From Bacteroidales bacterium (GTDB taxonomy: Bacteria > Bacteroidota > Bacteroidia > Bacteroidales > GCA-2748055): a stretch of 64,000 nt of DNA. The notes beneath the pieces are model-generated. The model was not told the origin of the DNA. It did not search any database and saw only the letters and a list, made by a program, of their open reading frames with translations. The stretch spans positions 54 to 64,053 of the forward strand of contig JAIOZM010000010.1 of the NCBI GenBank assembly GCA_021740585.1. Direction: 5' to 3'. This document shows, piece by piece, positions 1 through 64,000 of this stretch (its first letter is position 1; each line of letters starts with the position of its first letter). The translations under genes and the position numbers were made by a program.

Positions 1-379
1 TCGTGCCCAGAGCGGCGCACAGAAAGCCGTCTTTTTGTACAATTAGTTTGCCACCTTGTTCTGATAAATTAACAGGAATAATGGTTCCCGGATAGGGCGC
101 GGCAAAAGCCACTTTTTGCTTTCCTCTTCCTCTGTTTGTAAAATGGGTTAGAAACAAGGATTCGCCGGTTAGAATTCGGGCTCCTGCCGAAAAAAGTTTG
201 CTGGCAATACTCTGATTGGGGGTGGATCCGTCGCCCATTTTTACTTCGAATTCCACATCAGATTCCATATAAACCATTGATCCGGCTTCGGCAATTACCG
301 TTTCGAATGGATCCAGTTCAACCTCAACCAGTTGAATGTCGTCGCCAATAATTTTATAATCCAGTTCGTGTGCTTTCAT
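1..379 (-). CDS. TIGR00266/AIM24-family (DUF124) protein, N-terminal part only; gene runs off the left edge
   Basis: ATG is the complement of 377-379 and the frame stays open to base 1. It is absent from the ORF track because no stop lies inside the window. My translation is [52 protein letters not shown]...[36 protein letters not shown], which fits the conserved N-terminus of this family. Confidence 0.75.
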
Positions 380-550
380 TTGATATGCTATTTAGTGCTT
401 GAAAGAAAACTCATGTGTTTTTATGGCTCTGAAAAGATCGCGTCAAAGACAAGGCTTGCGAAGTATTGGAAGTCAATAAGTTTACTTTTGTAAATGTTTG
501 CTTCCAAGACGAGCATAACGCAGTATTTGGCGTTTTCTTGCAGAGACTAT

Positions 551-3052
551 TTAGAATTTTTCCGAAAACCATTTGATCAGATGCCTTTTTACGGATTCGA
601 CTTTCATAGGCTTGATTAAATAGTCGCTCATTCCCGAGGAAAAGGCTTTTTCTCTGCTCTCCTCATTTTCACTACCTGTCATTGCAATAATTATTTGGTT
701 TTTGCCCTTCTTACGTATCTCTTTACTTGCCATAAAACCGTCTTTTTCCGGCATTTGCAGGTCCATGAAAATCAGATCGTAATTTTTCTTGTCTGCTTTA
801 CTAACAGCATCAATACCGTTATTTGCCAAATCAATTTCATAGCCCAAATGTTTAAAAATTGTTTGCGCAACTCTCTGATTAATAATATTATCGTCGGCAA
901 CCAGGATGTTGAGATTTGATTTTATTTTCTCCGCTTTTTCCAATTGAGCCTCCACGTTTTCAATGGCGGGAAACATAGTCTGGAATATTTTTAAGACTTC
1001 ATAATCGTCGTAAGGTTGAATAAGGTAATAGTCGACGCCCAAATTTTTACATTTTTTATAATTCCCCCGCTTGTCGTTGGAGCTTATCATAATAATCGGG
1101 AAGTTATTAGAGATTTTATTCTCTTTCAGCTGACGTGCCAGGGCAAATCCATCGCCACCAGGCTTATCTTTTATGACCAGAAACTGATATAGATCTTTAT
1201 TTTTGTCAATATGATAAATTACACCGTCAATGGAATTGTCGTCATATTCCCTGTAATTAAAATTAATTCCGTATTTATCTAACACACTGTGGATGTTGTC
1301 GGTTTTTCCTTTTTGTCTGGTTAAAATCAGTGCGGTAACCTGATTAAACTGTGTAATATTGCTTGTTTGGCCGGTTTTTTCCAATCTTTCATCCGAATGA
1401 ACCTCGAGGGTAAAGCTAAATTTGGCACCGGGATTCTGAGCATCTTTAGAAATAGACGATGGGCTTTCCACATAAATTTCACCATTCATCATTTCAACAA
1501 GTTGTTTGGAGATGGTCATCCCAAGCCCCGTTCCCCCATATTTTCGTGAGGTGGATCCGCCAATCTGTTCGTAATTTTTGAATATTTTATCGAGCATATC
1601 TTCAGGAATGCCTATGCCGGTATCTTCAACACTAAATAAAAGACTTAATCCCGAATTATACTTTTCTACCACTACTACTGTTAGCCTCACCTGTCCTTTT
1701 TTAGTAAATTTAATGGCGTTGCTGAGCAGGTTTGAAATAACCTGTCGTAGCCTGAAGGGGTCGCCAATAATATTCTCGGGAACATCAGGGGCTATATTAA
1801 AGCTTAATTTCAGTTTTTTTTCTTCAGCAAGAGGTTTAAATAATTCCTGAGAAATGTTTAATTCTTCCCGGAGAGAAAAGGGTATTTCTTCCAACATTAG
1901 TTTTCCGGCTTCGATTTTTGAAAAATCTAAAATGTCGTTAATTATGGTTATTAAAAGGTCTGTGGACTTTTTGATTATCTCGAGCTCCTCTCTTTGAACC
2001 TTATCCAGCTTGCCAAGCAACAGGCTTTCTGTCATCCCGACAATTCCGTTCATTGGTGTTCTGATTTCGTGACTCATTTGGGCGAGGAAGTCGGATTTTG
2101 CCTGATTTGCCGCAGACTCCTGTTTTCTTGACTTTTCGAGGGGTGAGACGTCGATTAAAGCGGTGATATTATATTCTTCACCTGCAATAAGTTTGGTTTC
2201 GTCTTTCCGGTAAATTACCACGTCGTTTCCATCTTTTACGTAATGTATAAAATGGTCTGCATCAAAGGAAGATTTGTTTTCGGTTTCAAGGATGTACTTA
2301 TTTTCGACAAGGAATTTTTCATCGAAATTTTTTCCTATAAAATCTTCATCCTTATCGGCAAACAGAAGTTTTTGTCCGGTTCGGTTCATCATTCTTATTA
2401 TTCCGCCTTTGTCTCTTACCATGATTCCTGTTGGGAAATTTTCAATGATCATCTTAAGCTCTATCATTTTTGAATGCAGCTCTTTTTCCCTTTTGGAGTT
2501 ATGCCTGATTTCCATTAAAAAAAGATATACTACAATAAGAATTACCAATAGATTTAATATCCCTCTTTGAAGGTTCGATTTTAGGAATAAATTGTGTATG
2601 TCTCCGGAGTTTATTGACATAACCAGCCCCAGATCATTGGTAATGATACTTAGCGGATAATAGGCGGAGATAATTTCATTTCTTTTACCCTTCCAGATAT
2701 AAGCATGATTTATTATGCCTTCGCTTTCATTGAATATACTGTCGGCTATTGTTTGAACATCTAAAATTTCAATAGAATCTTTATTACTGGAACAGATTAT
2801 TTCACCATTGGTATTTAAAAGCCATTGCCATTGAACGCCTTCGATACGGTACATTTGAAAAATGGAAGAAAGGTATTTTTCAAGGTTTATTTGAACTACT
2901 ATATTTCCTTTTAAGTTGTTGTTTTCAAAAAACGGGAAATAACTCAGGTAGCTACCTCCATCGGCTTTAATAACGTCTCTTGGCTCGAGTTCGTTTTGCC
3001 TTTGCCTCGAAAATGTGTCCACCACAAACTCATCGCTTTCGTTTATATACAA
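551..3052 (-). CDS. hybrid sensor histidine kinase/response regulator (large C-terminal part)
   Basis: 833-aa track ORF whose first codon is TTG. It has a TM segment ([18 protein letters not shown]) and a PAS-like region. H-box is [15 protein letters not shown]-box [10 protein letters not shown]-boxes DTGIGI and [11 protein letters not shown] degenerate receiver-like region is followed by a C-terminal receiver (ILVADDN...[14 protein letters not shown]...IKP). It is in the same frame as 3125-3391. Confidence 0.85.
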
Positions 3053-3124
3053 GCCCAGAAATTCGTTTTCGTTATCGTAAACAGAAATACTTGTAATAAG
3101 AACCCGGTATTTTGAATAAAAGCC

Positions 3125-3391
3125 TTACAGGTCGCGGCTTATGTAAAACATTGACTCTTTGTTATCGAAAATTTGATGTATTTCGTTAATGTTTCTAAAG
3201 ATAATCCGTGTCAGATCACTTTCGTAGTCGTGAATGGTTTTCTCAATGCTGGATCCCAAATTCTCAGCTTGCTGCATAATCACTTCCTTCTGAAACTCAA
3301 CAGTACTTCTTTTTATTTTTCTCAAATAAAAAAAATTAAATCCTAAAAGCAGGATAAATAGGGCTGTTATAACTAGCTGTGTTTTTTTCAT
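3125..3391 (-). pseudogene. N-terminal fragment (signal anchor plus start of periplasmic sensor domain) of the same hybrid kinase, cut off by an in-frame TAA
   Basis: 88 aa starting MKKTQLVITALFILLLGFNFFYL (signal anchor). It ends at TAA 3125-3127. The next 24 codons (3053-3124, [24 protein letters not shown]) are open and in frame with the 833-aa ORF. 551-3391 is 2841 nt, i.e. 947 codons. Confidence 0.6.
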
Positions 3392-3496
3392 TCCGGCTTA
3401 CAATATTCTTGTCTAAAATATACAAATATATACTAGAATAAAATTATTTCTTAGTGTTAAACCGGAGTTCGATAAAATTTTATCCGATTTCGTTCA

Positions 3497-5071
3497 CTAT
3501 TCCATATCCAACCCCAATTTTTTTCGCAAAACAGAAGTCCAAATCCGGTATCCTTTTTCGTTCATATGAAGTTTGTCCTCCAAAAATAATGAGGTATCCA
3601 GTTTCCCGTCATCCAGAAACATAGGTGAAGCAACATCCACATATTCTACGCCATCGATATTTTCAGTCATTTCTTTCAACTGATTCTGCAATTCGATATA
3701 GGTTCCGTAATAATTAAGTCTCACGATTGCCGGTTTGGGCGACATTATAAAAATCTCGCTTTGCGGACTCTCCTTTTTAACTATTTCGATGAAGTTTCTA
3801 ATGTTTTTAAGTATACTGTCATTCTCAATACCTCCCGGAATATCATTGTCGCCTTCATAGTAGAAGATTCTTGCCGGTTGATAGGGAATCACTATTTCGT
3901 TTATATATTTTAGAGCATCGGCAGAATTTGATCCCCCGAAACCTCTGTGAATGATATCCAGTTCCGGAAAGTCGGTGTCAAGTGTTTTCCACATTCTTAT
4001 ACTTGAGCTGCCTATAAAAAGAGTTGAATTTGGTTTTGGGAAAGCGGCTTTGTCGCCTGCCATAAACCGCCGTATTTCATCATAAAATTTGGGGACTTCA
4101 AGCTCAATATATTCTCTTGGGGCAATAATCAGATCGTGAAAAGAGACACATGAACTATTCTGAAATACATAAATTTCATCTTTAGTAAAATCGATGTCAA
4201 ATTCAGATAAATTATATACAGTGTCTGAACCGGGACTAATAATTTCCTTGTAAATCTCTACTATTCCCTTTTCTGAGGAGTGATAAACCTTAAGTGTATC
4301 GCCATTTTCCATTCCACATATTTTCATCTGAATAAAAGCCTCATCTGTAATTTTTATTCTTGAGGTGGATTCGGGAAAAGATTCCTTTGTTCCATTAAGC
4401 CTGACGGGAAAATAACTTAAGGAGCTTTCGCTGCTGTAATTGTTATTAAACCAGGTAAGCCGTTTCTTGTCTGAATCATTTTTTTTGTCTGAATCATCAA
4501 TATATACCTGCAGGGCTAAAGGCATCGTGCCGCTGTCGGCCGGAAAAATCCATGGAAGACCTAATTGCAATTCCATTTCGGTAACCCCTTTGATACGGCT
4601 GCCATGAATGTCGATATCTGTGGTTCTTTCCATGTTTTTTCGTCTGTCGTCTATCCTTATTACCGGTTTACCGTTTGCATTAAACACAAGGCTTAAGGAA
4701 ATTTGAAGCAGTTCCTTAGATCCCTTTTCGGGAGCTAAAAATAGTTCCACTGCATCGCCATTCCAGGGATATAAAGTATCGGTATAATGAACATCGTCTT
4801 CTATATGAAAATAAAAAAGAAGACCATTGCTATTGTATGCCAGTTTAAAGTTTGCTTTCAGGTCAGAGCTATCAGGAATTACCCCTGTCTGATTGCAAAA
4901 AAGCGGAATACGGGATTTCGATTCCCATTCTTTATAATCCCCATCAGCCTGAAAATCCTTCATTTCAGATATAGAAATCACGGGCTCATAAAGGCAGATT
5001 TCTCCTCTACAAGAACTTAAAATAAACAGGCTTATTAAATTAATTATTAATATTTTGAGAGCTCGCTTCAT
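3497..5071 (-). CDS. lipoprotein with C-terminal SGNH/GDSL hydrolase domain and beta-rich N-terminal (possibly carbohydrate-binding) domain
   Basis: Lipobox-like signal LFILSSC. SGNH blocks are FIGSSSIRMW (I), GFGGSNS (II), YEGDNDI (III) and DKLHMNEKGY (V, D-x-x-H). The N-terminal ~300 aa has no catalytic motif. Its start overlaps the upstream gene by 32 nt. Confidence 0.7.
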   Translation of the reverse strand: MKRALKILIINLISLFILSSCRGEICLYEPVISISEMKDFQADGDYKEWESKSRIPLFCNQTGVIPDSSDLKANFKLAYNSNGLLFYFHIEDDVHYTDTLYPWNGDAVELFLAPEKGSKELLQISLSLVFNANGKPVIRIDDRRKNMERTTDIDIHGSRIKGVTEMELQLGLPWIFPADSGTMPLALQVYIDDSDKKNDSDKKRLTWFNNNYSSESSLSYFPVRLNGTKESFPESTSRIKITDEAFIQMKICGMENGDTLKVYHSSEKGIVEIYKEIISPGSDTVYNLSEFDIDFTKDEIYVFQNSSCVSFHDLIIAPREYIELEVPKFYDEIRRFMAGDKAAFPKPNSTLFIGSSSIRMWKTLDTDFPELDIIHRGFGGSNSADALKYINEIVIPYQPARIFYYEGDNDIPGGIENDSILKNIRNFIEIVKKESPQSEIFIMSPKPAIVRLNYYGTYIELQNQLKEMTENIDGVEYVDVASPMFLDDGKLDTSLFLEDKLHMNEKGYRIWTSVLRKKLGLDME

Positions 5072-6656
5072 TTATAAGTTGTTTTAAAGTTTTTTTCTTG
5101 TTTTTTCCATCCGGAATTTTACTCATTGCATATTCCGCCATTGCCAAAATAGAATAACTTGGATTTACTCCGGGATTGGTTTGAATAACAGAGCCGTCGA
5201 TGATATACATGCCGGGATAATTATGAACTTCCAGATTTTTATTTACCACTGAATTTTCGGGGCTGTCGCCCATGAGGCAGCCACCCAGAATGTGGGCGGT
5301 GGTAGGCCGGTTTAGCATAACTTCCAGAATAATATTTTGAGGTATTCCGCCCACTTCCTCTGCATACTTCATCATTACATCCTGTCCCACCTGAATAAAT
5401 GCCGGAACCTTTTTATTTCCATTATTCTGTATTTTCATCCTGCCTCCAAAAAGTCCCTTTTTCCACCGCATTTTCATTGAGTTCTCGAGGCTTTGCATTA
5501 CCAGGAAGATAACCAGTTTGGTTGACCATTTAAAGTTAAAAATGGTTTTGAGGAACTGAAGAGGGTGGAGTATTGTGTTACCAATTAGTTTTAAGGTTCT
5601 GAGGAAAGAGTTTCGTGCGCCTCCTGTGGCAAGGGTGAAAAACCATTTCAGGGAATTTGATTTATCGGGGAATTTTACAATTTCAACATGAGTATTTTCA
5701 TCGGGATGAAAAACGGAGCTGATAGCCACGCCGTTATTCAGTTTCTGCTTAGCGCCGGATACCGCACACAGGGTTTCAGAATTTGTTAAAAGGTTTTCGC
5801 CTAATGTATCGGATAAAAGTCTGAGTGTTTTGTGTTTATACTTTTGTTTAAGAAGCAGGTCAAGGCTTCCAAGGCTTCCGCCTGATACTATGAGTGATTT
5901 TGTGTGGAATATCCTTTGTGTTTTTCTGTGTTTCAGATTTTTTGTGTGGATAATGTATTCTTTACCGTCGTATTCAATTTTCTCTACTTTGGTTCCGGAT
6001 AAAATTTCAGCACCAAACTTCTCTGCGAACCAGAGGTAATTCTTATCGAGGGTGTTTTTTGCATTTTCTCTGCAGCCTACCATACATGCGGCACAATCGG
6101 TACAGGACTTTCTTTCCGGACCCAAACCTGAAAAATACGGATCGGCAATTTTATCGTCTTTTCGCAAATTAACCGCCACATAAACGCTTTCAAAGCTATT
6201 TTCGCCAGACATTTTTGCAGCGACTTTTCTCAAAGCCTCGTCCTCATAATTAAAGCGATCCAGCTTAACCCTTCCCATCATAAAACCCGCCTCCTGATAA
6301 AAAGGTTTTAGTTCGGCTTCCCAATCGCCTTGTATAGCCCAGGGTCCCTTAATAAAAAAATCTTTTTTAGGATAGAAAAGGGTATTTGCATACACCAGGC
6401 TTCCTCCTCCCACTCCAACACCACTAAGAATGCTGGCTTCGGGGTAAAAAGAGAGTTTTAAAATTCCATGCATTTTCATAAATGGCCACCACAGATATTT
6501 TTTAAGTTGCCAGTTCGTTTTAGCATAATCGTCATTGTTAAAACGCTGTCCCTGTTCAATTGTCAGCACCTTATAGCCTTTCTCAGATAGTCTTAGCGAA
6601 GAAACGCTTCCGCCAAAACCGGAGCCAATTACAATATAATCATAGCTGTTTTTCAT
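5040..6656 (-). CDS. GMC-family FAD-dependent oxidoreductase (cholesterol-oxidase-like)
   Basis: N-terminal Rossmann FAD motif DYIVIGSGFGGSVSSLRLSEKGYKVLTIEQG. C-terminal GMC-type region is ...TTAHILGGCLMG...DGSVIQTNPGVNPSYSILAMAE. 538 aa. Confidence 0.8.
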   Translation of the reverse strand: MKNSYDYIVIGSGFGGSVSSLRLSEKGYKVLTIEQGQRFNNDDYAKTNWQLKKYLWWPFMKMHGILKLSFYPEASILSGVGVGGGSLVYANTLFYPKKDFFIKGPWAIQGDWEAELKPFYQEAGFMMGRVKLDRFNYEDEALRKVAAKMSGENSFESVYVAVNLRKDDKIADPYFSGLGPERKSCTDCAACMVGCRENAKNTLDKNYLWFAEKFGAEILSGTKVEKIEYDGKEYIIHTKNLKHRKTQRIFHTKSLIVSGGSLGSLDLLLKQKYKHKTLRLLSDTLGENLLTNSETLCAVSGAKQKLNNGVAISSVFHPDENTHVEIVKFPDKSNSLKWFFTLATGGARNSFLRTLKLIGNTILHPLQFLKTIFNFKWSTKLVIFLVMQSLENSMKMRWKKGLFGGRMKIQNNGNKKVPAFIQVGQDVMMKYAEEVGGIPQNIILEVMLNRPTTAHILGGCLMGDSPENSVVNKNLEVHNYPGMYIIDGSVIQTNPGVNPSYSILAMAEYAMSKIPDGKNKKKTLKQLINEASSQNINN

Positions 6657-6761
6657 TTCTTTTCAGGCTTAATTCGCATAAAATAATGCCATTTTCCAGA
6701 GAACAGGGCAAACATAATCATTTTCATTCTTTTTTATTAATTTAGTGACCCTACTTATCTT

Positions 6762-7787
6762 ATGGCAGATACTGTTTCTATAGAAGCTTTTTTAGAAGGA
6801 GCGCGATCAACACCGGTTATAGATGTTCGGTCGCCGGCTGAGTATGAACAGGCTCACATTCCCCATTCCGTAAATATTCCTCTGCTCGATAATACAGAGC
6901 GCAAGCTTGTGGGAACCCTGTATAAAAAAACGGGTCGTGAAGAGGCCATACGCACCGGCTTTGAAATTATTGCGGGCAAAACAAGCCGGTTAATAGAGGC
7001 CGGCATTAAAGCTTCCGGGGAAGGACGGCTCCTTGTATATTGCTGGCGGGGGGGCATGAGAAGCGCATCCATGGCCTGGCTTTTTGAAAGGAATGGCATT
7101 CAGTGTACTTTACTTTCAGGGGGTTATAAAAACTACCGACATGCTATTAAAAAATATTTTTCGTCAGGATTGAATATTAAAATTCTTGGGGGGATGACCG
7201 GATCGGGGAAAACAGAAATTCTGTTGAAGTTAAAGGAACGGGGGCTTCAGGTTGTTGATCTTGAAGGCATTGCCCATCATAAAGGATCTGCTTTTGGATC
7301 GTTAGGAGAAAGCCAACAACCAACAACCGAATATTTTGAAAACCTGTTGTATGAAGCGTTTTCCGGACTTGATAAAAATAAACCGATTTGGCTGGAAGAC
7401 GAGAGTAAAAATATTGGCCGTGTTTATATCCCCGATGAATTATATAGTTTAATGAGAAAATCACCTCTCTATATTGTTACTGTTCCAAAAGAAAAAAGAA
7501 TTGAAAGGTTGGTTGCGGATTATGGAGTATTCGGGGAGGAATTGCTGATTGAAAGCATAGAAAAAATTTCCAAAAAGATTGGCGGTCAGAATGCTAATCG
7601 GGCAGTTGAGGCAATAAAGGAGAAAAACTATCATCTGGCAGCTGATATAAGTTTGGTCTATTATGATAAAGCTTATCGTTTTGGACTTGAAAAAAGAGCC
7701 GACATCCAAAAATATGAAATACATTGTGAAAGTCAGGATGCCGGAATAAATGCTGAAATGATACTTGACCTGATGGCCAAAGCTTAA
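6762..7787 (+). CDS. selU: tRNA 2-selenouridine synthase
   Basis: Rhodanese domain with active-site loop YCWRGGMRS, followed by P-loop GGMTGSGKTE. The length (341 aa) and architecture are typical of SelU/MnmH (YbbB). Confidence 0.85.
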   Translation: MADTVSIEAFLEGARSTPVIDVRSPAEYEQAHIPHSVNIPLLDNTERKLVGTLYKKTGREEAIRTGFEIIAGKTSRLIEAGIKASGEGRLLVYCWRGGMRSASMAWLFERNGIQCTLLSGGYKNYRHAIKKYFSSGLNIKILGGMTGSGKTEILLKLKERGLQVVDLEGIAHHKGSAFGSLGESQQPTTEYFENLLYEAFSGLDKNKPIWLEDESKNIGRVYIPDELYSLMRKSPLYIVTVPKEKRIERLVADYGVFGEELLIESIEKISKKIGGQNANRAVEAIKEKNYHLAADISLVYYDKAYRFGLEKRADIQKYEIHCESQDAGINAEMILDLMAKA

Positions 7788-8074
7788 TTATTATTTCATC
7801 TTCCATTGAACCAAAAGCCGGTTTTTAAGGTTAATTAATCAGCCTATTTAAGATAAATTATTGCGGGCTAATTTTTTCGTCTTATATTTGAAAAAGGGTA
7901 TTGCAGAAATATTTTTTAGAATTTGTGAGTTGATTGGAAGAAAGCGGGGGGAATTGGATTCAAAAAACCCTGCATTAAACTAAGAACAATGAAACATCAG
8001 GATACTATTTTTCACAAAAAAGCAATTTTAATCAGGATGTAAATCTTTGAGTTTTAACAATAATTACTAAACAG

Positions 8075-8788
8075 ATGAAAGCAAAAACTTTGATTCAATC
8101 CATGGGTGGTGTAGCTAAGGAAGAAAACCTTTTCACGCTTGAATCCCATATTATGCCAAACACTTTTGTCCTGGAAAATGAAGAGCCATATCCGGGTTAT
8201 CATGGTATGAATCTACCTACCGATAATAAGCCGATTTCTATTTTTCTGATGACAAAAAACAAGCATTCTGTTCAAAAAATTATGCGTTTGAATCAGAAAA
8301 TTAAAAAATATTTTAATCATCCTTTCGACGCTGTTCCCGGTGAGATTTGGATAAATAACGATAAAATTCCCTGCATCCGTATCAGAAATCTGGATAATTA
8401 CGATCTGGTTGGAGATCTGCAGAAATGTTTTTATTCTGAAGGCATCCTCTTTCAAAAAAAGCGCACCGTGCGTGCTGAGGGTGTAATAACCTTAAAAAAA
8501 GTTTTTAATCTTGAGGTTCTTGAAGACGATATTTTAAAGGATCTGGACGATGATTCAACCTTTTATTTTCGTTTACCCAAACAGCTTTCGTATCAGGAAT
8601 TTGTTGCCGTTATAAAAAATCTCAGAAACAATATTGCCTCAGAAAAAACGAATTTCGATGCCGCTTTGGCTGCCATATACACCAAGGAAATATTAGACGT
8701 AGTTAGGATTTATGCAAAAGGAGCTTCATTAGCCTTTCTTGCTGAACTTCGTGGTCTGGTCGAAATCGAAATAAAAAGACTGGATTAG
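8075..8788 (+). CDS. hypothetical protein (no recognisable motif)
   Basis: 237-aa ORF with ordinary composition. No signal peptide and no catalytic motif that I recognise. Its 3' end overlaps the convergent U32 gene by 4 nt. Confidence 0.5.
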   Translation: MKAKTLIQSMGGVAKEENLFTLESHIMPNTFVLENEEPYPGYHGMNLPTDNKPISIFLMTKNKHSVQKIMRLNQKIKKYFNHPFDAVPGEIWINNDKIPCIRIRNLDNYDLVGDLQKCFYSEGILFQKKRTVRAEGVITLKKVFNLEVLEDDILKDLDDDSTFYFRLPKQLSYQEFVAVIKNLRNNIASEKTNFDAALAAIYTKEILDVVRIYAKGASLAFLAELRGLVEIEIKRLD

Positions 8789-10047
8789 GATTTATTGTAT
8801 CTTTTTGTTTCGATAAGACGATATACTTTATCCGATCTTCGAATAAGTGTTTTTATTGGGAAAGAGCAACGCTGTCCTTTGCTTGCTGCTGAAATGGATT
8901 TATGGTCGATTTGAATTTCTTCAAGTACGATTTCAACAACACCGGTTGTAGGTCCCATAATTATCAGATTGTCACCCACATTGAGTTCTCCGGCTTCAAC
9001 CTGAACTTCAGCCACCCCAATTTTATCGAAATAATTCGTTATTTTCCCTGTGTACACTTTTTTATGACTAGCCTGGGAGCCGTAAATATGACTCCATTCG
9101 CCCAGTCGCTGACCTAAATAATAGCCGTCCCAGAATCCGCGATTGAACACTTTCGACAAACTTTTTTTCCACTCATCAATTTTTTCCTGTCCGTAGCTGC
9201 CGTCAATAATGGAATCTATTGCCTCACTATAACAGCGTGTTACGGTTTTTACATATTCCGGAGACCTTGCCCGGCCTTCAATTTTTAAAACCCGTACGCC
9301 AGAGTCGAGTATCTTGTTTAAAAAGTGTATGGTTGAAAGGTCTTTGGGAGACATAATATATTCGTTATCAACCTCCAGTTCATTTCCCCGTTCTTTATCG
9401 GTAACCACATAAGCTCTTCGGCAAACCTGTAAACAATCGCCCCGGTTTGCTGAGTGATTGTGTTCATGCAGACTCAAATAACACTTTCCGCTGATGGCCA
9501 TGCACAATGCTCCGTGAACAAACATTTCCAGCCTAACTGCCTGTCCTTTTGGTCCGGTTATATTTCGATTTTTAATTTCATCAGAGATATTTTTCACCTG
9601 TTCTAAAGAAAGCTCCCTGGCTAAAACGGCCACATCGGCAAATCTGGAGTAAAAGCTTAATGCCTCAACATTGCTTATGTTTAACTGCGTTGACAGATGA
9701 GCGGGAACTCCGGCAATATTGGCATAATTTAATACTGAAATATCGGAAGCAATAAGGGCGTCGACCTGTTCTTTTTTTGCAAGCTCAATAATTTCTTTAA
9801 CGGTGTTCAGCTCCTTATCGTAAATTACCGTGTTAACAGTAAGATATGTTTTAAGATTGTTTTCTTTTGCTCTTTTAATAATTACAGGCAGATCTTCTTT
9901 TGTAAAATTATAGGAAGACTTCGCTCTCATATTAAGTTGCTCTATCCCAAAGTATATAGCATTTGCGCCTCCCTGAATGGCCGCTTCCAGTGATTCAAAG
10001 GAACCTACGGGAGCCAGTACTTCAATATCTTCTCTTTTGAAATTCAT
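8785..10047 (-). CDS. peptidase U32 family protein
   Basis: N-terminus EVLAPVGSFESLEAAIQGGANAIYFG and the U32 signature EMFVHGALCMAISGKCYLS. 420 aa. Confidence 0.85.
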   Translation of the reverse strand: MNFKREDIEVLAPVGSFESLEAAIQGGANAIYFGIEQLNMRAKSSYNFTKEDLPVIIKRAKENNLKTYLTVNTVIYDKELNTVKEIIELAKKEQVDALIASDISVLNYANIAGVPAHLSTQLNISNVEALSFYSRFADVAVLARELSLEQVKNISDEIKNRNITGPKGQAVRLEMFVHGALCMAISGKCYLSLHEHNHSANRGDCLQVCRRAYVVTDKERGNELEVDNEYIMSPKDLSTIHFLNKILDSGVRVLKIEGRARSPEYVKTVTRCYSEAIDSIIDGSYGQEKIDEWKKSLSKVFNRGFWDGYYLGQRLGEWSHIYGSQASHKKVYTGKITNYFDKIGVAEVQVEAGELNVGDNLIIMGPTTGVVEIVLEEIQIDHKSISAASKGQRCSFPIKTLIRRSDKVYRLIETKRYNKS

Positions 10048-10158
10048 GATGCAAAGCTAGAAATTTTTTAGAGATTGTGACAGCAGTTTACACCACCTGT
10101 AAAACAGGGGTTAATAGTTGCTTTGTGAATAATCATGCTGAAATTTTTCTCCCGCGCA

Positions 10159-11310
10159 TTATTTTTTCATCACAATTCTGATGGTAGTTCCGCTACCCGG
10201 ATCGGAATTAAGCACAAATATTTTTCCTTCGTGATAATATTCAATTATCCTTTTTGAAAGGGAAAGTCCTAGTCCCCAGCCTGTTTTCTTTGTGGTATAA
10301 CCCGGTTTAAAAATAGTTTTGAATTTTGCTTTTGGAACACCCTTTCCTTTGTCCTTAATATCGACATATAAAATCTGAGTATTATCGTAGAGGTCGATTG
10401 AAATTTCCCCTTTTCCCCCAACAGCGTCTATGGCGTTTTTACAAACATTCTCAATCACCCATTCAAACAATGCTTCATTTAGTGGGATAATCAGTTCGCC
10501 CGGTGGCAGATTTAGTTTATATATTATTTTTTCAGAAGATCTTGTGGTTAAATACTCTACGGAATTTCTTAAAACCTGATTAATATCAAGGCGTTCAAGG
10601 ACGGGGCGTGAGCCAATTTTTGAAAATCGCTCTGTAATTTTTTCGAGACGTTTAACATCTTTCGAGAGTTCCCTTATAGTGTTTTCATCCTGTAAACCTT
10701 GTTTCAGTATTTCCACCCAGCCATTAAGAGAGGAGGTTGGTGTGCCAAGCTGATGGGCAGTTTCTTTTGAAAGTCCTACCCAAACCTTGTTTTGCTCTGC
10801 CTTGCGGGAAGAGCTGAAGGCAAAATAAGAAACCAATATGAATAAAATTATAACGCCGAGCTGTATAAAGGGGAAGTATAACAATCTTTTTAATACAATT
10901 GAATCACCGTAAAATATAACATTTCCATCACCATTTCCCAGATCAATATACAGGCTATCGTTTTCTTCCCTTAAAACCTTGAGCTGATTTAACAGATAGT
11001 TTGGATTATTAACTGCCTTTGTTGAGTCTAAATTCCGCCAGGTGATAATCTGTCCTTCTGTATCGGTAAGAATTACCGGTATTTTCGTGTTATTTTGAAT
11101 GACTTTCAGAGGAAAACTCAGATCTACATTGTTTGAGCCTGAGTTTATTAAAACCTTTGTTGCTTCTGCCCACAATTTAATAGTTTCCTTTTCCTGATAG
11201 GCAAGGTCTTTCACCAATCGGTTTGTGTATAGAAGCGAGCCCACACCAATGGTAAAGGCTACCAATAACAAGTATAGCTTCCAGCGCTGTTTTTTTTCGT
11301 AAATATTCAA
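10159..11310 (-). CDS. two-component sensor histidine kinase
   Basis: Two TM segments flank an extracytoplasmic domain. H-box is ETAHQLGTPTSSLNGW, N-box VIENVCKNAIDA, G-boxes DKGKGV and TGWGLGLSLSKRI. Confidence 0.8.
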   Translation of the reverse strand: MNIYEKKQRWKLYLLLVAFTIGVGSLLYTNRLVKDLAYQEKETIKLWAEATKVLINSGSNNVDLSFPLKVIQNNTKIPVILTDTEGQIITWRNLDSTKAVNNPNYLLNQLKVLREENDSLYIDLGNGDGNVIFYGDSIVLKRLLYFPFIQLGVIILFILVSYFAFSSSRKAEQNKVWVGLSKETAHQLGTPTSSLNGWVEILKQGLQDENTIRELSKDVKRLEKITERFSKIGSRPVLERLDINQVLRNSVEYLTTRSSEKIIYKLNLPPGELIIPLNEALFEWVIENVCKNAIDAVGGKGEISIDLYDNTQILYVDIKDKGKGVPKAKFKTIFKPGYTTKKTGWGLGLSLSKRIIEYYHEGKIFVLNSDPGSGTTIRIVMKK

Positions 11311-11407
11311 AGTTGTATGTTATTTGTTTCTGTCACAATTAAGACTCTATTAGCTCATATTTCGTTGCTTTCCATTCTGTAAAAAACGGCTTTTGTTAAT
11401 CCATAGC

Positions 11408-14053
11408 CTATCCGTCATCCCATTCAAATTTTAAAACCTCTTCTTTTTCAACAGGCTTGTTTTTTATATCCCGCTTAATTTTTTTTAAGCCAACGCTATC
11501 TGCAGGCTCTTCCCAATCGAGAATAAAAGTCTCCTTTTTATTCTCCTTTACGGTACCCATGGAGGTGCTATCTCTTTTAAACCAACCAAATTCTTCGTTA
11601 AGGATTTTCTTTATTGTATTTTTTTCCTCCTTTAAGTCTTTTCTTATACTCAAAACCGCTTCTTTTTTATCATATTTAAAGCTATAATCATCAGGATTGC
11701 CCTTAACGGACAAATATAAACTTGAGCGGCGCCCGTCTTCCTCAACTTCGAAATGTTCTTCATTTTCCAATTTGGATTTCCTTGCTTTTCCTGCAAGAAT
11801 TTCACTTAGGTTAACCTTTATTTTATAGTCGAAATAATTGCTGAAACTATGTGTTCCTGAAATATTTATATTGAAAGCAGAGGATTTTATCTCCATTTCG
11901 GGAATCGTAATAAGCTGTTCGTGTATTAAAATAGTATTTGTTATGGTTGAGAATTTTATATGTTCCAGTTCGGCTAAATTAATATAGCGCGAAAGCTCCT
12001 GGGCCGGTTCAAAGTTTATAAGCTCTCCTGAATTCAGAACAAACTGACCATTCATATTCATACTGTTCACATCAATTTTCAGCATACTGTCGGCGTTTAT
12101 TAAAAACTCAACATCACCCGATAAGCTCCCTTTAATGTGTTCATCCCTAATTACATCCTGTCCAAAGTTTTCAAAGCTCCGGAAAAGATTTTTCACATCT
12201 ATGTTATTTAATTTGCTTTTGCTTCCAAGTAAAAAAGTTCCTTTTTCGTCTTGTTGTATCAAGGCGGAACCAACTAAGCTACCGTTCATCCCATCAGAGA
12301 AATAATCGACAATTTCAATTTGGGAAGGTTTATAGTCGAGTCTGGCTTTAAGGTTATGTAATACAAACTTTTCATATTCAAATTCCCCCAGGCCAAGATT
12401 AAGTTTTGCATATACATTTCCGGGCAGAAAGAAGCCTTTTTGCTCCCCCGCTTCATTTTGTGCTGTGTCTGATGAAAAACAATCTATGTTCAGAAATTCT
12501 GATTGTATATCGGCTTGTAGCCATAAGCTTTGATTTTCTTCGAATAAATAATTCAACAGATAATCGGCTTTTACTTTTATTTGCGATTGGCTCTCATTAA
12601 AAAGCAAGCTTAAATCTCCCTGCCAGCTATTTCTGTTAAAACCTATATCGCCATTCAGGTTCTTAATACGGATATTCTCATCTAAAACGAAACCGGTATT
12701 CACTAAACCAACACTCCCCGAAATCTGACTATTTAAAATGTTTTGAAGATTAAATTCCCGGAAATTTTTTAGAGTAGTTTCAACTAAAATATCCGGCTGA
12801 ATAATCCCTGTAAGGTCTTTCAAATACTTAAAGTCTAAAAAGTTATTAATGTATAGAAGTTCGGTATAGCCTCCAAGTTTAAACTTTAGCTCCGGGTGAG
12901 AAAAATCTGTGATATATAAGCTGCCTTCGAATTTATTATTCGCATCATTAATTCTATACTTTTCAATACTGAAGGATGATTTACCCTGACTTAATGATCC
13001 CGGAATAAATAGTTTTCCCTTTAGCTGTATGTTACTTAAAGAAAGGTTTTTATAAGAAAACCCGTCAACAGATAAGAGATACACGGACTTTATTTCAGGG
13101 CTCTGTATTGAAGAAATTTTACCATTTAGCATGGTGGCAATATCGGCTCTGCCTTTTAAATCCAGAGGAAAGTTTTCTTTGAAATTCTGAGGAATCAGGT
13201 TCATCAATGACTTAATATTCAATCCTCGTCCGGTTAATTGAATATTTAAAAGCGGTTCTTCCTTAAAATTAACATCTCCCGATGTTGAAAAATTAATGTC
13301 GTTTACAGAAATCAATCCTTTGTTAATATAGGCAACTTTGTTTTTGACCTCCATAATGGTTTTTATTGACACATTATAGTTTTCAGCATATGAAATATCC
13401 TTGTATGAGGCCTTTTTTAAAATCAGGCTAATATTACTTGCCACAGCAAAGTCTTCTTGCATAAGCTTTCCTTTTAAGCTTAGGTCTTTTACTTCAGCAA
13501 CGCTAAGAAAGTTTTTTGCTTTCGAGTTATAATTTATCAGGAAGTTACTAATACGAACCGCTTGCAGTTGTATTTGAGGGATTTCGCTTTCTACATTTTT
13601 CTCTTTCTCTTTAAAAATGTTGTAATTCGATTTACCTTCGTTATCAACCAAAAAATTTGCCTCACCATTAATTATTAATATCCTGCTGATATTATAATTT
13701 TTTAACAATACCTGAAAAAGATTAAATTGAAGGTAAATTTTCTCCGCAACCAAAAGTTTTTCGCATTCATTATTATCAAAATCCCGTCTGTTAAAATTAT
13801 CGGGGGACCAAACAACCACATTTTTAAAAACGACAGACAGGTAAGGAATTTTTGAGAAGAACGAGATCTCGATATTATCGACGCTTATTTTTGTTTGAAG
13901 CTGCTGATTAACTTGATCAACAGCCATTTGAGTAATTTTAGCCTCGTTTTTTTTGCTAAGAATTGCTACCGTTACTGCAAACAGAATCCCCGCTGTTAAA
14001 GCTATCCAAATAGTGTTAAACACTATCTTCCTGAGGGTCCTTATGTATTTCAT
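11408..14053 (-). CDS. AsmA-family (AsmA-like) large envelope protein
   Basis: 881 aa with a single N-terminal TM anchor (IWIALTAGILFAVTVAILS). The long beta-rich, repetitive body lacks enzymatic motifs. The architecture is typical of AsmA/TamB-like proteins. The call rests on architecture only. Confidence 0.6.
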   Translation of the reverse strand: MKYIRTLRKIVFNTIWIALTAGILFAVTVAILSKKNEAKITQMAVDQVNQQLQTKISVDNIEISFFSKIPYLSVVFKNVVVWSPDNFNRRDFDNNECEKLLVAEKIYLQFNLFQVLLKNYNISRILIINGEANFLVDNEGKSNYNIFKEKEKNVESEIPQIQLQAVRISNFLINYNSKAKNFLSVAEVKDLSLKGKLMQEDFAVASNISLILKKASYKDISYAENYNVSIKTIMEVKNKVAYINKGLISVNDINFSTSGDVNFKEEPLLNIQLTGRGLNIKSLMNLIPQNFKENFPLDLKGRADIATMLNGKISSIQSPEIKSVYLLSVDGFSYKNLSLSNIQLKGKLFIPGSLSQGKSSFSIEKYRINDANNKFEGSLYITDFSHPELKFKLGGYTELLYINNFLDFKYLKDLTGIIQPDILVETTLKNFREFNLQNILNSQISGSVGLVNTGFVLDENIRIKNLNGDIGFNRNSWQGDLSLLFNESQSQIKVKADYLLNYLFEENQSLWLQADIQSEFLNIDCFSSDTAQNEAGEQKGFFLPGNVYAKLNLGLGEFEYEKFVLHNLKARLDYKPSQIEIVDYFSDGMNGSLVGSALIQQDEKGTFLLGSKSKLNNIDVKNLFRSFENFGQDVIRDEHIKGSLSGDVEFLINADSMLKIDVNSMNMNGQFVLNSGELINFEPAQELSRYINLAELEHIKFSTITNTILIHEQLITIPEMEIKSSAFNINISGTHSFSNYFDYKIKVNLSEILAGKARKSKLENEEHFEVEEDGRRSSLYLSVKGNPDDYSFKYDKKEAVLSIRKDLKEEKNTIKKILNEEFGWFKRDSTSMGTVKENKKETFILDWEEPADSVGLKKIKRDIKNKPVEKEEVLKFEWDDG

Positions 14054-14081
14054 TTTTACTACCAGGGTAAATTAACTTTCG

Positions 14082-14789
14082 TTATTTTAACAAAAAAGAC
14101 AAGTCGCTTCCCGGTTTATATTCCACCGGATCGTTATTGTATTTAAACAGACGTGCCGGCCGGCTACCGATTAAAACCATTCTTCCTTCTTCCACTTGCA
14201 ACATGGTGCCTTCCCTTAGACCTAAAACATAAATCTCCCTGTTGAGCTCAATAAATTCTTCAATTCGTGCTTCGCGGGTTTCTCCGGCATGACCATCAGG
14301 ATTTGCGTCTAAATAGTGTGGATTTATCTGAAAAGGGATCAGGTTAAATGCACTAAAACTTTTAGGTTCCACCACGGGCATATCGTTTGTGGTTTTGATA
14401 GTTGGGCAGGTCATATTTGAACCTGCACTCCACCCAATATACGGCTTTCCTTTTAAAACCTCAGATTTTACAAGCTCTATTAAACCCTGCTCCTGTGTTG
14501 TTTTTAACAATTGCCATGTATTACCACCTCCCACAACTATAATATCGGCCGATTTAATTAATTCCGCGGGATCGCTGACTTCGTGCACAGAAGTAACTTT
14601 ATGCCCGATGCTTTCAAAACGGTCTCTGACACGTGATGTATAATCTTCGTAATTAATGCTAACTCCCGCATACGGTATAAATGCTGCCAACATACTTTTA
14701 GCTGTTAAAAAATTTTTTATGTGCGGCATGGGATATTCCAGATATGCCTCACCGGCATTTGTTGAGTTGCTTATTAATAAGAGTTTCAT
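14082..14789 (-). CDS. pepE: dipeptidase E (peptidase S51)
   Basis: Collinear with E. coli PepE: MKLLLISNST..., IIVVGGGNTWQLL, YIGWSAGSNMTCPTIKTTNDMPVVEP, FQINPHY...GHAGETREARIEEF. Confidence 0.85.
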   Translation of the reverse strand: MKLLLISNSTNAGEAYLEYPMPHIKNFLTAKSMLAAFIPYAGVSINYEDYTSRVRDRFESIGHKVTSVHEVSDPAELIKSADIIVVGGGNTWQLLKTTQEQGLIELVKSEVLKGKPYIGWSAGSNMTCPTIKTTNDMPVVEPKSFSAFNLIPFQINPHYLDANPDGHAGETREARIEEFIELNREIYVLGLREGTMLQVEEGRMVLIGSRPARLFKYNNDPVEYKPGSDLSFLLK

Positions 14790-14934
14790 GTTATAAATTT
14801 ATATTTTCAGATTACCATACGATTTTTAAGGAATCGTTACTAATTTTTTGCTTTTTCCAAGAATTTAAAACGCGGATTTATTACGAAATATTTCTTTTGA
14901 ATTTAAATAATTTTTGATGTCAAAAATACAGAGA

Positions 14935-15696
14935 TTAATACTTCTCTGCGAGTTCGCTTATTGTTTTTTTATCAGGGTTTTCTTTAAACGAAATAATATC
15001 TATCTCATTGCTTAACATATTGTATTGCATTAATTTACCTGATAGTATGCTGCCAATTCCGGTAATAATTTTTATTGCCTCAGCTCCCTGAAAAGAGCCA
15101 ATTATTCCCGGTAAAATTCCAAACAGTCCTGTTTTGGATGGGTCGCTTAAGTTTTCTTTATCGATTAAATCATCGAAAATACAACGAATGCTTGGTCCTC
15201 CCTTATAATTAAACACTGAAACCTGACCTTCATATTTAAATACAGATCCGTAAATCCATGGTTTTTTAAGGATTAAGCAGGCATCGTTTATAAGAAACCG
15301 CGTCGAAAAGTTATCGGTGGCATCGATTACCAGATCAAAATTCTGAATAAACTGAATGGCATTATTTCTTTGAAGCCGGATATTAATTACACTATGTTTT
15401 ACCATTCGGTTTAACACTTCCAGTCTCTGCTTTGCAATAATTGTTTTGAGTTTACCCAAATCGTGACTCCCGTAGAGAATTTGTCTATGAAGGTTATCTT
15501 CGCTAACAGTATCATCGTCCATAATGGAAATTTCTCCCACTCCGGCCGCAGTAAGATATTGTAATACGGGAGATCCAAGGCCTCCGGTACCGACTACCAG
15601 AACTTTAGCATTTTTTAATTTCAACTGTCCCTCTTCCCCTACTTCAGGCAGCATTATATGTCGGTTATACCTCCGTTTTTCGGTATCGTTTAACAT
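14935..15696 (-). CDS. HesA/MoeB/ThiF-family adenylyltransferase (E1-like)
   Basis: RYNRHIMLPEVGEEGQLKLKNAKVLVVGTGGLGSPVLQYLTAAGVG...DDDTVSEDNLHRQ is the ThiF/MoeB nucleotide-binding signature. 253 aa with no rhodanese extension. Confidence 0.8.
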   Translation of the reverse strand: MLNDTEKRRYNRHIMLPEVGEEGQLKLKNAKVLVVGTGGLGSPVLQYLTAAGVGEISIMDDDTVSEDNLHRQILYGSHDLGKLKTIIAKQRLEVLNRMVKHSVINIRLQRNNAIQFIQNFDLVIDATDNFSTRFLINDACLILKKPWIYGSVFKYEGQVSVFNYKGGPSIRCIFDDLIDKENLSDPSKTGLFGILPGIIGSFQGAEAIKIITGIGSILSGKLMQYNMLSNEIDIISFKENPDKKTISELAEKY

Positions 15697-15816
15697 GACT
15701 CTCAGGTTTTAATATCTGCAAAGATAATAAATGGTATTGAAGGATAGAGAAAAGTGGTTAGGCTGTTATAAACCCTTTTAATAAAAATCTTTGGAACTGC
15801 AGACTTGAAAATGTGA

Positions 15817-15848
15817 AAGCCGCCTCAAAATTGCTTTTGAGACGGCTT
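15817..15848 (-). terminator. hairpin downstream of the OM barrel gene (14-bp stem with 1 mismatch, 4-nt loop)
   Basis: AAGCCGCCTCAAAA-TTGC-TTTTGAGACGGCTT lies 24 nt beyond the stop at 15872. On the minus-strand RNA it is followed by a short U-containing tract (UUCACAUUUUC). Confidence 0.55.
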
Positions 15849-15871
15849 CCGGATAATATATGTGGGGTGAT

Positions 15872-16822
15872 TTAGAATTTAAGAATAGATAATCCTACAG
15901 AGAAGGGATAGAGGTTTTCACCATCAACGGGACCACCACCTTCTTTAAACAATGGTTGTGGATAAAAATTAGCATATAGTTTTAACGCTTTATAGCCAAT
16001 TCTTCCGGTAAATCCATAGCGAAGAGGGTTTATATTAAAGTCGTCTTTTGCCTTTTCCTTATTTTTCTCGCCATTTTCATAATATACGAGTTTTGTTTTG
16101 GAAGATAATTTTACACCACCTATTACACCTGCAGAAATGAAGAACTTCTCTTTTTTACCTGCGGGAACCTGGAATTCCAATAAGAGAGGAGCGTTTAAAA
16201 ATACCGTTTGAAGGCGTGCTTTATCGGCTTGTGTTGGGGGATCAAGTCTTTCAATAACGCCATTAACTTCTGTTATTACATTTCCCTCGTCAAAATGGTA
16301 GTTACTAATTTCAAACCCGAGTCCGGTTACCAGTCCAAGTTTTTCACCAATTAATTTTATGTCCTGCTCTAAAAAATTGATATTATAATTCCAGGATTTC
16401 CCGGTATTCAGATCCATATAACCCGGCTCAATATTCATGGAAAAGTCCTCGTTAACATAACTGTTCAGACCTATTTCAAATCCAGCCCAATGAGGTTTGA
16501 ATTTGGTGTTTTTATCTTTTTTTTCGCCATTATCTTCACCATCATCTTCACCATCAATTTCCGGCTCTTCAATTTCTTCAATATTTTCCCAGGTAACGGT
16601 AGGTGAGCCTTCTTCATTTTCTATTATAGTTACTCCCTTTTTCCCTATTTTAATTTTGGTAGTATCTTGTCTGTCAATCACTTCTGCCTCACCACCTACC
16701 TGAACAGTCGTTTTTCCATCTTCTTCAAGAACCTCAACTTTACCGTATTTAGTTGGTCCTGTTTGTGCTATTAACAGCGCCGCTACAAATAGTGCCGCTA
16801 TTGTTGTTGTAAACTTTTTCAT
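15872..16822 (-). CDS. outer-membrane beta-barrel (porin-family-like) protein with acidic N-terminal linker
   Basis: Signal peptide MKKFTTTIAALFVAALLIAQ. Acidic stretch EEIEEPEIDGEDDGEDNGE. C-terminal half has alternating beta-strand patterns and ends ...SVGLSILKF with a terminal aromatic. Confidence 0.6.
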   Translation of the reverse strand: MKKFTTTIAALFVAALLIAQTGPTKYGKVEVLEEDGKTTVQVGGEAEVIDRQDTTKIKIGKKGVTIIENEEGSPTVTWENIEEIEEPEIDGEDDGEDNGEKKDKNTKFKPHWAGFEIGLNSYVNEDFSMNIEPGYMDLNTGKSWNYNINFLEQDIKLIGEKLGLVTGLGFEISNYHFDEGNVITEVNGVIERLDPPTQADKARLQTVFLNAPLLLEFQVPAGKKEKFFISAGVIGGVKLSSKTKLVYYENGEKNKEKAKDDFNINPLRYGFTGRIGYKALKLYANFYPQPLFKEGGGPVDGENLYPFSVGLSILKF

Positions 16823-16932
16823 TTTTAAAAGATTTATTAATTAAACGCTATTTGTTTCTGTAATCTGTTAATGTGACGAACCGACACAGTAAAAAGTTAC
16901 AGCTGAAGATAAATATTCTTAAAATGTTGGAT

Positions 16933-18045
16933 TTAGTCCCGGTTTATGGGGGTGGAAAAGGACAAAAGCCGTGAGTTGAAAGATACTTTTTTGTTCTCTC
17001 CTTCTTCATCCTTGATGGTGTTTAATGACATTTCTGAACCGGTTCTTTCGCTTATTTTGGAGACCCCTGCACTGGCAACACCCCAGAATCCTTCTTTTTT
17101 TTCACCGTCTTTAAAAACACTTTCATAATACTTCTTCTTAGCCAGTTCCTGGATAGTCAAATATTCATCTGTATTCTTTTTGTCTGTCAGTTTGGCAATT
17201 TTTAATTTTTCCGGCTCTATTTTATCCGAAGGGTTTTCCACCAGAAGCATTGGCTCCAAAACGGCTGTTATATCAATGTTTACAGGTGCAATGGCTATTT
17301 CTTGCTGTTCGTTCTCCTGATTATTGACAATATCCTTGCTCTGTGTTTCTGCTGAAGCAATCGGTGTTTCCACTTTAAAACTAATAACTGAGCTTTTGGT
17401 TTTAATTTTATCTGCTTCTGTTTTAATTTTTTCTTCAGTGGCGGGTTTAGTTGATATAATGGGTTCAACTGTTTTCACAGCCATTGTATCTGTGGATTCC
17501 TCCACGGTTTCTAGTCCCGCAACAAGAACGCTTTCAACGTCCTTTTCAATAAATGTAAAAAACAAGGCCAATAACAAAATAATACCCGCTGCAATCGATA
17601 AACTCCTGTAGACGGCGATTTTTCGAATGGTAAAAACATTTCTTTTTAAATTCGCCTTATTTTTGAAGTTAATATTTGCCGGGGGGCTTAATTTGGTCTT
17701 TTGGAAAAGGTTCCGGGTTTGTTCCCTTTTTGAATCAAGAATGAGAAACTCATTTAGCTCCTTTGTTTGTTCTGCACTTAAGTCCCCTTCTATCTCAGCA
17801 ATACAGTAAAATTCATAATTACTTTCATTAACCGAATTGCTGAGGTCTGGTTGTTTTAAATTTTCTTTTAGTCTAAAACTTGTGCTATCCGATTTAAGAA
17901 AAATCTTTTCCATACCTTCGAGTTCTTCCCTTAGGTCTTCATTATTCATTAACAGTGTTTCAAGCTCCTGAATCTGAAAATCACTAAGGTTTCCATCGAG
18001 GTAATCGATGAAATATTCTTCGTAATTATTTCTTGAGATTTTCAT
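16933..18045 (-). CDS. putative anti-sigma factor (single-pass membrane protein)
   Basis: Lies 20 nt downstream of the ECF sigma gene. It has a ~145-aa cytoplasmic N-domain, one TM (SLSIAAGIILLLALFFTFI) and a low-complexity periplasmic tail. The call is positional. Confidence 0.5.
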   Translation of the reverse strand: MKISRNNYEEYFIDYLDGNLSDFQIQELETLLMNNEDLREELEGMEKIFLKSDSTSFRLKENLKQPDLSNSVNESNYEFYCIAEIEGDLSAEQTKELNEFLILDSKREQTRNLFQKTKLSPPANINFKNKANLKRNVFTIRKIAVYRSLSIAAGIILLLALFFTFIEKDVESVLVAGLETVEESTDTMAVKTVEPIISTKPATEEKIKTEADKIKTKSSVISFKVETPIASAETQSKDIVNNQENEQQEIAIAPVNIDITAVLEPMLLVENPSDKIEPEKLKIAKLTDKKNTDEYLTIQELAKKKYYESVFKDGEKKEGFWGVASAGVSKISERTGSEMSLNTIKDEEGENKKVSFNSRLLSFSTPINRD

Positions 18046-18065
18046 TTTTATTATATTTTCTTCGC

Positions 18066-18551
18066 TTAAATAACCCGTTCAGGATTTCCTATATAATTCT
18101 TTAAAAATAAACGAGCTCTGTATATATAAACCTTTACTTGTGATTCCGATAAATCTGTAATTTCCGCTATTTCCTGATAAGAATACCCTTCATAATCCCT
18201 CAACATTACAACCGATTTTTGTTTTTCAGGAAGAAGATCCAGTGCCTTTTGCAGTATTTCATTCAAATCGCTATAATGATCTGAATGTGAATATTCTTCC
18301 TGCCTTACTTCCTTAAAATCACCCATTCTTTTTTCTTTTCTGATAACATCAATCATGGTATGATACGCGGTTGAAAATAAATACGATTTTACCTTTCTTC
18401 CATCAACATTTGACAATTTAGTCCACAATTTCTCATAGGTATCCTGCACGATATCATGGCTTCGATCCTCATCACGCAAATTCTTAAGGATGAATCGATA
18501 CACACCGTCAGAAAATTCGTCTACTGCACGATTATAATCTTTAATTGTCAT
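18066..18551 (-). CDS. RNA polymerase ECF-type sigma-70 factor
   Basis: Region 2 is DIVQDTYEKLW. Region 4 HTH is YSYQEIAEITDLSESQVKVYIYRAR. I place the start at ATG 18551 (MTIKDYNRAVDEF...). The track start at 18668 would run through the divergent promoter region. Confidence 0.85.
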   Translation of the reverse strand: MTIKDYNRAVDEFSDGVYRFILKNLRDEDRSHDIVQDTYEKLWTKLSNVDGRKVKSYLFSTAYHTMIDVIRKEKRMGDFKEVRQEEYSHSDHYSDLNEILQKALDLLPEKQKSVVMLRDYEGYSYQEIAEITDLSESQVKVYIYRARLFLKNYIGNPERVI

Positions 18552-18643
18552 TCTTTTACAGCGATTTTCAATATTATGACGTCTAAGGCGAGGATAAGTT
18601 ACAAAAAAATTTATTTTTTCTTGACATTGCCTTCTAAATAGTT

Positions 18644-18668
18644 TATATTTGACCAATCGTTCAGTCAA
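18644..18668 (+). promoter_or_regulatory. candidate Bacteroidota -7 box (TATATTTG, 18644-18651) overlapping an inverted repeat TTGAC-N10-GTCAA (18649-18668), a possible TetR operator
   Basis: TATATTTG matches TAnnTTTG and sits 29 nt upstream of the TetR ATG (18680). The 5-bp arms TTGAC/GTCAA were read directly. Short motifs, so low confidence. Confidence 0.3.
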
Positions 18669-18679
18669 TAATAATAATT

Positions 18680-19261
18680 ATGTCACCCAGAACAGAAAAA
18701 CAATTTGAGGAAATACGCCTGTCAAAAAAGGCTCTGATACAGGAGGTGGCTTTGGAACTTTTTGCTAAAAAGGGTTATCATTCAACCTCTATCAGTATGA
18801 TTGCCAAAAAGGCGGGAATTTCCAAAGGACTTTTGTATAATTATTATGAAAGCAAGGAAGATTTGTTGAATGAAATTATTACTCAAGGAATGAATCAGGC
18901 AATGCAAATGATGGATCCAAATCAGGACGGACAGGTTACCCGGGATGAAATGGCTTTTATGATAAACGAGAGCTTTGAAATATTACAAACTCACAGTCGC
19001 TTCTGGATTTTATATTTTTCTCTTTTGCCCCAGGCCGAGGTTTTTGAAATCGTTAAAGATAAATTTTACTCCATTTACAAATTAATGATTTCCATGCTGA
19101 CTGATTATTTCAAAAAAAGAGGCTCTGATGATCCTGAGGCCGAAGCGATTATACTTGGCAGCTTGCTGGATGGAATATACATTAATTATATTTTTAATCC
19201 GGAACTTTTTCCATTAGAGGCTGTGAAAAAGAAACTGATTGACATTTATTGCAAAAAATAA
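18680..19261 (+). CDS. TetR/AcrR-family transcriptional regulator
   Basis: N-terminal HTH is ELFAKKGYHSTSISMIAKKAGISKGLLYNYYESKEDLL. 193 aa. Confidence 0.85.
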   Translation: MSPRTEKQFEEIRLSKKALIQEVALELFAKKGYHSTSISMIAKKAGISKGLLYNYYESKEDLLNEIITQGMNQAMQMMDPNQDGQVTRDEMAFMINESFEILQTHSRFWILYFSLLPQAEVFEIVKDKFYSIYKLMISMLTDYFKKRGSDDPEAEAIILGSLLDGIYINYIFNPELFPLEAVKKKLIDIYCKK

Positions 19262-19272
19262 AAAGTAAACAC

Positions 19273-20022
19273 ATGAAGATCTATTCATTATTCAGTCTGT
19301 TAATACTTGGTTGTTTTAGCGCTAATGCGCAGGAAATGAGCGCCACAGAAATTATCAGGAAGGCCGATGAGCTATTGCAGGGCAATTCAAACTATGCTGA
19401 AATAAGCATGAAAATCCATCGGCCTAAATGGGACCGCAGCTTAACTATGAAGTCCTGGTCGAAAGGAAATGACTTTTCATTAATTTATATTATTTCACCT
19501 GCAAAAGAAAAGGGACAGGTATTTTTAAAACGAAATAACGAAATGTGGAATTGGCTTCCTTCTATAGACAGAACCATTAAAATCCCGCCCTCCATGATGA
19601 TGCAATCGTGGATGGGGTCTGATATGACCAACGACGATCTGGTGAACGAATCGTCGGTAATTAAAGATTATGATCATAAAATAGTGGGTGAGGAAATCCT
19701 GGAAGGGCTTGAATGCTATATAATTGAACTTATTCCTCATGAAGACGCTCCGGTTGTTTGGGGGAAAATATACTCGTGGGTTTCCAAAACTAAATATTTT
19801 GCTCTTAAAAATGAATATTATGATGAAGACGATTTTCTGGTGAATATTGAAACGCTTTCAAACATTAAAAATGTAGGAGACCGGACCATTCCCACAAAGT
19901 TTACTATTGTTCCTGTAGACAAGGAAGATCATTATACTGAAATGGAGTTCGTTAATATTAAATTTAACATCGACATCGAGGAGTCTTTCTTTTCCATTCA
20001 GAACATGAAAAAGATTAGATAA
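19273..20022 (+). CDS. outer-membrane lipoprotein-sorting (LolA-like fold) protein
   Basis: Start moved to ATG 19273, giving signal peptide MKIYSLFSLLILGCFSANAQ. The body (KADELLQGNS...LTMKSWSKGND...FLKRNNEMWNWLPS...RTIKIPPSMMMQSWMGSDMTNDDL) resembles the LolA-like family commonly encoded next to FtsX-type ABC permeases. Confidence 0.6.
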   Translation: MKIYSLFSLLILGCFSANAQEMSATEIIRKADELLQGNSNYAEISMKIHRPKWDRSLTMKSWSKGNDFSLIYIISPAKEKGQVFLKRNNEMWNWLPSIDRTIKIPPSMMMQSWMGSDMTNDDLVNESSVIKDYDHKIVGEEILEGLECYIIELIPHEDAPVVWGKIYSWVSKTKYFALKNEYYDEDDFLVNIETLSNIKNVGDRTIPTKFTIVPVDKEDHYTEMEFVNIKFNIDIEESFFSIQNMKKIR

Positions 20023-20054
20023 TAGCGGTTTTTGTTCTAATAAATAAGAGAGTA

Positions 20055-21269
20055 ATGAAAAATTATATCATGGCCTGGAGGAATCTTTGGCGAAACAAAA
20101 GGAGAACGCTAATTACTGTTGCTTCTATATTTTTCGGCGTTTTAATGTCGACCGTTATGAGTTCGATGCAGGAAGGTTCTTACGCAAATATGATCGATAA
20201 TGTGGTAAAGTTTTACTCCGGTTACATTCAGATACATGAGGAAGAATACTGGGAAAACAAAACATTATATTATTCTTTCGACGCAAATGACAGTTTATAC
20301 ACGACCTTGGAAAGCACAGAGGGCATTGTAAGCTATACTCCCCGTCTGGAGTCCTTCGCTTTAGCTTCTTCCGAAGAAAAAACACAAGCCGTTTTGGTTA
20401 TGGGGGTAGATCCTGAGAAAGAGAATGCCTTAACCAATTTAAAAAGCAGACTTGTTGAGGGAGAATATTTTGATGGAAATAATACTATTTTACTTGCCTC
20501 AAAGCTAGCTGAAAATTTGGGACTTGAATTAAACGACTCTGTAGCCTTATTAAGTCAGGGATACTTTGGCAATACAGCTGCGGAATTATTTGTTGTTCGC
20601 GGTATTCTGAATTTCCCGAATCCGGAGCTCAATAAAAGCTATGCCTACCTTGATCTTAAGTCAGCTCAGCACTACTATTCCTGTGAAGGAAAGCTCACCT
20701 CACTTAATATTATGGTTGAAGACTATTCCCGGGTTCAACCTGTACTCAAAGAACTGAAATCCAAACTGGGATCACCATATGCTTCCATGTCGTGGGATGA
20801 AATGCAGCCAGAGCTTGTTCAAATGGTAGAAAGTGATCGGGCCGGAGGGGTAATAATGAAAGCAATACTTTTTATGATCATTGGTTTTGGAATACTTGGA
20901 ACAATAATGATGATGATGTCGGAAAGGAGAAAAGAACTGGGTTTAATGGTGGCTGTGGGCATGCAAAAATACAAACTAGCTTCTATTTTGTTTTTTGAAA
21001 CTATATATATGGGCTTAATTGGGGTGGTTTCCGGTCTCCTGGCAAGTATTCCAATCATTATTTATTTCTTGCACAACCCGGCACCTATTACCGGAGATGC
21101 CGGTGAAGTGATGATTTCTATGGGAATTGAACCCCTCTTAATGTTTTCTGCTGCTCCTGAAGTCTTTTTAAATCAGGTTGTCCTTGTTTTTATCATTACT
21201 CTTTTCATTTCAATTTACCCATTAATTAATGTGTCTAAATTGAATGTAATTAAATACTTAAGAGATTAA
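20055..21269 (+). CDS. ABC transporter permease, FtsX/LolE-like
   Basis: N-terminus AWRNLWRNKRRTLITVASIFFGV, a large extracytoplasmic loop, then the C-terminal FtsX 3-TM bundle (ERRKELGLMVAVGM...). Confidence 0.8.
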   Translation: MKNYIMAWRNLWRNKRRTLITVASIFFGVLMSTVMSSMQEGSYANMIDNVVKFYSGYIQIHEEEYWENKTLYYSFDANDSLYTTLESTEGIVSYTPRLESFALASSEEKTQAVLVMGVDPEKENALTNLKSRLVEGEYFDGNNTILLASKLAENLGLELNDSVALLSQGYFGNTAAELFVVRGILNFPNPELNKSYAYLDLKSAQHYYSCEGKLTSLNIMVEDYSRVQPVLKELKSKLGSPYASMSWDEMQPELVQMVESDRAGGVIMKAILFMIIGFGILGTIMMMMSERRKELGLMVAVGMQKYKLASILFFETIYMGLIGVVSGLLASIPIIIYFLHNPAPITGDAGEVMISMGIEPLLMFSAAPEVFLNQVVLVFIITLFISIYPLINVSKLNVIKYLRD

Positions 21270-21289
21270 ATTCACCAAAATATAATATT

Positions 21290-22516
21290 ATGATCTGGTC
21301 TGTTTCATGGAAAAATGTTTGGAGAAATAAAACGAGAAGCGGCGTGGTTATCACGGCTGTAAGTCTTGGGGTATTAGCAGGAGTTTTTTCAATGGCTTTT
21401 ATGAAGGGTATGGCCAAACAACGGGTAGACTCTGCAATTAAAACCGAAACCTCTCATATTCAGATCCACACACCGGAATATGTAAATGTTAATGATTTAG
21501 AAAACTACTTTACAAATTCGGAAGAATTAAGATTGAATATTCTTTCAAAGCCTTCAGCAATAGCAGTTTCAAGAAGAATTATTGTTAATTCAATTATCAG
21601 TTCTGCGGAAAAGGGAAGCGGAATCAGGTTGTTTGGCATTGAGCCCGAACAGGAATCGCAAGTAACCAACATTAAGGATAAGCTTATTGAGGGTAACTAT
21701 CTGGAGCCATTAAAACGTAGCCGGCCTATTGTTATTGGAAGTGCTCTGGCTGAAAAACTTGATGTTAAATCGGGGTCGAAACTGGTGGTTGGTCTGGTTG
21801 ATATTAACTCTCAGCCTATATATTTTCAATTTAGAGTTGTTGGAATTTTCAAAACCCTTTCCACTCCTTTTGATGAAGCCACGGCCTTTGTAAACTATTC
21901 AGATCTAATTTCTATGACAAAGCTTCCGGAAGGGTCGGCTCATGAAATAGCCCTTTTATTGAATGACAAAGAGGCTTCGACAGAGCTTGCCCTGGAATTA
22001 AAAAAAGAGAATGCTGAACTAAGTGTTATGGAATGGATTGAAATTTTGCCTGAATTGAAATATATGACAGAGACGATGGATTTTTATATGTACATCTTCA
22101 TTTTTATCATACTTCTTGCTCTGGGATTTGGCATAGTAAACACTATGTTAATGGTAGTTTTAGAACGGGTTAAAGAACTGGGTATGTTGATGTCGATTGG
22201 GATGAATAAACGCCGGGTCTTTTCAATGATTATGTTAGAAACTGTTTTTCTGAGTTTAACCGGAGGGGTTATTGGACTGGTTTTAGGTGCCGGTATTTCG
22301 GCATTTTTCACCACACATGGTTTAGATTTTTCAGGTTTATACAAAGAGGGGCTTGAAGCTCTGGGGTATAATACCATTGTGTATACTGATATTTCACCAG
22401 AAATGATTTTTACCATTGCTATAATGGTTATACTAACGGGCGTTTTAGCTTCGGTTTATCCGGCAATAAAAGCCCTAAAACTGAATCCGGCAGAAGCCTT
22501 AAGATCTGATAATTAG
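21290..22516 (+). CDS. ABC transporter permease, FtsX/LolE-like (paralogue)
   Basis: Same architecture as the preceding gene: SWKNVWRNKTRSGVVITAVSLGV..., ERVKELGMLMSIGM..., ending KALKLNPAEALRSDN. Confidence 0.8.
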   Translation: MIWSVSWKNVWRNKTRSGVVITAVSLGVLAGVFSMAFMKGMAKQRVDSAIKTETSHIQIHTPEYVNVNDLENYFTNSEELRLNILSKPSAIAVSRRIIVNSIISSAEKGSGIRLFGIEPEQESQVTNIKDKLIEGNYLEPLKRSRPIVIGSALAEKLDVKSGSKLVVGLVDINSQPIYFQFRVVGIFKTLSTPFDEATAFVNYSDLISMTKLPEGSAHEIALLLNDKEASTELALELKKENAELSVMEWIEILPELKYMTETMDFYMYIFIFIILLALGFGIVNTMLMVVLERVKELGMLMSIGMNKRRVFSMIMLETVFLSLTGGVIGLVLGAGISAFFTTHGLDFSGLYKEGLEALGYNTIVYTDISPEMIFTIAIMVILTGVLASVYPAIKALKLNPAEALRSDN

Positions 22517-22533
22517 GGAGGGGAAGTGTCTAT

Positions 22534-22557
22534 AGTACTTAAAATGCCTTAAGTACT
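22534..22557. repeat. perfect 9-bp inverted repeat AGTACTTAA-N6-TTAAGTACT in the permease/ATPase spacer
   Basis: Read directly as AGTACTTAA AATGCC TTAAGTACT. It lies 18 nt after the permease stop and 74 nt before the ATPase start. Confidence 0.5.
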
Positions 22558-22630
22558 TAAAGTTAGGCTCAATCTGCAATAAAAAGAAAAAGAGATGGAC
22601 AATAAAGACTGTTTATAAAATTTAAAAATC

Positions 22631-23314
22631 ATGAAAATAATCGAAATCAAAAATCTGTATAAAATCTACAACGAAACCGAAGTAGAGGTTCGGGCTGTAA
22701 ATGGGGTAGATCTAAGCTTTGAACAGGGCGAATTTGCTGCCATTGTTGGTCCGTCAGGTTCGGGTAAAACCACTTTACTGAATTTACTTGGGGGCTTAGA
22801 CAGTCCTACTTCAGGAGAGGTAAGCATAAACGGAACTTCTCTGGGAAAATTAAAATCGTCTAAGCTTATTGATTTCAGAATGAAAAATATTGGATTTGTA
22901 TTCCAGGCTTATAATTTAATTCCTGTTTTAACAGCAAAAGAAAATGTAGAATTTATTATGCATTTGCAGGGAAGGTCGAAAAAGGACAGGGATAAGAGAA
23001 CCCGAGAGTTACTTGCTGCTGTGGGTCTGGAAGACAGAATGGAAAGTCGTCCGGCAAAAATGTCGGGAGGACAACAGCAAAGGGTTGCGGTAGCCAGAGC
23101 ATTAGCTTCAAATCCAAAGTTCGTTTTGGCTGATGAACCAACGGCAAATCTCGATTCAAAATCGACTGAGAATTTGCTGGATATCATGGAAAAGCTAAAT
23201 AAAGAAGAGGGAACCACTTTCATTTTCTCCACTCACGACCAGCGGGTTGTAAACAAAGCGAGAAGGGTAATCACCATTGAAGACGGAAAGATTATATCAG
23301 ATATTAATAAATAG
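22631..23314 (+). CDS. ABC transporter ATP-binding protein (LolD/MacB-type)
   Basis: Walker A GPSGSGKTT, Q-loop, signature MSGGQQQRV, Walker B FVLADEPT, H-loop STHD. Confidence 0.9.
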   Translation: MKIIEIKNLYKIYNETEVEVRAVNGVDLSFEQGEFAAIVGPSGSGKTTLLNLLGGLDSPTSGEVSINGTSLGKLKSSKLIDFRMKNIGFVFQAYNLIPVLTAKENVEFIMHLQGRSKKDRDKRTRELLAAVGLEDRMESRPAKMSGGQQQRVAVARALASNPKFVLADEPTANLDSKSTENLLDIMEKLNKEEGTTFIFSTHDQRVVNKARRVITIEDGKIISDINK

Positions 23315-23327
23315 CAAAGCTTAAAAT

Positions 23328-24488
23328 ATGCGGTTATTCGTAATACCGGTGGTTTTATTTTTTCTGATGGAAAGTACTTACTCTCAATCAGACAGTTCTA
23401 AATGGGAGTTTAGTGGCTATTTGTCAAATATGCAATCTGTTATGGTGCTGGATGAAGAACAGAATTGGATAAGTGATAATCTTTTTCATAACAGGATGAA
23501 TCTGTCCTGGTTTCCATATGAAAATTTTACGGGTGTGCTACAATTCAGAAATCGATTTATGTACGGACAAAGTATCCAGCTTTTCGATGGCTATGCAGAA
23601 TCGATTGATCGGGAACAATCCTTGCTGGATTTATCGGTAAATATACTCGAGGGAAACTCTTATTTCATTAACACGGCTATAGACAGGGCATACTTTCAAT
23701 ATAATCTGAAGGACTTTGTTTTTACCCTTGGTCGTCAGCGAATCAACTGGGGTCAGACTTTTGTCTGGAATCCAAATGACATTTTTAATGTGCAGAACTT
23801 TTTCGATTTTGATTACCCTGAAAAGCCCGGGAGCGATGCGGTAAGGATTCAATATTATACAAATTATTCCTCCAGCCTTGAGCTCGCAGCCAAACTCGAT
23901 CATGAGAAAAAGTTGACTATGGCGGGATATTACCGGTTTAATACCTTGGGGTATGATTTTCAGGTTTTAGCAGGGCTGCTGGCTGAGGAGGACTATTTGG
24001 CCGGACTGGGTTGGTCTGGTGATATATTCGGTGCCGGATTTCGGGGAGAAATGAGTTATTTTCAGCCAAAAAGAAATTTTAGTGATACAAGTGGTGTTTT
24101 TTATTCCTCAATATCATTGGATTACACATTTCACAACTCACTTTATATTCAAACAGAGGGTTTATATTCCCTATTGCCGGAGAATTTTAATCTTTCCGGG
24201 TTTATGGAATATTATCAGGGGCCATTGACGGTTAAGAATTTATCTTTTAGCAAATGGAGTTGGTTTGCCCAACTTTCCTATCCTATTACCCCCTTGCTTA
24301 ATCTTTCGTTTGCAGGGATGTATTTCCCTGATTTAAATGGATTTTACATTGGACCAACCTTGTCGTATTCATTAAAGGACAATATGGAATTAAGTATTAT
24401 TTCTCAGGTTTTTCATGGAGATTTTACTCAATCAAATACGAGTACGGATATGTATTTTTGCTTTTTACGATATAAATTCAGCTTTTGA
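23328..24488 (+). CDS. hypothetical outer-membrane beta-barrel protein
   Basis: Signal peptide MRLFVIPVVLFFLMESTYSQ. It is rich in aromatic-ended beta strands and ends ...FLRYKFSF. Last gene of the ABC cluster. Confidence 0.5.
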   Translation: MRLFVIPVVLFFLMESTYSQSDSSKWEFSGYLSNMQSVMVLDEEQNWISDNLFHNRMNLSWFPYENFTGVLQFRNRFMYGQSIQLFDGYAESIDREQSLLDLSVNILEGNSYFINTAIDRAYFQYNLKDFVFTLGRQRINWGQTFVWNPNDIFNVQNFFDFDYPEKPGSDAVRIQYYTNYSSSLELAAKLDHEKKLTMAGYYRFNTLGYDFQVLAGLLAEEDYLAGLGWSGDIFGAGFRGEMSYFQPKRNFSDTSGVFYSSISLDYTFHNSLYIQTEGLYSLLPENFNLSGFMEYYQGPLTVKNLSFSKWSWFAQLSYPITPLLNLSFAGMYFPDLNGFYIGPTLSYSLKDNMELSIISQVFHGDFTQSNTSTDMYFCFLRYKFSF

Positions 24489-24546
24489 AATTAATTTCAT
24501 AACCTTTTATTTTTTTTTGCGTAGAACGAACCATATTCATTCATAA

Positions 24547-24945
24547 ATGACAAGCGAAAACATATTAAATATTGACTGGTCCGGACGATCTATATTAATT
24601 GTAGAGGACGAGGAAATTAATTATTTGTTTATCGAAACATTGCTCTCTGTTACAAGTGCGAAAGTTATTCATGTTTGGAATGGCCAGCAAGCCGTTGATA
24701 GAATAAAAGAAAATAATGAAACTTTCGACCTGATATTAATGGATATTAAGATGCCCATAATGAATGGTTTTGAGGCCACAAAAGAGATCAGGGTGCTTCA
24801 ACCTTTAGTTCCGATTATTGCTCAAACGGCTTTCACATTGGGTGATGACCGTGATAGAAGTTTTGCTGCTGGCTGCAATGATTTTCTGACCAAACCTATA
24901 CGAAAAAATGAACTTATTTCCATTATGTCAAAATACTTATCCTGA
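24547..24945 (+). CDS. single-domain response regulator (CheY-like receiver)
   Basis: ILIVEDEEIN...DLILMDIKMPIMNGFEA...LTKP. The acidic pocket, phospho-Asp and conserved Lys positions are present. 132 aa with no output domain. Confidence 0.85.
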   Translation: MTSENILNIDWSGRSILIVEDEEINYLFIETLLSVTSAKVIHVWNGQQAVDRIKENNETFDLILMDIKMPIMNGFEATKEIRVLQPLVPIIAQTAFTLGDDRDRSFAAGCNDFLTKPIRKNELISIMSKYLS

Positions 24946-25120
24946 CATTTTCATTTTCATTATATGAGCTCTTGTTAATAAAGCTTAAAAAAATCCCACT
25001 TCGTCTTTTTTATACTTATTTTTGTAATTCATTCATTTGTCCTGTTCCGGTTTACGGGAAACTTGTTTGAAAAGTCCTTTTTTTATATTCCCTCAAGGGA
25101 AAAATTTGAAATTTAAGAAA

Positions 25121-26779
25121 ATGAAACTATTTAAAAATAAAGGCCTTGTGCTGGCGGGGATAATTATTATTGGCTTCAGCTTTTGGGGATTTGAAAAAAT
25201 TTCTGACAAAGATTTTAATATTATCAAAAACCTGGATGTATTCTATTCCTTATTCAGAGAAGTGAACTTATTTTATGTGGATGATACTGATCCTGAAAAA
25301 TTAATCGAAACCGGCATTAACTCAATGCTTGAATCTTTAGATCCTTACACTGTTTATATTCCGGAATCGAAAATGGATGATTTTAGTTTTATGACCACAG
25401 GAAAGTATGGTGGTATTGGTTCATTAATTCGAAAAAGCGGGGATTATGTTATGATTGCTGAACCATATGAAGGTTCACCATCTGCGTTATCAGGTCTTCG
25501 GGCTGGCGATTTAATTATTTCGGTCGATAATTATTCAACCAAAGGTCAGGAACTTTCAATTATAAGCGAAAAACTTAAAGGAGATCCGAATACCGAAGTG
25601 CGCTTAGTAATTCAAAAACCCGGTAGTAAAAAGCAGGAAAAGATCACTTTGATACGAAAGGAAATTCAAATTGATAATGTTTCTTACAGTGGAATGTTAG
25701 CAGAAAAAACGGGCTATATTATGCTTTCCAATTTTACTTTAGGAGCTTCCAGGGAGGTTGAAAATGCTTTTGTAAAACTTAAAAGTGAGGGGGCTGAAAA
25801 ATTAATCCTTGATTTAAGAGGTAATCCCGGCGGGCTGTTAATAGAAGCTGTCAGAATTTGCAACCTGTTTGTTCCAAAAGGTGAGCTTATTGTGAGCACA
25901 CGTGGAAAGGTTAAGCAGTGGGATCAGGAATACCGAACTCAGTCAGAACCTCTTGACACAGAAATCCCAATAATTGTATTGGTCAACAGAGCATCGGCAT
26001 CGGCCTCTGAAATTGTTTCCGGGGCATTGCAAGATCTAGACAGGGCATTTATTGTCGGACAAAGAACATTTGGCAAGGGTTTGGTTCAAACTACCCGGGA
26101 ATTAAAATACAACGGTCAGTTAAAGGTTACCACCGCCAAGTATTACATACCAAGCGGAAGGTGTATTCAGGCACTCGACTACAGCAATCGTAATGAAGAC
26201 GGAAGCGTGGGTCATATACCCGACTCATTGATTTCAAAATACACCACCAAGAACGGAAGGGTGGTATTTGATGGTGGCGGGGTACAGCCTGATCTGGTTG
26301 ATACATCAGAGGAATTAAGTCAGTTAAGTATACAATTGTACATTAATAACATGTTTTTTGATTTCGCTACAGACTATGTAGTTAAAAATCCTGTTGAACC
26401 TAAATTAGAAGGCTTTGCAATCAGCGAATCTGATTATGAGAAATTCAAGAAATTTGTAATTAGTAAGGGGTTTGATTATCAAACACAGAGCGAAGGTAAA
26501 TTAAACGATTTAATTAAGGTAGCGAAGTCAGAAAAATTTTATACCGAAGCAGAAGCTGAAATACTTGCTCTCAGAGAAAAGTTAAAGCACGATAATGATA
26601 AGGATCTGGATATTTTTAAAACCGAGATTGTTTCTTTTTTAAATGAGGAAATAATCAGCAGGTATTATTTCCAGAAGGGACGTATAAAACTATCTGTTGA
26701 TGATGATAAAACGATAGAAAAAAGTCTGAAGTTATTAAGCAAGGATAATGAGTTAAAAGAAATTTTATCGGGAATCTAA
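25121..26779 (+). CDS. S41-family C-terminal processing peptidase (tail-specific protease) with PDZ domain
   Basis: Start moved to ATG 25121 (MKLFKNKGLVLAGIIIIGF). PDZ region is SPSALSGLRAGDLIISVD. Catalytic Ser block is VNRASASASEIVSGALQD and Lys block is GQRTFGKGLVQ. Confidence 0.85.
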   Translation: MKLFKNKGLVLAGIIIIGFSFWGFEKISDKDFNIIKNLDVFYSLFREVNLFYVDDTDPEKLIETGINSMLESLDPYTVYIPESKMDDFSFMTTGKYGGIGSLIRKSGDYVMIAEPYEGSPSALSGLRAGDLIISVDNYSTKGQELSIISEKLKGDPNTEVRLVIQKPGSKKQEKITLIRKEIQIDNVSYSGMLAEKTGYIMLSNFTLGASREVENAFVKLKSEGAEKLILDLRGNPGGLLIEAVRICNLFVPKGELIVSTRGKVKQWDQEYRTQSEPLDTEIPIIVLVNRASASASEIVSGALQDLDRAFIVGQRTFGKGLVQTTRELKYNGQLKVTTAKYYIPSGRCIQALDYSNRNEDGSVGHIPDSLISKYTTKNGRVVFDGGGVQPDLVDTSEELSQLSIQLYINNMFFDFATDYVVKNPVEPKLEGFAISESDYEKFKKFVISKGFDYQTQSEGKLNDLIKVAKSEKFYTEAEAEILALREKLKHDNDKDLDIFKTEIVSFLNEEIISRYYFQKGRIKLSVDDDKTIEKSLKLLSKDNELKEILSGI

Positions 26780-27003
26780 CCTCCTGTAAATGGGTTGAAA
26801 ACCAATACTTTATCCTTTTCTCCAAAGCTTTGTTCATTGGAAGCAAGCTCTCCATTTATGGATACATAAATTTTAGCTTTACGGAGAATTTCAGATTTAG
26901 ATTGTATACTTTCTAAAAGCGTTTTCACCTCTCTTGAATCTGAATAGTCAATACTATTGGTTTTAAGGATTTCGGCTGCTATTCCGGAAAGTTTTATTCT
27001 CAT
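26776..27003 (-). CDS. MoaD/ThiS-family ubiquitin-like sulfur-carrier protein
   Basis: 75 aa ending ...VLVFNPFTGG followed by stop. The C-terminal Gly-Gly and the size are typical of MoaD/ThiS. Its stop overlaps the convergent S41 peptidase stop. Confidence 0.65.
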   Translation of the reverse strand: MRIKLSGIAAEILKTNSIDYSDSREVKTLLESIQSKSEILRKAKIYVSINGELASNEQSFGEKDKVLVFNPFTGG

Positions 27004-27026
27004 TTGTTTATCTGTTTTTATAACTT

Positions 27027-29807
27027 TTAATGGGCTTCCAGCCAGTTTGATCCGGTTCCCATATCCACCGTTAAAGGAACGGACAGTTTATATGCCGATT
27101 CCATTTCTTCACGAATAAGAGATTTCATCACACTTTCTTCGCTTTTTTTCACTTCAAAAACCAATTCATCATGAACCTGCAGGATCATTTTTGATTTTAG
27201 CTTCTCTTTTTTCATCCTTCTAAAGATATTAACCATGGCTATTTTGATAATATCTGCAGCTGAACCTTGAATCGGGGCATTAATTGCATTCCTTTCTGCC
27301 ACTCCCCTCACCACCGAATTTCGGGAAAGAATATCGGGCAAAAAACGTTTTCTTCCCAGGATGGTATAAACGCAACCTTCTTCCGTTGCCTTTCTGATGC
27401 TTTCATCCATATATTCCTTTACAGCAGGGAAAGACCTGAAATAACCGTCTATTAGCTCTTTTGCGTCTGTTCTTTTAATTTTTAGCCGTTGGGCAAGGCC
27501 AAATGCCGATATTCCGTAAATAATCCCAAAATTAGCTGTTTTAGCTTGCGATCTCATTTCTCTGCTGACATCACTTTCTTCAATCCCATAAATTTTAGCT
27601 GCCGTAGCCGTATGAATATCTTCGCCCCTGTTAAAAGAGGCTATCATATTCTCATCGCGACTTAGATGTGCCATAAGTCTCAGTTCTATTTGAGAATAGT
27701 CGGCGGCAATTAATAAATGATCCTCATCCTGAGGAATAAATGACTTTCTTATTTCCCGGCCTCTCTCCTCGCGTATGGGTATATTTTGCAAATTTGGATT
27801 GTTTGAGCTCAGCCGACCGGTGGCAACAAGAGTTTGATTATAAGAAGTGTGCAATCTCTTTGTATGCTTACTTATTAGTTTAGGTAAGGCTTCTATATAG
27901 GTGGATAATAATTTTTTAACCGATCTGAATTCTAATACTATATTAACAATCTCGTGCTTATCTGCCAGATCTGAAAGGATGTCTTCGCCTGTAGAGTATT
28001 GTTTTGTTTTTGTTTTTTTTGCGTTATCGGAGATTTTAAGCTTGTCGAAGAGTATCTCCCCAAGCTGCTTTGGAGAAGAAATATTAAAACGCTCTCCGGC
28101 TAATTCATATATTTTGCTTTCGAGATTAATTGCCTCAGCGTTAAGGTCCAGGGCGTATTCTTTTAGCGATTGAGTATTAATGTGTACCCCATTATGTTCC
28201 ATTTCTGCAAGAACATATACCAATGGCATCTCCGTTTGCATGGCCAGTTCTGAAAGCATATTCCTTTCCAGTTCAGGGGAAAATATTTCGAACAGCTGCC
28301 AGGTAAGGTCGGCGTCTTCACATGCATAGTCCTTAACAATATCAACAGGAACGGTATCCATTGTCCTTTGAGCTTTACCCTTTTCTCCTATAAGCTTTTC
28401 AATTTTTACCGGTGTATAATTAAGGTATTCCTCAGCTAATACATTGAGTCCGTGTCTTCTCTCGGGTTGCAATAAATAATGTGCGACCATGGTATCAAAA
28501 ATCTCACCCGAACATTCCATGGAATACTTTTTAAGTACTCTGATATCATATTTTAAATTTTGCCCAACCTTAAGAATGTTTTCGTCGGCTAATAGTTGTG
28601 CTATGGGTTGAAGAAATTCTGTGGTAGATTTTATGTTTTCTTTTGCGGGAATATAAAAAGCACGATGAGCTGAAAATGATATAGCTAATCCCACAAGGAT
28701 TGCGTCGTGAGGATCCAGACCTGTTGTTTCTGTATCAAAACAAAAGGCTTTTATTTGCTTAATTTCATCACACAAGGCAAGTAAATCCTCTTTTGATTCG
28801 ATCAGATTATATTTTTTCTCCTCGGTTTCAATGCTTTTATAATTATTTGAATAGGGTATTTCATTTGCTGTTGTATCTGTTCCAAATAGATTCCCTTGAT
28901 GGCCTTCCTTAATAGGGGACTCTTCGGGTTTTTGACCCAGAATTTTATTTTTGAGGGTTTTGAACTCCAATTCGTCAAATATTTCTGCTAATGCATTTAC
29001 ATTTATTTCTTCTTTTTCAAATGATTGCTTGTTGAAATCTATGGCGACATTTTGTTCTATTGTAACCAGTTTTTTCGACAGTAATGCTTGTTCTTTAAAA
29101 TTTAAAAGGTTTTCCTTTTGCTTTCCTTTAAAGTCCTCTATATTTTCAAGTACGTTTTCAATACTTTTGTATTCCGAGATAAGCTTTTTTGCTGTTTTTT
29201 CACCTATACCAGGGACTCCCGGAACGTTGTCGGCAGAATCGCCCCAAAGACCTAAAATATCGATTACCTGCAAAGGGGTTTCTATTTCAAATTTTTCGCA
29301 AACTTCCTTTACACCAAGAATTTCGGCTCCGTTTCCCATTCTTGCCGGTTTATACATAAATATATTTTCGCTTACAAGTTGAGCAAAATCTTTGTCCGGG
29401 GTCATCATATAAACCTGAAGGTTCTCCTTTTCTGCTTTTCTGGCAAGGGTTCCAATCACATCATCAGCCTCAAAACCGGATAATTCCACAGAAGGAATAT
29501 TATATGCCTGAAGAATTTTTTTTATCCAAGGAACAGCTAGTTTTATATCTTCCGGTGTTGCCTCACGGTTGGCTTTATAGTCCGGGAACATATCGTTCCG
29601 GAAAGTGGGTCCCGGGGGATCGAATACCACACCAATAAAATCAGGGTTTTCCTTTCTTAATAACTCATCAAGACTCAACACAAATCCAAATACAGTAGAG
29701 GTGTTAAGTCCTCTGGAATTCTTCATCGGGTTTGATATGAAGGCATAATAAGACCTAAAAATTAAGGCATAAGCGTCGAGAAAAAAAATCTTTTGTTTTT
29801 CAGGCAT
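27027..29807 (-). CDS. polA: DNA polymerase I
   Basis: 926 aa. It has a 5'-nuclease domain (FLDAYALIFRSYYA), a 3'-5' exonuclease domain (FDTETTGLD) and polymerase motifs (DYSQIELR, QVHDELVFE). Confidence 0.95.
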   Translation of the reverse strand: MPEKQKIFFLDAYALIFRSYYAFISNPMKNSRGLNTSTVFGFVLSLDELLRKENPDFIGVVFDPPGPTFRNDMFPDYKANREATPEDIKLAVPWIKKILQAYNIPSVELSGFEADDVIGTLARKAEKENLQVYMMTPDKDFAQLVSENIFMYKPARMGNGAEILGVKEVCEKFEIETPLQVIDILGLWGDSADNVPGVPGIGEKTAKKLISEYKSIENVLENIEDFKGKQKENLLNFKEQALLSKKLVTIEQNVAIDFNKQSFEKEEINVNALAEIFDELEFKTLKNKILGQKPEESPIKEGHQGNLFGTDTTANEIPYSNNYKSIETEEKKYNLIESKEDLLALCDEIKQIKAFCFDTETTGLDPHDAILVGLAISFSAHRAFYIPAKENIKSTTEFLQPIAQLLADENILKVGQNLKYDIRVLKKYSMECSGEIFDTMVAHYLLQPERRHGLNVLAEEYLNYTPVKIEKLIGEKGKAQRTMDTVPVDIVKDYACEDADLTWQLFEIFSPELERNMLSELAMQTEMPLVYVLAEMEHNGVHINTQSLKEYALDLNAEAINLESKIYELAGERFNISSPKQLGEILFDKLKISDNAKKTKTKQYSTGEDILSDLADKHEIVNIVLEFRSVKKLLSTYIEALPKLISKHTKRLHTSYNQTLVATGRLSSNNPNLQNIPIREERGREIRKSFIPQDEDHLLIAADYSQIELRLMAHLSRDENMIASFNRGEDIHTATAAKIYGIEESDVSREMRSQAKTANFGIIYGISAFGLAQRLKIKRTDAKELIDGYFRSFPAVKEYMDESIRKATEEGCVYTILGRKRFLPDILSRNSVVRGVAERNAINAPIQGSAADIIKIAMVNIFRRMKKEKLKSKMILQVHDELVFEVKKSEESVMKSLIREEMESAYKLSVPLTVDMGTGSNWLEAH

Positions 29808-29812
29808 AATAA

Positions 29813-30262
29813 TTATGGGTTATCGCTGGCGAACCATTCTGCATAGCTGTTGCCGGTCTCCCTCAATATAAGAGAATGAAGGCTAAGGTGAGCGGGTAGT
29901 ACTTTTTTAAGTTCTCCGGAAATATAAATCAATAGATTTTCACAGCTAGGCTGAAAATTTACCATTATTAAGCGTCCAAACATTGGGTTTTGGGTATCTA
30001 TTCCTTGTTCGGCTTCGCTCCCCGGCAGGATAAGGCTGTGGTCTAACTTTTTGACTATGTGGGTGTTAACCATTTTTTTAATGTCTCCAAAATCGGCAAC
30101 CATACCGTTTTTTGGATTCGTTTCATCCTCTAATACCTCACCAATGATACAAACTGACAAATGATATGAATGGCCGTGAATGTTTCTGCATAAACCGTCA
30201 TAATTTTTGAGAGCGTGAGCCATCTCGAAATCGAATTCCTTTGTTACCCTAATCTTTGTCAT
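29813..30262 (-). CDS. queD: 6-carboxytetrahydropterin synthase
   Basis: Start placed at ATG 30262 (MTKIRVTKEFDFEMAHAL). Motif is CRNIHGHSYHLSV, and the size fits the PTPS/QueD family. Confidence 0.85.
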   Translation of the reverse strand: MTKIRVTKEFDFEMAHALKNYDGLCRNIHGHSYHLSVCIIGEVLEDETNPKNGMVADFGDIKKMVNTHIVKKLDHSLILPGSEAEQGIDTQNPMFGRLIMVNFQPSCENLLIYISGELKKVLPAHLSLHSLILRETGNSYAEWFASDNP

Positions 30263-30387
30263 TATATAAATCTTTCTAAGAAAACAACCGCTCAAAACAC
30301 ATGTTCATTCCAAGCTTTGAAAAAAGAAAACACCTTGGTTTACATGCCATTAACATTAATAAACCTGTATATGAAAATTATACGCTA

Positions 30388-30687
30388 TTAATGGCACGCG
30401 CACTTTCCAATACATTCAACGATATGGCTGATGTCGTTGTGTTTAAGAAAGTAATAGGTATTTTTTCCGTCTCTTTTTGAGCTAAGGATTCCCTTGTCTT
30501 TAAGTATGCCTAGGTGATGTGATGTTGTTGATTGCTCAATTTTGAGAAGCTCATGTATTTCTGTCACTGTTAATTTATCTCCATTTTCAAGAAAATTTAA
30601 AATGGCTATACGCATTGGATGGGCCATTGCTTTTAGCATTGACGCGGCTTTTTCAAGCTGACCGGTATTCAAATCAGATATTTTCAT
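30388..30687 (-). CDS. ArsR/SmtB-family metalloregulator
   Basis: LKAMAHPMRIAILNFL...VTEIHELLKIEQSTTSHHLGILKDKGIL. The C-terminal tail is Cys/His-rich (ECIGKCACH). Confidence 0.85.
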   Translation of the reverse strand: MKISDLNTGQLEKAASMLKAMAHPMRIAILNFLENGDKLTVTEIHELLKIEQSTTSHHLGILKDKGILSSKRDGKNTYYFLKHNDISHIVECIGKCACH

Positions 30688-30964
30688 TAATTATATCGTA
30701 AAATTTTTCAAAAGCTGGGAAAATAAAATTGATTTTAATTTGAAATTTAATATTCTGGTTATAATAAATTCAAATGTAATCCTGCCAATTTCAATTATTC
30801 TAAAACTAAACTAATTTATAAATGCAAATATATGAATATCTCATTATACAAAAATGATTTTAATCATATATTTATTTACTGAACACCGCGTGCATCATTT
30901 ATGTCTTTTAATTGTTATTAGTTTTTGTAAACTAATGTTAACTTTAGCCCGTTATGTACAATCT

Positions 30965-31939
30965 ATGAGTGAACTTAAAATTATACAGAAGCCTATTGAA
31001 AAGGAGTTGAAGGCATTCGAGCTTCATTTCAAAGAATCCATTCAAAGCAAGGTTCCCTTTCTTGCCAGTATTACAAACTATATATTAAGAAGAAAGGGTA
31101 AGCAAATCAGGCCTACATTAGTTTTACTAAGTTCGGCCATGATTGGAGGCGTTAACAAATCAAGCTATACTGCGGCCTCTTTAATCGAGCTTCTTCATAC
31201 CGCCAGTCTGGTGCACGATGATGTTGTAGATGAGGCATATGAAAGAAGGGGCTATTTTTCATTAAAAGCAATCTGGGGCTCCAAAGTTGCTGTCCTTGTG
31301 GGAGACTTTCTTCTTTCACAAGGCTTATTGCTGGCGGTGGAAAAAAAAGAATATGAGTTGTTAGGCATTGCCTCTGAGGCAGTTAGAGAGATGGTGGAGG
31401 GGGAATTACTACAAATTCGAAAATCCAGAAAGCTGGATATAAGCATGGATGAGTATTTTGAAGTTATTCGTAAAAAAACAGCGGCTTTAATTGCTGCCTG
31501 TACAGCTACCGGAGCTAAAGCCTCAGGGGGATCTGAGGAGGACGTTGAATTAATGAGGAATTTTGGATATGATTTAGGCTGTGCTTTTCAAATTAAAGAT
31601 GATTTATTTGATTATGAAAAACAAGGGAAAATCGGAAAGCCTGTTGGAAATGATATCAAAGAAAAGAAAATGACCCTTCCTTTAATATATTCACTTCAAA
31701 ATTGTACAAAACAAGAACGCAGGCATATTATTTACATTATCAGAAGAGACAACAAAAACAAAAAACGTATTGAGGAGATTTTTCAATTTGTAAATAAATA
31801 TAAGGGATTAGAGTACGCGGAAGAAAAAATGATTGAATATAAAAACAGGGCACTTGACATCCTTAAAAACTTTCCTGATAACGAGTCTAAGTATGCATTG
31901 ACAGAACTTGTGAATTATACCATAAAAAGGAAAGTTTAG
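30965..31939 (+). CDS. polyprenyl diphosphate synthase (IspB-like)
   Basis: Start moved to ATG 30965 (MSELKIIQKP). First DDxxD is LVHDDVVDE and second DDxxD is FQIKDDLFDY. Confidence 0.85.
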   Translation: MSELKIIQKPIEKELKAFELHFKESIQSKVPFLASITNYILRRKGKQIRPTLVLLSSAMIGGVNKSSYTAASLIELLHTASLVHDDVVDEAYERRGYFSLKAIWGSKVAVLVGDFLLSQGLLLAVEKKEYELLGIASEAVREMVEGELLQIRKSRKLDISMDEYFEVIRKKTAALIAACTATGAKASGGSEEDVELMRNFGYDLGCAFQIKDDLFDYEKQGKIGKPVGNDIKEKKMTLPLIYSLQNCTKQERRHIIYIIRRDNKNKKRIEEIFQFVNKYKGLEYAEEKMIEYKNRALDILKNFPDNESKYALTELVNYTIKRKV

Positions 31940-32059
31940 AGGCCTGAGATTTGAAAATTCCCTCCCTGCACCCCTGATTATTTTAAATATGTTGCTCAGA
32001 AAGGCTTACATTTAGTTTTTGCCCTTATATTATTCTGTTTTTCAATTGATTAAGGGCTT

Positions 32060-33868
32060 TCATGTGGTTTTTAGATTAAAGCTCTTCCACATCAAATTTG
32101 CCTTTTTTTCACCAATAGTTGAAACAACTTCCGAATACCTTGCTTTTTTCAATGATTCCACCGATCCGAACTTTGCAATTAAAATTTCTATAGTTTTATC
32201 ACCTATTCCGGAAATTGTTTCGAGCTCTGATGAAATCATTGACCCGGATCTCTTTTGTCTGTGAAAATTAATACCAAATCTGTGTGCTTCATTTCGCAAT
32301 GCCTGAATCACTTTTAAGGATTCAGAATTTTTATCAAGATATAAGGGTACAGAATCTCCTGGAAAATAGATTTCCTCCAGGCGCTTGGCAATCCCGATAA
32401 TTGCAATTTTGTCCCGAAGATTAAGCTTTTCCAGGCTCGAAACAGCCGAGCTCAACTGTCCCTTCCCTCCATCTACCACTATTAGTTGTGGTAATGTTTC
32501 GTTTTCTTCGAGCAATCGTTTATACCTTCTGTATATAACCTCTTTCATGGATCCAAAATCATCGGCTCCCACAACCGTTTTGATATTATAATGCCTATAA
32601 TCCTTTTTAGCTGGTTTAAGGTTTTTGAATACCACACAAGCTGCCACTGGATTTGTTCCCTGTATATTGGAATTATCAAAGCACTCGATATGAACCGGAT
32701 TCTGACTTAGGTGAAGGTCGCTCTTCATAGTTTCCAATTTTCTGTCAAGTGCTTTAATTGGATTTTGAACCATTGCCTGTTTCTTTTTGTCCAGCATAAA
32801 ATACTTTGCATTTCTTAAAGACAATTCCAGCAATTTCACTTTATCTCCCTTTTCGGGCACTTTTATCCTTGCATTGATTCCAGGTAAATGAAGAATAAAC
32901 GGCAAAATAATTTCAGGAGAGTCGCTTTTTAAACTGTCTCTTATATCAAGAATAACAAAACTCAAAAGATCTTCTTTTGTCTCCTCAAGTTTTTTTACAA
33001 TCTCAACATTTTGTGCCTGTACGATACTTCCGTGTTTAACTTTTAAGTAGTTAACGTAAGCATTTTTCTCATCCTGAACGATTGAAAACACTTCGAGATT
33101 ATCAATTTTAGGATTTACAACCGTTGATTTAAGCTGGAATTTCTCGAGAGAACGAATTTTTTCCTTTACTTTACCGGCTTCTTCATATTGGAAGTTTTTT
33201 GAAAATTCTTGCATTTGAACTTTCAGGTGATTTATTACATCCGACATCCCTCCTTTCAATATACTTTTTATTTGGTCTATTGAAGCTTGATAATCATTGT
33301 GGTTTTGTAATCCAACACACGGCCCCTTACAGTTACCCAGGTGGTATTCAAGGCAGACTTTGAATTTATTTTCAGAAATATTTTCCTCTGTCAATTTAAG
33401 CTTACAGGTTCTAAGAGGATAAATTTCGCGTATTAATTCTAATAAAGTGCGTACTGTAAAGGCTGAAGTATAGGGCCCAAAATATACAGATCCGTCATTA
33501 ATTCTTGTTCGGGTAGTAAAAACACGAGGGAAATCTTCATTCTTAATACATATCCAGGGAAAGGTTTTATCATCCTTTAAATTGATATTATATCTGGGTT
33601 GGTATTTTTTTATCAGACTGTTCTCCAATAACAATGCATCTGATTCTGTATCGACAATTATATGTCGAATTTCAAAAATACGTCTGACTAATATTTTCAG
33701 TTTGGCATTCTCATAATTCTGTCGGTTAAAATAAGAGGAGACCCTTTTTTTCAGTGATTTTGCCTTTCCAATATAAATTATTTTCCCTTCTTTATCAAAA
33801 AACTGATAAATACCCGGTTTATCTGGAAGGTTTTGTAGTTCTGATTTTATTTTTTCAGTTGCATTCAT
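32060..33868 (-). CDS. uvrC: excinuclease ABC subunit C
   Basis: GIY-YIG domain (PGIYQFFDKEGKIIYIGKAKSLKKRV), UVR domain and a C-terminal HhH region. The start shares one base with the upstream stop (TAATG). Confidence 0.95.
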   Translation of the reverse strand: MNATEKIKSELQNLPDKPGIYQFFDKEGKIIYIGKAKSLKKRVSSYFNRQNYENAKLKILVRRIFEIRHIIVDTESDALLLENSLIKKYQPRYNINLKDDKTFPWICIKNEDFPRVFTTRTRINDGSVYFGPYTSAFTVRTLLELIREIYPLRTCKLKLTEENISENKFKVCLEYHLGNCKGPCVGLQNHNDYQASIDQIKSILKGGMSDVINHLKVQMQEFSKNFQYEEAGKVKEKIRSLEKFQLKSTVVNPKIDNLEVFSIVQDEKNAYVNYLKVKHGSIVQAQNVEIVKKLEETKEDLLSFVILDIRDSLKSDSPEIILPFILHLPGINARIKVPEKGDKVKLLELSLRNAKYFMLDKKKQAMVQNPIKALDRKLETMKSDLHLSQNPVHIECFDNSNIQGTNPVAACVVFKNLKPAKKDYRHYNIKTVVGADDFGSMKEVIYRRYKRLLEENETLPQLIVVDGGKGQLSSAVSSLEKLNLRDKIAIIGIAKRLEEIYFPGDSVPLYLDKNSESLKVIQALRNEAHRFGINFHRQKRSGSMISSELETISGIGDKTIEILIAKFGSVESLKKARYSEVVSTIGEKKANLMWKSFNLKTT

Positions 33869-35493
33869 TAATCAATAAAGATAGAAGTATGCCCAAAGGT
33901 ATTAACATCAAAAAGTCCTTTATTACCTATTTTCAATTCAGGTATCACCAATAAAGCCATAAAGGATAATGTCATGAATGGGGCTCTGAGTTTAGAACCC
34001 AATTCTTTAATTTTATGGTCGAGTGCTGCATATTTTTCAGCTACTTTTATAGCAGACAGTTCCGAAATAATTCCTGCAATTGGGAGTGGTATTCCGATTA
34101 TTTTCTTTCCATCGTGAACGGCAATACCTCCTTTATTTTGCTGAGCCCAACCAACCAGTTCCGCCATAATGCTATCGTCAACTCCAACTACAATTATATT
34201 ATGACTATCGTGGGCAATAGTGGACACCATTCCCCCTTTAGTTATACCAAAACCTTTTATTAATCCAACAGAAGGTTTTTCCGCACTATATCTGTTCACC
34301 ACAGATATCTTTAAAATATCTTCAGCAAGATCAGATTCAATAAATTTAATATTGCTTTTTAAGGAAATAATTCTTTGTCTTGTTACCAATTCTCCATCTA
34401 TTATCTCTATTACCTTAGCCTTCCCCCCCTCCTTTTTTAGCTTAAAAGAATCCTTCTCTACTTTATTTACGTAAAAGGTATTTGTTGGTTCCGGCTTATT
34501 TGCTTCAAACAATACCCTATTCTTATCAAAGACTTCTACCCCATTAATAATTGTTTTAATAATTTTTAATTCCGTCAAGTTATTTACAATTACCATATCG
34601 GCAGGGTCGCCCTTTTGCAGCATTCCCACCGGTATATTATAATGTTTAACCGGATTAAAAACCACGGCTCTTAGTATATTATATAAATTTAATCCCTTCT
34701 CAAGAGATCTTTTAATCAACAAATTAATATGCCCTTTAACCAGATCATCCGGATGCAAATCGTCTGAGCATAACATTACCATTTCAGGAAAATCATCGAT
34801 TAACTTATTCAGGCTTTCGAAATTCCGGGCGGCGCTTCCTTCTCGTATTTGAATTTTCATGCCCAATTTAATTTTTTCAAGAGCTTCATCATAAGTAAAG
34901 CACTCATGATCGGTTTCAATCCCTGCACCGACATATTTAGCCAATTCGGCGCCGGATAAACCAGGGCCATGTCCATCAATTGTTTTTCCGGAATTTTTAG
35001 CTGCTAAAATCTTTTTGTCCACATCAGGATCATTATAAATAACTCCGGGGAAATTCATCATCTCCGACAAAAAATAAATATCATCTCTTTTTAGTAAACC
35101 TTCCACCTCAACAGCATCAAGAACAGCGCCTGAAGTTTCAAACTTAGTTGCAGGGACGCAACTGGGGGCTCCAAAGAAAAATTTAAGGGGCGATTCTTCT
35201 GCATCGTTAATCATATACTCTACCCCTTTCCTGCCTAAAACATTTGCAATTTCATGCGGATCCGACACTACCGCCACTGTACCATGCTTTACGGCTTCAG
35301 CAGCAAAATTCTGCGGACTTAGCATGGAGCTCTCAATATGAATATGAGAATCTACGAATCCCGGTAGGATGACAAGGTCGTCAACATCATTACATTTCTC
35401 AATATTAATTATACGACCATTTACAACCTGAAGTCTTCCTTTAAAACTTGTTTTTGATACAATGTCCACTATGGTTCCGCTATATTCTTTCAT
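33868..35493 (-). CDS. ade: adenine deaminase
   Basis: Amidohydrolase metal motif PGFVDSHIHIESSML. 541 aa with the two-domain layout typical of Ade. Confidence 0.85.
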   Translation of the reverse strand: MKEYSGTIVDIVSKTSFKGRLQVVNGRIINIEKCNDVDDLVILPGFVDSHIHIESSMLSPQNFAAEAVKHGTVAVVSDPHEIANVLGRKGVEYMINDAEESPLKFFFGAPSCVPATKFETSGAVLDAVEVEGLLKRDDIYFLSEMMNFPGVIYNDPDVDKKILAAKNSGKTIDGHGPGLSGAELAKYVGAGIETDHECFTYDEALEKIKLGMKIQIREGSAARNFESLNKLIDDFPEMVMLCSDDLHPDDLVKGHINLLIKRSLEKGLNLYNILRAVVFNPVKHYNIPVGMLQKGDPADMVIVNNLTELKIIKTIINGVEVFDKNRVLFEANKPEPTNTFYVNKVEKDSFKLKKEGGKAKVIEIIDGELVTRQRIISLKSNIKFIESDLAEDILKISVVNRYSAEKPSVGLIKGFGITKGGMVSTIAHDSHNIIVVGVDDSIMAELVGWAQQNKGGIAVHDGKKIIGIPLPIAGIISELSAIKVAEKYAALDHKIKELGSKLRAPFMTLSFMALLVIPELKIGNKGLFDVNTFGHTSIFID

Positions 35494-35669
35494 ATACTCC
35501 TTAAATTTAAATCAACTTTTTTCAGTTTACCTTATAATTGGCCAGGGAATTAAAAAATTAATTGTGCATTTTAACCACACCGAAAAGCAAGTTTTCCACG
35601 GAAACGCAACAATGCCAGACTCTCCCAACCTAAAAACAGATCAAAAATAAAAATAAACAGCCCCCCTTA

Positions 35670-35714
35670 GTTCCACGTGGAACCAAAAAAACGGCCGTTT
35701 GTTCCACGTGGAAC
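35670..35714 (-). terminator. compound palindrome: two perfect copies of GTTCCACGTGGAAC flanking AAACGGCCGTTT; likely the mnmG terminator and/or an operator upstream of ade
   Basis: Copies at 35670-35683 and 35701-35714, with the inner 12-bp palindrome at 35689-35700. It starts 2 nt after the mnmG stop (35716-35718). On the minus-strand RNA a U-rich tract follows. Function not established. Confidence 0.5.
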
Positions 35715-35715
35715 C

Positions 35716-37590
35716 TTATCTGCCCATATATAATAATAAAACACTTATATCAGCCGGAGAAACTCCACTTATTTTAGAGGCTTCCCCAATGGTCTTTGGT
35801 TTTTGTTTTTTAAGTTTATGACGAGCCTCGGTAGAAATAGATTTAAGACTTCCAATATCAATGCTATCCAAAATCTTTACTTCATTTAGTCGTTTAATTT
35901 TCTCAGCCAAATCCTTTTCCCTCTTTATATAGCCTTCATATTTAATTGTAATCTCTACACTTTCTAAAATTTCCTCTGCCCGGCCACCAGCCATTTCGGC
36001 TCTTTCTCTTATCCCTTCCACATAATCTGAAAGTTCAAAAATTGATATTTGCGGTCTCCGCAATAAATCTACTGCTTTAAGCTTTTGTTTTATTGGAGAA
36101 GTACCTTTATCCTTCAACAAAACGTTCATTTTTGCAGGAACAATACTGGTTGTTTTTAAAAATTCCAATATATCATTTTTGATTTTAAGTTTTTCATCAA
36201 GTAAAACTTTCCTTTCTTTCTTTGCCAATCCTATATTGAAACTTAAATCTGTCAATCTTTCATCTGCATCATCCTGTCTTAATAAAAGTCTATACTCCGC
36301 TCTTGAGGTAAACATACGATAAGGTTCATCCACTCCCTTTGAAATTAGATCATCTATCAGTACTCCAATATATGCCTGATCTCTCCCCAGGACGAACTCA
36401 CCCTTTTTCTGAATTTTTAGCGCAGCATTTATACCTGCCATTAATCCCTGGGCTCCCGCCTCCTCATAACCGGTTGTTCCATTAATTTGTCCCGCAAAAT
36501 ACAGATTACTAATTTTTCTTGTTTCAAGGCTATGAAACAATTGTGTTGGTGGATAATAATCGTATTCGATGGCATAACCAGGTCTGAATATTTTTACATT
36601 TTCAAGTCCGGGAATTTTATGCATTGCAGACAATTGTACTTCCCATGGCAAAGATGAAGAAAATCCATTCAAATAATACTCGTTTGTATTTAGTCCTTCA
36701 GGTTCTAAAAACAATTGATGACTATCTTTTGAAGCAAAAGTATGAATCTTATCTTCTATGCTAGGACAATATCTTGGTCCGATACTTTTAATAGTACCAT
36801 TATACATTGGCGAATCCAACAATCCGGTTCTAAGATCTTCATGAACATCTAAATTAGTATAGGTAATCCAGCAGCTCATGTGATTACTATAATCGACTTC
36901 ATTTTCCAAATAAGAAAAGCGCTTATTTTCCACATCACCTTTTTGTTCAAGCATTTTTGAAAAGTCGATAGTCCGGCCATCCAGTCTTGGTGGAGTACCG
37001 GTTTTCATTCTCCCCACCTCAAAACCATATTCCTTTAATTGGTCACTTATTCCTACCGAGGCCATATCGCCAGCTCTGCCCCCTTTAATTTTTGTCCTCC
37101 CAATATGCATCAAGCCATTTTCAAAGGTTCCGTTGGTAAGAATAACCGATTTACTAAAAATGCTTATTCCCAATTTTGTTTTTATCCCTTTGATGTTTCC
37201 ATTATCAATAATAAGTCCTACGACGCTATCTTGCCAAAAATCTAAATTCTCAGTATCCTCAAGAAGCTCTCTCCATACTATAGTAAACTTTTGTCTGTCG
37301 TTTTGAGAGCGTGGACTCCAGAGAGCTGGCCCTTTTGATCGATTAAGCATTCTAAATTGTATCATTGATCTGTCTGACACGATTCCACTATAGCCTCCTA
37401 AGGCATCGATCTCCCTAATTATCTGACCCTTAGCTACTCCACCCATGGCCGGATTACAGCTCATTTGCGCCATTTTTGTCATGTCCATAGTAACCAGAAG
37501 TGTACTACATCCCATATTAGCAGCTGCAGCTGCAGCTTCACAACCTGCATGACCTGCACCCACTACAATAACATCATATTGTGGTAACAT
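35716..37590 (-). CDS. mnmG: tRNA uridine 5-carboxymethylaminomethyl modification enzyme MnmG (GidA)
   Basis: YDVIVVGAGHAGCEAA FAD motif with full-length collinearity to GidA. Start placed at ATG 37590; the track start at 37608 is a TTG. Confidence 0.95.
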   Translation of the reverse strand: MLPQYDVIVVGAGHAGCEAAAAAANMGCSTLLVTMDMTKMAQMSCNPAMGGVAKGQIIREIDALGGYSGIVSDRSMIQFRMLNRSKGPALWSPRSQNDRQKFTIVWRELLEDTENLDFWQDSVVGLIIDNGNIKGIKTKLGISIFSKSVILTNGTFENGLMHIGRTKIKGGRAGDMASVGISDQLKEYGFEVGRMKTGTPPRLDGRTIDFSKMLEQKGDVENKRFSYLENEVDYSNHMSCWITYTNLDVHEDLRTGLLDSPMYNGTIKSIGPRYCPSIEDKIHTFASKDSHQLFLEPEGLNTNEYYLNGFSSSLPWEVQLSAMHKIPGLENVKIFRPGYAIEYDYYPPTQLFHSLETRKISNLYFAGQINGTTGYEEAGAQGLMAGINAALKIQKKGEFVLGRDQAYIGVLIDDLISKGVDEPYRMFTSRAEYRLLLRQDDADERLTDLSFNIGLAKKERKVLLDEKLKIKNDILEFLKTTSIVPAKMNVLLKDKGTSPIKQKLKAVDLLRRPQISIFELSDYVEGIRERAEMAGGRAEEILESVEITIKYEGYIKREKDLAEKIKRLNEVKILDSIDIGSLKSISTEARHKLKKQKPKTIGEASKISGVSPADISVLLLYMGR

Positions 37591-37643
37591 ACTATAAATT
37601 TTTAGCAAAGGTAATTATATTCCAGCACTTGCGAAGATGAAAA

Positions 37644-38069
37644 TTATTTTGTGCTGTGAAGAATTTGAAGATAATCTGATTCGGTCTGGCGCATAATTTT
37701 TTTCTCAGTTTCGGTTTTATCTTTAAATCCAAGAAAATGCAATACTCCATGAATAATAACTCTCTCTAATTCCTTATTGAAAGAGTCACTATATTTTTTA
37801 TAGTTTTCTCTGATTCGATCAACTGAAATAAAAATATCGCCACTGATATTATTACCACCTGAATAATCGAAACTAATTATATCGGTATAAAAATTATGTT
37901 TAAGGAATTTTTTATTCATATCCAACAATTCCTCATCTGTAAGAAAAGAATAATTAATTGAGCCAAGTGTAAAGCCTTTGTCGTTAATTGCTTTTTGAAT
38001 CCACTTTTTCAATTTCCTTTTTTGAGAGATTTGGAAACCCGGATATTCGGAATGAAACCAAACAGCCAA
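37644..38069 (-). CDS. ybeY: rRNA maturation RNase YbeY
   Basis: Zinc motif HGVLHFLGFKD. 141 aa. The apparent start is TTG, 3 nt after the upstream stop. Confidence 0.85.
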   Translation of the reverse strand: MAVWFHSEYPGFQISQKRKLKKWIQKAINDKGFTLGSINYSFLTDEELLDMNKKFLKHNFYTDIISFDYSGGNNISGDIFISVDRIRENYKKYSDSFNKELERVIIHGVLHFLGFKDKTETEKKIMRQTESDYLQILHSTK

Positions 38070-38071
38070 AA

Positions 38072-38470
38072 TTAATTTATATTAAAGAAAAGTTTTACTT
38101 TAGTACCATTCTCAAAAAACTCAATTGAATCGGAAAGTTTTGACATAAGAAACACTCCCCTGCCACTTGTCTTTTCAATATTCCCGGGAGCTGTTGGATC
38201 GGGAATATCATTTGGATTAAACCCTTTACCAAAATCCTTTATCGTCATTGAAATCCCCTCACCTGTTTCCTCCATAAAAATTTCAACATCCAAATCTTCC
38301 TGCTGTTTATTTCCATGCACGATAGCATTATTGGTAGCTTCCAATGTGGCAATTAATATATTTCCATAAACTTCATCGCTAAGTTTAAGTTCTTCAGAAA
38401 TTTCATCTATAAATTTTTCCACCAAACGCAGATTTTCAGGATTAGATTTTATTATCATAATTCTACTCAT
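38072..38470 (-). CDS. RsbW/SpoIIAB-like anti-sigma regulatory kinase (HATPase_c_2 type ATP-binding protein)
   Basis: N-box LEATNNAIVHGN, G1 KDFGKGF, G2 SGRGVFLMSKL. About 132 aa. Start taken at ATG 38470. Confidence 0.7.
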   Translation of the reverse strand: MSRIMIIKSNPENLRLVEKFIDEISEELKLSDEVYGNILIATLEATNNAIVHGNKQQEDLDVEIFMEETGEGISMTIKDFGKGFNPNDIPDPTAPGNIEKTSGRGVFLMSKLSDSIEFFENGTKVKLFFNIN

Positions 38471-38537
38471 ATAAATTAATTTGAGCAATAGTCTTATTTA
38501 TACTAAGATTATTCAAAAAGGTTACTTAAAAGTATTA

Positions 38538-39734
38538 TTATTTACTTAACCACACTTCAGGGTTAAGTGCATCCATTTTATTCCACAACTCAAAATGTAA
38601 ATTTGCAGCTTTATCGTTATCTTCTCCCAAATTACCAATATGTTGTTTAATCTCAACAATATCACCGGCCTTAACATTTACGCTTATAAGATTCTGATAA
38701 ACGGTTCTGTAATTTCCATGTTTTATTATAACCGTATAATTTGCTCCCAGTATTGCAATAACTTTAGTTACCTCTCCTTTGAAAACGGCTCTGACTTTTG
38801 ACTTGTCATTAGTTGTAATATCGACGCCATTACTTTTTATTTTAATTCCGGGTAAAACAGGATGAGCTCTTTCACCATATTTTCCTGTAATAAGACCTTG
38901 TTCTGTAGGCCAGGGCAATCCTCCTTTATTATTTTCAAAATTACCATCAATTATTTTTTCAGCGGGAGTTAGATTGTTAAGCCTGTTTGCTTCTCTGGCT
39001 TTTCGAGCTTCTTCTTCAATTAATGTTTTAATTTCGAGTTCTATCCTTTTTTGTATTTCCTCTTGCTCCTTAACTTGTTTTAATAAAATATTTTCTCTTT
39101 TTAAAAGTTCCTTTTGCAAATCTATTTTTTCATTTTGGGATGACAACAAGTTTATTCTCTCTGAATCAATATTCTTTATTGTTTGTTCTTTACCCGATTG
39201 CAAATTTCGAAGTGAGTCTAATTGTTTTGCTAAAGACTCATTCTGATGAATAATCTCCTGGTAAAGTTCTTTTCTAAATTCATTAATATATTTAAGATAT
39301 TTAAATCGTCTATAACTTTGATTAATATCTTCTGAGGATAATATATACATTAACCAAAATTCTGAATCCATATTCCTATAACTTGCCCTAATGATTTTTG
39401 CATAGGTCAGCTTTAATTTCTCAATTTCCTTTTTACCCTCAAGTATCTCTTCATTTAAAAAATCTATATCACTTGCAATATAATTCAACTCTTCTTCGTA
39501 ATTATTAATTAATTTTTGCCTGTATTCAATTCCTTGATTAAGAATTGATAAACTCGAAAGATTTTTTCTTTTATTCTGATAATTTGATTCCAATAATTTT
39601 CTTGTATATTCCAGCTTTTCTATATTACTACTTTTTACAGCTTCAAGAGCTTTTCTGTCTTGAGAGTAAATCGATCCTGAAACGGAAAGAAAACAAACGA
39701 AAAAAAATATTTTAAAATAGAGATTTGATTTCAT
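38538..39734 (-). CDS. EnvC-like murein hydrolase activator (coiled coil plus degenerate LytM/M23 domain)
   Basis: Signal peptide, a ~240-aa coiled coil, then a C-terminal LytM fold. The canonical metal and catalytic positions are substituted: SNGVD instead of HxGxD, YQNL instead of YxHL, NLHFE instead of HLHFE. Confidence 0.75.
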   Translation of the reverse strand: MKSNLYFKIFFFVCFLSVSGSIYSQDRKALEAVKSSNIEKLEYTRKLLESNYQNKRKNLSSLSILNQGIEYRQKLINNYEEELNYIASDIDFLNEEILEGKKEIEKLKLTYAKIIRASYRNMDSEFWLMYILSSEDINQSYRRFKYLKYINEFRKELYQEIIHQNESLAKQLDSLRNLQSGKEQTIKNIDSERINLLSSQNEKIDLQKELLKRENILLKQVKEQEEIQKRIELEIKTLIEEEARKAREANRLNNLTPAEKIIDGNFENNKGGLPWPTEQGLITGKYGERAHPVLPGIKIKSNGVDITTNDKSKVRAVFKGEVTKVIAILGANYTVIIKHGNYRTVYQNLISVNVKAGDIVEIKQHIGNLGEDNDKAANLHFELWNKMDALNPEVWLSK

Positions 39735-40494
39735 GATAATTTCTTCCTATTCTAAATTCAGTTTTTGAATAGCTTTTATTTTGAATTTCGCTAATGTCCA
39801 TATTAAATTTAACTACATCTCCATTACTAACAAAAGTACCTTGAATAGAATTTAAACCAAAGTCATTTCTTTCAAAAATCATTTTTGTCTCTATCTGTTT
39901 AACATAATCAAAGTACGCCAGGTCGAATAATTGAAGTCGACCCAGGGAGTATTGACATAAAACGCTTTGACCGGGCCCTAATTCTCCCATATAATATAAG
40001 CTGTCTCCCCTTATCTTGCTGTTATTGAAGAAGTTATCAAAGCTGTACTCTTTTGTAGAAATTAATCCTGTGGTAACAATATTCTCCAGAATATCGTAAT
40101 TCAGCAAACTACCAAGATCTTTTTGAATATTTTGAAGGCTTTCAAAATAATATTCTCTATTCAGCCTGTTAAGATATTTTACTGAATCAGAACTCAGCTC
40201 AAACCTCATCATTTCAAAACCGAGTAATTTTAAACTAATAAAAAATTTCTTTCCTTCCTCGAAATAGAAATTCATTTTAGCTCTATTGGTTTCTTTACCT
40301 TCAATTTTAATATTGGCATTTTCTATTAAAATATACTGAGGTTTTTTCTTACTAATGTAAATGTTATGTAATTCCTTTTTTAAAATAGCTTCTTTGCTAT
40401 CTGCCGATACCCTCTTAAACTTAGAGCATGAATTGAAAAAAAACAATATTACTACAAGTCCTAAAATATTTATTTTACTACTTCTCAAAAACAT
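39712..40494 (-). CDS. hypothetical lipoprotein (DUF4292-like by position)
   Basis: Lipobox VILFFFNSC. It sits between the TPR protein and the EnvC-like gene as in the conserved Bacteroidota dut neighbourhood. It overlaps both neighbours (10 and 23 nt). Confidence 0.5.
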   Translation of the reverse strand: MFLRSSKINILGLVVILFFFNSCSKFKRVSADSKEAILKKELHNIYISKKKPQYILIENANIKIEGKETNRAKMNFYFEEGKKFFISLKLLGFEMMRFELSSDSVKYLNRLNREYYFESLQNIQKDLGSLLNYDILENIVTTGLISTKEYSFDNFFNNSKIRGDSLYYMGELGPGQSVLCQYSLGRLQLFDLAYFDYVKQIETKMIFERNDFGLNSIQGTFVSNGDVVKFNMDISEIQNKSYSKTEFRIGRNYHEIKSLF

Positions 40495-42146
40495 ATTTCA
40501 AGTTTTATTTTAATGCTATCAGGATCAAAACCGGCATCTTTGGCTTTAGAATAATATTCGCAAGCCTGTTTTTTATTGCCGGTAATATATAATACTTCAG
40601 CATAATGAAACAAAACATCAGGGTCATTAGACAATTTTGAAGCTTTATTTAAATAGTTAAGAGATTCTTCCATTCTGTTTAATTTAAACAATACCCATCC
40701 ATAAGTGTCAAGATAAACAGGGTTTTCAGGTTCGGCAATTATCGTCTTATAGCTCAATCTTTCAGCTCTTTCCAGATTAATATCTTCAAGAGATAAATAA
40801 TAACTATAATTATTAAGTACAAGAAGATTATTAGGATCCAGGAGTATGAGTTCTTCGAAGTAGGAAAACGCCTCATCAAACAATCTTATTTTATAAGCAC
40901 TCTCCCCAAGAAAAGTCAAAAATTGCATTTGGGTATTGGTTTCGAGTCCGATAATATAATTATCTTTCAATATATCATAAGCCTTTTGAAAATCGTTTTT
41001 CTGATAATATCCAATACCAACAAAAAGATATAAGTCGGATTTATTTGGAAAAATTTCAATTGCTCTTTTACCAATACTTATCATTTCATCACTCAAATTT
41101 AACACGCTGGCGTTATAAATAGCCTGCTGCCATAGGCTATAATTATCGCTTTCTAATTCAAGAAGTATTTTTATTTGAGTAAATGCGTTTTGATAATCCT
41201 CAATTTTAAAATAAAAATCATACGCCACTCTATGTACAATATTTTCCTCTTCGTACAAATTGAGCAAACTTTTTACAAGTTGTTCTGTTTCAATTGTATA
41301 CCTTTTGATAAATTCAACATTTTCCAAATACAAGACAAATGTTTTTAGTTTATTTTCCAAATTAATTACTGAATCTGAAAATGCTTTTTCTAAAAACTGG
41401 AAACCTTTTGATATATCATTATTCTGAATATAATAATCTGCCAAATTTGTGATTGCATACAAATTAGTAGAATCTAACAAATAAGCATCCATAAAAAATC
41501 CTGCAGCTCGTTCTTTTATACCGGCATCGTTAAGATACTCTGCCAGAAGTATATAATAATCAGGCGAATCGGGCAGATATTCTTTCAGCTTCAAGAGTTC
41601 TTTTTCTCCTTTAGTGATTTTGTTTTCCTTCTTATATATTTCCGCTTTTTTTAACAATATGGTTTCCGATATACCATAATTTAATTCTATGATTTCCAAT
41701 TGCTTCCTGGCCTTCTTGAACTCTCTTTGATTTTCATAAATACCTGCCAGAGAGTACCTTAATTTAGGATCGTCCTTTTTCTTCAAATAGATTAATATTA
41801 CCTTTTCAGCTTCACTATATTCTGCTTTGAAATTCAGTATTTCAATATAAGCAATCATATACCAATAATTCCCGGGATCAGAGTTATAAGCCCTTTCGAA
41901 ATATTCATAGGCTTTATCTGGATCGTTCATTGCAATGAAAATGTTTCCCAATTCGTATGCAGCGACACCCGACTCCGGTTTAACAATTAAGCATCTGCTA
42001 TATAAATTAAGTGCCTCGTTCAAATTGCCAATAGCCTTTTGCCTGTTTGCCTCGATAAGGGCGTATTCATAATTATACTCCTTATCGGTCTGAGCGCTTA
42101 ATCCAAGACTAATAACTAAAAATACTATTAATAATTTTGACCTCAT
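40485..42146 (-). CDS. tetratricopeptide-repeat protein (secreted)
   Basis: Start placed at ATG 42146 (MRSKLLIVFLVISLGLSAQ signal peptide), 1 nt after the dut stop. Multiple 34-aa TPR units follow (A..Y..A......P.N). Confidence 0.8.
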   Translation of the reverse strand: MRSKLLIVFLVISLGLSAQTDKEYNYEYALIEANRQKAIGNLNEALNLYSRCLIVKPESGVAAYELGNIFIAMNDPDKAYEYFERAYNSDPGNYWYMIAYIEILNFKAEYSEAEKVILIYLKKKDDPKLRYSLAGIYENQREFKKARKQLEIIELNYGISETILLKKAEIYKKENKITKGEKELLKLKEYLPDSPDYYILLAEYLNDAGIKERAAGFFMDAYLLDSTNLYAITNLADYYIQNNDISKGFQFLEKAFSDSVINLENKLKTFVLYLENVEFIKRYTIETEQLVKSLLNLYEEENIVHRVAYDFYFKIEDYQNAFTQIKILLELESDNYSLWQQAIYNASVLNLSDEMISIGKRAIEIFPNKSDLYLFVGIGYYQKNDFQKAYDILKDNYIIGLETNTQMQFLTFLGESAYKIRLFDEAFSYFEELILLDPNNLLVLNNYSYYLSLEDINLERAERLSYKTIIAEPENPVYLDTYGWVLFKLNRMEESLNYLNKASKLSNDPDVLFHYAEVLYITGNKKQACEYYSKAKDAGFDPDSIKIKLEICF

Positions 42147-42147
42147 T

Positions 42148-42582
42148 TTATTTTTTTCCTGTATGTCCAAAACCACCTTCTCCTCTGGCGCTTTCTTGGA
42201 GAGTATCAACATGTTGCCATTCTATATTTTCATGCCGGCTAATTACCATTTGACAAATTCGTTCACCATTTTTTATGGTGAATTCCTCCTTAGACAGATT
42301 AATTAGAATTACTCCTATTTCCCCCCGATAATCACTATCGATTGTTCCGGGAGAATTCACAATACTGATCCCATGCTTTAATGCAAGTCCGCTTCTTGGT
42401 CTAATTTGAGCTTCAAGCCCTTTGGGCAATTCAATATATAATCCAGTTGGAATTAAAACTCTTTCCAATGATTTCAATACAATATCGGCATTAATGTTTG
42501 CCCTCAGATCAAGCCCTGCCGAAAATTCCGTGCTATATTGAGGCAAATCGTGAGAAGATTTATTTACAATTTTAACTTTCAT
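42148..42582 (-). CDS. dut: dUTP diphosphatase
   Basis: Motifs [28 protein letters not shown] and the C-terminal [10 protein letters not shown]. Confidence 0.95.
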
Positions 42583-44041
42583 TTTTACTATATTTCAATT
42601 TCCGTTCTAAAAAAACAAAAAGAATAAAATACAAAAATAAGGATAAGGTTTTTAAGCCATATAAAATAAACTCATTAGTTATTGAAATATTCTTAAAAAG
42701 GATAAATATTATCAGGGAAGTAAAAATATAAAGTGAAATTCTTTTAAGATCATAATTGATTATATAATACTTTCTTCCAAATAAATAACTTAAAATAATC
42801 ATTGTCAGGTAAGCAAAAAAATGTCCCCATGCAGAAGCCATATATCCCCATTTTGGTATAAATACAATATTAATTATTATGGTTATTGCTGCACCGGAAA
42901 ACACAAGATATGCGCCAAATTTAGTGAGATTTGTAAGCTTATACCAAACCGACAAATTATAAAATATTCCCATAAAAACATTAGCCAAAAGTATTATGGG
43001 TACTATAGCTATTGCCTCTCTAAAATCGGCACCAATAAAGAGCATAAATATATCTAAATATAATACCACAAGAAGAAATATACCCATTGCGGCAAATATA
43101 AAATACTTCATTACATCGGCATAAATTATTCTGGCATTAGAATCATTCATTTTGCTAAAGAAAAAAGGCTCGGCAGCGTACCTGAACATCTGAATGAATA
43201 GTGTCATTAATACAGCAAGTTTAAAATTTGCCCCATAAATACCCAATTGTTCCATAGGAATAAGAGGTGGCTGAGTTAAATATTTCAATAACACACGATC
43301 GATAGCTTCATTAACCGTACCAGCCAAACCAGCAATAAGTAGAGGAAAACTATAAATCAACAGCTTTTTTAATATTGGATATTGAAAATTACCTTCTTTA
43401 TAAAAAATTTCTTTGCATAAAAGGATAGTCTTAACTACGGTAGATAATAGATTGCTTAACAGAACGTATCCTACTCTATAATCGGGATTATAAACTTTGG
43501 AAATCCAATCATAATTGTCGTAATTATTATGACAATAAAGAATAAAAAACCAATTAAAAAATAAATTAACAAGTACTTCAATTATTCTTATAATACTATA
43601 TTTTAAAGCTTTATTTTGAATACGAATCCTTGCAAAAGGAATGGAGGTTAGGGCGTCTAAACCAACAATTATACCCATCCATAGAATATACTTACTACTA
43701 CTTTCATAGCCAAGGACTGAAGCAATTCTTTCATAGAAAATGAATATCAATAAAATAAAGCTTAGGGATGAAACTATTATACTTACCAGAGAGGTTTTAT
43801 ATACATCATTAGCTGATCCATCTTCTTTTGTATAACGAAAATAACCCGTCTCTAAGCCGTAGGTTAAAATTACAATCAGAAATACAACATATGCATACAG
43901 TTCTGTAATAATACCGTAGTCTGCAGGTGAGAATATTCTTGTGTAAAATGGGGTTAATAAAACATAGGTAAGTAAGCGTGGAATTACCACACCCAATCCA
44001 TACACAGCAGTTTGTCCGGCTAATTGTTTAAGGTAGTGCAA
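42572..44041 (-). CDS. MOP-superfamily polysaccharide/oligosaccharide flippase (Wzx-like)
   Basis: 489 aa, polytopic (about 12-14 TM). N-terminus is [24 protein letters not shown] start. It overlaps the dut start by 11 nt. Confidence 0.75.
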
Positions 44042-44170
44042 TGTCTCTGTATAATTAAGAATAAGATATAATCTGCAAATGTAAAGTTATTCAATTAGAT
44101 ATTGACTTAATTCTGTAATTGTTCATAAAACTTTAAATTATCAAACGTCTTCTGTTACGATAATAATAAT

Positions 44171-44178
44171 TACTTTTG
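44171..44178 (+). promoter_or_regulatory. candidate Bacteroidota -7 promoter box TACTTTTG
   Basis: Matches TAnnTTTG, 42 nt upstream of the PPIase ATG (44220). Single short motif, so low confidence. Confidence 0.3.
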
Positions 44179-44219
44179 CCTTTGCTAATTGGGTAATTTT
44201 CAACCCTAAATCAAAAAAG

Positions 44220-44882
44220 ATGTTTAAAAGATTTCTGTTTTTCCACTTGTTTATAATTATTTCATTGAGTGTTTTTTCTCAAGATAAGAAAGGTGTTATT
44301 GTGGAATTAAAAACAAAATTTGGAGATATTCACGTTTTACTCTATGATGAAACTCCTATGCATCAGCAAAACTTTATAATTCTCGCGAGAGAGGGTTATT
44401 TTGATGGTCAGTTATTTCATCGTGTTATAAAAAACTTCATGATACAGGCGGGTGATCCGAATTCAAAAGCAGCTGCCAAAGGAGAAAGTTTGGGAACCGG
44501 AGGACCGGGTTATACTATTCCTGCAGAATTCCGTCCCAATTTACATCACAAAAAGGGAGCAATTGCTGCTGCAAGAAATGGAGATATGGTTAACCCTGCG
44601 AGAGAATCTTCCGGATCGCAATTCTATATTGTTCAAGGACAGGTTTTTAGTATTGAACAATTAAATGGCTTTGTTAAAATGGGCAGGCATGAACCCTTTA
44701 CTCCGGAAGAAATCGAAAGTTATACCACTATTGGGGGAACCCCTCATCTTGATGGGGCATATACGGTTTTCGGCGAAGTGATTTCAGGAATGGATGTAGT
44801 TGAACAAATTGCCGCACTGTCGACAGACGCGTATGACAGGCCTGTAGATGATATAGTTTTTCAGGTCAAAATTTTAAAATAA
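44220..44882 (+). CDS. cyclophilin-type peptidyl-prolyl cis-trans isomerase (secreted)
   Basis: Signal peptide followed by FHRVIKNFMIQAGDP...GSQFYIV...LDGAYTVFGEV. Confidence 0.9.
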   Translation: MFKRFLFFHLFIIISLSVFSQDKKGVIVELKTKFGDIHVLLYDETPMHQQNFIILAREGYFDGQLFHRVIKNFMIQAGDPNSKAAAKGESLGTGGPGYTIPAEFRPNLHHKKGAIAAARNGDMVNPARESSGSQFYIVQGQVFSIEQLNGFVKMGRHEPFTPEEIESYTTIGGTPHLDGAYTVFGEVISGMDVVEQIAALSTDAYDRPVDDIVFQVKILK

Positions 44883-44890
44883 TACTCTAA

Positions 44891-45910
44891 ATGCATAATA
44901 AAATATCAAAATTCATACAAGAAGCTGAAAGTTTTTCTGCAGAAACTATTGAGCAGATAGAAGCATTCAGGATTAAATTTTTGAGTAAAAAAGGGGTTAT
45001 TTCTGAATTATTCGAGGAATTTAAAATTCTTCCCGGAGAACAAAAAAAAGAAGTTGGACAGTTATTAAATCAATTAAAAAACACCCTTCAAGATAGGATA
45101 AATTCTCTCAAGGATCAGTTGGGCAGTGAAGTTACAACAAGTAATATTCAAGACCTGAGTCTTCCGGGAACTGCAATAAATCAGGGTTCGAGACATCCCA
45201 TTTCCATTGTAAGAAAGGAGATTCTGGATATTTTCTCCAGAATAGGATTTACTGTTTCCGAAGGACCGGAAATTGAAGATGATAAACATGTATTCTCAGC
45301 ATTAAATTTTCCACCGGAACATCCGGCGAGAGATATGCAGGATACTTTTTTTATTGAAAAGAATCCGGATATTTTGCTTAGAACACATACCTCGTCTATT
45401 CAGGTTAGGGTTATGGAAAATACAAGACCACCGATTCGTACCGTTTCACCCGGCAGAGTATTCAGAAATGAAGCGATTTCGGCCAGAGCCCATTGTATTT
45501 TTCATCAGGTTGAAGGATTATACATTGACGAAAAAGTTTCGTTTGCAGATTTAAAACAGACCCTGTTATATTTTGCCAAGGAACTATTTGGAGAAGATAC
45601 AAAAATTCGCTTACGTCCTTCCTATTTTCCATTTACCGAACCTTCCGCTGAAATGGATGTATCGTGCAACCTGTGTGGAGGAAAAGGTTGCAATGTATGT
45701 AAATACACCGGTTGGTTAGAAGTCCTTGGATGCGGAATGGTCGATCCTAATGTATTAGATTTCAATAATATAGACAGCTCCAAATATACCGGTTTTGCAT
45801 TTGGTATGGGAATTGAGCGAATCGCTATGCTGAAATTTCAGATAAGGGATTTACGATTATATTTTGAAAATGATTTACGTTTTCTTGAGCAATTTTCAAG
45901 CGTCGTGTAA
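44891..45910 (+). CDS. pheS: phenylalanine--tRNA ligase alpha subunit
   Basis: Class II aaRS motifs HPARDMQDTFF, LLRTHTSSIQVR, FRNEAISARAH and GFAFGMGIERIAMLK. Confidence 0.95.
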   Translation: MHNKISKFIQEAESFSAETIEQIEAFRIKFLSKKGVISELFEEFKILPGEQKKEVGQLLNQLKNTLQDRINSLKDQLGSEVTTSNIQDLSLPGTAINQGSRHPISIVRKEILDIFSRIGFTVSEGPEIEDDKHVFSALNFPPEHPARDMQDTFFIEKNPDILLRTHTSSIQVRVMENTRPPIRTVSPGRVFRNEAISARAHCIFHQVEGLYIDEKVSFADLKQTLLYFAKELFGEDTKIRLRPSYFPFTEPSAEMDVSCNLCGGKGCNVCKYTGWLEVLGCGMVDPNVLDFNNIDSSKYTGFAFGMGIERIAMLKFQIRDLRLYFENDLRFLEQFSSVV

Positions 45911-46315
45911 AATTATTTCATACTCTATTTCCATAGCTTTTTTATAGGAAATACTTACCCCACAATACCTTTCTTTTGATAAATCAATAGCTTTTTGGAT
46001 CTTATCATAAGGAAGATTTTTTCCTGTAAATTCGTAAATAACCTTCATTTTATGGAAATGCTTAGGATGCTCTTCAGTAAGATCACCTTCCACTTTAACG
46101 TCGAGTTTATCGTAATCAACCCGCATTTTCTTCAGAATTGATACAACATCCATGCCTGTACATCCTGCCAAAGCAACCATCATTAAAGGCTTGGGTCTGG
46201 GTCCCCTGTTATTTCCACCAACACTTTCATTTGCATCTATAATAATTTTATGGCCGTTTACTTCTGTTTCAAAAGCCATTCCATCCATCCATGATAATGA
46301 TATAGTTTCTTTCAT
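45896..46315 (-). CDS. OsmC-family protein
   Basis: GGNNRGPRPKPLMMVALAGCTGMDVVSILKKMR and a C-terminal ...ERYCGVS. 139 aa. It overlaps the pheS 3' end by 15 nt (convergent). Confidence 0.8.
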   Translation of the reverse strand: MKETISLSWMDGMAFETEVNGHKIIIDANESVGGNNRGPRPKPLMMVALAGCTGMDVVSILKKMRVDYDKLDVKVEGDLTEEHPKHFHKMKVIYEFTGKNLPYDKIQKAIDLSKERYCGVSISYKKAMEIEYEIILHDA

Positions 46316-46555
46316 TTTATTTAATTTGTAATTGTTAAGCTCTGTTATTATAAATCGTACTATTAAAATTCTTAAATTTCAATATAATTGTTAGAAGTGT
46401 TTTAAATGATGTTGAAATAAATAATCCAATTGCCTCGTTGATTGGTGTTTCATCATTAAATTTTTATATTTTTATACTTTGCTGGCAAAAGTAATTATTA
46501 AACTCTTTTCCACCAATTTCAAAAGCTCAATTATAGACCATTAACAATAAATAGT

Positions 46556-47245
46556 ATGGATTGCGTGTCAAATTGCCTTTCAAAATCTCATTTCCTTTTT
46601 AAACACCTTAATGATGATGAACTAAATCTGGTTCTTTCTGAAAAAAAAGAAGGTGTGCATAAAAGAGGGAGTGTTTTATACTACGAAGGAAACCGAATTA
46701 ATGGGATTTACTGTATTAATACCGGAATAATAAAAGTATTTAAAACGGGTAACGACGGAAAGGAACAAATTCTTCGTTTTGCCAGAATGGGAGAAATTAT
46801 TGGTTACCGATCGGTACTTTCTTCTGAGTTGGCATGCACCACAGCTGAGGTGATAAATGAAGCGACAAGTTGTTATATACCCGGAGAAATTATAATTGAG
46901 CTGATAAAAAACAATGGGGATTTTGCATTTGAACTAATGCAGCTAACATGCCGGGAGTTGGGAGAAGCGAATTCATACATAACAGACATCGCGCAAAAAA
47001 CTGCTAAAGAGAGACTTGCAGAAATTTTGATTCATTTAAAAGATGAATTTGGAGTTGATGAAAACAATGTACTAAAAATCTCGCTTACGCGTGAGGAATT
47101 GGCCAATATTGTTGGAACCGCTACAGAGTCGATAATCCGAATGCTATCTGAGTTTAAGCATGATAACTTATTAGAAATTAAGGGGCGAGAGATAAAGATT
47201 CTTAATTATTCGGGGCTGGAGAATATTTCTAATTCGTTTTATTAA
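46556..47245 (+). CDS. Crp/Fnr-family transcriptional regulator
   Basis: cNMP-binding-like beta-roll (GSVLYYEGNRINGIYCINTGIIKVFK) and C-terminal HTH (REELANIVGTATESIIRMLSEF). Confidence 0.85.
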   Translation: MDCVSNCLSKSHFLFKHLNDDELNLVLSEKKEGVHKRGSVLYYEGNRINGIYCINTGIIKVFKTGNDGKEQILRFARMGEIIGYRSVLSSELACTTAEVINEATSCYIPGEIIIELIKNNGDFAFELMQLTCRELGEANSYITDIAQKTAKERLAEILIHLKDEFGVDENNVLKISLTREELANIVGTATESIIRMLSEFKHDNLLEIKGREIKILNYSGLENISNSFY

Positions 47246-47246
47246 C

Positions 47247-47388
47247 CTTGTTTCGACTACGCTCAATAACTTGTTCCGGTTTGCTCAATTGCCTGTTTTC
47301 GGCTACGATCAACAATCGTATTTCGGCTTCGCTCAACAACCGTATTTCGGCTTCGCTCAACAATCTTATTTGGTATTTGACCAAGGTG
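47247..47388. repeat. tandem array of six degenerate 23-24-bp units
   Basis: Units: CTTGTTTCGACTACGCTCAATAA / CTTGTTCCGGTTTGCTCAATTGC / CTGTTTTCGGCTACGATCAACAAT / CGTATTTCGGCTTCGCTCAACAAC / CGTATTTCGGCTTCGCTCAACAAT / CTTATTTGGTATTTGACCAAGGTG. Units 4 and 5 differ only at the last base. Confidence 0.85.
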
Positions 47389-47446
47389 CAATATCACAAA
47401 ATAAATGAGATCTTAAAATTCTTATAGAAACAGGGATGTTGATTTC

Positions 47447-48466
47447 TTAAAACAATCTGTCCTGAGAATTTCTAATAATACCAAGATGTTTATAGGATAA
47501 TTCGGTTACTTCCCTGCCTCTGGGTGTGCGTTTAATATAGCCTTCTTTTATCAGGAATGGTTCATAAACTTCTTCTATTGTACCGGAATCTTCCCCTACC
47601 GCTGTGGCAATATTTGTCAAACCCACGGGTCCCCCGCCGAATTTATCAATAATGGTTGTAAGGATTCGGTTATCCATTTCATCCAAACCTGCTTTATCAA
47701 TATTTAAAGCTTGCAGGGCGTGTTTTGTGATGTTTATGTCTATTGTTCCATTTCCCTTCACCTGAGCGAAATCGCGCACTCTTCTCAATAAAGCATTTGC
47801 AATTCTTGGGGTTCCCCTGCTTCTTGAAGAAATTTCGAGAGCTGCATCTTCAAATATTTCCACAGCCAAAATTACGGCTGACCTTTTAACGATTTTTGTA
47901 AGTGTATGCTGATCGTAGTACTCCAACAACGATTTAATGCTAAAACGGGCTCTTAAGGGGCTTGTAAGTAAGCCTGAGCGGGTGGTTGCACCTATAAGGG
48001 TAAAAGGATTTAGGTTTAACTGAACCGATCGGGCACTTGGACCTTTATCTATAAGAATATCGATAGTATAATCTTCCATTGCAGAATAAAGGTATTCTTC
48101 TACGATTGGTGAAAGACGATGTATTTCATCAATAAATAAAACATCTCCATATTCCAGCCCGGTAAGTAATCCTGCCAGGTCACCGGCCTTATCGAGTACC
48201 GGACCAGAGGTAATTTTAATATTTACATTTAATTCGTTGGCAATAATATTAGCCAGGGTGGTCTTACCCAATCCCGGAGGACCGTGGAGAAGCACGTGAT
48301 CGAGAGCTTCTTCCCTCAATTTTGCGGCCTGTACAAAAACCTTCAGATTTTCTATGATTTTCTTTTGTCCCGAAAAATCAGAAAAACTCAGAGGCCTTAG
48401 TTTCTTTTCAAAATCTTTTTCCTTTTCAAACGAATTTTGATCCTGTATATTAAATTCTTCTTTCAA
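47447..48466 (-). CDS. ruvB: Holliday junction branch migration DNA helicase RuvB
   Basis: Walker [12 protein letters not shown], Walker [10 protein letters not shown], sensor and arginine-finger regions, C-terminal winged helix. TTG start. Confidence 0.95.
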
Positions 48467-48468
48467 TG

Positions 48469-50019
48469 TTATTTAATTGTCTTTATTGATCCTTCAGGTA
48501 AATTAATTTTTTCACCGTTTATTCTATATTCTTTATCTTTTTTGTAGGTAATGATCATTTTCAGGTTTCCCAACTCGTCATACTTTTTCCAATTTCTTTC
48601 TCTGACACCCATTTCATAGAATCTTTCTTCCTTAATAACTCCATTTGGATAATAGAAAACATGTTTACCCTGAGCTAAACCCTGAATAAATTTACCTTCA
48701 AAGTGAATACTATTATCCAGATAATAATAGTTCCAGACGCCTTCCCTCAGACCTATAATGTACTTTCCTTTTTCAATATGATCGCCTGAAAAATAATACC
48801 ATTCTCCCTCTTTTTCACCATTAATAAAGTTTCCGGAACTAATTATTTCTCCATTTTCAGCATACTCAACCATTTTACCATCTTCTCTTCCGTTAAAATA
48901 GGATTCTTCCCTAAGAATATTACCTGAAATATAATACCATGTCCAAAAACCATCGGGAAGACCTGCTAAAAACTCACCTTCCTGTTCTTTATTTCCGTTT
49001 AAATAATAATAATTCCATAAACCCGATTTTTGATTATTTAAATAATTTCCCTTTGATCTGAGTTCTCCGGTAGGATAGTATTCCTTCCAGGTTCCAATTC
49101 TTACACCGGTTTCATTCAAAATACCCTCGGAAGTTAAAGTACCAAAATTGTCATAAATTTTTGAATTAACTACATTTCCTTTTCCATCATAATATCTGTG
49201 AACTCCCACCGGAATATTATTTCTGTAACTTCCCTGAAATATTAATTCTCCCGTATTGTTAAACTCGCGTTTAATATCCAAACTTTCCTGCTCCATTATT
49301 GCTTCCTGCTCTTCAATTACAGCACCTTTTTTATATTTGAGCATTAATACGAGAGCTCCTTTATCGTTGTATTCTTTGTAGAGACCATCCATTTGATTAT
49401 CGACATAATAAATTTCTTTATGAAGTTTACCGTTATCGAAATATTCTTTCCATATACCCTGCTTTTTTCCATCACCGTCTTTTCTGTTTACTATCTCTCT
49501 GGCAATTAACAGATTGTTTCGGTATTGCATAATAGTTATTAATTCTGCATTTGTATTGAATTCCTTTGCCTGACCATCTTTTTTCCCATCTTTATAATTA
49601 ATTTCACTTTGAATTGTTCCGTTATCGTAGAAATAAAAAGATTTTCCCTCCTTTTTATCGTTCAGATACAATTCCTGAGAAACAATAATGGGTTCGGAGT
49701 TGTATTTATAAGAGAAAGAATAACTGTATCCATTCTTTTTTCCCGACAAGTAATTTATTTTTTGATCTATTTCACCCTGACTATTGTAGAAGGTCCAGGT
49801 ACTATCCAATAGCATATTTCTCCGTAAACCCTCCGATTTAATAATCCCCGTTGGATAATATGAAATCCAATAGCCATCGGGCTTTCCATTCTTTAATATA
49901 CCTTCACTGGAAACCTGTCCATCGGGATAAAAAAATTGAGTAAAACCATCACTACTATTCTGTGAAAAGCTATAATTAATTATGAATAAGAGTATTACAA
50001 TATTTATAAAATATTTCAC
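48469..50019 (-). CDS. MORN-repeat (YwqK-like) protein, secreted or membrane-associated
   Basis: Signal-like N-terminus, then about 20 repeats of the G.W..Y..NG......Y..G..dG pattern. GTG start overlapping the nadA stop (GTGA). Confidence 0.7.
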
Positions 50020-51014
50020 TTCTTTTTAAATTTCTCTGTTAATTCCAACATTCTTATAATAGATCCTTCAGCTCTTTTTCTTATATTTTCCTCTACAACT
50101 ACCTCCGGCAGTTCATATTTAAGTGTATTATATAATTTTTTGAGAGTAATTAACCTCATAAACTTGCAATCGTTGCAGCCACAAGTGGAGTCTTTAGGAG
50201 GAGCTGCCAAAAATATTTTAGAAGGACTTTGTATTTTCATCTGATGTAAAATTCCCGATTCAGTGGCAACAATATATATATTAGCGCTATCTTTTATAGT
50301 AAATTTTAATAAATCTGAGGTTGAACCAATAAAATCAGAAACTATCAGAATTGGTTTTTGACATTCAGGATGAGCTATTATTTTAGCTTCGGGATTTTCT
50401 TTTTTCAAATCTAAAATTCTTTCCAGAGAAAAATCCTCATGTACATGACAAGCTCCATCCCAGATAATCATGTCTTCCCTGCCGGTTTGAGACTTTATAT
50501 AATTTCCCAAATTTCTGTCAGGAGCAAAGACAATTTTTTCAGTTTTCGGTAAGCTGTTAACAATATCTAATGCATTGGTTGAAGTACAAACTATATCGGT
50601 AAGAGCTTTAATATCGGCAGAAGTATTTACGTAAGAAATTACTGTATGATCAGGATATTTTTTCAAAAATTCTTCAAATTTATCAGCCGGGATTGATTCT
50701 GCCAAAGAACAACCCGCGTTCAAATCGGGTAATAAAATCTTCTTTTGGGGAGATAAAATTTTTGCTGTTTCTGCCATGAAATGTACACCTGCCATTACAA
50801 TAATATCTGCATTTGTTTTGGCGGCTTCCTGTGCTAATAGAAGACTATCACCAACTATATCGGCAATATCCTGAATTTCCCCTTCCTGATAAAAATGAGA
50901 AAGAATAATAGCATTTTTTTCCTTCTTCATTCTTTCTATTTCTTTTATCATATCTACAGATTTATCAACCTCTAAATCGATAAAACCCTTTTTTATTAAA
51001 TCTGTATTTTTCAT
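50016..51014 (-). CDS. nadA: quinolinate synthase
   Basis: ILSHFYQEGEIQDIADIVGDSLLLAQ, VHFMAETAKIL, CSLA... and HPEC blocks. 332 aa. Confidence 0.9.
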   Translation of the reverse strand: MKNTDLIKKGFIDLEVDKSVDMIKEIERMKKEKNAIILSHFYQEGEIQDIADIVGDSLLLAQEAAKTNADIIVMAGVHFMAETAKILSPQKKILLPDLNAGCSLAESIPADKFEEFLKKYPDHTVISYVNTSADIKALTDIVCTSTNALDIVNSLPKTEKIVFAPDRNLGNYIKSQTGREDMIIWDGACHVHEDFSLERILDLKKENPEAKIIAHPECQKPILIVSDFIGSTSDLLKFTIKDSANIYIVATESGILHQMKIQSPSKIFLAAPPKDSTCGCNDCKFMRLITLKKLYNTLKYELPEVVVEENIRKRAEGSIIRMLELTEKFKKK

Positions 51015-51493
51015 CTTACTTTATATTGTTTGATTATATACACAACATATTATTATTATATTATAAATTTAAATTTAATATGATGATAATAATAGTCTGT
51101 TAATATTGTTATTAAAATTTTCAAAAAAAATTGATATTTACATTATTAAAAGTTTAGGAACATTTAGTTAACAAAATTATAATTCAAATAGTATTGACAA
51201 TCATATTGTTTTGTAATTATTAACAAGTTGTTAGTATCAAGTGTTCTTTAAAAATAAAGCTAAATAAAACCAAAAAAATTGTTAATGTTTTGTTGAGGAT
51301 TTTGTCAAAGAAAATAAAAAATAAATTTTGTATTGTAATTTCAATTTTCTATTGTAATAATGGTTTTACAAGTCAAGTAAATATTATACAAAATTACATT
51401 ATTATAATTAACAAGTAATCAACAATACTTGTGTAAAAAATTAATACTTTCACATCCGTATTTATTTATCAATATATTGAAGAAAAATAAAAT

Positions 51494-51937
51494 ATGATTA
51501 CAGAAAAAATTGTTATTGCTTCCGATCATGCCGGCTATTTTTTAAAAGAGCAAATAAAGAAATATTTATCGAAAAAATTAATAGAATCTTATGATGTAGG
51601 TACTTATAGTTCAGATTCTTGCGATTATCCTGATTTTGCTCATAAACTGGCAGAAGAAATAGAAAAAGGTGCTTATAAATATGGAATATCCATTTGTGGG
51701 AGTGGCAATGGTATTAACATGACAGTAAATAAGCATCAAAAAATTCGTTCAGCTCTTTGCTGGAATGATGAAATTGCACAACTGGCAAGATTTCATAATG
51801 ATGCAAATATATGTTCACTTCCGGCCCGGTTTATTAGTGAGAAACAGGCATATACTATTATTGATATTTTTTTTAATACAGAATTTGAAGGGGGAAGACA
51901 TATTACCCGAATAAATAAAATACCCTTAAAGAAATAA
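51494..51937 (+). CDS. rpiB: ribose 5-phosphate isomerase B
   Basis: IVIASDHAGYFLKE..., DYPDFAHKLAE, ICGSGNGINMTVNK and RFHNDANICSLPARF. Confidence 0.9.
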   Translation: MITEKIVIASDHAGYFLKEQIKKYLSKKLIESYDVGTYSSDSCDYPDFAHKLAEEIEKGAYKYGISICGSGNGINMTVNKHQKIRSALCWNDEIAQLARFHNDANICSLPARFISEKQAYTIIDIFFNTEFEGGRHITRINKIPLKK

Positions 51938-52368
51938 TGATCTCCACCACAAGTAAATATGCAATACGGTCTGTGATTTATCTGGCGGTAAATAATGATA
52001 AAACCAAAACAGGTATTAAAAAGATTTCTAAAGAATTAGACATACCAGCTCCATTTTTAAGTAAAATTTTGCAAACCCTGGCAAAGCACAGGATCCTAAG
52101 TTCTACCAAAGGACCAAACGGCGGTTTTTCGCTTGGAATTGATTCAAAAGAGATTCATTTAATGGATATTGTTCAGATAATTGAAGGACTTGATAGCTTT
52201 GAAAAATGTGCTATTGGAGTAAAATATTGCAAAGAACAAGAAAATAAATGTGCACTTCACAAACAATATTCATCACTCAGGGAGGAGATGAAAAAACTAT
52301 TTAAATCGACTAATATTTACGATTTAGCATTGGAAATAGAGCAAAACAAGGTTTCTCTGTTTATTTAA
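51937..52368 (+). CDS. Rrf2-family transcriptional regulator (three-Cys motif, possibly Fe-S binding)
   Basis: N-terminal wHTH (SKYAIRSVIYLA...ISKELDIPAPFLSKILQTLAKHRIL). Cys motif is C-x6-C-x6-C (CAIGVKYCKEQENKC). The start shares one base with the rpiB stop (TAATG). Confidence 0.85.
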   Translation: MISTTSKYAIRSVIYLAVNNDKTKTGIKKISKELDIPAPFLSKILQTLAKHRILSSTKGPNGGFSLGIDSKEIHLMDIVQIIEGLDSFEKCAIGVKYCKEQENKCALHKQYSSLREEMKKLFKSTNIYDLALEIEQNKVSLFI

Positions 52369-52437
52369 GGAAGTCAAAGAACAACCAGCTTTTTTAAGTA
52401 AGGGAGATAAAGTTTTTAAATCGTGTAGCGGTAGTGG

Positions 52438-52821
52438 TTATGCATAAAAATTGGAAAACAATCGCCTAAACAAATAAAAGGCAGGAATTGCTGTTAAACT
52501 ACCTGCAAAATCGGCCAGTAAATCATATAATTCACCACTTCTCCCATCAATAAAGCTTTGAAAGACCTCTATCAATCCACCATAACTCACACAAAGAATC
52601 AAGGTAAGGAGAATCAGAGATGATTTATTATTGAATATTTTATGTAAATCATGCAGTAAAATAAAAGAAAGAAGACCATAAAGCATAAAATGAACCAGCT
52701 TGTCAACATGAGGAAAATTTAAAAAGCCGGATCCGGCAGAAGTGTTAATTGGAATCAGGCTTAGAGCCATTATAAGAATAGCTACAATTAAGGAAGGGTA
52801 AAATTTGCTTATAATTTTCAA
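52438..52821 (-). CDS. VanZ-family membrane protein
   Basis: Four TM segments and the DKLVHFMLYGLLSF motif typical of VanZ-like proteins. TTG start in the track. Confidence 0.6.
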   Translation of the reverse strand: MKIISKFYPSLIVAILIMALSLIPINTSAGSGFLNFPHVDKLVHFMLYGLLSFILLHDLHKIFNNKSSLILLTLILCVSYGGLIEVFQSFIDGRSGELYDLLADFAGSLTAIPAFYLFRRLFSNFYA

Positions 52822-52962
52822 GTTAATTATGTTTCAGATGTATAAGTAAGCAATGATATCAGATTGAATTTGTAAAATATAAATCACATCACAAATATAA
52901 TAAAATAAGAGTTTCATCAGCTTCAGCCCAGATAAATATTATGTTAAATAAGGTGGTTTTTA

Positions 52963-54093
52963 ATGGCAGGATTTTATGTACATATCCCCTTTTGCCGACA
53001 GGCTTGCAGGTACTGTGATTTTTATTTTACGGTTTCCTTGAAGTATAAAGACGAGCTCGTTGAGGCATTATTAAAGGAGATAAAGAATAAAAAGAAGCAA
53101 TTTCAAAATTATCAGTTCAACACCCTATATTTTGGCGGTGGCACACCTTCTGTTTTAAGCGAAATAGATATTAACAGAATAATAGAAGAGATAAAAACAC
53201 ATTATAATTTTGATTCGAAAGCCGAAATTACTCTTGAAGCAAATCCTGACGACCTTTCTGTTGAATACCTAAAAAATCTAAAATTGCTGGGGATTAATCG
53301 CCTCAGCATTGGAATACAATCCTTTCACGATCGGGATCTGAAGCTTATGCGTCGAAGTCACAGTGCAGAACAAGCAATAAGCTCTATTAAAAACGCACAA
53401 AATGCAGGAATTCAAAAGCTTACAATTGATCTTATTTATGGAATACCCGGAATGAGTTTTAGTGATTGGCAGGAAAACCTTGAAAAGCTTATTGAATTAG
53501 GAGTTCCGCACATTTCCGCTTATCATCTTACCTACGAACCGGGGACCGTTTTTGATCACTGGAGAAAAAAGAAGAAAATAATACCCATTGAAGAGGATTC
53601 CAGCCTGGAGCAATTCAAATATTTGATAGAACGAACCCGAAAAGAAGGCTTTCAGCATTATGAAATTTCTAATTTCGCCAGGGAGGGACATTTTTCCGAA
53701 CATAATAAAAATTACTGGAAGGGGATACCTTATGCAGGAGTAGGTCCTGCAGCTCATTCCTACGATGGAACAGCCCGATACTGGAATATTTCATCTGTAC
53801 AAAAATACATCAGCGAAAGTAAGTCCGATAGTTTTAATTATTCTGAAAAAGAGATGCTAGGTGTAAACGACCGGTATAACGAATACATTATGGTATCCTT
53901 ACGCACGATGTGGGGCATTAATACCGATAAAATTAAGCAATCTTTCGGTGAGGACTATGTTAGGTATACAGAGGATATAGCTTCAGGATTTTATAAAAAA
54001 GAGCTCTTAACAAAGAAAGGCAACGATATAAGGATAACAAGTCGGGGTATATTTTTGGCCGATCAGATAATCAGGGAGTTTTTCAGGGTTTGA
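52963..54093 (+). CDS. hemW: radical SAM heme chaperone HemW (HemN-like)
   Basis: YVHIPFCRQACRYCDF contains the CxxxCxxC radical SAM cluster motif. GGGTPS follows, then the HemN C-terminal domain. 376 aa. Confidence 0.85.
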   Translation: MAGFYVHIPFCRQACRYCDFYFTVSLKYKDELVEALLKEIKNKKKQFQNYQFNTLYFGGGTPSVLSEIDINRIIEEIKTHYNFDSKAEITLEANPDDLSVEYLKNLKLLGINRLSIGIQSFHDRDLKLMRRSHSAEQAISSIKNAQNAGIQKLTIDLIYGIPGMSFSDWQENLEKLIELGVPHISAYHLTYEPGTVFDHWRKKKKIIPIEEDSSLEQFKYLIERTRKEGFQHYEISNFAREGHFSEHNKNYWKGIPYAGVGPAAHSYDGTARYWNISSVQKYISESKSDSFNYSEKEMLGVNDRYNEYIMVSLRTMWGINTDKIKQSFGEDYVRYTEDIASGFYKKELLTKKGNDIRITSRGIFLADQIIREFFRV

Positions 54094-54285
54094 TTTTTTT
54101 GAAAGCTTTTGGTTCCGGTCAGTTCCTGAGTATGTTGAAGCCTGAAGATGCCGCAAAAACAGGAAGGTATTAATCCTGATACCCTCTCAACCCCATACCG
54201 TTTTATGAACCTTCAAATGGAATAGGTTGTGTCCGCTTAAAATGCGAACCGCCCCGGATAATGCAGCAAAGATGGAGTTCAGAGT

Positions 54286-55173
54286 CTATTTAAGAGCGAA
54301 CTCAGACGATCCGATTAGTTTTCCGTTTTCAAACAATTCTATGATGTAATTACCACCAACGAGATCGCCGTTATTATCCCAAAAAATAGAAACAGGTACA
54401 TCGTTGTTTTCATAAATTACTTCACGGTTGGCGGAATAAGGCATTTCTTCGCCATTAACAATGATTATTGCGGGTTTGGGAGGACTTAACACAAGATTAT
54501 CGGGACGGATAAGCCTCAAATAAATCATTTTTGGACCCGGTTGGGTAACGCTATTTTTACGGAGGATAAAGTCGACACGAACTTTTTCAACCAGCTTAAA
54601 CCGGTTTGTATCTTTACTTCTTTTATTTAGTCCAACGCCCAAAATATTTGCCGCTACCAGAGTTTTTGCCTCATTGGTTATGGAGATTAATTCCTCTTTA
54701 TCTTCAGAAAGCTGTTTGTTAATAGTTTCAACCTTGGCAGTATGACTCCTAAGGGCCACATTTTCAACAATAAGTTCTTTATTCATTGTGTTTAAAGAAT
54801 CTATCTGAACGATATAAGATCTTAAAACCCCGCGAATGGTACCCAATTCTTTTTCGTAAGCCCTGATTTTCTGAGCATCACTTAAGCGTAATTTCAATAA
54901 ACGTTCAATTTTATCTTGTTGCATGGCAAGCTTAAGATTCATTGTATCGTTTTCAGTCATCAGGGAATCGTATTGCACGATAATACCCTTTAATTCAGAC
55001 TCGAGCGAATCTTTTTGGGAACTTATAAGACCAGAATATTCTTCCAGTTTAGCAATAACAGATTCGCTTTCTTTTTTCTGGGTATAAAATAAATAGCCGA
55101 TAACCATCAGGGCAATGGTCAAAACCACCAACAGGGTTATCAAATATGACAGGTTATTGTTTTTCTTTTCCAT
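54286..55173 (-). CDS. hypothetical membrane-anchored coiled-coil protein
   Basis: N-terminal TM (LSYLITLLVVLTIALMVIGYLFY), about 150 aa of heptad-like coiled coil, and a beta-rich C-terminal domain. No catalytic motif. Confidence 0.5.
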   Translation of the reverse strand: MEKKNNNLSYLITLLVVLTIALMVIGYLFYTQKKESESVIAKLEEYSGLISSQKDSLESELKGIIVQYDSLMTENDTMNLKLAMQQDKIERLLKLRLSDAQKIRAYEKELGTIRGVLRSYIVQIDSLNTMNKELIVENVALRSHTAKVETINKQLSEDKEELISITNEAKTLVAANILGVGLNKRSKDTNRFKLVEKVRVDFILRKNSVTQPGPKMIYLRLIRPDNLVLSPPKPAIIIVNGEEMPYSANREVIYENNDVPVSIFWDNNGDLVGGNYIIELFENGKLIGSSEFALK

Positions 55174-55415
55174 AATTAATTAATTTCCCGACAAATATAC
55201 AACACTTCTTGTGAGCCTTCAAGGGCTGGTATAAATAGTTTTCACTATAACGGAAACAGGTTAAGGCTTATTTTGTGGTTGAAATAAAATTGAAAAATAA
55301 TTGTTTTGAAAAGGTTTTGTGTTCCGGGTCGCTGTACTGATCTTGCCGAAGTGTTCCGGGTTCTATAGATACTATGAAAAACTCAGAGATCTCAGGCTAA
55401 GGAACCGCCTTTCCC

Positions 55416-56045
55416 TTAGTTCCCCAGCAATTCCAAACCTTCAACCGCCGTGCTTCCGCTAGGAGTATTCAGTAATGCTTTTTGAAACAAAGATTTTGCT
55501 TCACGGGTTTTATTGAGCTTGAGCTTTGTCCAGGCAAGCATAGTAAGACCTTCGTAATCGAATGGATAGAGGTTAACCACTTTTTCAAAATATTTTTCAG
55601 CCTTCATATAATCCTCTCTTCCGTAGTAAATAAGACCGATGCGATGCATAACAATGCTATTATTCGGACTTATTTCCAGAATTTTTTCATACTGCTCAAG
55701 TACTTTACTGTAATTTCCTATGGCAGAAGCCGGATAGGCGTATCCCAGACGGGCTTCAATAGAATAAGGCATAAGGTCGATGGCCTTACTGTAATACGCA
55801 ATGGCTTCTGTAAATCTACCCGCCATATAACTAAGATATCCTAAGCGCAAATTAATTTCGTAAGAATTTTCCATATAAACAGTCTTAAGACTATTAATAC
55901 CCTCGGCATAATTTCCCGAAGCAGCAAGTATGTAGCTTTGCTGGAATGCCTTAACCTGTTCAGTAAATGTTTGAGCTTTTAATCCGGATACAACCAGAGC
56001 CAGCGCAAGAATAAGTAATGTTTTTTTTGCTTTTAAAATTTCCAT
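55416..56045 (-). CDS. secreted TPR-repeat protein (last gene of the PqqD operon)
   Basis: Signal peptide MEILKAKKTLLILALALVVSGLKAQ followed by 4-5 TPR units (e.g. AIAYYSKAIDLMPYSIEA, AEKYFEKVVNLYPFDYEG). Its start overlaps the upstream gene by 13 nt. Confidence 0.7.
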   Translation of the reverse strand: MEILKAKKTLLILALALVVSGLKAQTFTEQVKAFQQSYILAASGNYAEGINSLKTVYMENSYEINLRLGYLSYMAGRFTEAIAYYSKAIDLMPYSIEARLGYAYPASAIGNYSKVLEQYEKILEISPNNSIVMHRIGLIYYGREDYMKAEKYFEKVVNLYPFDYEGLTMLAWTKLKLNKTREAKSLFQKALLNTPSGSTAVEGLELLGN

Positions 56046-57376
56046 GATATTTCCGCTATTATTGTTAATGCTTTAGATTCTATTTTATTTAAATCGGTAG
56101 TACGCATTTCTGTAAGATCAAAATAATTGTTGTAATATTCTAAATAAGAGGCTATTAGTCTAATATTTGTTTTCTGTCCGGCGTGAATTAAAGAAAAATC
56201 ATACCGGGAAGTTTGGGTATCATTACTGTTAAAAATACTAAAGCCGTCGTGGTCGGTAAAATTTTTAATTTCCCCGCCTTGATACTTTGCCTCAAACCAT
56301 ACATTTCCAAAGGTTTTAAATCCCAACTCCTGTTTAAAACCGGTATAGTTTTGCACTTCACCCTTGTCGTCTTCCGACACCATTAATAATGAGCTTACAG
56401 TATAAAGATTAAGATTTCCAAGAGGGTAAAACACCAGGCGCCCGTCTTTCTGAAATTGTTTTTTAAAATTAAGGCTTGAGTATGAAAGGCCCCCGCCCAG
56501 ATTAAAAAGACCTAAATATTTATAGGCAGAAATGCGTGAGGATGAAAAATTTCCGGCAAAACCGGGAATATATGTTGCCGAGGCGCCACGTCCAAAATAA
56601 TTGGCAGGAAATGAATAACGAATGAAATGAGAGGAGGCGGTTACAGTAAGCCCGTCGGCCGGCGTAAGGCTAAGTCCGCCATAATACTGTATTTGATTAA
56701 GACCGGTAATTTCACTGCTAATTAAATTATTGTCATAAAGAGAATAATAGTAAGAATTTTTATTTAAAAAAGAACCACCATGAATGAGCCTCAGATTATC
56801 AGAAATATCGTGAACTAATTTAAAATTCACAAATCGATAATTGAGGGTCAGGAGCTGTTCGCCATTGGATGGTCCGCTATTGTTGAATTCTACAAAAAGA
56901 GAGGCAGGATCTTTAACCGGGTTATAAAAATAAACCGCATCAATGCTAAACGAACTAAGGTCTTTTTTCTTTAAATCGACGGCCTTTTTTAAATAATATT
57001 CATTGTTGTAATAATATCGGTAAGCATCTGCTTGCTTGCCGGCAAACAATTTTGAGTAGTAAATATATTCCTTATTAATTTTTTCAATATCATTTAATTT
57101 TTCAGCTTTTTTAAAGTGCTTTTCAGCCAGCATGAATCTGTGTTTTTCGTAATAGGCAATACCCGTTCTCATACGCAAATAATAGTAATCAATATCGTTT
57201 TTGTAGGCCGTACGGGTGGATTTGATCAGTCCATTCCATTCTTCATAAAGGTATTGCTGATAGCTTAAGCTGTCAAGATAAACAAACGAAACGTTCTTTT
57301 GAGCAAAAGATCTTTGTGCCCAAATAAGAATGAATAAAGTCAGCCAATATTTACTGTATTTCAGCTTCAATTTCAT
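56033..57376 (-). CDS. putative outer-membrane protein (N-terminal TPR-like helices plus C-terminal beta-barrel)
   Basis: Signal peptide ...LFILIWAQRSFAQ. A helical ~130 aa is followed by alternating beta-strand patterns. It ends ...IIAEISWKF with a terminal Phe. Its start overlaps the upstream gene by 26 nt. Confidence 0.5.
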   Translation of the reverse strand: MKLKLKYSKYWLTLFILIWAQRSFAQKNVSFVYLDSLSYQQYLYEEWNGLIKSTRTAYKNDIDYYYLRMRTGIAYYEKHRFMLAEKHFKKAEKLNDIEKINKEYIYYSKLFAGKQADAYRYYYNNEYYLKKAVDLKKKDLSSFSIDAVYFYNPVKDPASLFVEFNNSGPSNGEQLLTLNYRFVNFKLVHDISDNLRLIHGGSFLNKNSYYYSLYDNNLISSEITGLNQIQYYGGLSLTPADGLTVTASSHFIRYSFPANYFGRGASATYIPGFAGNFSSSRISAYKYLGLFNLGGGLSYSSLNFKKQFQKDGRLVFYPLGNLNLYTVSSLLMVSEDDKGEVQNYTGFKQELGFKTFGNVWFEAKYQGGEIKNFTDHDGFSIFNSNDTQTSRYDFSLIHAGQKTNIRLIASYLEYYNNYFDLTEMRTTDLNKIESKALTIIAEISWKF

Positions 57377-59537
57377 TTAGTTTGGTTTTCATTTTAAACT
57401 TAATTTTACCCGGTGAAATTGTGATTGTAAAATCCTTATTCCCTATTTCTTTTTTAGCCACAAGATTTTTAACAACAGATTTAAAAATTAATTCATTGGG
57501 TTGGTATGGATTGTCAATAGAAATCAGTTTTGAAGTATAGGACGATTTAAGAAAGAGGTAAAAAGGAGCGATAAAATCCTGGAGGCTTAACCATGGAAAC
57601 TTAAAAGTAGCGTTCTGTGGCAGCTCATCGGATAGCTCAACATCCTGATACGTTGACTGTAAAACCTTATAAAATCCCAGATAAAAATGATACAATACCG
57701 ATTTTCGGGAGCCCTCAAAATGGGTAAAATATAATAGATTCCCATCATTTACGTAATATGCAATCGATTTACTTTCAGGATCGTAGATGTAAGAATGATT
57801 GTATGCGTTGGTATATATTTCCCAGGTCGCCTCTCCCGGAATGCGATTTACAGTAAACCTGACCTTAAGTTTTTGTCCGGGAACAAAGGCAAAGCTTTGC
57901 CTCATCAAAATACTGGTATCAATGTTGCTTATCAGTTGGTTTAACAAAGGATTATCAAAAGTTTTAAATAGGTACCCCGATTCATTATTCACCATAAAAT
58001 AGGAAAAAGGATAATTTATGGTTTCGGAGCCAATATAAGGTGTTGCCTGAAATTGAAAATGAAGATGTGGATACGGACTTCTTCCCGAATTTCCTGCTTC
58101 GCCCACTTTTTGACCGCACACAACATTATCCCCAACTTTTACTGTTATTGATCCTGGTTTCAGGTGATTTAAACTGGAATATAAATACTCGGCGTGCTTA
58201 ATAATAACAGAATTACCCCAATTGGAAGTGAGGTTTGCCTTTCCTATCTCATTATCGGGAATATTATCTACAATTTCTTCAATAGTTCCGGCTCCCGGGG
58301 AAATAACAGATTTCCCGTAGCAGTAATAATCTTGCGGATAATAACCCTCATTATTGTATTGCAATCCCTTTTCATCCAGTACCACAAAATCCCAGGCAAA
58401 ACGCCAGTCTTCTTTGTGGGTATATTCACCCTCATGACCCTGAGAAACCGTCCATTTTCCATAAAAAGGAAGCTTAAAAGGGATCAGGTTTCTATGAAAG
58501 GCGTTAATTTTCTGATTTTGGTAGGAGTAGAGATTGTTTTCAGGTAAACCCTGTTGCACCAGTACTTCAGTAAGGTCCTCACCCGGACTAACGCGCCATT
58601 TTAATGCATAAAGAAACATAATAACCACTATATTAAAGGGCAGGGAATAAACCGATAGATTAAAATGGGCAAATATTTTGGATAAGCTAAGGGTTACCAG
58701 TGTTACCAGTGGAATAAGCAACAAAAGCCAGATAAAGGTTTTTTTGGAAGGAATCATAAAATATCCCCCGATAGCGATTGCTGTAAGGATGTAGTTAAAA
58801 CCAATATATGTATAACTTAGCTGATAAATATCACCTCCCAATAAAGTGTAAAAAAGGTAGGCGATATAAAAGCCATACAATGAAAGTAAAAAAGCAATTC
58901 GGGAATACATCAGAATACCAATGCTTATGAATATTCCCGCCAGGGCTTTAAACTGGAAGAAAATGGCGCCAATGGAGTTAAAGTAAATCTGTAAGGATTT
59001 ATTAAGAGGAATATCTTGTATTGATTCATAAAACGAAACGAGTTTTGCCCCCCCCAGACCATACAATTTATTTAAAGTGTAAATACCCCTTTCACTTATG
59101 CCAAGAGTTTCAAAACTACCCGATGAAAGCATTATTGTCCATAGTCCGAATAAAAAGGGAATGGATAAATAAGGCAGGGCATATTTTTGAAGAATTCCCT
59201 TAAAAAGGGTAACAAAGAAAAGGGTTAAAATTGACGTAGCCACCACGATGAATAAAAGCTGTATGTTAGCCTGAAAGTAATAGCCAACACCCAGTCCCAC
59301 CAACAAAGAATTAAAACCATACAAACCTTTTTCGACCTCTTTACGGTTAAATCCGAGTCCTATAGCGGTTAAATTTGCCACCATAACCGAAATAAATCCG
59401 GCTATTCCCGAATTCGGATCAATCATACTAACCAAAATAAGAATAATAGCAAAGCTTTGGTTGGTAGCAAAGAAAACCTGGGAATAGCTGTTAAGAATTC
59501 CCTTTATAAGTTCATCAGATGGTGGTAATTTACGCAT
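57351..59537 (-). CDS. urea-transporter-like (UT family) channel fused to an M23 metallopeptidase domain and an unknown C-terminal domain
   Basis: The UT-like halves read ILNSYSQVFFATNQS...GLYGFNSLLVGLGVGYYF and ...YIGFNYILTAIAIGGYF. The M23 region reads QGHEGEYTHKEDWRFAWDF ... VIIKHAEYLYSSLNHL ... GNSGRSPYPHLHFQF. The last ~210 aa have no motif I recognise. Confidence 0.7.
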   Translation of the reverse strand: MRKLPPSDELIKGILNSYSQVFFATNQSFAIILILVSMIDPNSGIAGFISVMVANLTAIGLGFNRKEVEKGLYGFNSLLVGLGVGYYFQANIQLLFIVVATSILTLFFVTLFKGILQKYALPYLSIPFLFGLWTIMLSSGSFETLGISERGIYTLNKLYGLGGAKLVSFYESIQDIPLNKSLQIYFNSIGAIFFQFKALAGIFISIGILMYSRIAFLLSLYGFYIAYLFYTLLGGDIYQLSYTYIGFNYILTAIAIGGYFMIPSKKTFIWLLLLIPLVTLVTLSLSKIFAHFNLSVYSLPFNIVVIMFLYALKWRVSPGEDLTEVLVQQGLPENNLYSYQNQKINAFHRNLIPFKLPFYGKWTVSQGHEGEYTHKEDWRFAWDFVVLDEKGLQYNNEGYYPQDYYCYGKSVISPGAGTIEEIVDNIPDNEIGKANLTSNWGNSVIIKHAEYLYSSLNHLKPGSITVKVGDNVVCGQKVGEAGNSGRSPYPHLHFQFQATPYIGSETINYPFSYFMVNNESGYLFKTFDNPLLNQLISNIDTSILMRQSFAFVPGQKLKVRFTVNRIPGEATWEIYTNAYNHSYIYDPESKSIAYYVNDGNLLYFTHFEGSRKSVLYHFYLGFYKVLQSTYQDVELSDELPQNATFKFPWLSLQDFIAPFYLFLKSSYTSKLISIDNPYQPNELIFKSVVKNLVAKKEIGNKDFTITISPGKIKFKMKTKLNEIEAEIQ

Positions 59538-59543
59538 AAAAGA

Positions 59544-60890
59544 TTATTTAAGATGATCGGGAAGCCTTTCCGGTCCGCGTATAGAATCAAGATCTTCTTT
59601 TTCTCTTATTACATGGGTAATGCCATTGGTATCGATCATTACAATTCGTGGTCGATAGGTAATAAACTGCATCCACTGTGTCATATTATAGGCTCCAATT
59701 CTTCTGATTACAAAGAGGTCGCCTTTTTTCATGATAGGGAAATTAATAGCTTCCCTGAGTACATCGATGTTCATACAGAGAGGTCCGTAAATAGTCGATT
59801 CTTCTGTTTGAGAGGAAACCGGTTGTGCGGGCATAATTTCATGTTCGTACCAGAAGGAGGTGAAAAGTAAATTCACTCCCACATCGGCTACGGTGGCCCG
59901 ACGGCCGTCAGATAATCGTTTATTTGCCAGAATGGTTCCTGCCAAATAGCCGGCATCATCAATAAGGGCTCTTCCGGTTTCGAGAATCAGAAGAGGCATA
60001 TTTTCTTTATTAATTGCCGATGAAAGCAGGGCAGAGGTGATGGCATCTGCATAGTTCTCCATGGAAGGAATGGTCTCATAACCGGGAAGATAAGCGCCCT
60101 TAAGGGTATTTCCGGAGGCAAATCCGCCGCCCATATCTATGTATGCAATATTGTGGTTGTATTTGCTTTTTAGATTTACTGCCAGATCTGCTAATTTGGA
60201 TGCAGCAACTTTATAAGCATTGGCAGAAAGCATATACGTACCAATGTGAGTATGAAGTCCTTCCAGCTCCAGGTTTTCAATAGACATTATCCGGTTTAGT
60301 ACATCCCAGGCATCCCCATTTTCGTAATTGAAACCAAAGCGATCCCATTTAGGATAAATTCCGGTATCCATATTTACACGAATGGCAACGCGAGCTTTTT
60401 TGCCAATTTTTTTTGCGATTTCAATAAGAGAATAATATTCATCAAAGTGATCGATATGAATTAGAGATTCATTTTCGATGGCTAATTTTAAATCGGCATC
60501 GGATTTATCGGGACCGTTAAATATAATTTCTCTACCCGAAACGCCATTTTTAAGTGCTTTTGCATATTCAAATCCCGATACCACCTCTGCCCATGATCCT
60601 TCCTGGTGAAAGGTTTTGCAAACGGCATCGAGGTAATTGGTTTTATAGGACCAGGAGAATTGAACTTTTGGGTATTTTGACTTAAAGATTTGTTCCGTGC
60701 TTCTGAATTTTTCGCGTATGGTTTGTTCAGAAATAATATAAAGAGGCGAACCGTATTTTTCAACCAGATCTTTTATGGGCACCCCATCGATAGTGGTAAG
60801 AACTTCAAAACCGGTTTTCATACCAAATTTCCCGGGCATTCCGGCGCTTACTTTTTTTATTACCGGGCGTTCAAATAGTAACTTTTCCAT
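59544..60890 (-). CDS. fold-type III PLP-dependent decarboxylase (Orn/DAP/Arg decarboxylase family)
   Basis: PLP-Lys block is FSWSYKTNY. Other blocks are HTHIGT, DMGGGF, ETGRALI and GPLCMNIDVL. 448 aa. Confidence 0.8.
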   Translation of the reverse strand: MEKLLFERPVIKKVSAGMPGKFGMKTGFEVLTTIDGVPIKDLVEKYGSPLYIISEQTIREKFRSTEQIFKSKYPKVQFSWSYKTNYLDAVCKTFHQEGSWAEVVSGFEYAKALKNGVSGREIIFNGPDKSDADLKLAIENESLIHIDHFDEYYSLIEIAKKIGKKARVAIRVNMDTGIYPKWDRFGFNYENGDAWDVLNRIMSIENLELEGLHTHIGTYMLSANAYKVAASKLADLAVNLKSKYNHNIAYIDMGGGFASGNTLKGAYLPGYETIPSMENYADAITSALLSSAINKENMPLLILETGRALIDDAGYLAGTILANKRLSDGRRATVADVGVNLLFTSFWYEHEIMPAQPVSSQTEESTIYGPLCMNIDVLREAINFPIMKKGDLFVIRRIGAYNMTQWMQFITYRPRIVMIDTNGITHVIREKEDLDSIRGPERLPDHLK

Positions 60891-60900
60891 GATAATTATT

Positions 60901-61953
60901 TTATAATTCCCCTTTTACGGAGAGAGTTTCATATTTTTTAAGATCGCAAATAATATCGTAAGAATACCTTACGAACATAATTCCCTTTTTGTAATCGGCG
61001 AGAGGTTTTACATCCATTCCCATAGCAAGCATTACCAAAGCTTCGGGAATGTTTTGTCCGGCTCCTACTGCCAGGTAAACCCAGGCAGGAATACGGGGAT
61101 TTATTTCAATAATATAATATTCGTTGGAGTTGGTGCGGATAAGCTCCAGCTCCATTCCACCGCGCCATTTCGTCTGACTAATAATTTTGTTGGTAATTTC
61201 TATTAGTTTAGGATCGTCGATGGTAATTCCGCCCCAGGCCTTTCCTTTGTCGGTGATGTATTGTTTTCTCATAGCGACAGCGCCGATGGTATTACCGTTT
61301 CCATCGCCCAGAGCCACCACATTTACCTCGGTACCCTTTACGAATTCCTGCAAAATGACGGGCAGTCCCCACTTAGCCGAGATTTTATTGAAGTTGCTAC
61401 GAATTTGTTCCTCACTATAGGCTACATAGGCATCATAAAATTTCCCCTTTACCATTAAAGGATAGTCGAAGGGTTTTTCCTTATCGAACTTCACAATATC
61501 GTTATGAGAAACAATATCGATGCTTTCCGGAACACCAACGCCGTATTTTTTACCGTACTCAGGCAGGTTTGATTTATTCCTGTCTTCATACTGTTCCAGA
61601 GTAGGCAGGAAAGTTTGAATTCCTATAGCTTTGAGTTTTTCAGAAGCCTTCATAAAGGTGAAGAGTTCGGCATCGAAATTAGGAATTATAAGATCGAATT
61701 TTTCTGTGGCATGAATGTATTCTATCCTCTCCAGAAAAACATCAGTTCCTTCAGAGGGATAAGGAATCATATAGGTTTTATCCAGAAGACCCTCCATATA
61801 TATGCCGGGTTCCAGATTTTCGTATGCCAATCCGATAATACGGGCATTAAATACCGTAGAATCTTTAATACCTCTGATAACCGGAACACCCGGTCCCGGG
61901 TTATCGGTATTATTCAGACCGGTAATTCCTATGGTTATGTCTATTTTATTCAT
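60901..61953 (-). CDS. ATP-grasp domain carboxylate-amine ligase
   Basis: PLMVKGKFYDAY (ATP Lys region), LQEFVKGTEVNV (hinge) and MELELIRTNSNEYYIIEINPRIPAW (E-x-N Mg site). 350 aa. Confidence 0.8.
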   Translation of the reverse strand: MNKIDITIGITGLNNTDNPGPGVPVIRGIKDSTVFNARIIGLAYENLEPGIYMEGLLDKTYMIPYPSEGTDVFLERIEYIHATEKFDLIIPNFDAELFTFMKASEKLKAIGIQTFLPTLEQYEDRNKSNLPEYGKKYGVGVPESIDIVSHNDIVKFDKEKPFDYPLMVKGKFYDAYVAYSEEQIRSNFNKISAKWGLPVILQEFVKGTEVNVVALGDGNGNTIGAVAMRKQYITDKGKAWGGITIDDPKLIEITNKIISQTKWRGGMELELIRTNSNEYYIIEINPRIPAWVYLAVGAGQNIPEALVMLAMGMDVKPLADYKKGIMFVRYSYDIICDLKKYETLSVKGEL

Positions 61954-62025
61954 CTGAAAGTAATTGATTTATTTTGCCAGATAGGAAGATCCTAATTGGC
62001 TTATTTGTTAGCTTAGATATCATTC

Positions 62026-62277
62026 TTAGGATCTTTCATTTTCAAGAAGATGATATTGATTTAGCATAGAAGTAAAATCGAAATAATAACGTTCAAAATT
62101 CGAAGCGTCGATGTCGTATTTTTCTATTACAATTTCCTTGATTTCATCAAGAGATTTTTCACTTCGGAGGTAGTTGAATATTTCCAATCCCACAGGATTA
62201 AAAGTAAAGGATTCTCCGGTTGAGGGATCGAAGAGAAATCCCGACTCGCTGATGGCAATATTTCTTTTTATTTTCAT
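62026..62277 (-). CDS. PqqD-family small peptide-binding protein (RRE-like)
   Basis: 83 aa. SGFLFDPSTGESFTFNPVGLEIFNYLRSEKSLDEIKEIVIEKYDID...FERYYFDFTSMLNQYHLL fits the PqqD pattern of a beta-hairpin followed by a winged-helix. First gene of the operon. Confidence 0.65.
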   Translation of the reverse strand: MKIKRNIAISESGFLFDPSTGESFTFNPVGLEIFNYLRSEKSLDEIKEIVIEKYDIDASNFERYYFDFTSMLNQYHLLENERS

Positions 62278-62427
62278 TTTGAATGAATTTTGTGCTTTTT
62301 CAGATTACAAAGATGAGACCAATAAAACAATAGTTTTTCATAAAATTAGGGAAAAGATTTATATAATTCGGAATATAGACTCAGGTATTCCGTGTATGAA
62401 ACCAGGTATTATATAACTAAACCTTGA

Positions 62428-62498
62428 TGCGCTGAGTGCCTTCGCCAAAGGCTTCGGGCCGCCGGCGAAAGCTTTGTGGAGGAAAGGCTTGAGGAGGG
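62428..62498. other. GC-rich island with three AAAG(G)CTT-centred repeats and a small hairpin inside an AT-rich 755-bp non-coding region
   Basis: GCGCTGAGTGCCTTCGCCAAAGGCTTCGGGCCGCCGGCGAAAGCTTTGTGGAGGAAAGGCTTGAGGAGGG. The hairpin GCCTT-CGCCA-AAGGC is at 62438-62452. Function unknown. Confidence 0.4.
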
Positions 62499-62968
62499 AA
62501 TAATCTTCATTGATTTTTAAATAATTTCAGACAAAAACATATTAAAAACAATTTATTCTGGCTCTCCAGCCTGTATGGCTCATACATTTTTTATTCAGAG
62601 TATCATGTGGCACACATTCCTTGCCTGTCGGCATGCGGGTTCATAGACACCCAATAAAAATGTTTCAGTTACTCAACTTTTAAATCCAAATAGTAGATAG
62701 AATCACTTTTTTTATCGTTTTCAATATGCGCAAGCCCGAGCGATTATGCAATTATGCCGAAACCTCAAAAGCCCTTTCTATAAATACCAGTTATTCCAAA
62801 TTCCCCTCTCCCTCCTCGTAATTTAAAAAACCCTCCTCAGAAAGTCAATACAAAAGCCTAAATTAAAATCATTATAAATTACCGGTTGTTAGTCAAATAC
62901 TTCGTGAAAACAGTGTACAAATTTCTTCTGAAAAATATTAATAGGAAAAAACCAAAATGTATCACCCG

Positions 62969-63014
62969 AGTCTTCTTCTGCAATTATCCGGAAGGCGGAA
63001 AAGCAGAGGAGACT
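62969..63014 (+). promoter_or_regulatory. imperfect long hairpin in the leader of the LuxR-solo gene
   Basis: AGTCTTCTT(C)TGC pairs with GCAGAGGAGACT: 12 bp, two G-U pairs, one bulged C, around a 21-nt apical region containing CCGGAAGGCGG. It ends 19 nt before the ATG at 63033. Confidence 0.3.
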
Positions 63015-63032
63015 TTACTTAAAATCTGAATT

Positions 63033-63254
63033 ATGGAGTATAACACACATTTAAACGAACCCATACAGCTAAGTCCGCGCGAAAAGCAGGTGCTGGAGCT
63101 TCTTGCGAGGGGATTAAGCTGTGAAGAAATTGGTTGCCAGCTGTGCATTTCTGCACACACTGTAATATTTCATCGAAATGGTTTAAAGCAAAGACTTAGA
63201 GCCAAAAACAGCTGTGAATTGATTTATTATGGCTGTAAACTAAAAATAATATGA
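63033..63254 (+). CDS. LuxR/GerE-type HTH protein, DNA-binding domain only (LuxR solo)
   Basis: LSPREKQVLELLARGLSCEEIGCQLCISAHTVIFHRNGLKQRL. 73 aa with no receiver or ligand-binding domain. Confidence 0.85.
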   Translation: MEYNTHLNEPIQLSPREKQVLELLARGLSCEEIGCQLCISAHTVIFHRNGLKQRLRAKNSCELIYYGCKLKII

Positions 63255-63256
63255 AA

Positions 63257-63276
63257 AACTCCCTAAAAAGGGAGTT
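63257..63276 (+). terminator. 8-bp stem hairpin just after the LuxR stop
   Basis: AACTCCCT-AAAA-AGGGAGTT begins 3 nt after the TGA. No U-tract follows, so function is uncertain. Confidence 0.4.
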
Positions 63277-63464
63277 GACAGCAATACTATTTAGTTTTAA
63301 ATTGCCTTCATGATAAATCAAAGCATTTACCCTGTTTAAAATGAATAGAATTTATGGTAAAAAGAAAGGTTAAGGTTTTTACATTCTCATCTAAGAACTA
63401 AAAAACCAAATCGTTTTTTAAAATCAATGCGTCAAAACAAACAAACTATATAAAAACGAAATTT

Positions 63465-64000
63465 ATGAAACAATTAATTTATATTTTAATGCTTGCAGCA
63501 TTTACATTTATGGCAAATGCGCAAATTAAAGTTGCTTCCAATAACAGTATTGGGATAGGTACTGAAAATCCGATAAGCAAACTTAGTGTTGGGTCAGATG
63601 GAGATACTTATAACAAAGTCTATATCAGGAATGATAATACAGCCGCAAATCAAAAAGGAATGACAGTAGTTCAAGCACCGTCAATTTCAGGAAATCAAAG
63701 AGGTATACTTACCGCTATTTCGCAAGGCTCAGGTGGCGCCAAATTATTTGGAATATATTCTTCTTCAATTAGATCAACACCTGAAAGCAATGGTAGAACC
63801 TATGGAATTTGGGGAGCAGGAGGGAATGCTACAACAGGCTATAATCATGGAGTGTATGGAGAACTGTCCGGATCAAATTATGGTGCTGCTATTTTCGGAG
63901 CAACCCCAGGTAAGGGCGAAACTTATATAAATAATATATATGCGGGGTACTTTAGGGGTAAGGTATTTATTGAGGATAGAGTGGGCATTATGACCACAAC
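63465..64000 (+). CDS. secreted Gly-rich repeat protein, N-terminal part; open to the right edge
   Basis: ATG at 63465, absent from the track because no stop lies in the window. My translation is MKQLIYILMLAAFTFMANAQ (signal) IKVASNNSIGIGTENPISKLSVGSDGD...GIWGAGGNATTGYNHGVYGELSGSNYGAAIFGA.... The IGIGT.NP..KL.V motif recurs in tail-fibre-like surface proteins. Confidence 0.6.
   Translation, partial: MKQLIYILMLAAFTFMANAQIKVASNNSIGIGTENPISKLSVGSDGDTYNKVYIRNDNTAANQKGMTVVQAPSISGNQRGILTAISQGSGGAKLFGIYSSSIRSTPESNGRTYGIWGAGGNATTGYNHGVYGELSGSNYGAAIFGATPGKGETYINNIYAGYFRGKVFIEDRVGIMTT

Follow-up and report, generated by a model that had tools for sequence, protein, structure and literature searches.

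A conserved six-gene operon of a Bacteroidales bacterium that may link amino acid ligation and decarboxylation to a pore and an outer-membrane barrel

What could a small PqqD-like protein, an ATP-grasp ligase and a PLP decarboxylase have in common with a urea-transporter-like (UT) pore fused to an M23 peptidase-like domain, an outer membrane (OM) barrel and a secreted TPR protein? This question is raised by six genes, g1 to g6 (Table 1), that lie head to tail in the window, a 64,000-nt stretch of DNA from a Bacteroidales bacterium. From g1 to g6 the junctions are gaps of 72, 10 and 6 nt followed by overlaps of 26 and 13 nt, and both these sizes and the six minus-strand ORFs given in a preliminary description of this DNA match the ORF coordinates exactly. 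The motifs quoted there (EINPR, LQEFVKGTE, SYKTN, HTHIGT, DMGGGF, GPLCMNID and a terminal ISWKF) are all found in the translations, and all six product assignments hold, by Pfam, where PqqD, ATP-grasp, decarboxylase, UT, M23 and several TPR profiles score above their gathering scores, and by an AF2 model and fold matches for g5. From gene spacing alone, we infer a single transcript with translational coupling. Sigma-70 and terminator scans gave scores no higher than shuffled background. In the 800 nt upstream of g1, only a block of ~90 nt is kept in the closest relative (L002; 80.6% over 98 nt), where the remainder of 62278-63032 has no counterpart. The statement that no radical-SAM enzyme accompanies the PqqD-like protein is correct for the operon itself, but a HemN/HemW-type radical-SAM gene lies 1.3 kb away on the opposite strand (52963-54093), a linkage confined to the close lineage.

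Table 1. Position of the operon and its features in the window.
Feature	Size or residues	Position	Strand	Description
g1-g6 operon		62277..55416	minus	six ORFs head to tail
candidate promoter / 5' UTR	~90-nt block	62278..62369	minus	conserved, directly upstream of g1
g1	83 aa	62026..62277	minus	PqqD-like RiPP-recognition-element (RRE) protein
g2	350 aa	60901..61953	minus	ATP-grasp ligase, ATPgrasp_Ter / PRK12767 'CPS-like' type
g3	448 aa	59544..60890	minus	alanine-racemase-fold PLP decarboxylase, FigC/DAPDC/BtrK clade
g3 N-terminal arm	aa 1-29	60804..60890	minus	motif F6-E-R-P-V-I11 (60858-60875) and K21-F-G
g4	728 aa	57351..59537	minus	UT::M23 protein
g4 UT domain	aa 1-340	58518..59537	minus	urea-transporter-fold pore
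g4 M23 domain	aa ~355-500	58038..58475	minus	metallopeptidase-like, predicted cytoplasmic
g4 C-terminal domain	aa ~505-728	57354..58025	minus	beta-rich (AF2 model)
g5	447 aa	56033..57376	minus	signal peptide, periplasmic TPR-like domain and OM barrel
g6	209 aa	55416..56045	minus	secreted TPR protein

Nine of 12 genome loci contain the whole run that begins with the PqqD gene and ends with UT::M23, and synteny extends well beyond Bacteroidota (Bacteroidales, Chitinophagales, Flavobacteriales, Ignavibacteriota and Nitrospirota). We also analyzed 80 metagenome loci with a UT::M23 gene, counting each partner only where the flanking DNA sufficed. Among assessable loci, UT::M23 is accompanied by the PqqD gene in 48/54, the ATP-grasp gene in 49/55, the decarboxylase gene in 60/65, the g5-type OM barrel gene in 60/61 and the g6-type secreted TPR protein gene in 52/53, that is, a co-occurrence of 89-98%. 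Because the arrangement recurs in genome loci and its partners are present at such frequencies in metagenome loci, it is far beyond chance. The proposed wiring to membrane and OM parts is likewise borne out, by co-occurrence with UT::M23 in ~98% of assessable loci.

The six-gene form is found in many Bacteroidota, to which the OM barrel is restricted, and a reduced form in other phyla. The PqqD-grasp-decarboxylase-UT core is also present in Ignavibacteriota, Nitrospirota, Magnetococcales, with a locus in which it stands alone, and high-GC lineages, whose variant systems also have flanking TPR proteins that carry a signal or lipoprotein leader. Across systems the UT pore carries M23, SIR2 or SIR2 plus GNAT as its fused domain. 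Natural fusions join PqqD to ATP-grasp (P0430) and ATP-grasp to decarboxylase (P0368); homology, synteny and these fusions show the three to be functionally coupled and to work as one unit. Conversely, ~10% of the metagenome loci have UT::M23, barrel and TPR genes without enzyme genes upstream, and one variant has the enzymes and no UT protein at all. The enzyme and envelope halves are thus separable, and their coupling is frequent, not obligatory.

Concerning the enzyme half, g2 is matched by the Pfam models ATPgrasp_Ter (39.8 bits vs a gathering score of 29.1) and ATP-grasp_3 (34.9 vs 23.2), as well as by NCBIfam models. Its residues K169, Q202, E209, E268, E270, E283, N285 and R287, the last three inside EINPR, are invariant in 26 sequences and are putatively catalytic or nucleotide-binding. 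In profile searches, its best PDB matches are the ATP-grasp of the carbamoyl-phosphate synthetase (CPS) large chain (9e-14) and 2pn1, and the best 120 of more than 6400 90%-identity clusters are all at least 67% identical to it. The decarboxylase g3 scores above the gathering scores of Orn_Arg_deC_N (97.9 bits) and Orn_DAP_Arg_deC (45.8), and below the curated cut-offs of FslC (242 vs 500) and LysA (224 vs 297.9). Its solved relatives are, in order, FigC (7kh2, 217.6 bits), LysA (~150) and BtrK (105), a clade whose substrates are amino acids attached to a larger group, which can be a carrier protein (PMC7857480). By sequence, g3 is therefore closest to decarboxylases of tethered amino acids (FigC, BtrK), in agreement with the ligate-then-decarboxylate logic previously proposed for the operon. 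The citrate-binding R387 and N389 of FigC are replaced by Q and M in g3, within a family-specific substrate-pocket motif, GAYN.TQWMQFI, that is retained in all variants. Identity of the decarboxylase is 57-65% across Bacteroidota orders and in Ignavibacteriota, and 46% in the Nitrospirota locus.

How might these two enzymes be held together? The g1 protein is a member of Pfam PqqD (5.5e-7, 30.3 bits vs a gathering score of 23.4), and among solved structures just one is significantly related to it, TbiB1 (5v1u, E 1.4e-3, matched near full length), an RRE that binds lasso leaders. In most genome loci the PqqD and ATP-grasp genes are adjacent or overlapping, with a spacing of about -5 to +50 nt, and in 49 metagenome loci the median distance is 8 nt. 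The preliminary description had the module guided by a small peptide-binding protein; the PqqD/RRE assignment stands, but we found no conserved small ORF for a co-encoded precursor peptide in or near 15 loci, and in L004 and L005 just ~75-80 nt lie 5' of the PqqD gene. A candidate ligand is instead offered by the N-terminal arm of g3, which is missing from FigC and LysA (their alignments begin at query residues 30-34). The pattern [Y/F]xxPx[I/V] is present in the arm in 77 of 78 loci, the conserved motif of the family is [Y/F]E[R/K]PxI, and 74 distinct sequences show almost no variation at K3, P9, I11, K21 and G23. All six frames of the whole window together contain just two instances of the tight motif, which fits the motif [Y/W]xxPx[L/V/I/F/A] recognized by discrete lasso-type RREs in leaders (PMC13381572). 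Because no peptide is co-encoded, the arm is almost always present, its motif matches that of lasso-type RREs and g1 is nearest to TbiB1, the PqqD-like protein would most likely bind the decarboxylase's own arm.

Alternatively, these genes may specify a genuine RiPP pathway, in which the RRE would bind an unlinked precursor with a YxxP leader, the ATP-grasp enzyme (by isopeptide formation or amino-acid addition) and the decarboxylase would modify it, the M23 domain would remove the leader, and the UT would serve mainly as a membrane anchor or PCAT-like co-exporter. The cleavage of Gly-Gly-type bonds by M23 enzymes is reminiscent of the way in which double-glycine leaders are removed. The relationship of g1 to RREs, the PqqD::ATP-grasp fusion and the action of ATP-grasp enzymes on peptides in graspetide pathways (PMC8939145) also favour this scheme. 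We nevertheless consider it unlikely, given the missing small ORF, an enzyme conservation unusually high for a RiPP system, the requirement of PLP decarboxylases of this fold for a free alpha-amino acid moiety, and the fact that a peptide cannot traverse a UT pore; moreover, neither of the domains that replace M23 in variants is a leader peptidase.

The pore protein g4 was analyzed at the level of its three domains. Its UT domain has a strong Pfam match (212.1 bits, 1.2e-62) and scores under the curated urea-transporter cut-off (146 vs 274.6); the AF2 model (pLDDT 82.6) resembles UT-B and dvUT in Foldseek (TM(target) 0.77-0.84). The GFN motifs are kept, as is a periplasmic loop (143-185) with invariant residues. 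Pore residues Q20, S125, Q195 and S298 line up with the urea permeation ladder of dvUT, Q(Pa)-T(5a)-Q(Pb)-T(5b) (PMC11589576), giving a Q-S-S-Q ladder, and the first three are invariant in 32 homologues. The ladder is lost in the farthest variants: the Nitrospirota locus has R at Pa, and Magnetococcales has A and S. The M23 domain (Pfam 48.5 bits, 1e-12; LytM-type domains in Foldseek) has putative metal-binding and catalytic residues, H374, D383, H458, H491 and H493, that vary neither among 32 close homologues nor across a set of 11 sequences drawn from Bacteroidota, Ignavibacteriota, Nitrospirota and Magnetococcales. The first His of its HxxxD motif varies between H, F and Y, being F in g4, and a metal would have to be bound through the invariant H374. 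M23, SIR2 and GNAT domains all act on amide or amine groups, and the interchange of M23 with SIR2 or SIR2 plus GNAT therefore suggests that the domain hydrolyses amides inside the cell and does not act on the wall. A cytoplasmic position is most likely for the M23 domain, because the SIR2 and GNAT variants use NAD and acetyl-CoA and because of UT topology: characterized UT homologues have cytoplasmic termini, and the last UT helix is followed by invariant K313 and R315, with no extra TM segment before M23. The C-terminal beta domain is confidently modelled (pLDDT mostly 88-95) and has no Pfam, PDB sequence or separate Foldseek match; g4 homologues of Ignavibacteriota and Nitrospirota are ~700 aa long, and their alignment stops near residue 620-640. 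The UT::M23 architecture was catalogued in 2026, with neither context nor function given (PMC12998343).

The envelope half is completed by g5 and g6. No Pfam match was found for g5, whose family has 92 members, none named. It has a signal peptide and a terminal aromatic residue, and its AF2 model (pLDDT 90.6) comprises a TPR-like helical domain (aa 31-129) and a 14-strand beta-barrel (aa 140-446), for which OM barrels, FadL and porins, are the best PDB fold matches by Foldseek. The g6 protein matches multiple TPR Pfam families and has a signal-peptide-like N-terminus, MEILKAKKTLLILALALVVSGLKAQ. The DUF560/Slam barrel model has no match in the operon, the sole TPR_Slam match being sub-threshold and to g6.

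The variable tail of the pore could also belong to a reversible protein-modification system, with the ATP-grasp enzyme and the decarboxylase putting an amine-terminated, aminoacyl-derived mark on a Lys or Glu of a protein, possibly the decarboxylase arm, where K21 and E7 are conserved, or the cytoplasmic domain of the channel; M23 or SIR2 would erase the mark, GNAT would cap it, and the outcome would gate the UT pore or signal to the envelope. SIR2, which deacylates lysines, and GNAT, which acetylates amines, are indeed classic protein modifiers, RimK and the tubulin ligases are ATP-grasp protein modifiers, and diverse regulators flank the loci. Still, this scheme is improbable: we know of no precedent for a PLP decarboxylase in a purely regulatory mark, and cytoplasmic regulation alone poorly explains an OM barrel and a periplasmic TPR protein in ~98% of Bacteroidota loci.

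Import and assimilation would be the converse solution, a urea- or amide-like or amine compound entering via the OM barrel and the UT pore, being captured by CPS-like ATP-grasp ligation, and the conjugate then being processed by the M23/SIR2 domain and the decarboxylase. We regard this as rather improbable, as ATP-grasp and clade-2 decarboxylases are biosynthetic partners in every characterized case, and the loci share no conserved catabolic partner such as a urease, an allophanate hydrolase or a biotin carrier. Import would agree with FadL-like 14-strand barrels being uptake channels and with UT channels being bidirectional, urea import being the usual role of bacterial UTs; the best PDB profile matches of the ATP-grasp protein, to carbamoyl-phosphate synthetase and urea amidolyase-type modules, point the same way, but this CPS similarity is generic to the PRK12767 family. 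Finally, envelope remodelling by a UT-anchored periplasmic M23 peptidoglycan endopeptidase working with the TPR and OM proteins, on stem-peptide precursors modified in the cytoplasm (e.g. by decarboxylation of a DAP residue or addition of a diamine), would accommodate the typical role of M23 domains as peptidoglycan hydrolases or activators, the relationship of g3 to DAP decarboxylase, the TPR/OM partners and an HGSNAT/Acyl_transf_3 membrane acyltransferase in or near the operon in six loci, but is very unlikely given the cytoplasmic UT termini, the K313/R315 pair without a following TM segment, the NAD- and acetyl-CoA-dependent replacement domains, which cannot work in the periplasm, and the lack of any linked Mur-type ligase or other wall gene.

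The best explanation, which we put forward tentatively, is a conserved modular envelope-spanning system in which an RRE-assembled ligate-then-decarboxylate module would serve a small-solute pore bearing an amidase; we infer its product, substrate, direction of flow and every chemical step. The PqqD-like protein would dock on the arm of the decarboxylase, joining it with the ligase, and the arm may double as a swinging-arm carrier. The ATP-grasp enzyme would join a carboxylate, by an amide, to an amino acid held via its side chain, giving an intermediate of the N-omega-acyl-diamino-acid or gamma/beta-linked Glu/Asp type, from which the decarboxylase would strip the free alpha-carboxylate to leave a terminal amine. 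The cytoplasmic tail of the trimer-type UT pore (M23 here, SIR2 or SIR2 plus GNAT in other phyla) would then cut the amide, so that the product, a small amine or amide, is set free at the pore mouth, and the conserved periplasmic loop, the TPR protein and the TPR-barrel would carry it over the periplasm and the OM. Several observations speak against this system. UT pores are known to pass only urea-sized neutral solutes, protonated amines being atypical permeants; the Q/S ladder is lost in the most distant variants, and the two halves are sometimes apart. The arm could be a mere structural element, the YxxPxI-type motif being short, and the sidedness of M23 comes from homology and domain swaps. 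A cycle of ligation, decarboxylation and hydrolysis on a simple amino acid would also be energetically wasteful, unless there are extra steps or a special product.

We found no described pathway that fits the operon in NCBIfam, where none of the six proteins reaches a curated cut-off, in PADLOC, which gave no match, or in the full-text literature, in line with the preliminary description; the operon therefore probably marks an unstudied route by which a small amine-type molecule is produced and transported through the cell envelope. Its pairing of an ATP-grasp ligase with an alanine-racemase-fold PLP decarboxylase recalls butirosin BtrI/BtrJ/BtrK of Bacillus circulans, where the decarboxylase BtrK, also among the solved proteins significantly related to g3, uses an amino acid attached to a small protein of 87 aa, similar in size to g1. 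However, g1 has a PqqD/RRE fold and is not a phosphopantetheinyl carrier, thioester chemistry being impossible here, and the operon is joined to a UT pore, TPR proteins and an OM barrel, outside any aminoglycoside context. Ligation followed by decarboxylation of a side-chain-linked amino acid is also the logic of the NIS siderophore enzymes FigC/FslC, SbnH and AcsE and of vibrioferrin PvsA/PvsE, and FigC, acting on N-citrylornithine, is the closest solved relative of g3; yet the operon has no IucA/IucC-type NIS synthetase, the citrate contacts of FigC are replaced, the score is less than half the FslC cut-off, and the system has neither a conserved TonB-dependent receptor nor a conserved siderophore exporter.

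With PQQ (PqqA/D/E plus protease) and mycofactocin (MftA/B/C/E), the operon shares a PqqD-like chaperone, modifying enzymes, an operon-encoded peptidase and small-molecule release, but neither the radical-SAM/SPASM enzyme nor the precursor peptide gene; its modifiers are an ATP-grasp enzyme and a PLP decarboxylase, and its peptidase is fused to a membrane pore. The resemblance to lasso B1 RREs (TbiB1, FusB1; YxxPxL leader) lies in g1 and in the conserved [Y/F]xxPxI, which here is at the N-terminus of a 448-aa enzyme and not in a short precursor, and B2 protease and Asn-synthetase-like lasso cyclase are lacking. Like the UT/SLC14 urea channels (dvUT, UT-B, Yut), g4 has the fold, the signature motifs and the ladder Gln pair, but both ladder Thr are Ser, there is no urease nearby, and the pore is fused C-terminally to M23 and beta domains (or SIR2/GNAT). 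Without the ABC or C39 domains of PCATs, and with a g5 barrel of 14 strands instead of 16-18 and no polysaccharide synthase, the operon still follows, in logic alone, two known designs: that of PCATs, in which a cytoplasmic hydrolase is fused to the conduit that takes its product, and that of PgaA, BcsC, AlgK/AlgE and Slam, in which a periplasmic TPR scaffold is joined to an OM beta-barrel.

The six genes run head to tail on the minus strand, as the preliminary description had claimed, and the ORF listing bears out both their coordinates and their junctions, namely gaps of 72, 10 and 6 nt followed by overlaps of 26 and 13 nt (from ORF coordinates). Judged by this spacing, a single transcript across all six genes is likely; scans for consensus sigma-70 promoters and terminators gave scores within shuffled background. 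The motifs quoted in that description are all found in the translations, and its PqqD, ATP-grasp, decarboxylase, UT (urea-transporter fold) and M23 assignments each pass in Pfam, where calls were counted only above the gathering score of each family. None of the six operon proteins reaches a curated NCBIfam cut-off.

Features of the operon and its surroundings (window positions), with the presence of operon genes among 80 further metagenome loci, scored only where the contig leaves room for the gene
Feature	Position	Strand	Description	Present/assessable metagenome loci
PqqD-like protein	62026-62277	-	83 aa; Pfam PqqD	48/54
ATP-grasp protein	60901-61953	-	350 aa; Pfam ATPgrasp_Ter + ATP-grasp_3	49/55
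PLP decarboxylase	59544-60890	-	448 aa; Pfam Orn_Arg_deC_N + Orn_DAP_Arg_deC	60/65
UT::M23 protein	57351-59537	-	728 aa; Pfam UT 1.2e-62, Peptidase_M23 1e-12	
OM barrel protein	56033-57376	-	447 aa; barrel identity from AF2 model + Foldseek	60/61
TPR protein	55416-56045	-	209 aa; secreted; many Pfam TPR families	52/53
Downstream gene (g0)	54286-55173	-	295 aa; 242-nt gap after operon	
HemN/HemW-type radical SAM	52963-54093	+	lineage-specific link to operon	
VanZ-like	52438-52821	-		
Rrf2	51937-52368	+		
RpiB	51494-51937	+		
NadA	50016-51014	-		
MORN-type repeat protein	48469-50019	-	516 aa, GTG start	
339-aa ORF	47447-48466	-	position where L014, L016, L017 carry RuvB	
GC-rich perfect hairpin	62438-62472	-	GCTTTCGCCGGCGGCCCGAAGCCTTTGGCGAAGGC; ~160 nt upstream of PqqD start	
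GerE/LuxR HTH-only ORF	63033-63254	+	73 aa	
Secreted-protein gene	~63462-64000	+	N-terminus MKQLIYILMLAAFTFMANAQ; runs off window end	

The gene order PqqD, ATP-grasp, decarboxylase, UT::M23, (barrel), TPR recurs in 12 genome loci, from Bacteroidales, Chitinophagales, Flavobacteriales (the cultured Thermaurantimonas aggregans LA), Draconibacterium, Ignavibacteriota and one Thermodesulfovibrionales MAG. Together with the metagenome loci, where the six genes mostly co-occur as well, this answers the question of synteny that the preliminary description had raised: the gene cluster is conserved, and a chance neighbourhood is excluded. Its core is found in at least five bacterial lineages. The UT+M23 architecture forms at least 3,295 clusters at 90% identity (within the 8,000 candidates scored), named only 'urea transporter' by their sources, and the relatives of the ATP-grasp protein number 3,290 at 50% clustering (full HMMER scan with ATP-grasp). 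About one locus in ten carries the UT::M23, barrel and TPR genes without the enzymes immediately upstream, and the system has therefore two separable halves, one made up of PqqD, ATP-grasp and decarboxylase, the other of the UT protein, barrel and TPR protein.

Fusions and variant loci delimit the enzyme half further. Among the relatives of the ATP-grasp protein, Pfam identifies a PqqD::ATP-grasp fusion (P0430), an ATP-grasp fused to an Orn/DAP-type decarboxylase (P0368), and many tandem ATP-grasps of ~710 aa. A Magnetococcales MAG (L023) has only PqqD, grasp, decarboxylase and UT::M23, while a locus of 70% GC (L018) encodes a secreted TPR protein, PqqD::grasp, a degenerate second grasp, a decarboxylase and UT::SIR2::GNAT, and another (L022) a TPR lipoprotein, PqqD, a tandem grasp, a decarboxylase and UT::SIR2. 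L025 carries a UT with another zinc-ribbon tail plus an alpha/beta hydrolase, and L019-L021 combine PqqD with grasp::decarboxylase and lack the UT protein; a 637-aa protein beside the grasp::decarboxylase fusion was considered as a hidden UT and rejected (hhalign probability 0.15). The conserved unit is thus PqqD plus ATP-grasp plus decarboxylase, and it usually adjoins a UT-fold protein with an exchangeable C-terminal domain, plus a periplasmic TPR protein. In the proteins at L018:7233-9344 and L022:13544-15217, the UT-fold membrane domain has a fused sirtuin that looks intact (motifs GAGVSTE.G.PD.RS, QNVDGLH, HG, and the zinc-ribbon cysteines), with a GNAT acetyltransferase additionally fused in the first; we could not find any description of a UT::SIR2 or UT::SIR2::GNAT architecture in the literature.

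Concerning the enzymes, the nearest solved relative of the decarboxylase is the N-citrylornithine decarboxylase FigC/FslC (217.6 bits), followed by DAP decarboxylases (~150 bits) and BtrK (105 bits). FigC, SbnH, AcsE, MccE, BtrK and DAPDC form one clade, whose non-DAPDC members act on amino acids joined by their side chain to a larger partner, which may be citrate, a peptidyl-nucleotide or a carrier protein (PMC7857480). Catalytic motifs are retained, among them the PLP lysine, the Gly loop and the Cys loop. The protein scores below the cut-offs of both the FslC model (242 bits against 500) and the LysA equivalog TIGR01048 (224 bits against 297.9), and it differs from LysA in having an added arm at the N-terminus and another substrate motif at the C-terminus. 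The citrate ligands R387/N389 of FigC are replaced by Q/M, which sit within a 'GAYN.TQWMQFI' stretch conserved in every variant of the system; this pattern argues for a single substrate common to the whole family and speaks clearly against a citryl conjugate. In the ATP-grasp protein, the nucleotide and Mg residues are invariant, and the best PDB matches are generic (CPS large chain, 9e-14, and the structural-genomics entry 2pn1). Across the best 120 clusters, its identity stays at 67% or more, which speaks for a fixed substrate and against a variable peptide. A lone paralogue of this protein, 44% identical, occurs at L024:8001-9056 in a Bacteroidota-type context (PorZ-like, YfhO, GcpE), where the PqqD, decarboxylase and UT partners are absent.

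The PqqD-like protein scores as a RiPP recognition element (RRE; Pfam PF05402, 30.3 bits against a cut-off of 23.4), and its only significant solved relative, also its best PDB match, is the lasso-pathway RRE TbiB1, which binds the leader. Discrete RREs of the TbiB1 type recognise [Y/W]xxPx[L/V/I/F/A] (PMC13381572), and PqqD belongs to a broader group of RREs, which bind motifs of the W/Y/LxxP type (PMC12710340). Such a relationship brings up a true RiPP pathway, whose precursor would be encoded remotely. In the region from -1.5 to +1.2 kb around the operon, searched in 15 loci, we could not find any conserved ORF of 12-75 aa, and the clusters obtained by blastp-short were only spurious antisense or out-of-frame groups; we hold a RiPP pathway with a remote precursor to be unlikely. 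A role of the PqqD-like protein as a LysW-like C-terminal carrier was rejected, the C-termini being acidic but not conserved.

A candidate ligand lies within the operon itself. The N-terminal arm of the decarboxylase (aa 1-29), of ~29 residues and absent from FigC and LysA, has the consensus M-E-K-x-x-[Y/F]-E-[R/K]-P-x-I-K-[K/R]-...-G-M-P-x-K-F-G, with K3, P9, I11, K21 and G23 near-invariant among 74 distinct sequences. The arm motif [Y/F]xxPx[I/V] is found in 77 of 78 loci, and its tight form occurs only twice when the 64-kb window is read in all six frames. From this motif match, we infer that the arm may be the ligand of the RRE, which would explain the missing precursor as well as why the three enzyme genes travel and fuse together.

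The AF2 model of the UT::M23 protein (pLDDT 82.6) matches UT-B and dvUT (TM(target) 0.77-0.84) and also LytM-type M23 domains in Foldseek, and the UT fold and pore signature are recognised by Pfam (UT, 212 bits). Its LPxxSxPF/SLPFN motifs and both GFN motifs align with dvUT, whose ladder positions Q(Pa)-T(5a)-Q(Pb)-T(5b) correspond to Q20, S125, Q195 and S298. In urea transporters, urea is carried by a Q-T-T-Q hydrogen-bond ladder (PMC11589576), whereas here Ser occupies both Thr positions, and the score against the curated urea transporter TIGR03441 is 146 bits for a cut-off of 274.6. All 32 homologues compared have Q20, S125 and Q195, and S298 is conserved to more than 90%; the ladder Gln residues are lost in the most distant variants. 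Since the ladder positions and GFN motifs are retained, the pore looks functional despite these two substitutions.

In the C-terminal domain, the M23 residues H374, D383, H458, H491 and H493 show no variation across lineages from Bacteroidota to Magnetococcales. The canonical His of HxxxD varies between H, F and Y and is F here, and the invariant H374, nine residues upstream, would have to serve zinc binding in its place. In UTs that have been characterised, the cytoplasmic urea pocket holds the Pa helix with its Gln, and the extracellular pocket holds Pb (PMC11589576), which, given the inverted repeat, would place both the N- and the C-terminus of the UT in the cytoplasm. We could not find any further hydrophobic segment after residue 313, and K313 and R315 are invariant. 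The most telling line is that other lineages have SIR2 and GNAT domains in place of M23, and these depend on NAD and acetyl-CoA, respectively. From the UT topology and these swaps, we read the M23 domain as a cytoplasmic amide hydrolase beneath the pore. Several residues of the periplasmic loop 143-185 are invariant, and the TPR proteins could plausibly dock there. Residues 505-728 form a confidently modelled beta-rich domain (AF2) for which we could not find any Pfam or PDB sequence match, nor a separate Foldseek match.

The OM protein is modelled with pLDDT 90.6 as a signal peptide, 3-4 TPR-like hairpins of helices (aa 31-129) and a barrel of 14 strands whose last residues are ISWKF. The fold matches that rank highest, FadL-type and porin barrels, are modest (FadL best, TM ~0.4-0.5), and none of the protein's 92 detectable relatives is named. 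In Bacteroidota, this family and that of the TPR protein nearly always adjoin UT::M23, and the barrel is absent from the Ignavibacteriota, Nitrospirota and Magnetococcales loci. Some loci carry accessory genes that are absent from the window. In 15 loci (L012:4805-5584, L013:14171-14962, L053:2258-3040 and 12 others), there is a gene for a secreted protein of ~260 aa that combines a T9SS C-terminal sorting domain with a conserved N-terminal domain without assigned family; this gene usually comes directly behind that of the TPR protein, and in two loci it separates the grasp gene from the decarboxylase gene. Six loci encode a membrane acyltransferase of the HGSNAT/Acyl_transf_3 type, and in L004 and L005 a gene for an IF-2B/MtnA-family protein separates the decarboxylase gene from that of UT::M23. 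These genes hint at a link to surface proteins and amine acylation, and are too sporadic to build on.

Upstream of the operon, ~90 nt are conserved with the nearest relative (L002), and nothing beyond. The perfect hairpin is unique in the window, lies in an otherwise AT-rich spacer, has a modest folding z-score (-2.1), is not followed by a U-run and is not conserved in L002. No Rfam family or tRNA gene reaches threshold in the entire 64-kb window, and the idea of a riboswitch or other structured leader pointing to a ligand was rejected for want of an Rfam match and of hairpin conservation. In L014 and L016, a 198-aa GerE regulator lies upstream of the operon on the same strand; the 73-aa HTH ORF of the window matches only residues ~124-187 of such regulators, their C-terminal third, and is inverted and truncated relative to these loci. 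As the hemerythrin and AraC genes of L014 and L016 are also missing, and ~750 nt (62278-63032) are without ORFs, this looks like a rearranged regulatory region. Downstream, g0 encodes an N-terminal TM segment and a long coiled coil, and its homologues carry DUF8428/DUF8429. It was rejected as a seventh member: it is present in just 5 of 40 assessable metagenome loci, only where the wider synteny is kept. It accompanies the operon only in the close lineage and is thus probably not part of the system. The block that follows (47447-54093) has the same order in L014, L016 and L017.

The analysis establishes which genes make up the set and that they are conserved, along with their fusions, folds and conserved catalytic residues; the mechanism that we infer from them has five steps, and we put it forward tentatively as the most likely one. 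The RRE would dock on the decarboxylase arm, bringing ligase and decarboxylase together, and the ligase would make an amide to an amino acid held through its side chain, with K21 or E7 of the arm as candidate tether points, by analogy with the BtrI-tethered glutamate and N-citrylornithine. The decarboxylase would then convert the free alpha-amino-acid end to a primary amine, the amidase below the pore would free a small amine or amide, and the product may exit via the UT pore, the TPR proteins and the barrel. M23-type enzymes cleave amides to side-chain amines in peptidoglycan cross-links, and sirtuins cleave N-epsilon-acyl-lysine. The latter activity, beside a fused GNAT acetyltransferase, may also bring to mind a reversible protein-modification system gating the pore, which we regard as improbable, and an import-and-capture route is quite unlikely. 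A periplasmic role of M23 in wall remodelling is highly improbable, in spite of the peptidoglycan activity of such enzymes, because the SIR2/GNAT swaps argue against a domain placed outside the cytoplasm on peptidoglycan.

Taking the assembly, ligation, decarboxylation, release and export scheme further, the operon might represent a new class of trans-envelope 'make-and-release' machine, a somewhat unlikely reading, with an arm-carrying enzyme, assembly by an RRE and an amidase on a urea-channel-type pore. The RRE would use the leader-like arm of the enzyme to assemble ATP-grasp and PLP decarboxylase, and perhaps to tether the substrate, and a swappable amidase (M23 or sirtuin) would cut off the amine or amide for passage to the periplasmic TPR protein and the OM barrel. 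If true, RREs would recognise full-length enzymes besides RiPP precursors, bacterial UT channels would carry non-urea cargo, and Bacteroidota and allied phyla would widely make an as yet undescribed small molecule. This molecule could be a signal, an envelope building block or, because a T9SS-tailed protein recurs in these operons, an amine acceptor for the surface attachment of T9SS cargo.

Although widespread and ancient, the system has no name. Working it out would give functions to many mis-annotated Bacteroidota genes ('urea transporter', 'carbamoyl-phosphate synthase-like', 'diaminopimelate decarboxylase') and would probably reveal a new small metabolite of many environmental Bacteroidota. 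It could also test whether RiPP recognition elements organise ordinary enzymes too, and show what else UT-family pores carry. The natural M23/sirtuin/GNAT swaps and gene fusions are unusually direct experimental handles.

The preliminary description could not match the operon to any described pathway, and our full-text literature search, which did not extend to the amidoligase survey of Iyer et al. 2009, agrees: the operon is undescribed there. The UT::M23 combination alone has been catalogued, in a 2026 survey of how UTs evolved that gives neither context nor function for it (PMC12998343). PADLOC matches none of the six proteins, and a known anti-phage defence system was rejected.

Compared with RiPP pathways, the six ORFs lack a class-defining maturase (radical SAM/SPASM, YcaO, LanB/C/M, lasso cyclase, graspetide ATP-grasp); the graspetide ATP-grasp acts on a precursor, whereas the enzyme here is ATPgrasp_Ter/CPS-like. 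The chaperone-plus-peptidase logic of PQQ and mycofactocin resembles that of the operon, but PqqA, PqqB, PqqC and PqqE are absent and only a PqqD-like gene is present. Similarly, the B2 transglutaminase-like protease and the C Asn-synthetase-like cyclase of lasso peptides are absent from the operon and the related loci examined. In enzymology, the ligase and decarboxylase resemble BtrJ/BtrK and FigA/FigC-type pairs; the ATP-grasp and the alanine-racemase-fold decarboxylase are adjacent here and fused in P0368, and may act in sequence. However, butirosin assembly uses the thioester-bearing phosphopantetheinyl carrier BtrI, whereas here there is no PP-binding domain and the small protein has a PqqD fold, and the IucA/IucC synthetase and the FigC R387/N389 citrate ligands of FslA/FslC-type NIS siderophore systems are absent. 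PCAT exporters share the logic of a hydrolase on a conduit, although the operon has no ABC domain. Finally, the TPR-barrel resembles the polymer and lipoprotein export pores PgaA, BcsC, AlgE/K and Slam, which have 16-18-strand or DUF560 barrels, whereas this one has 14 strands, no DUF560 match and no synthase. As each compared family is defined by features that differ here, we rate the system as lying outside the known kinds, with a predicted function.
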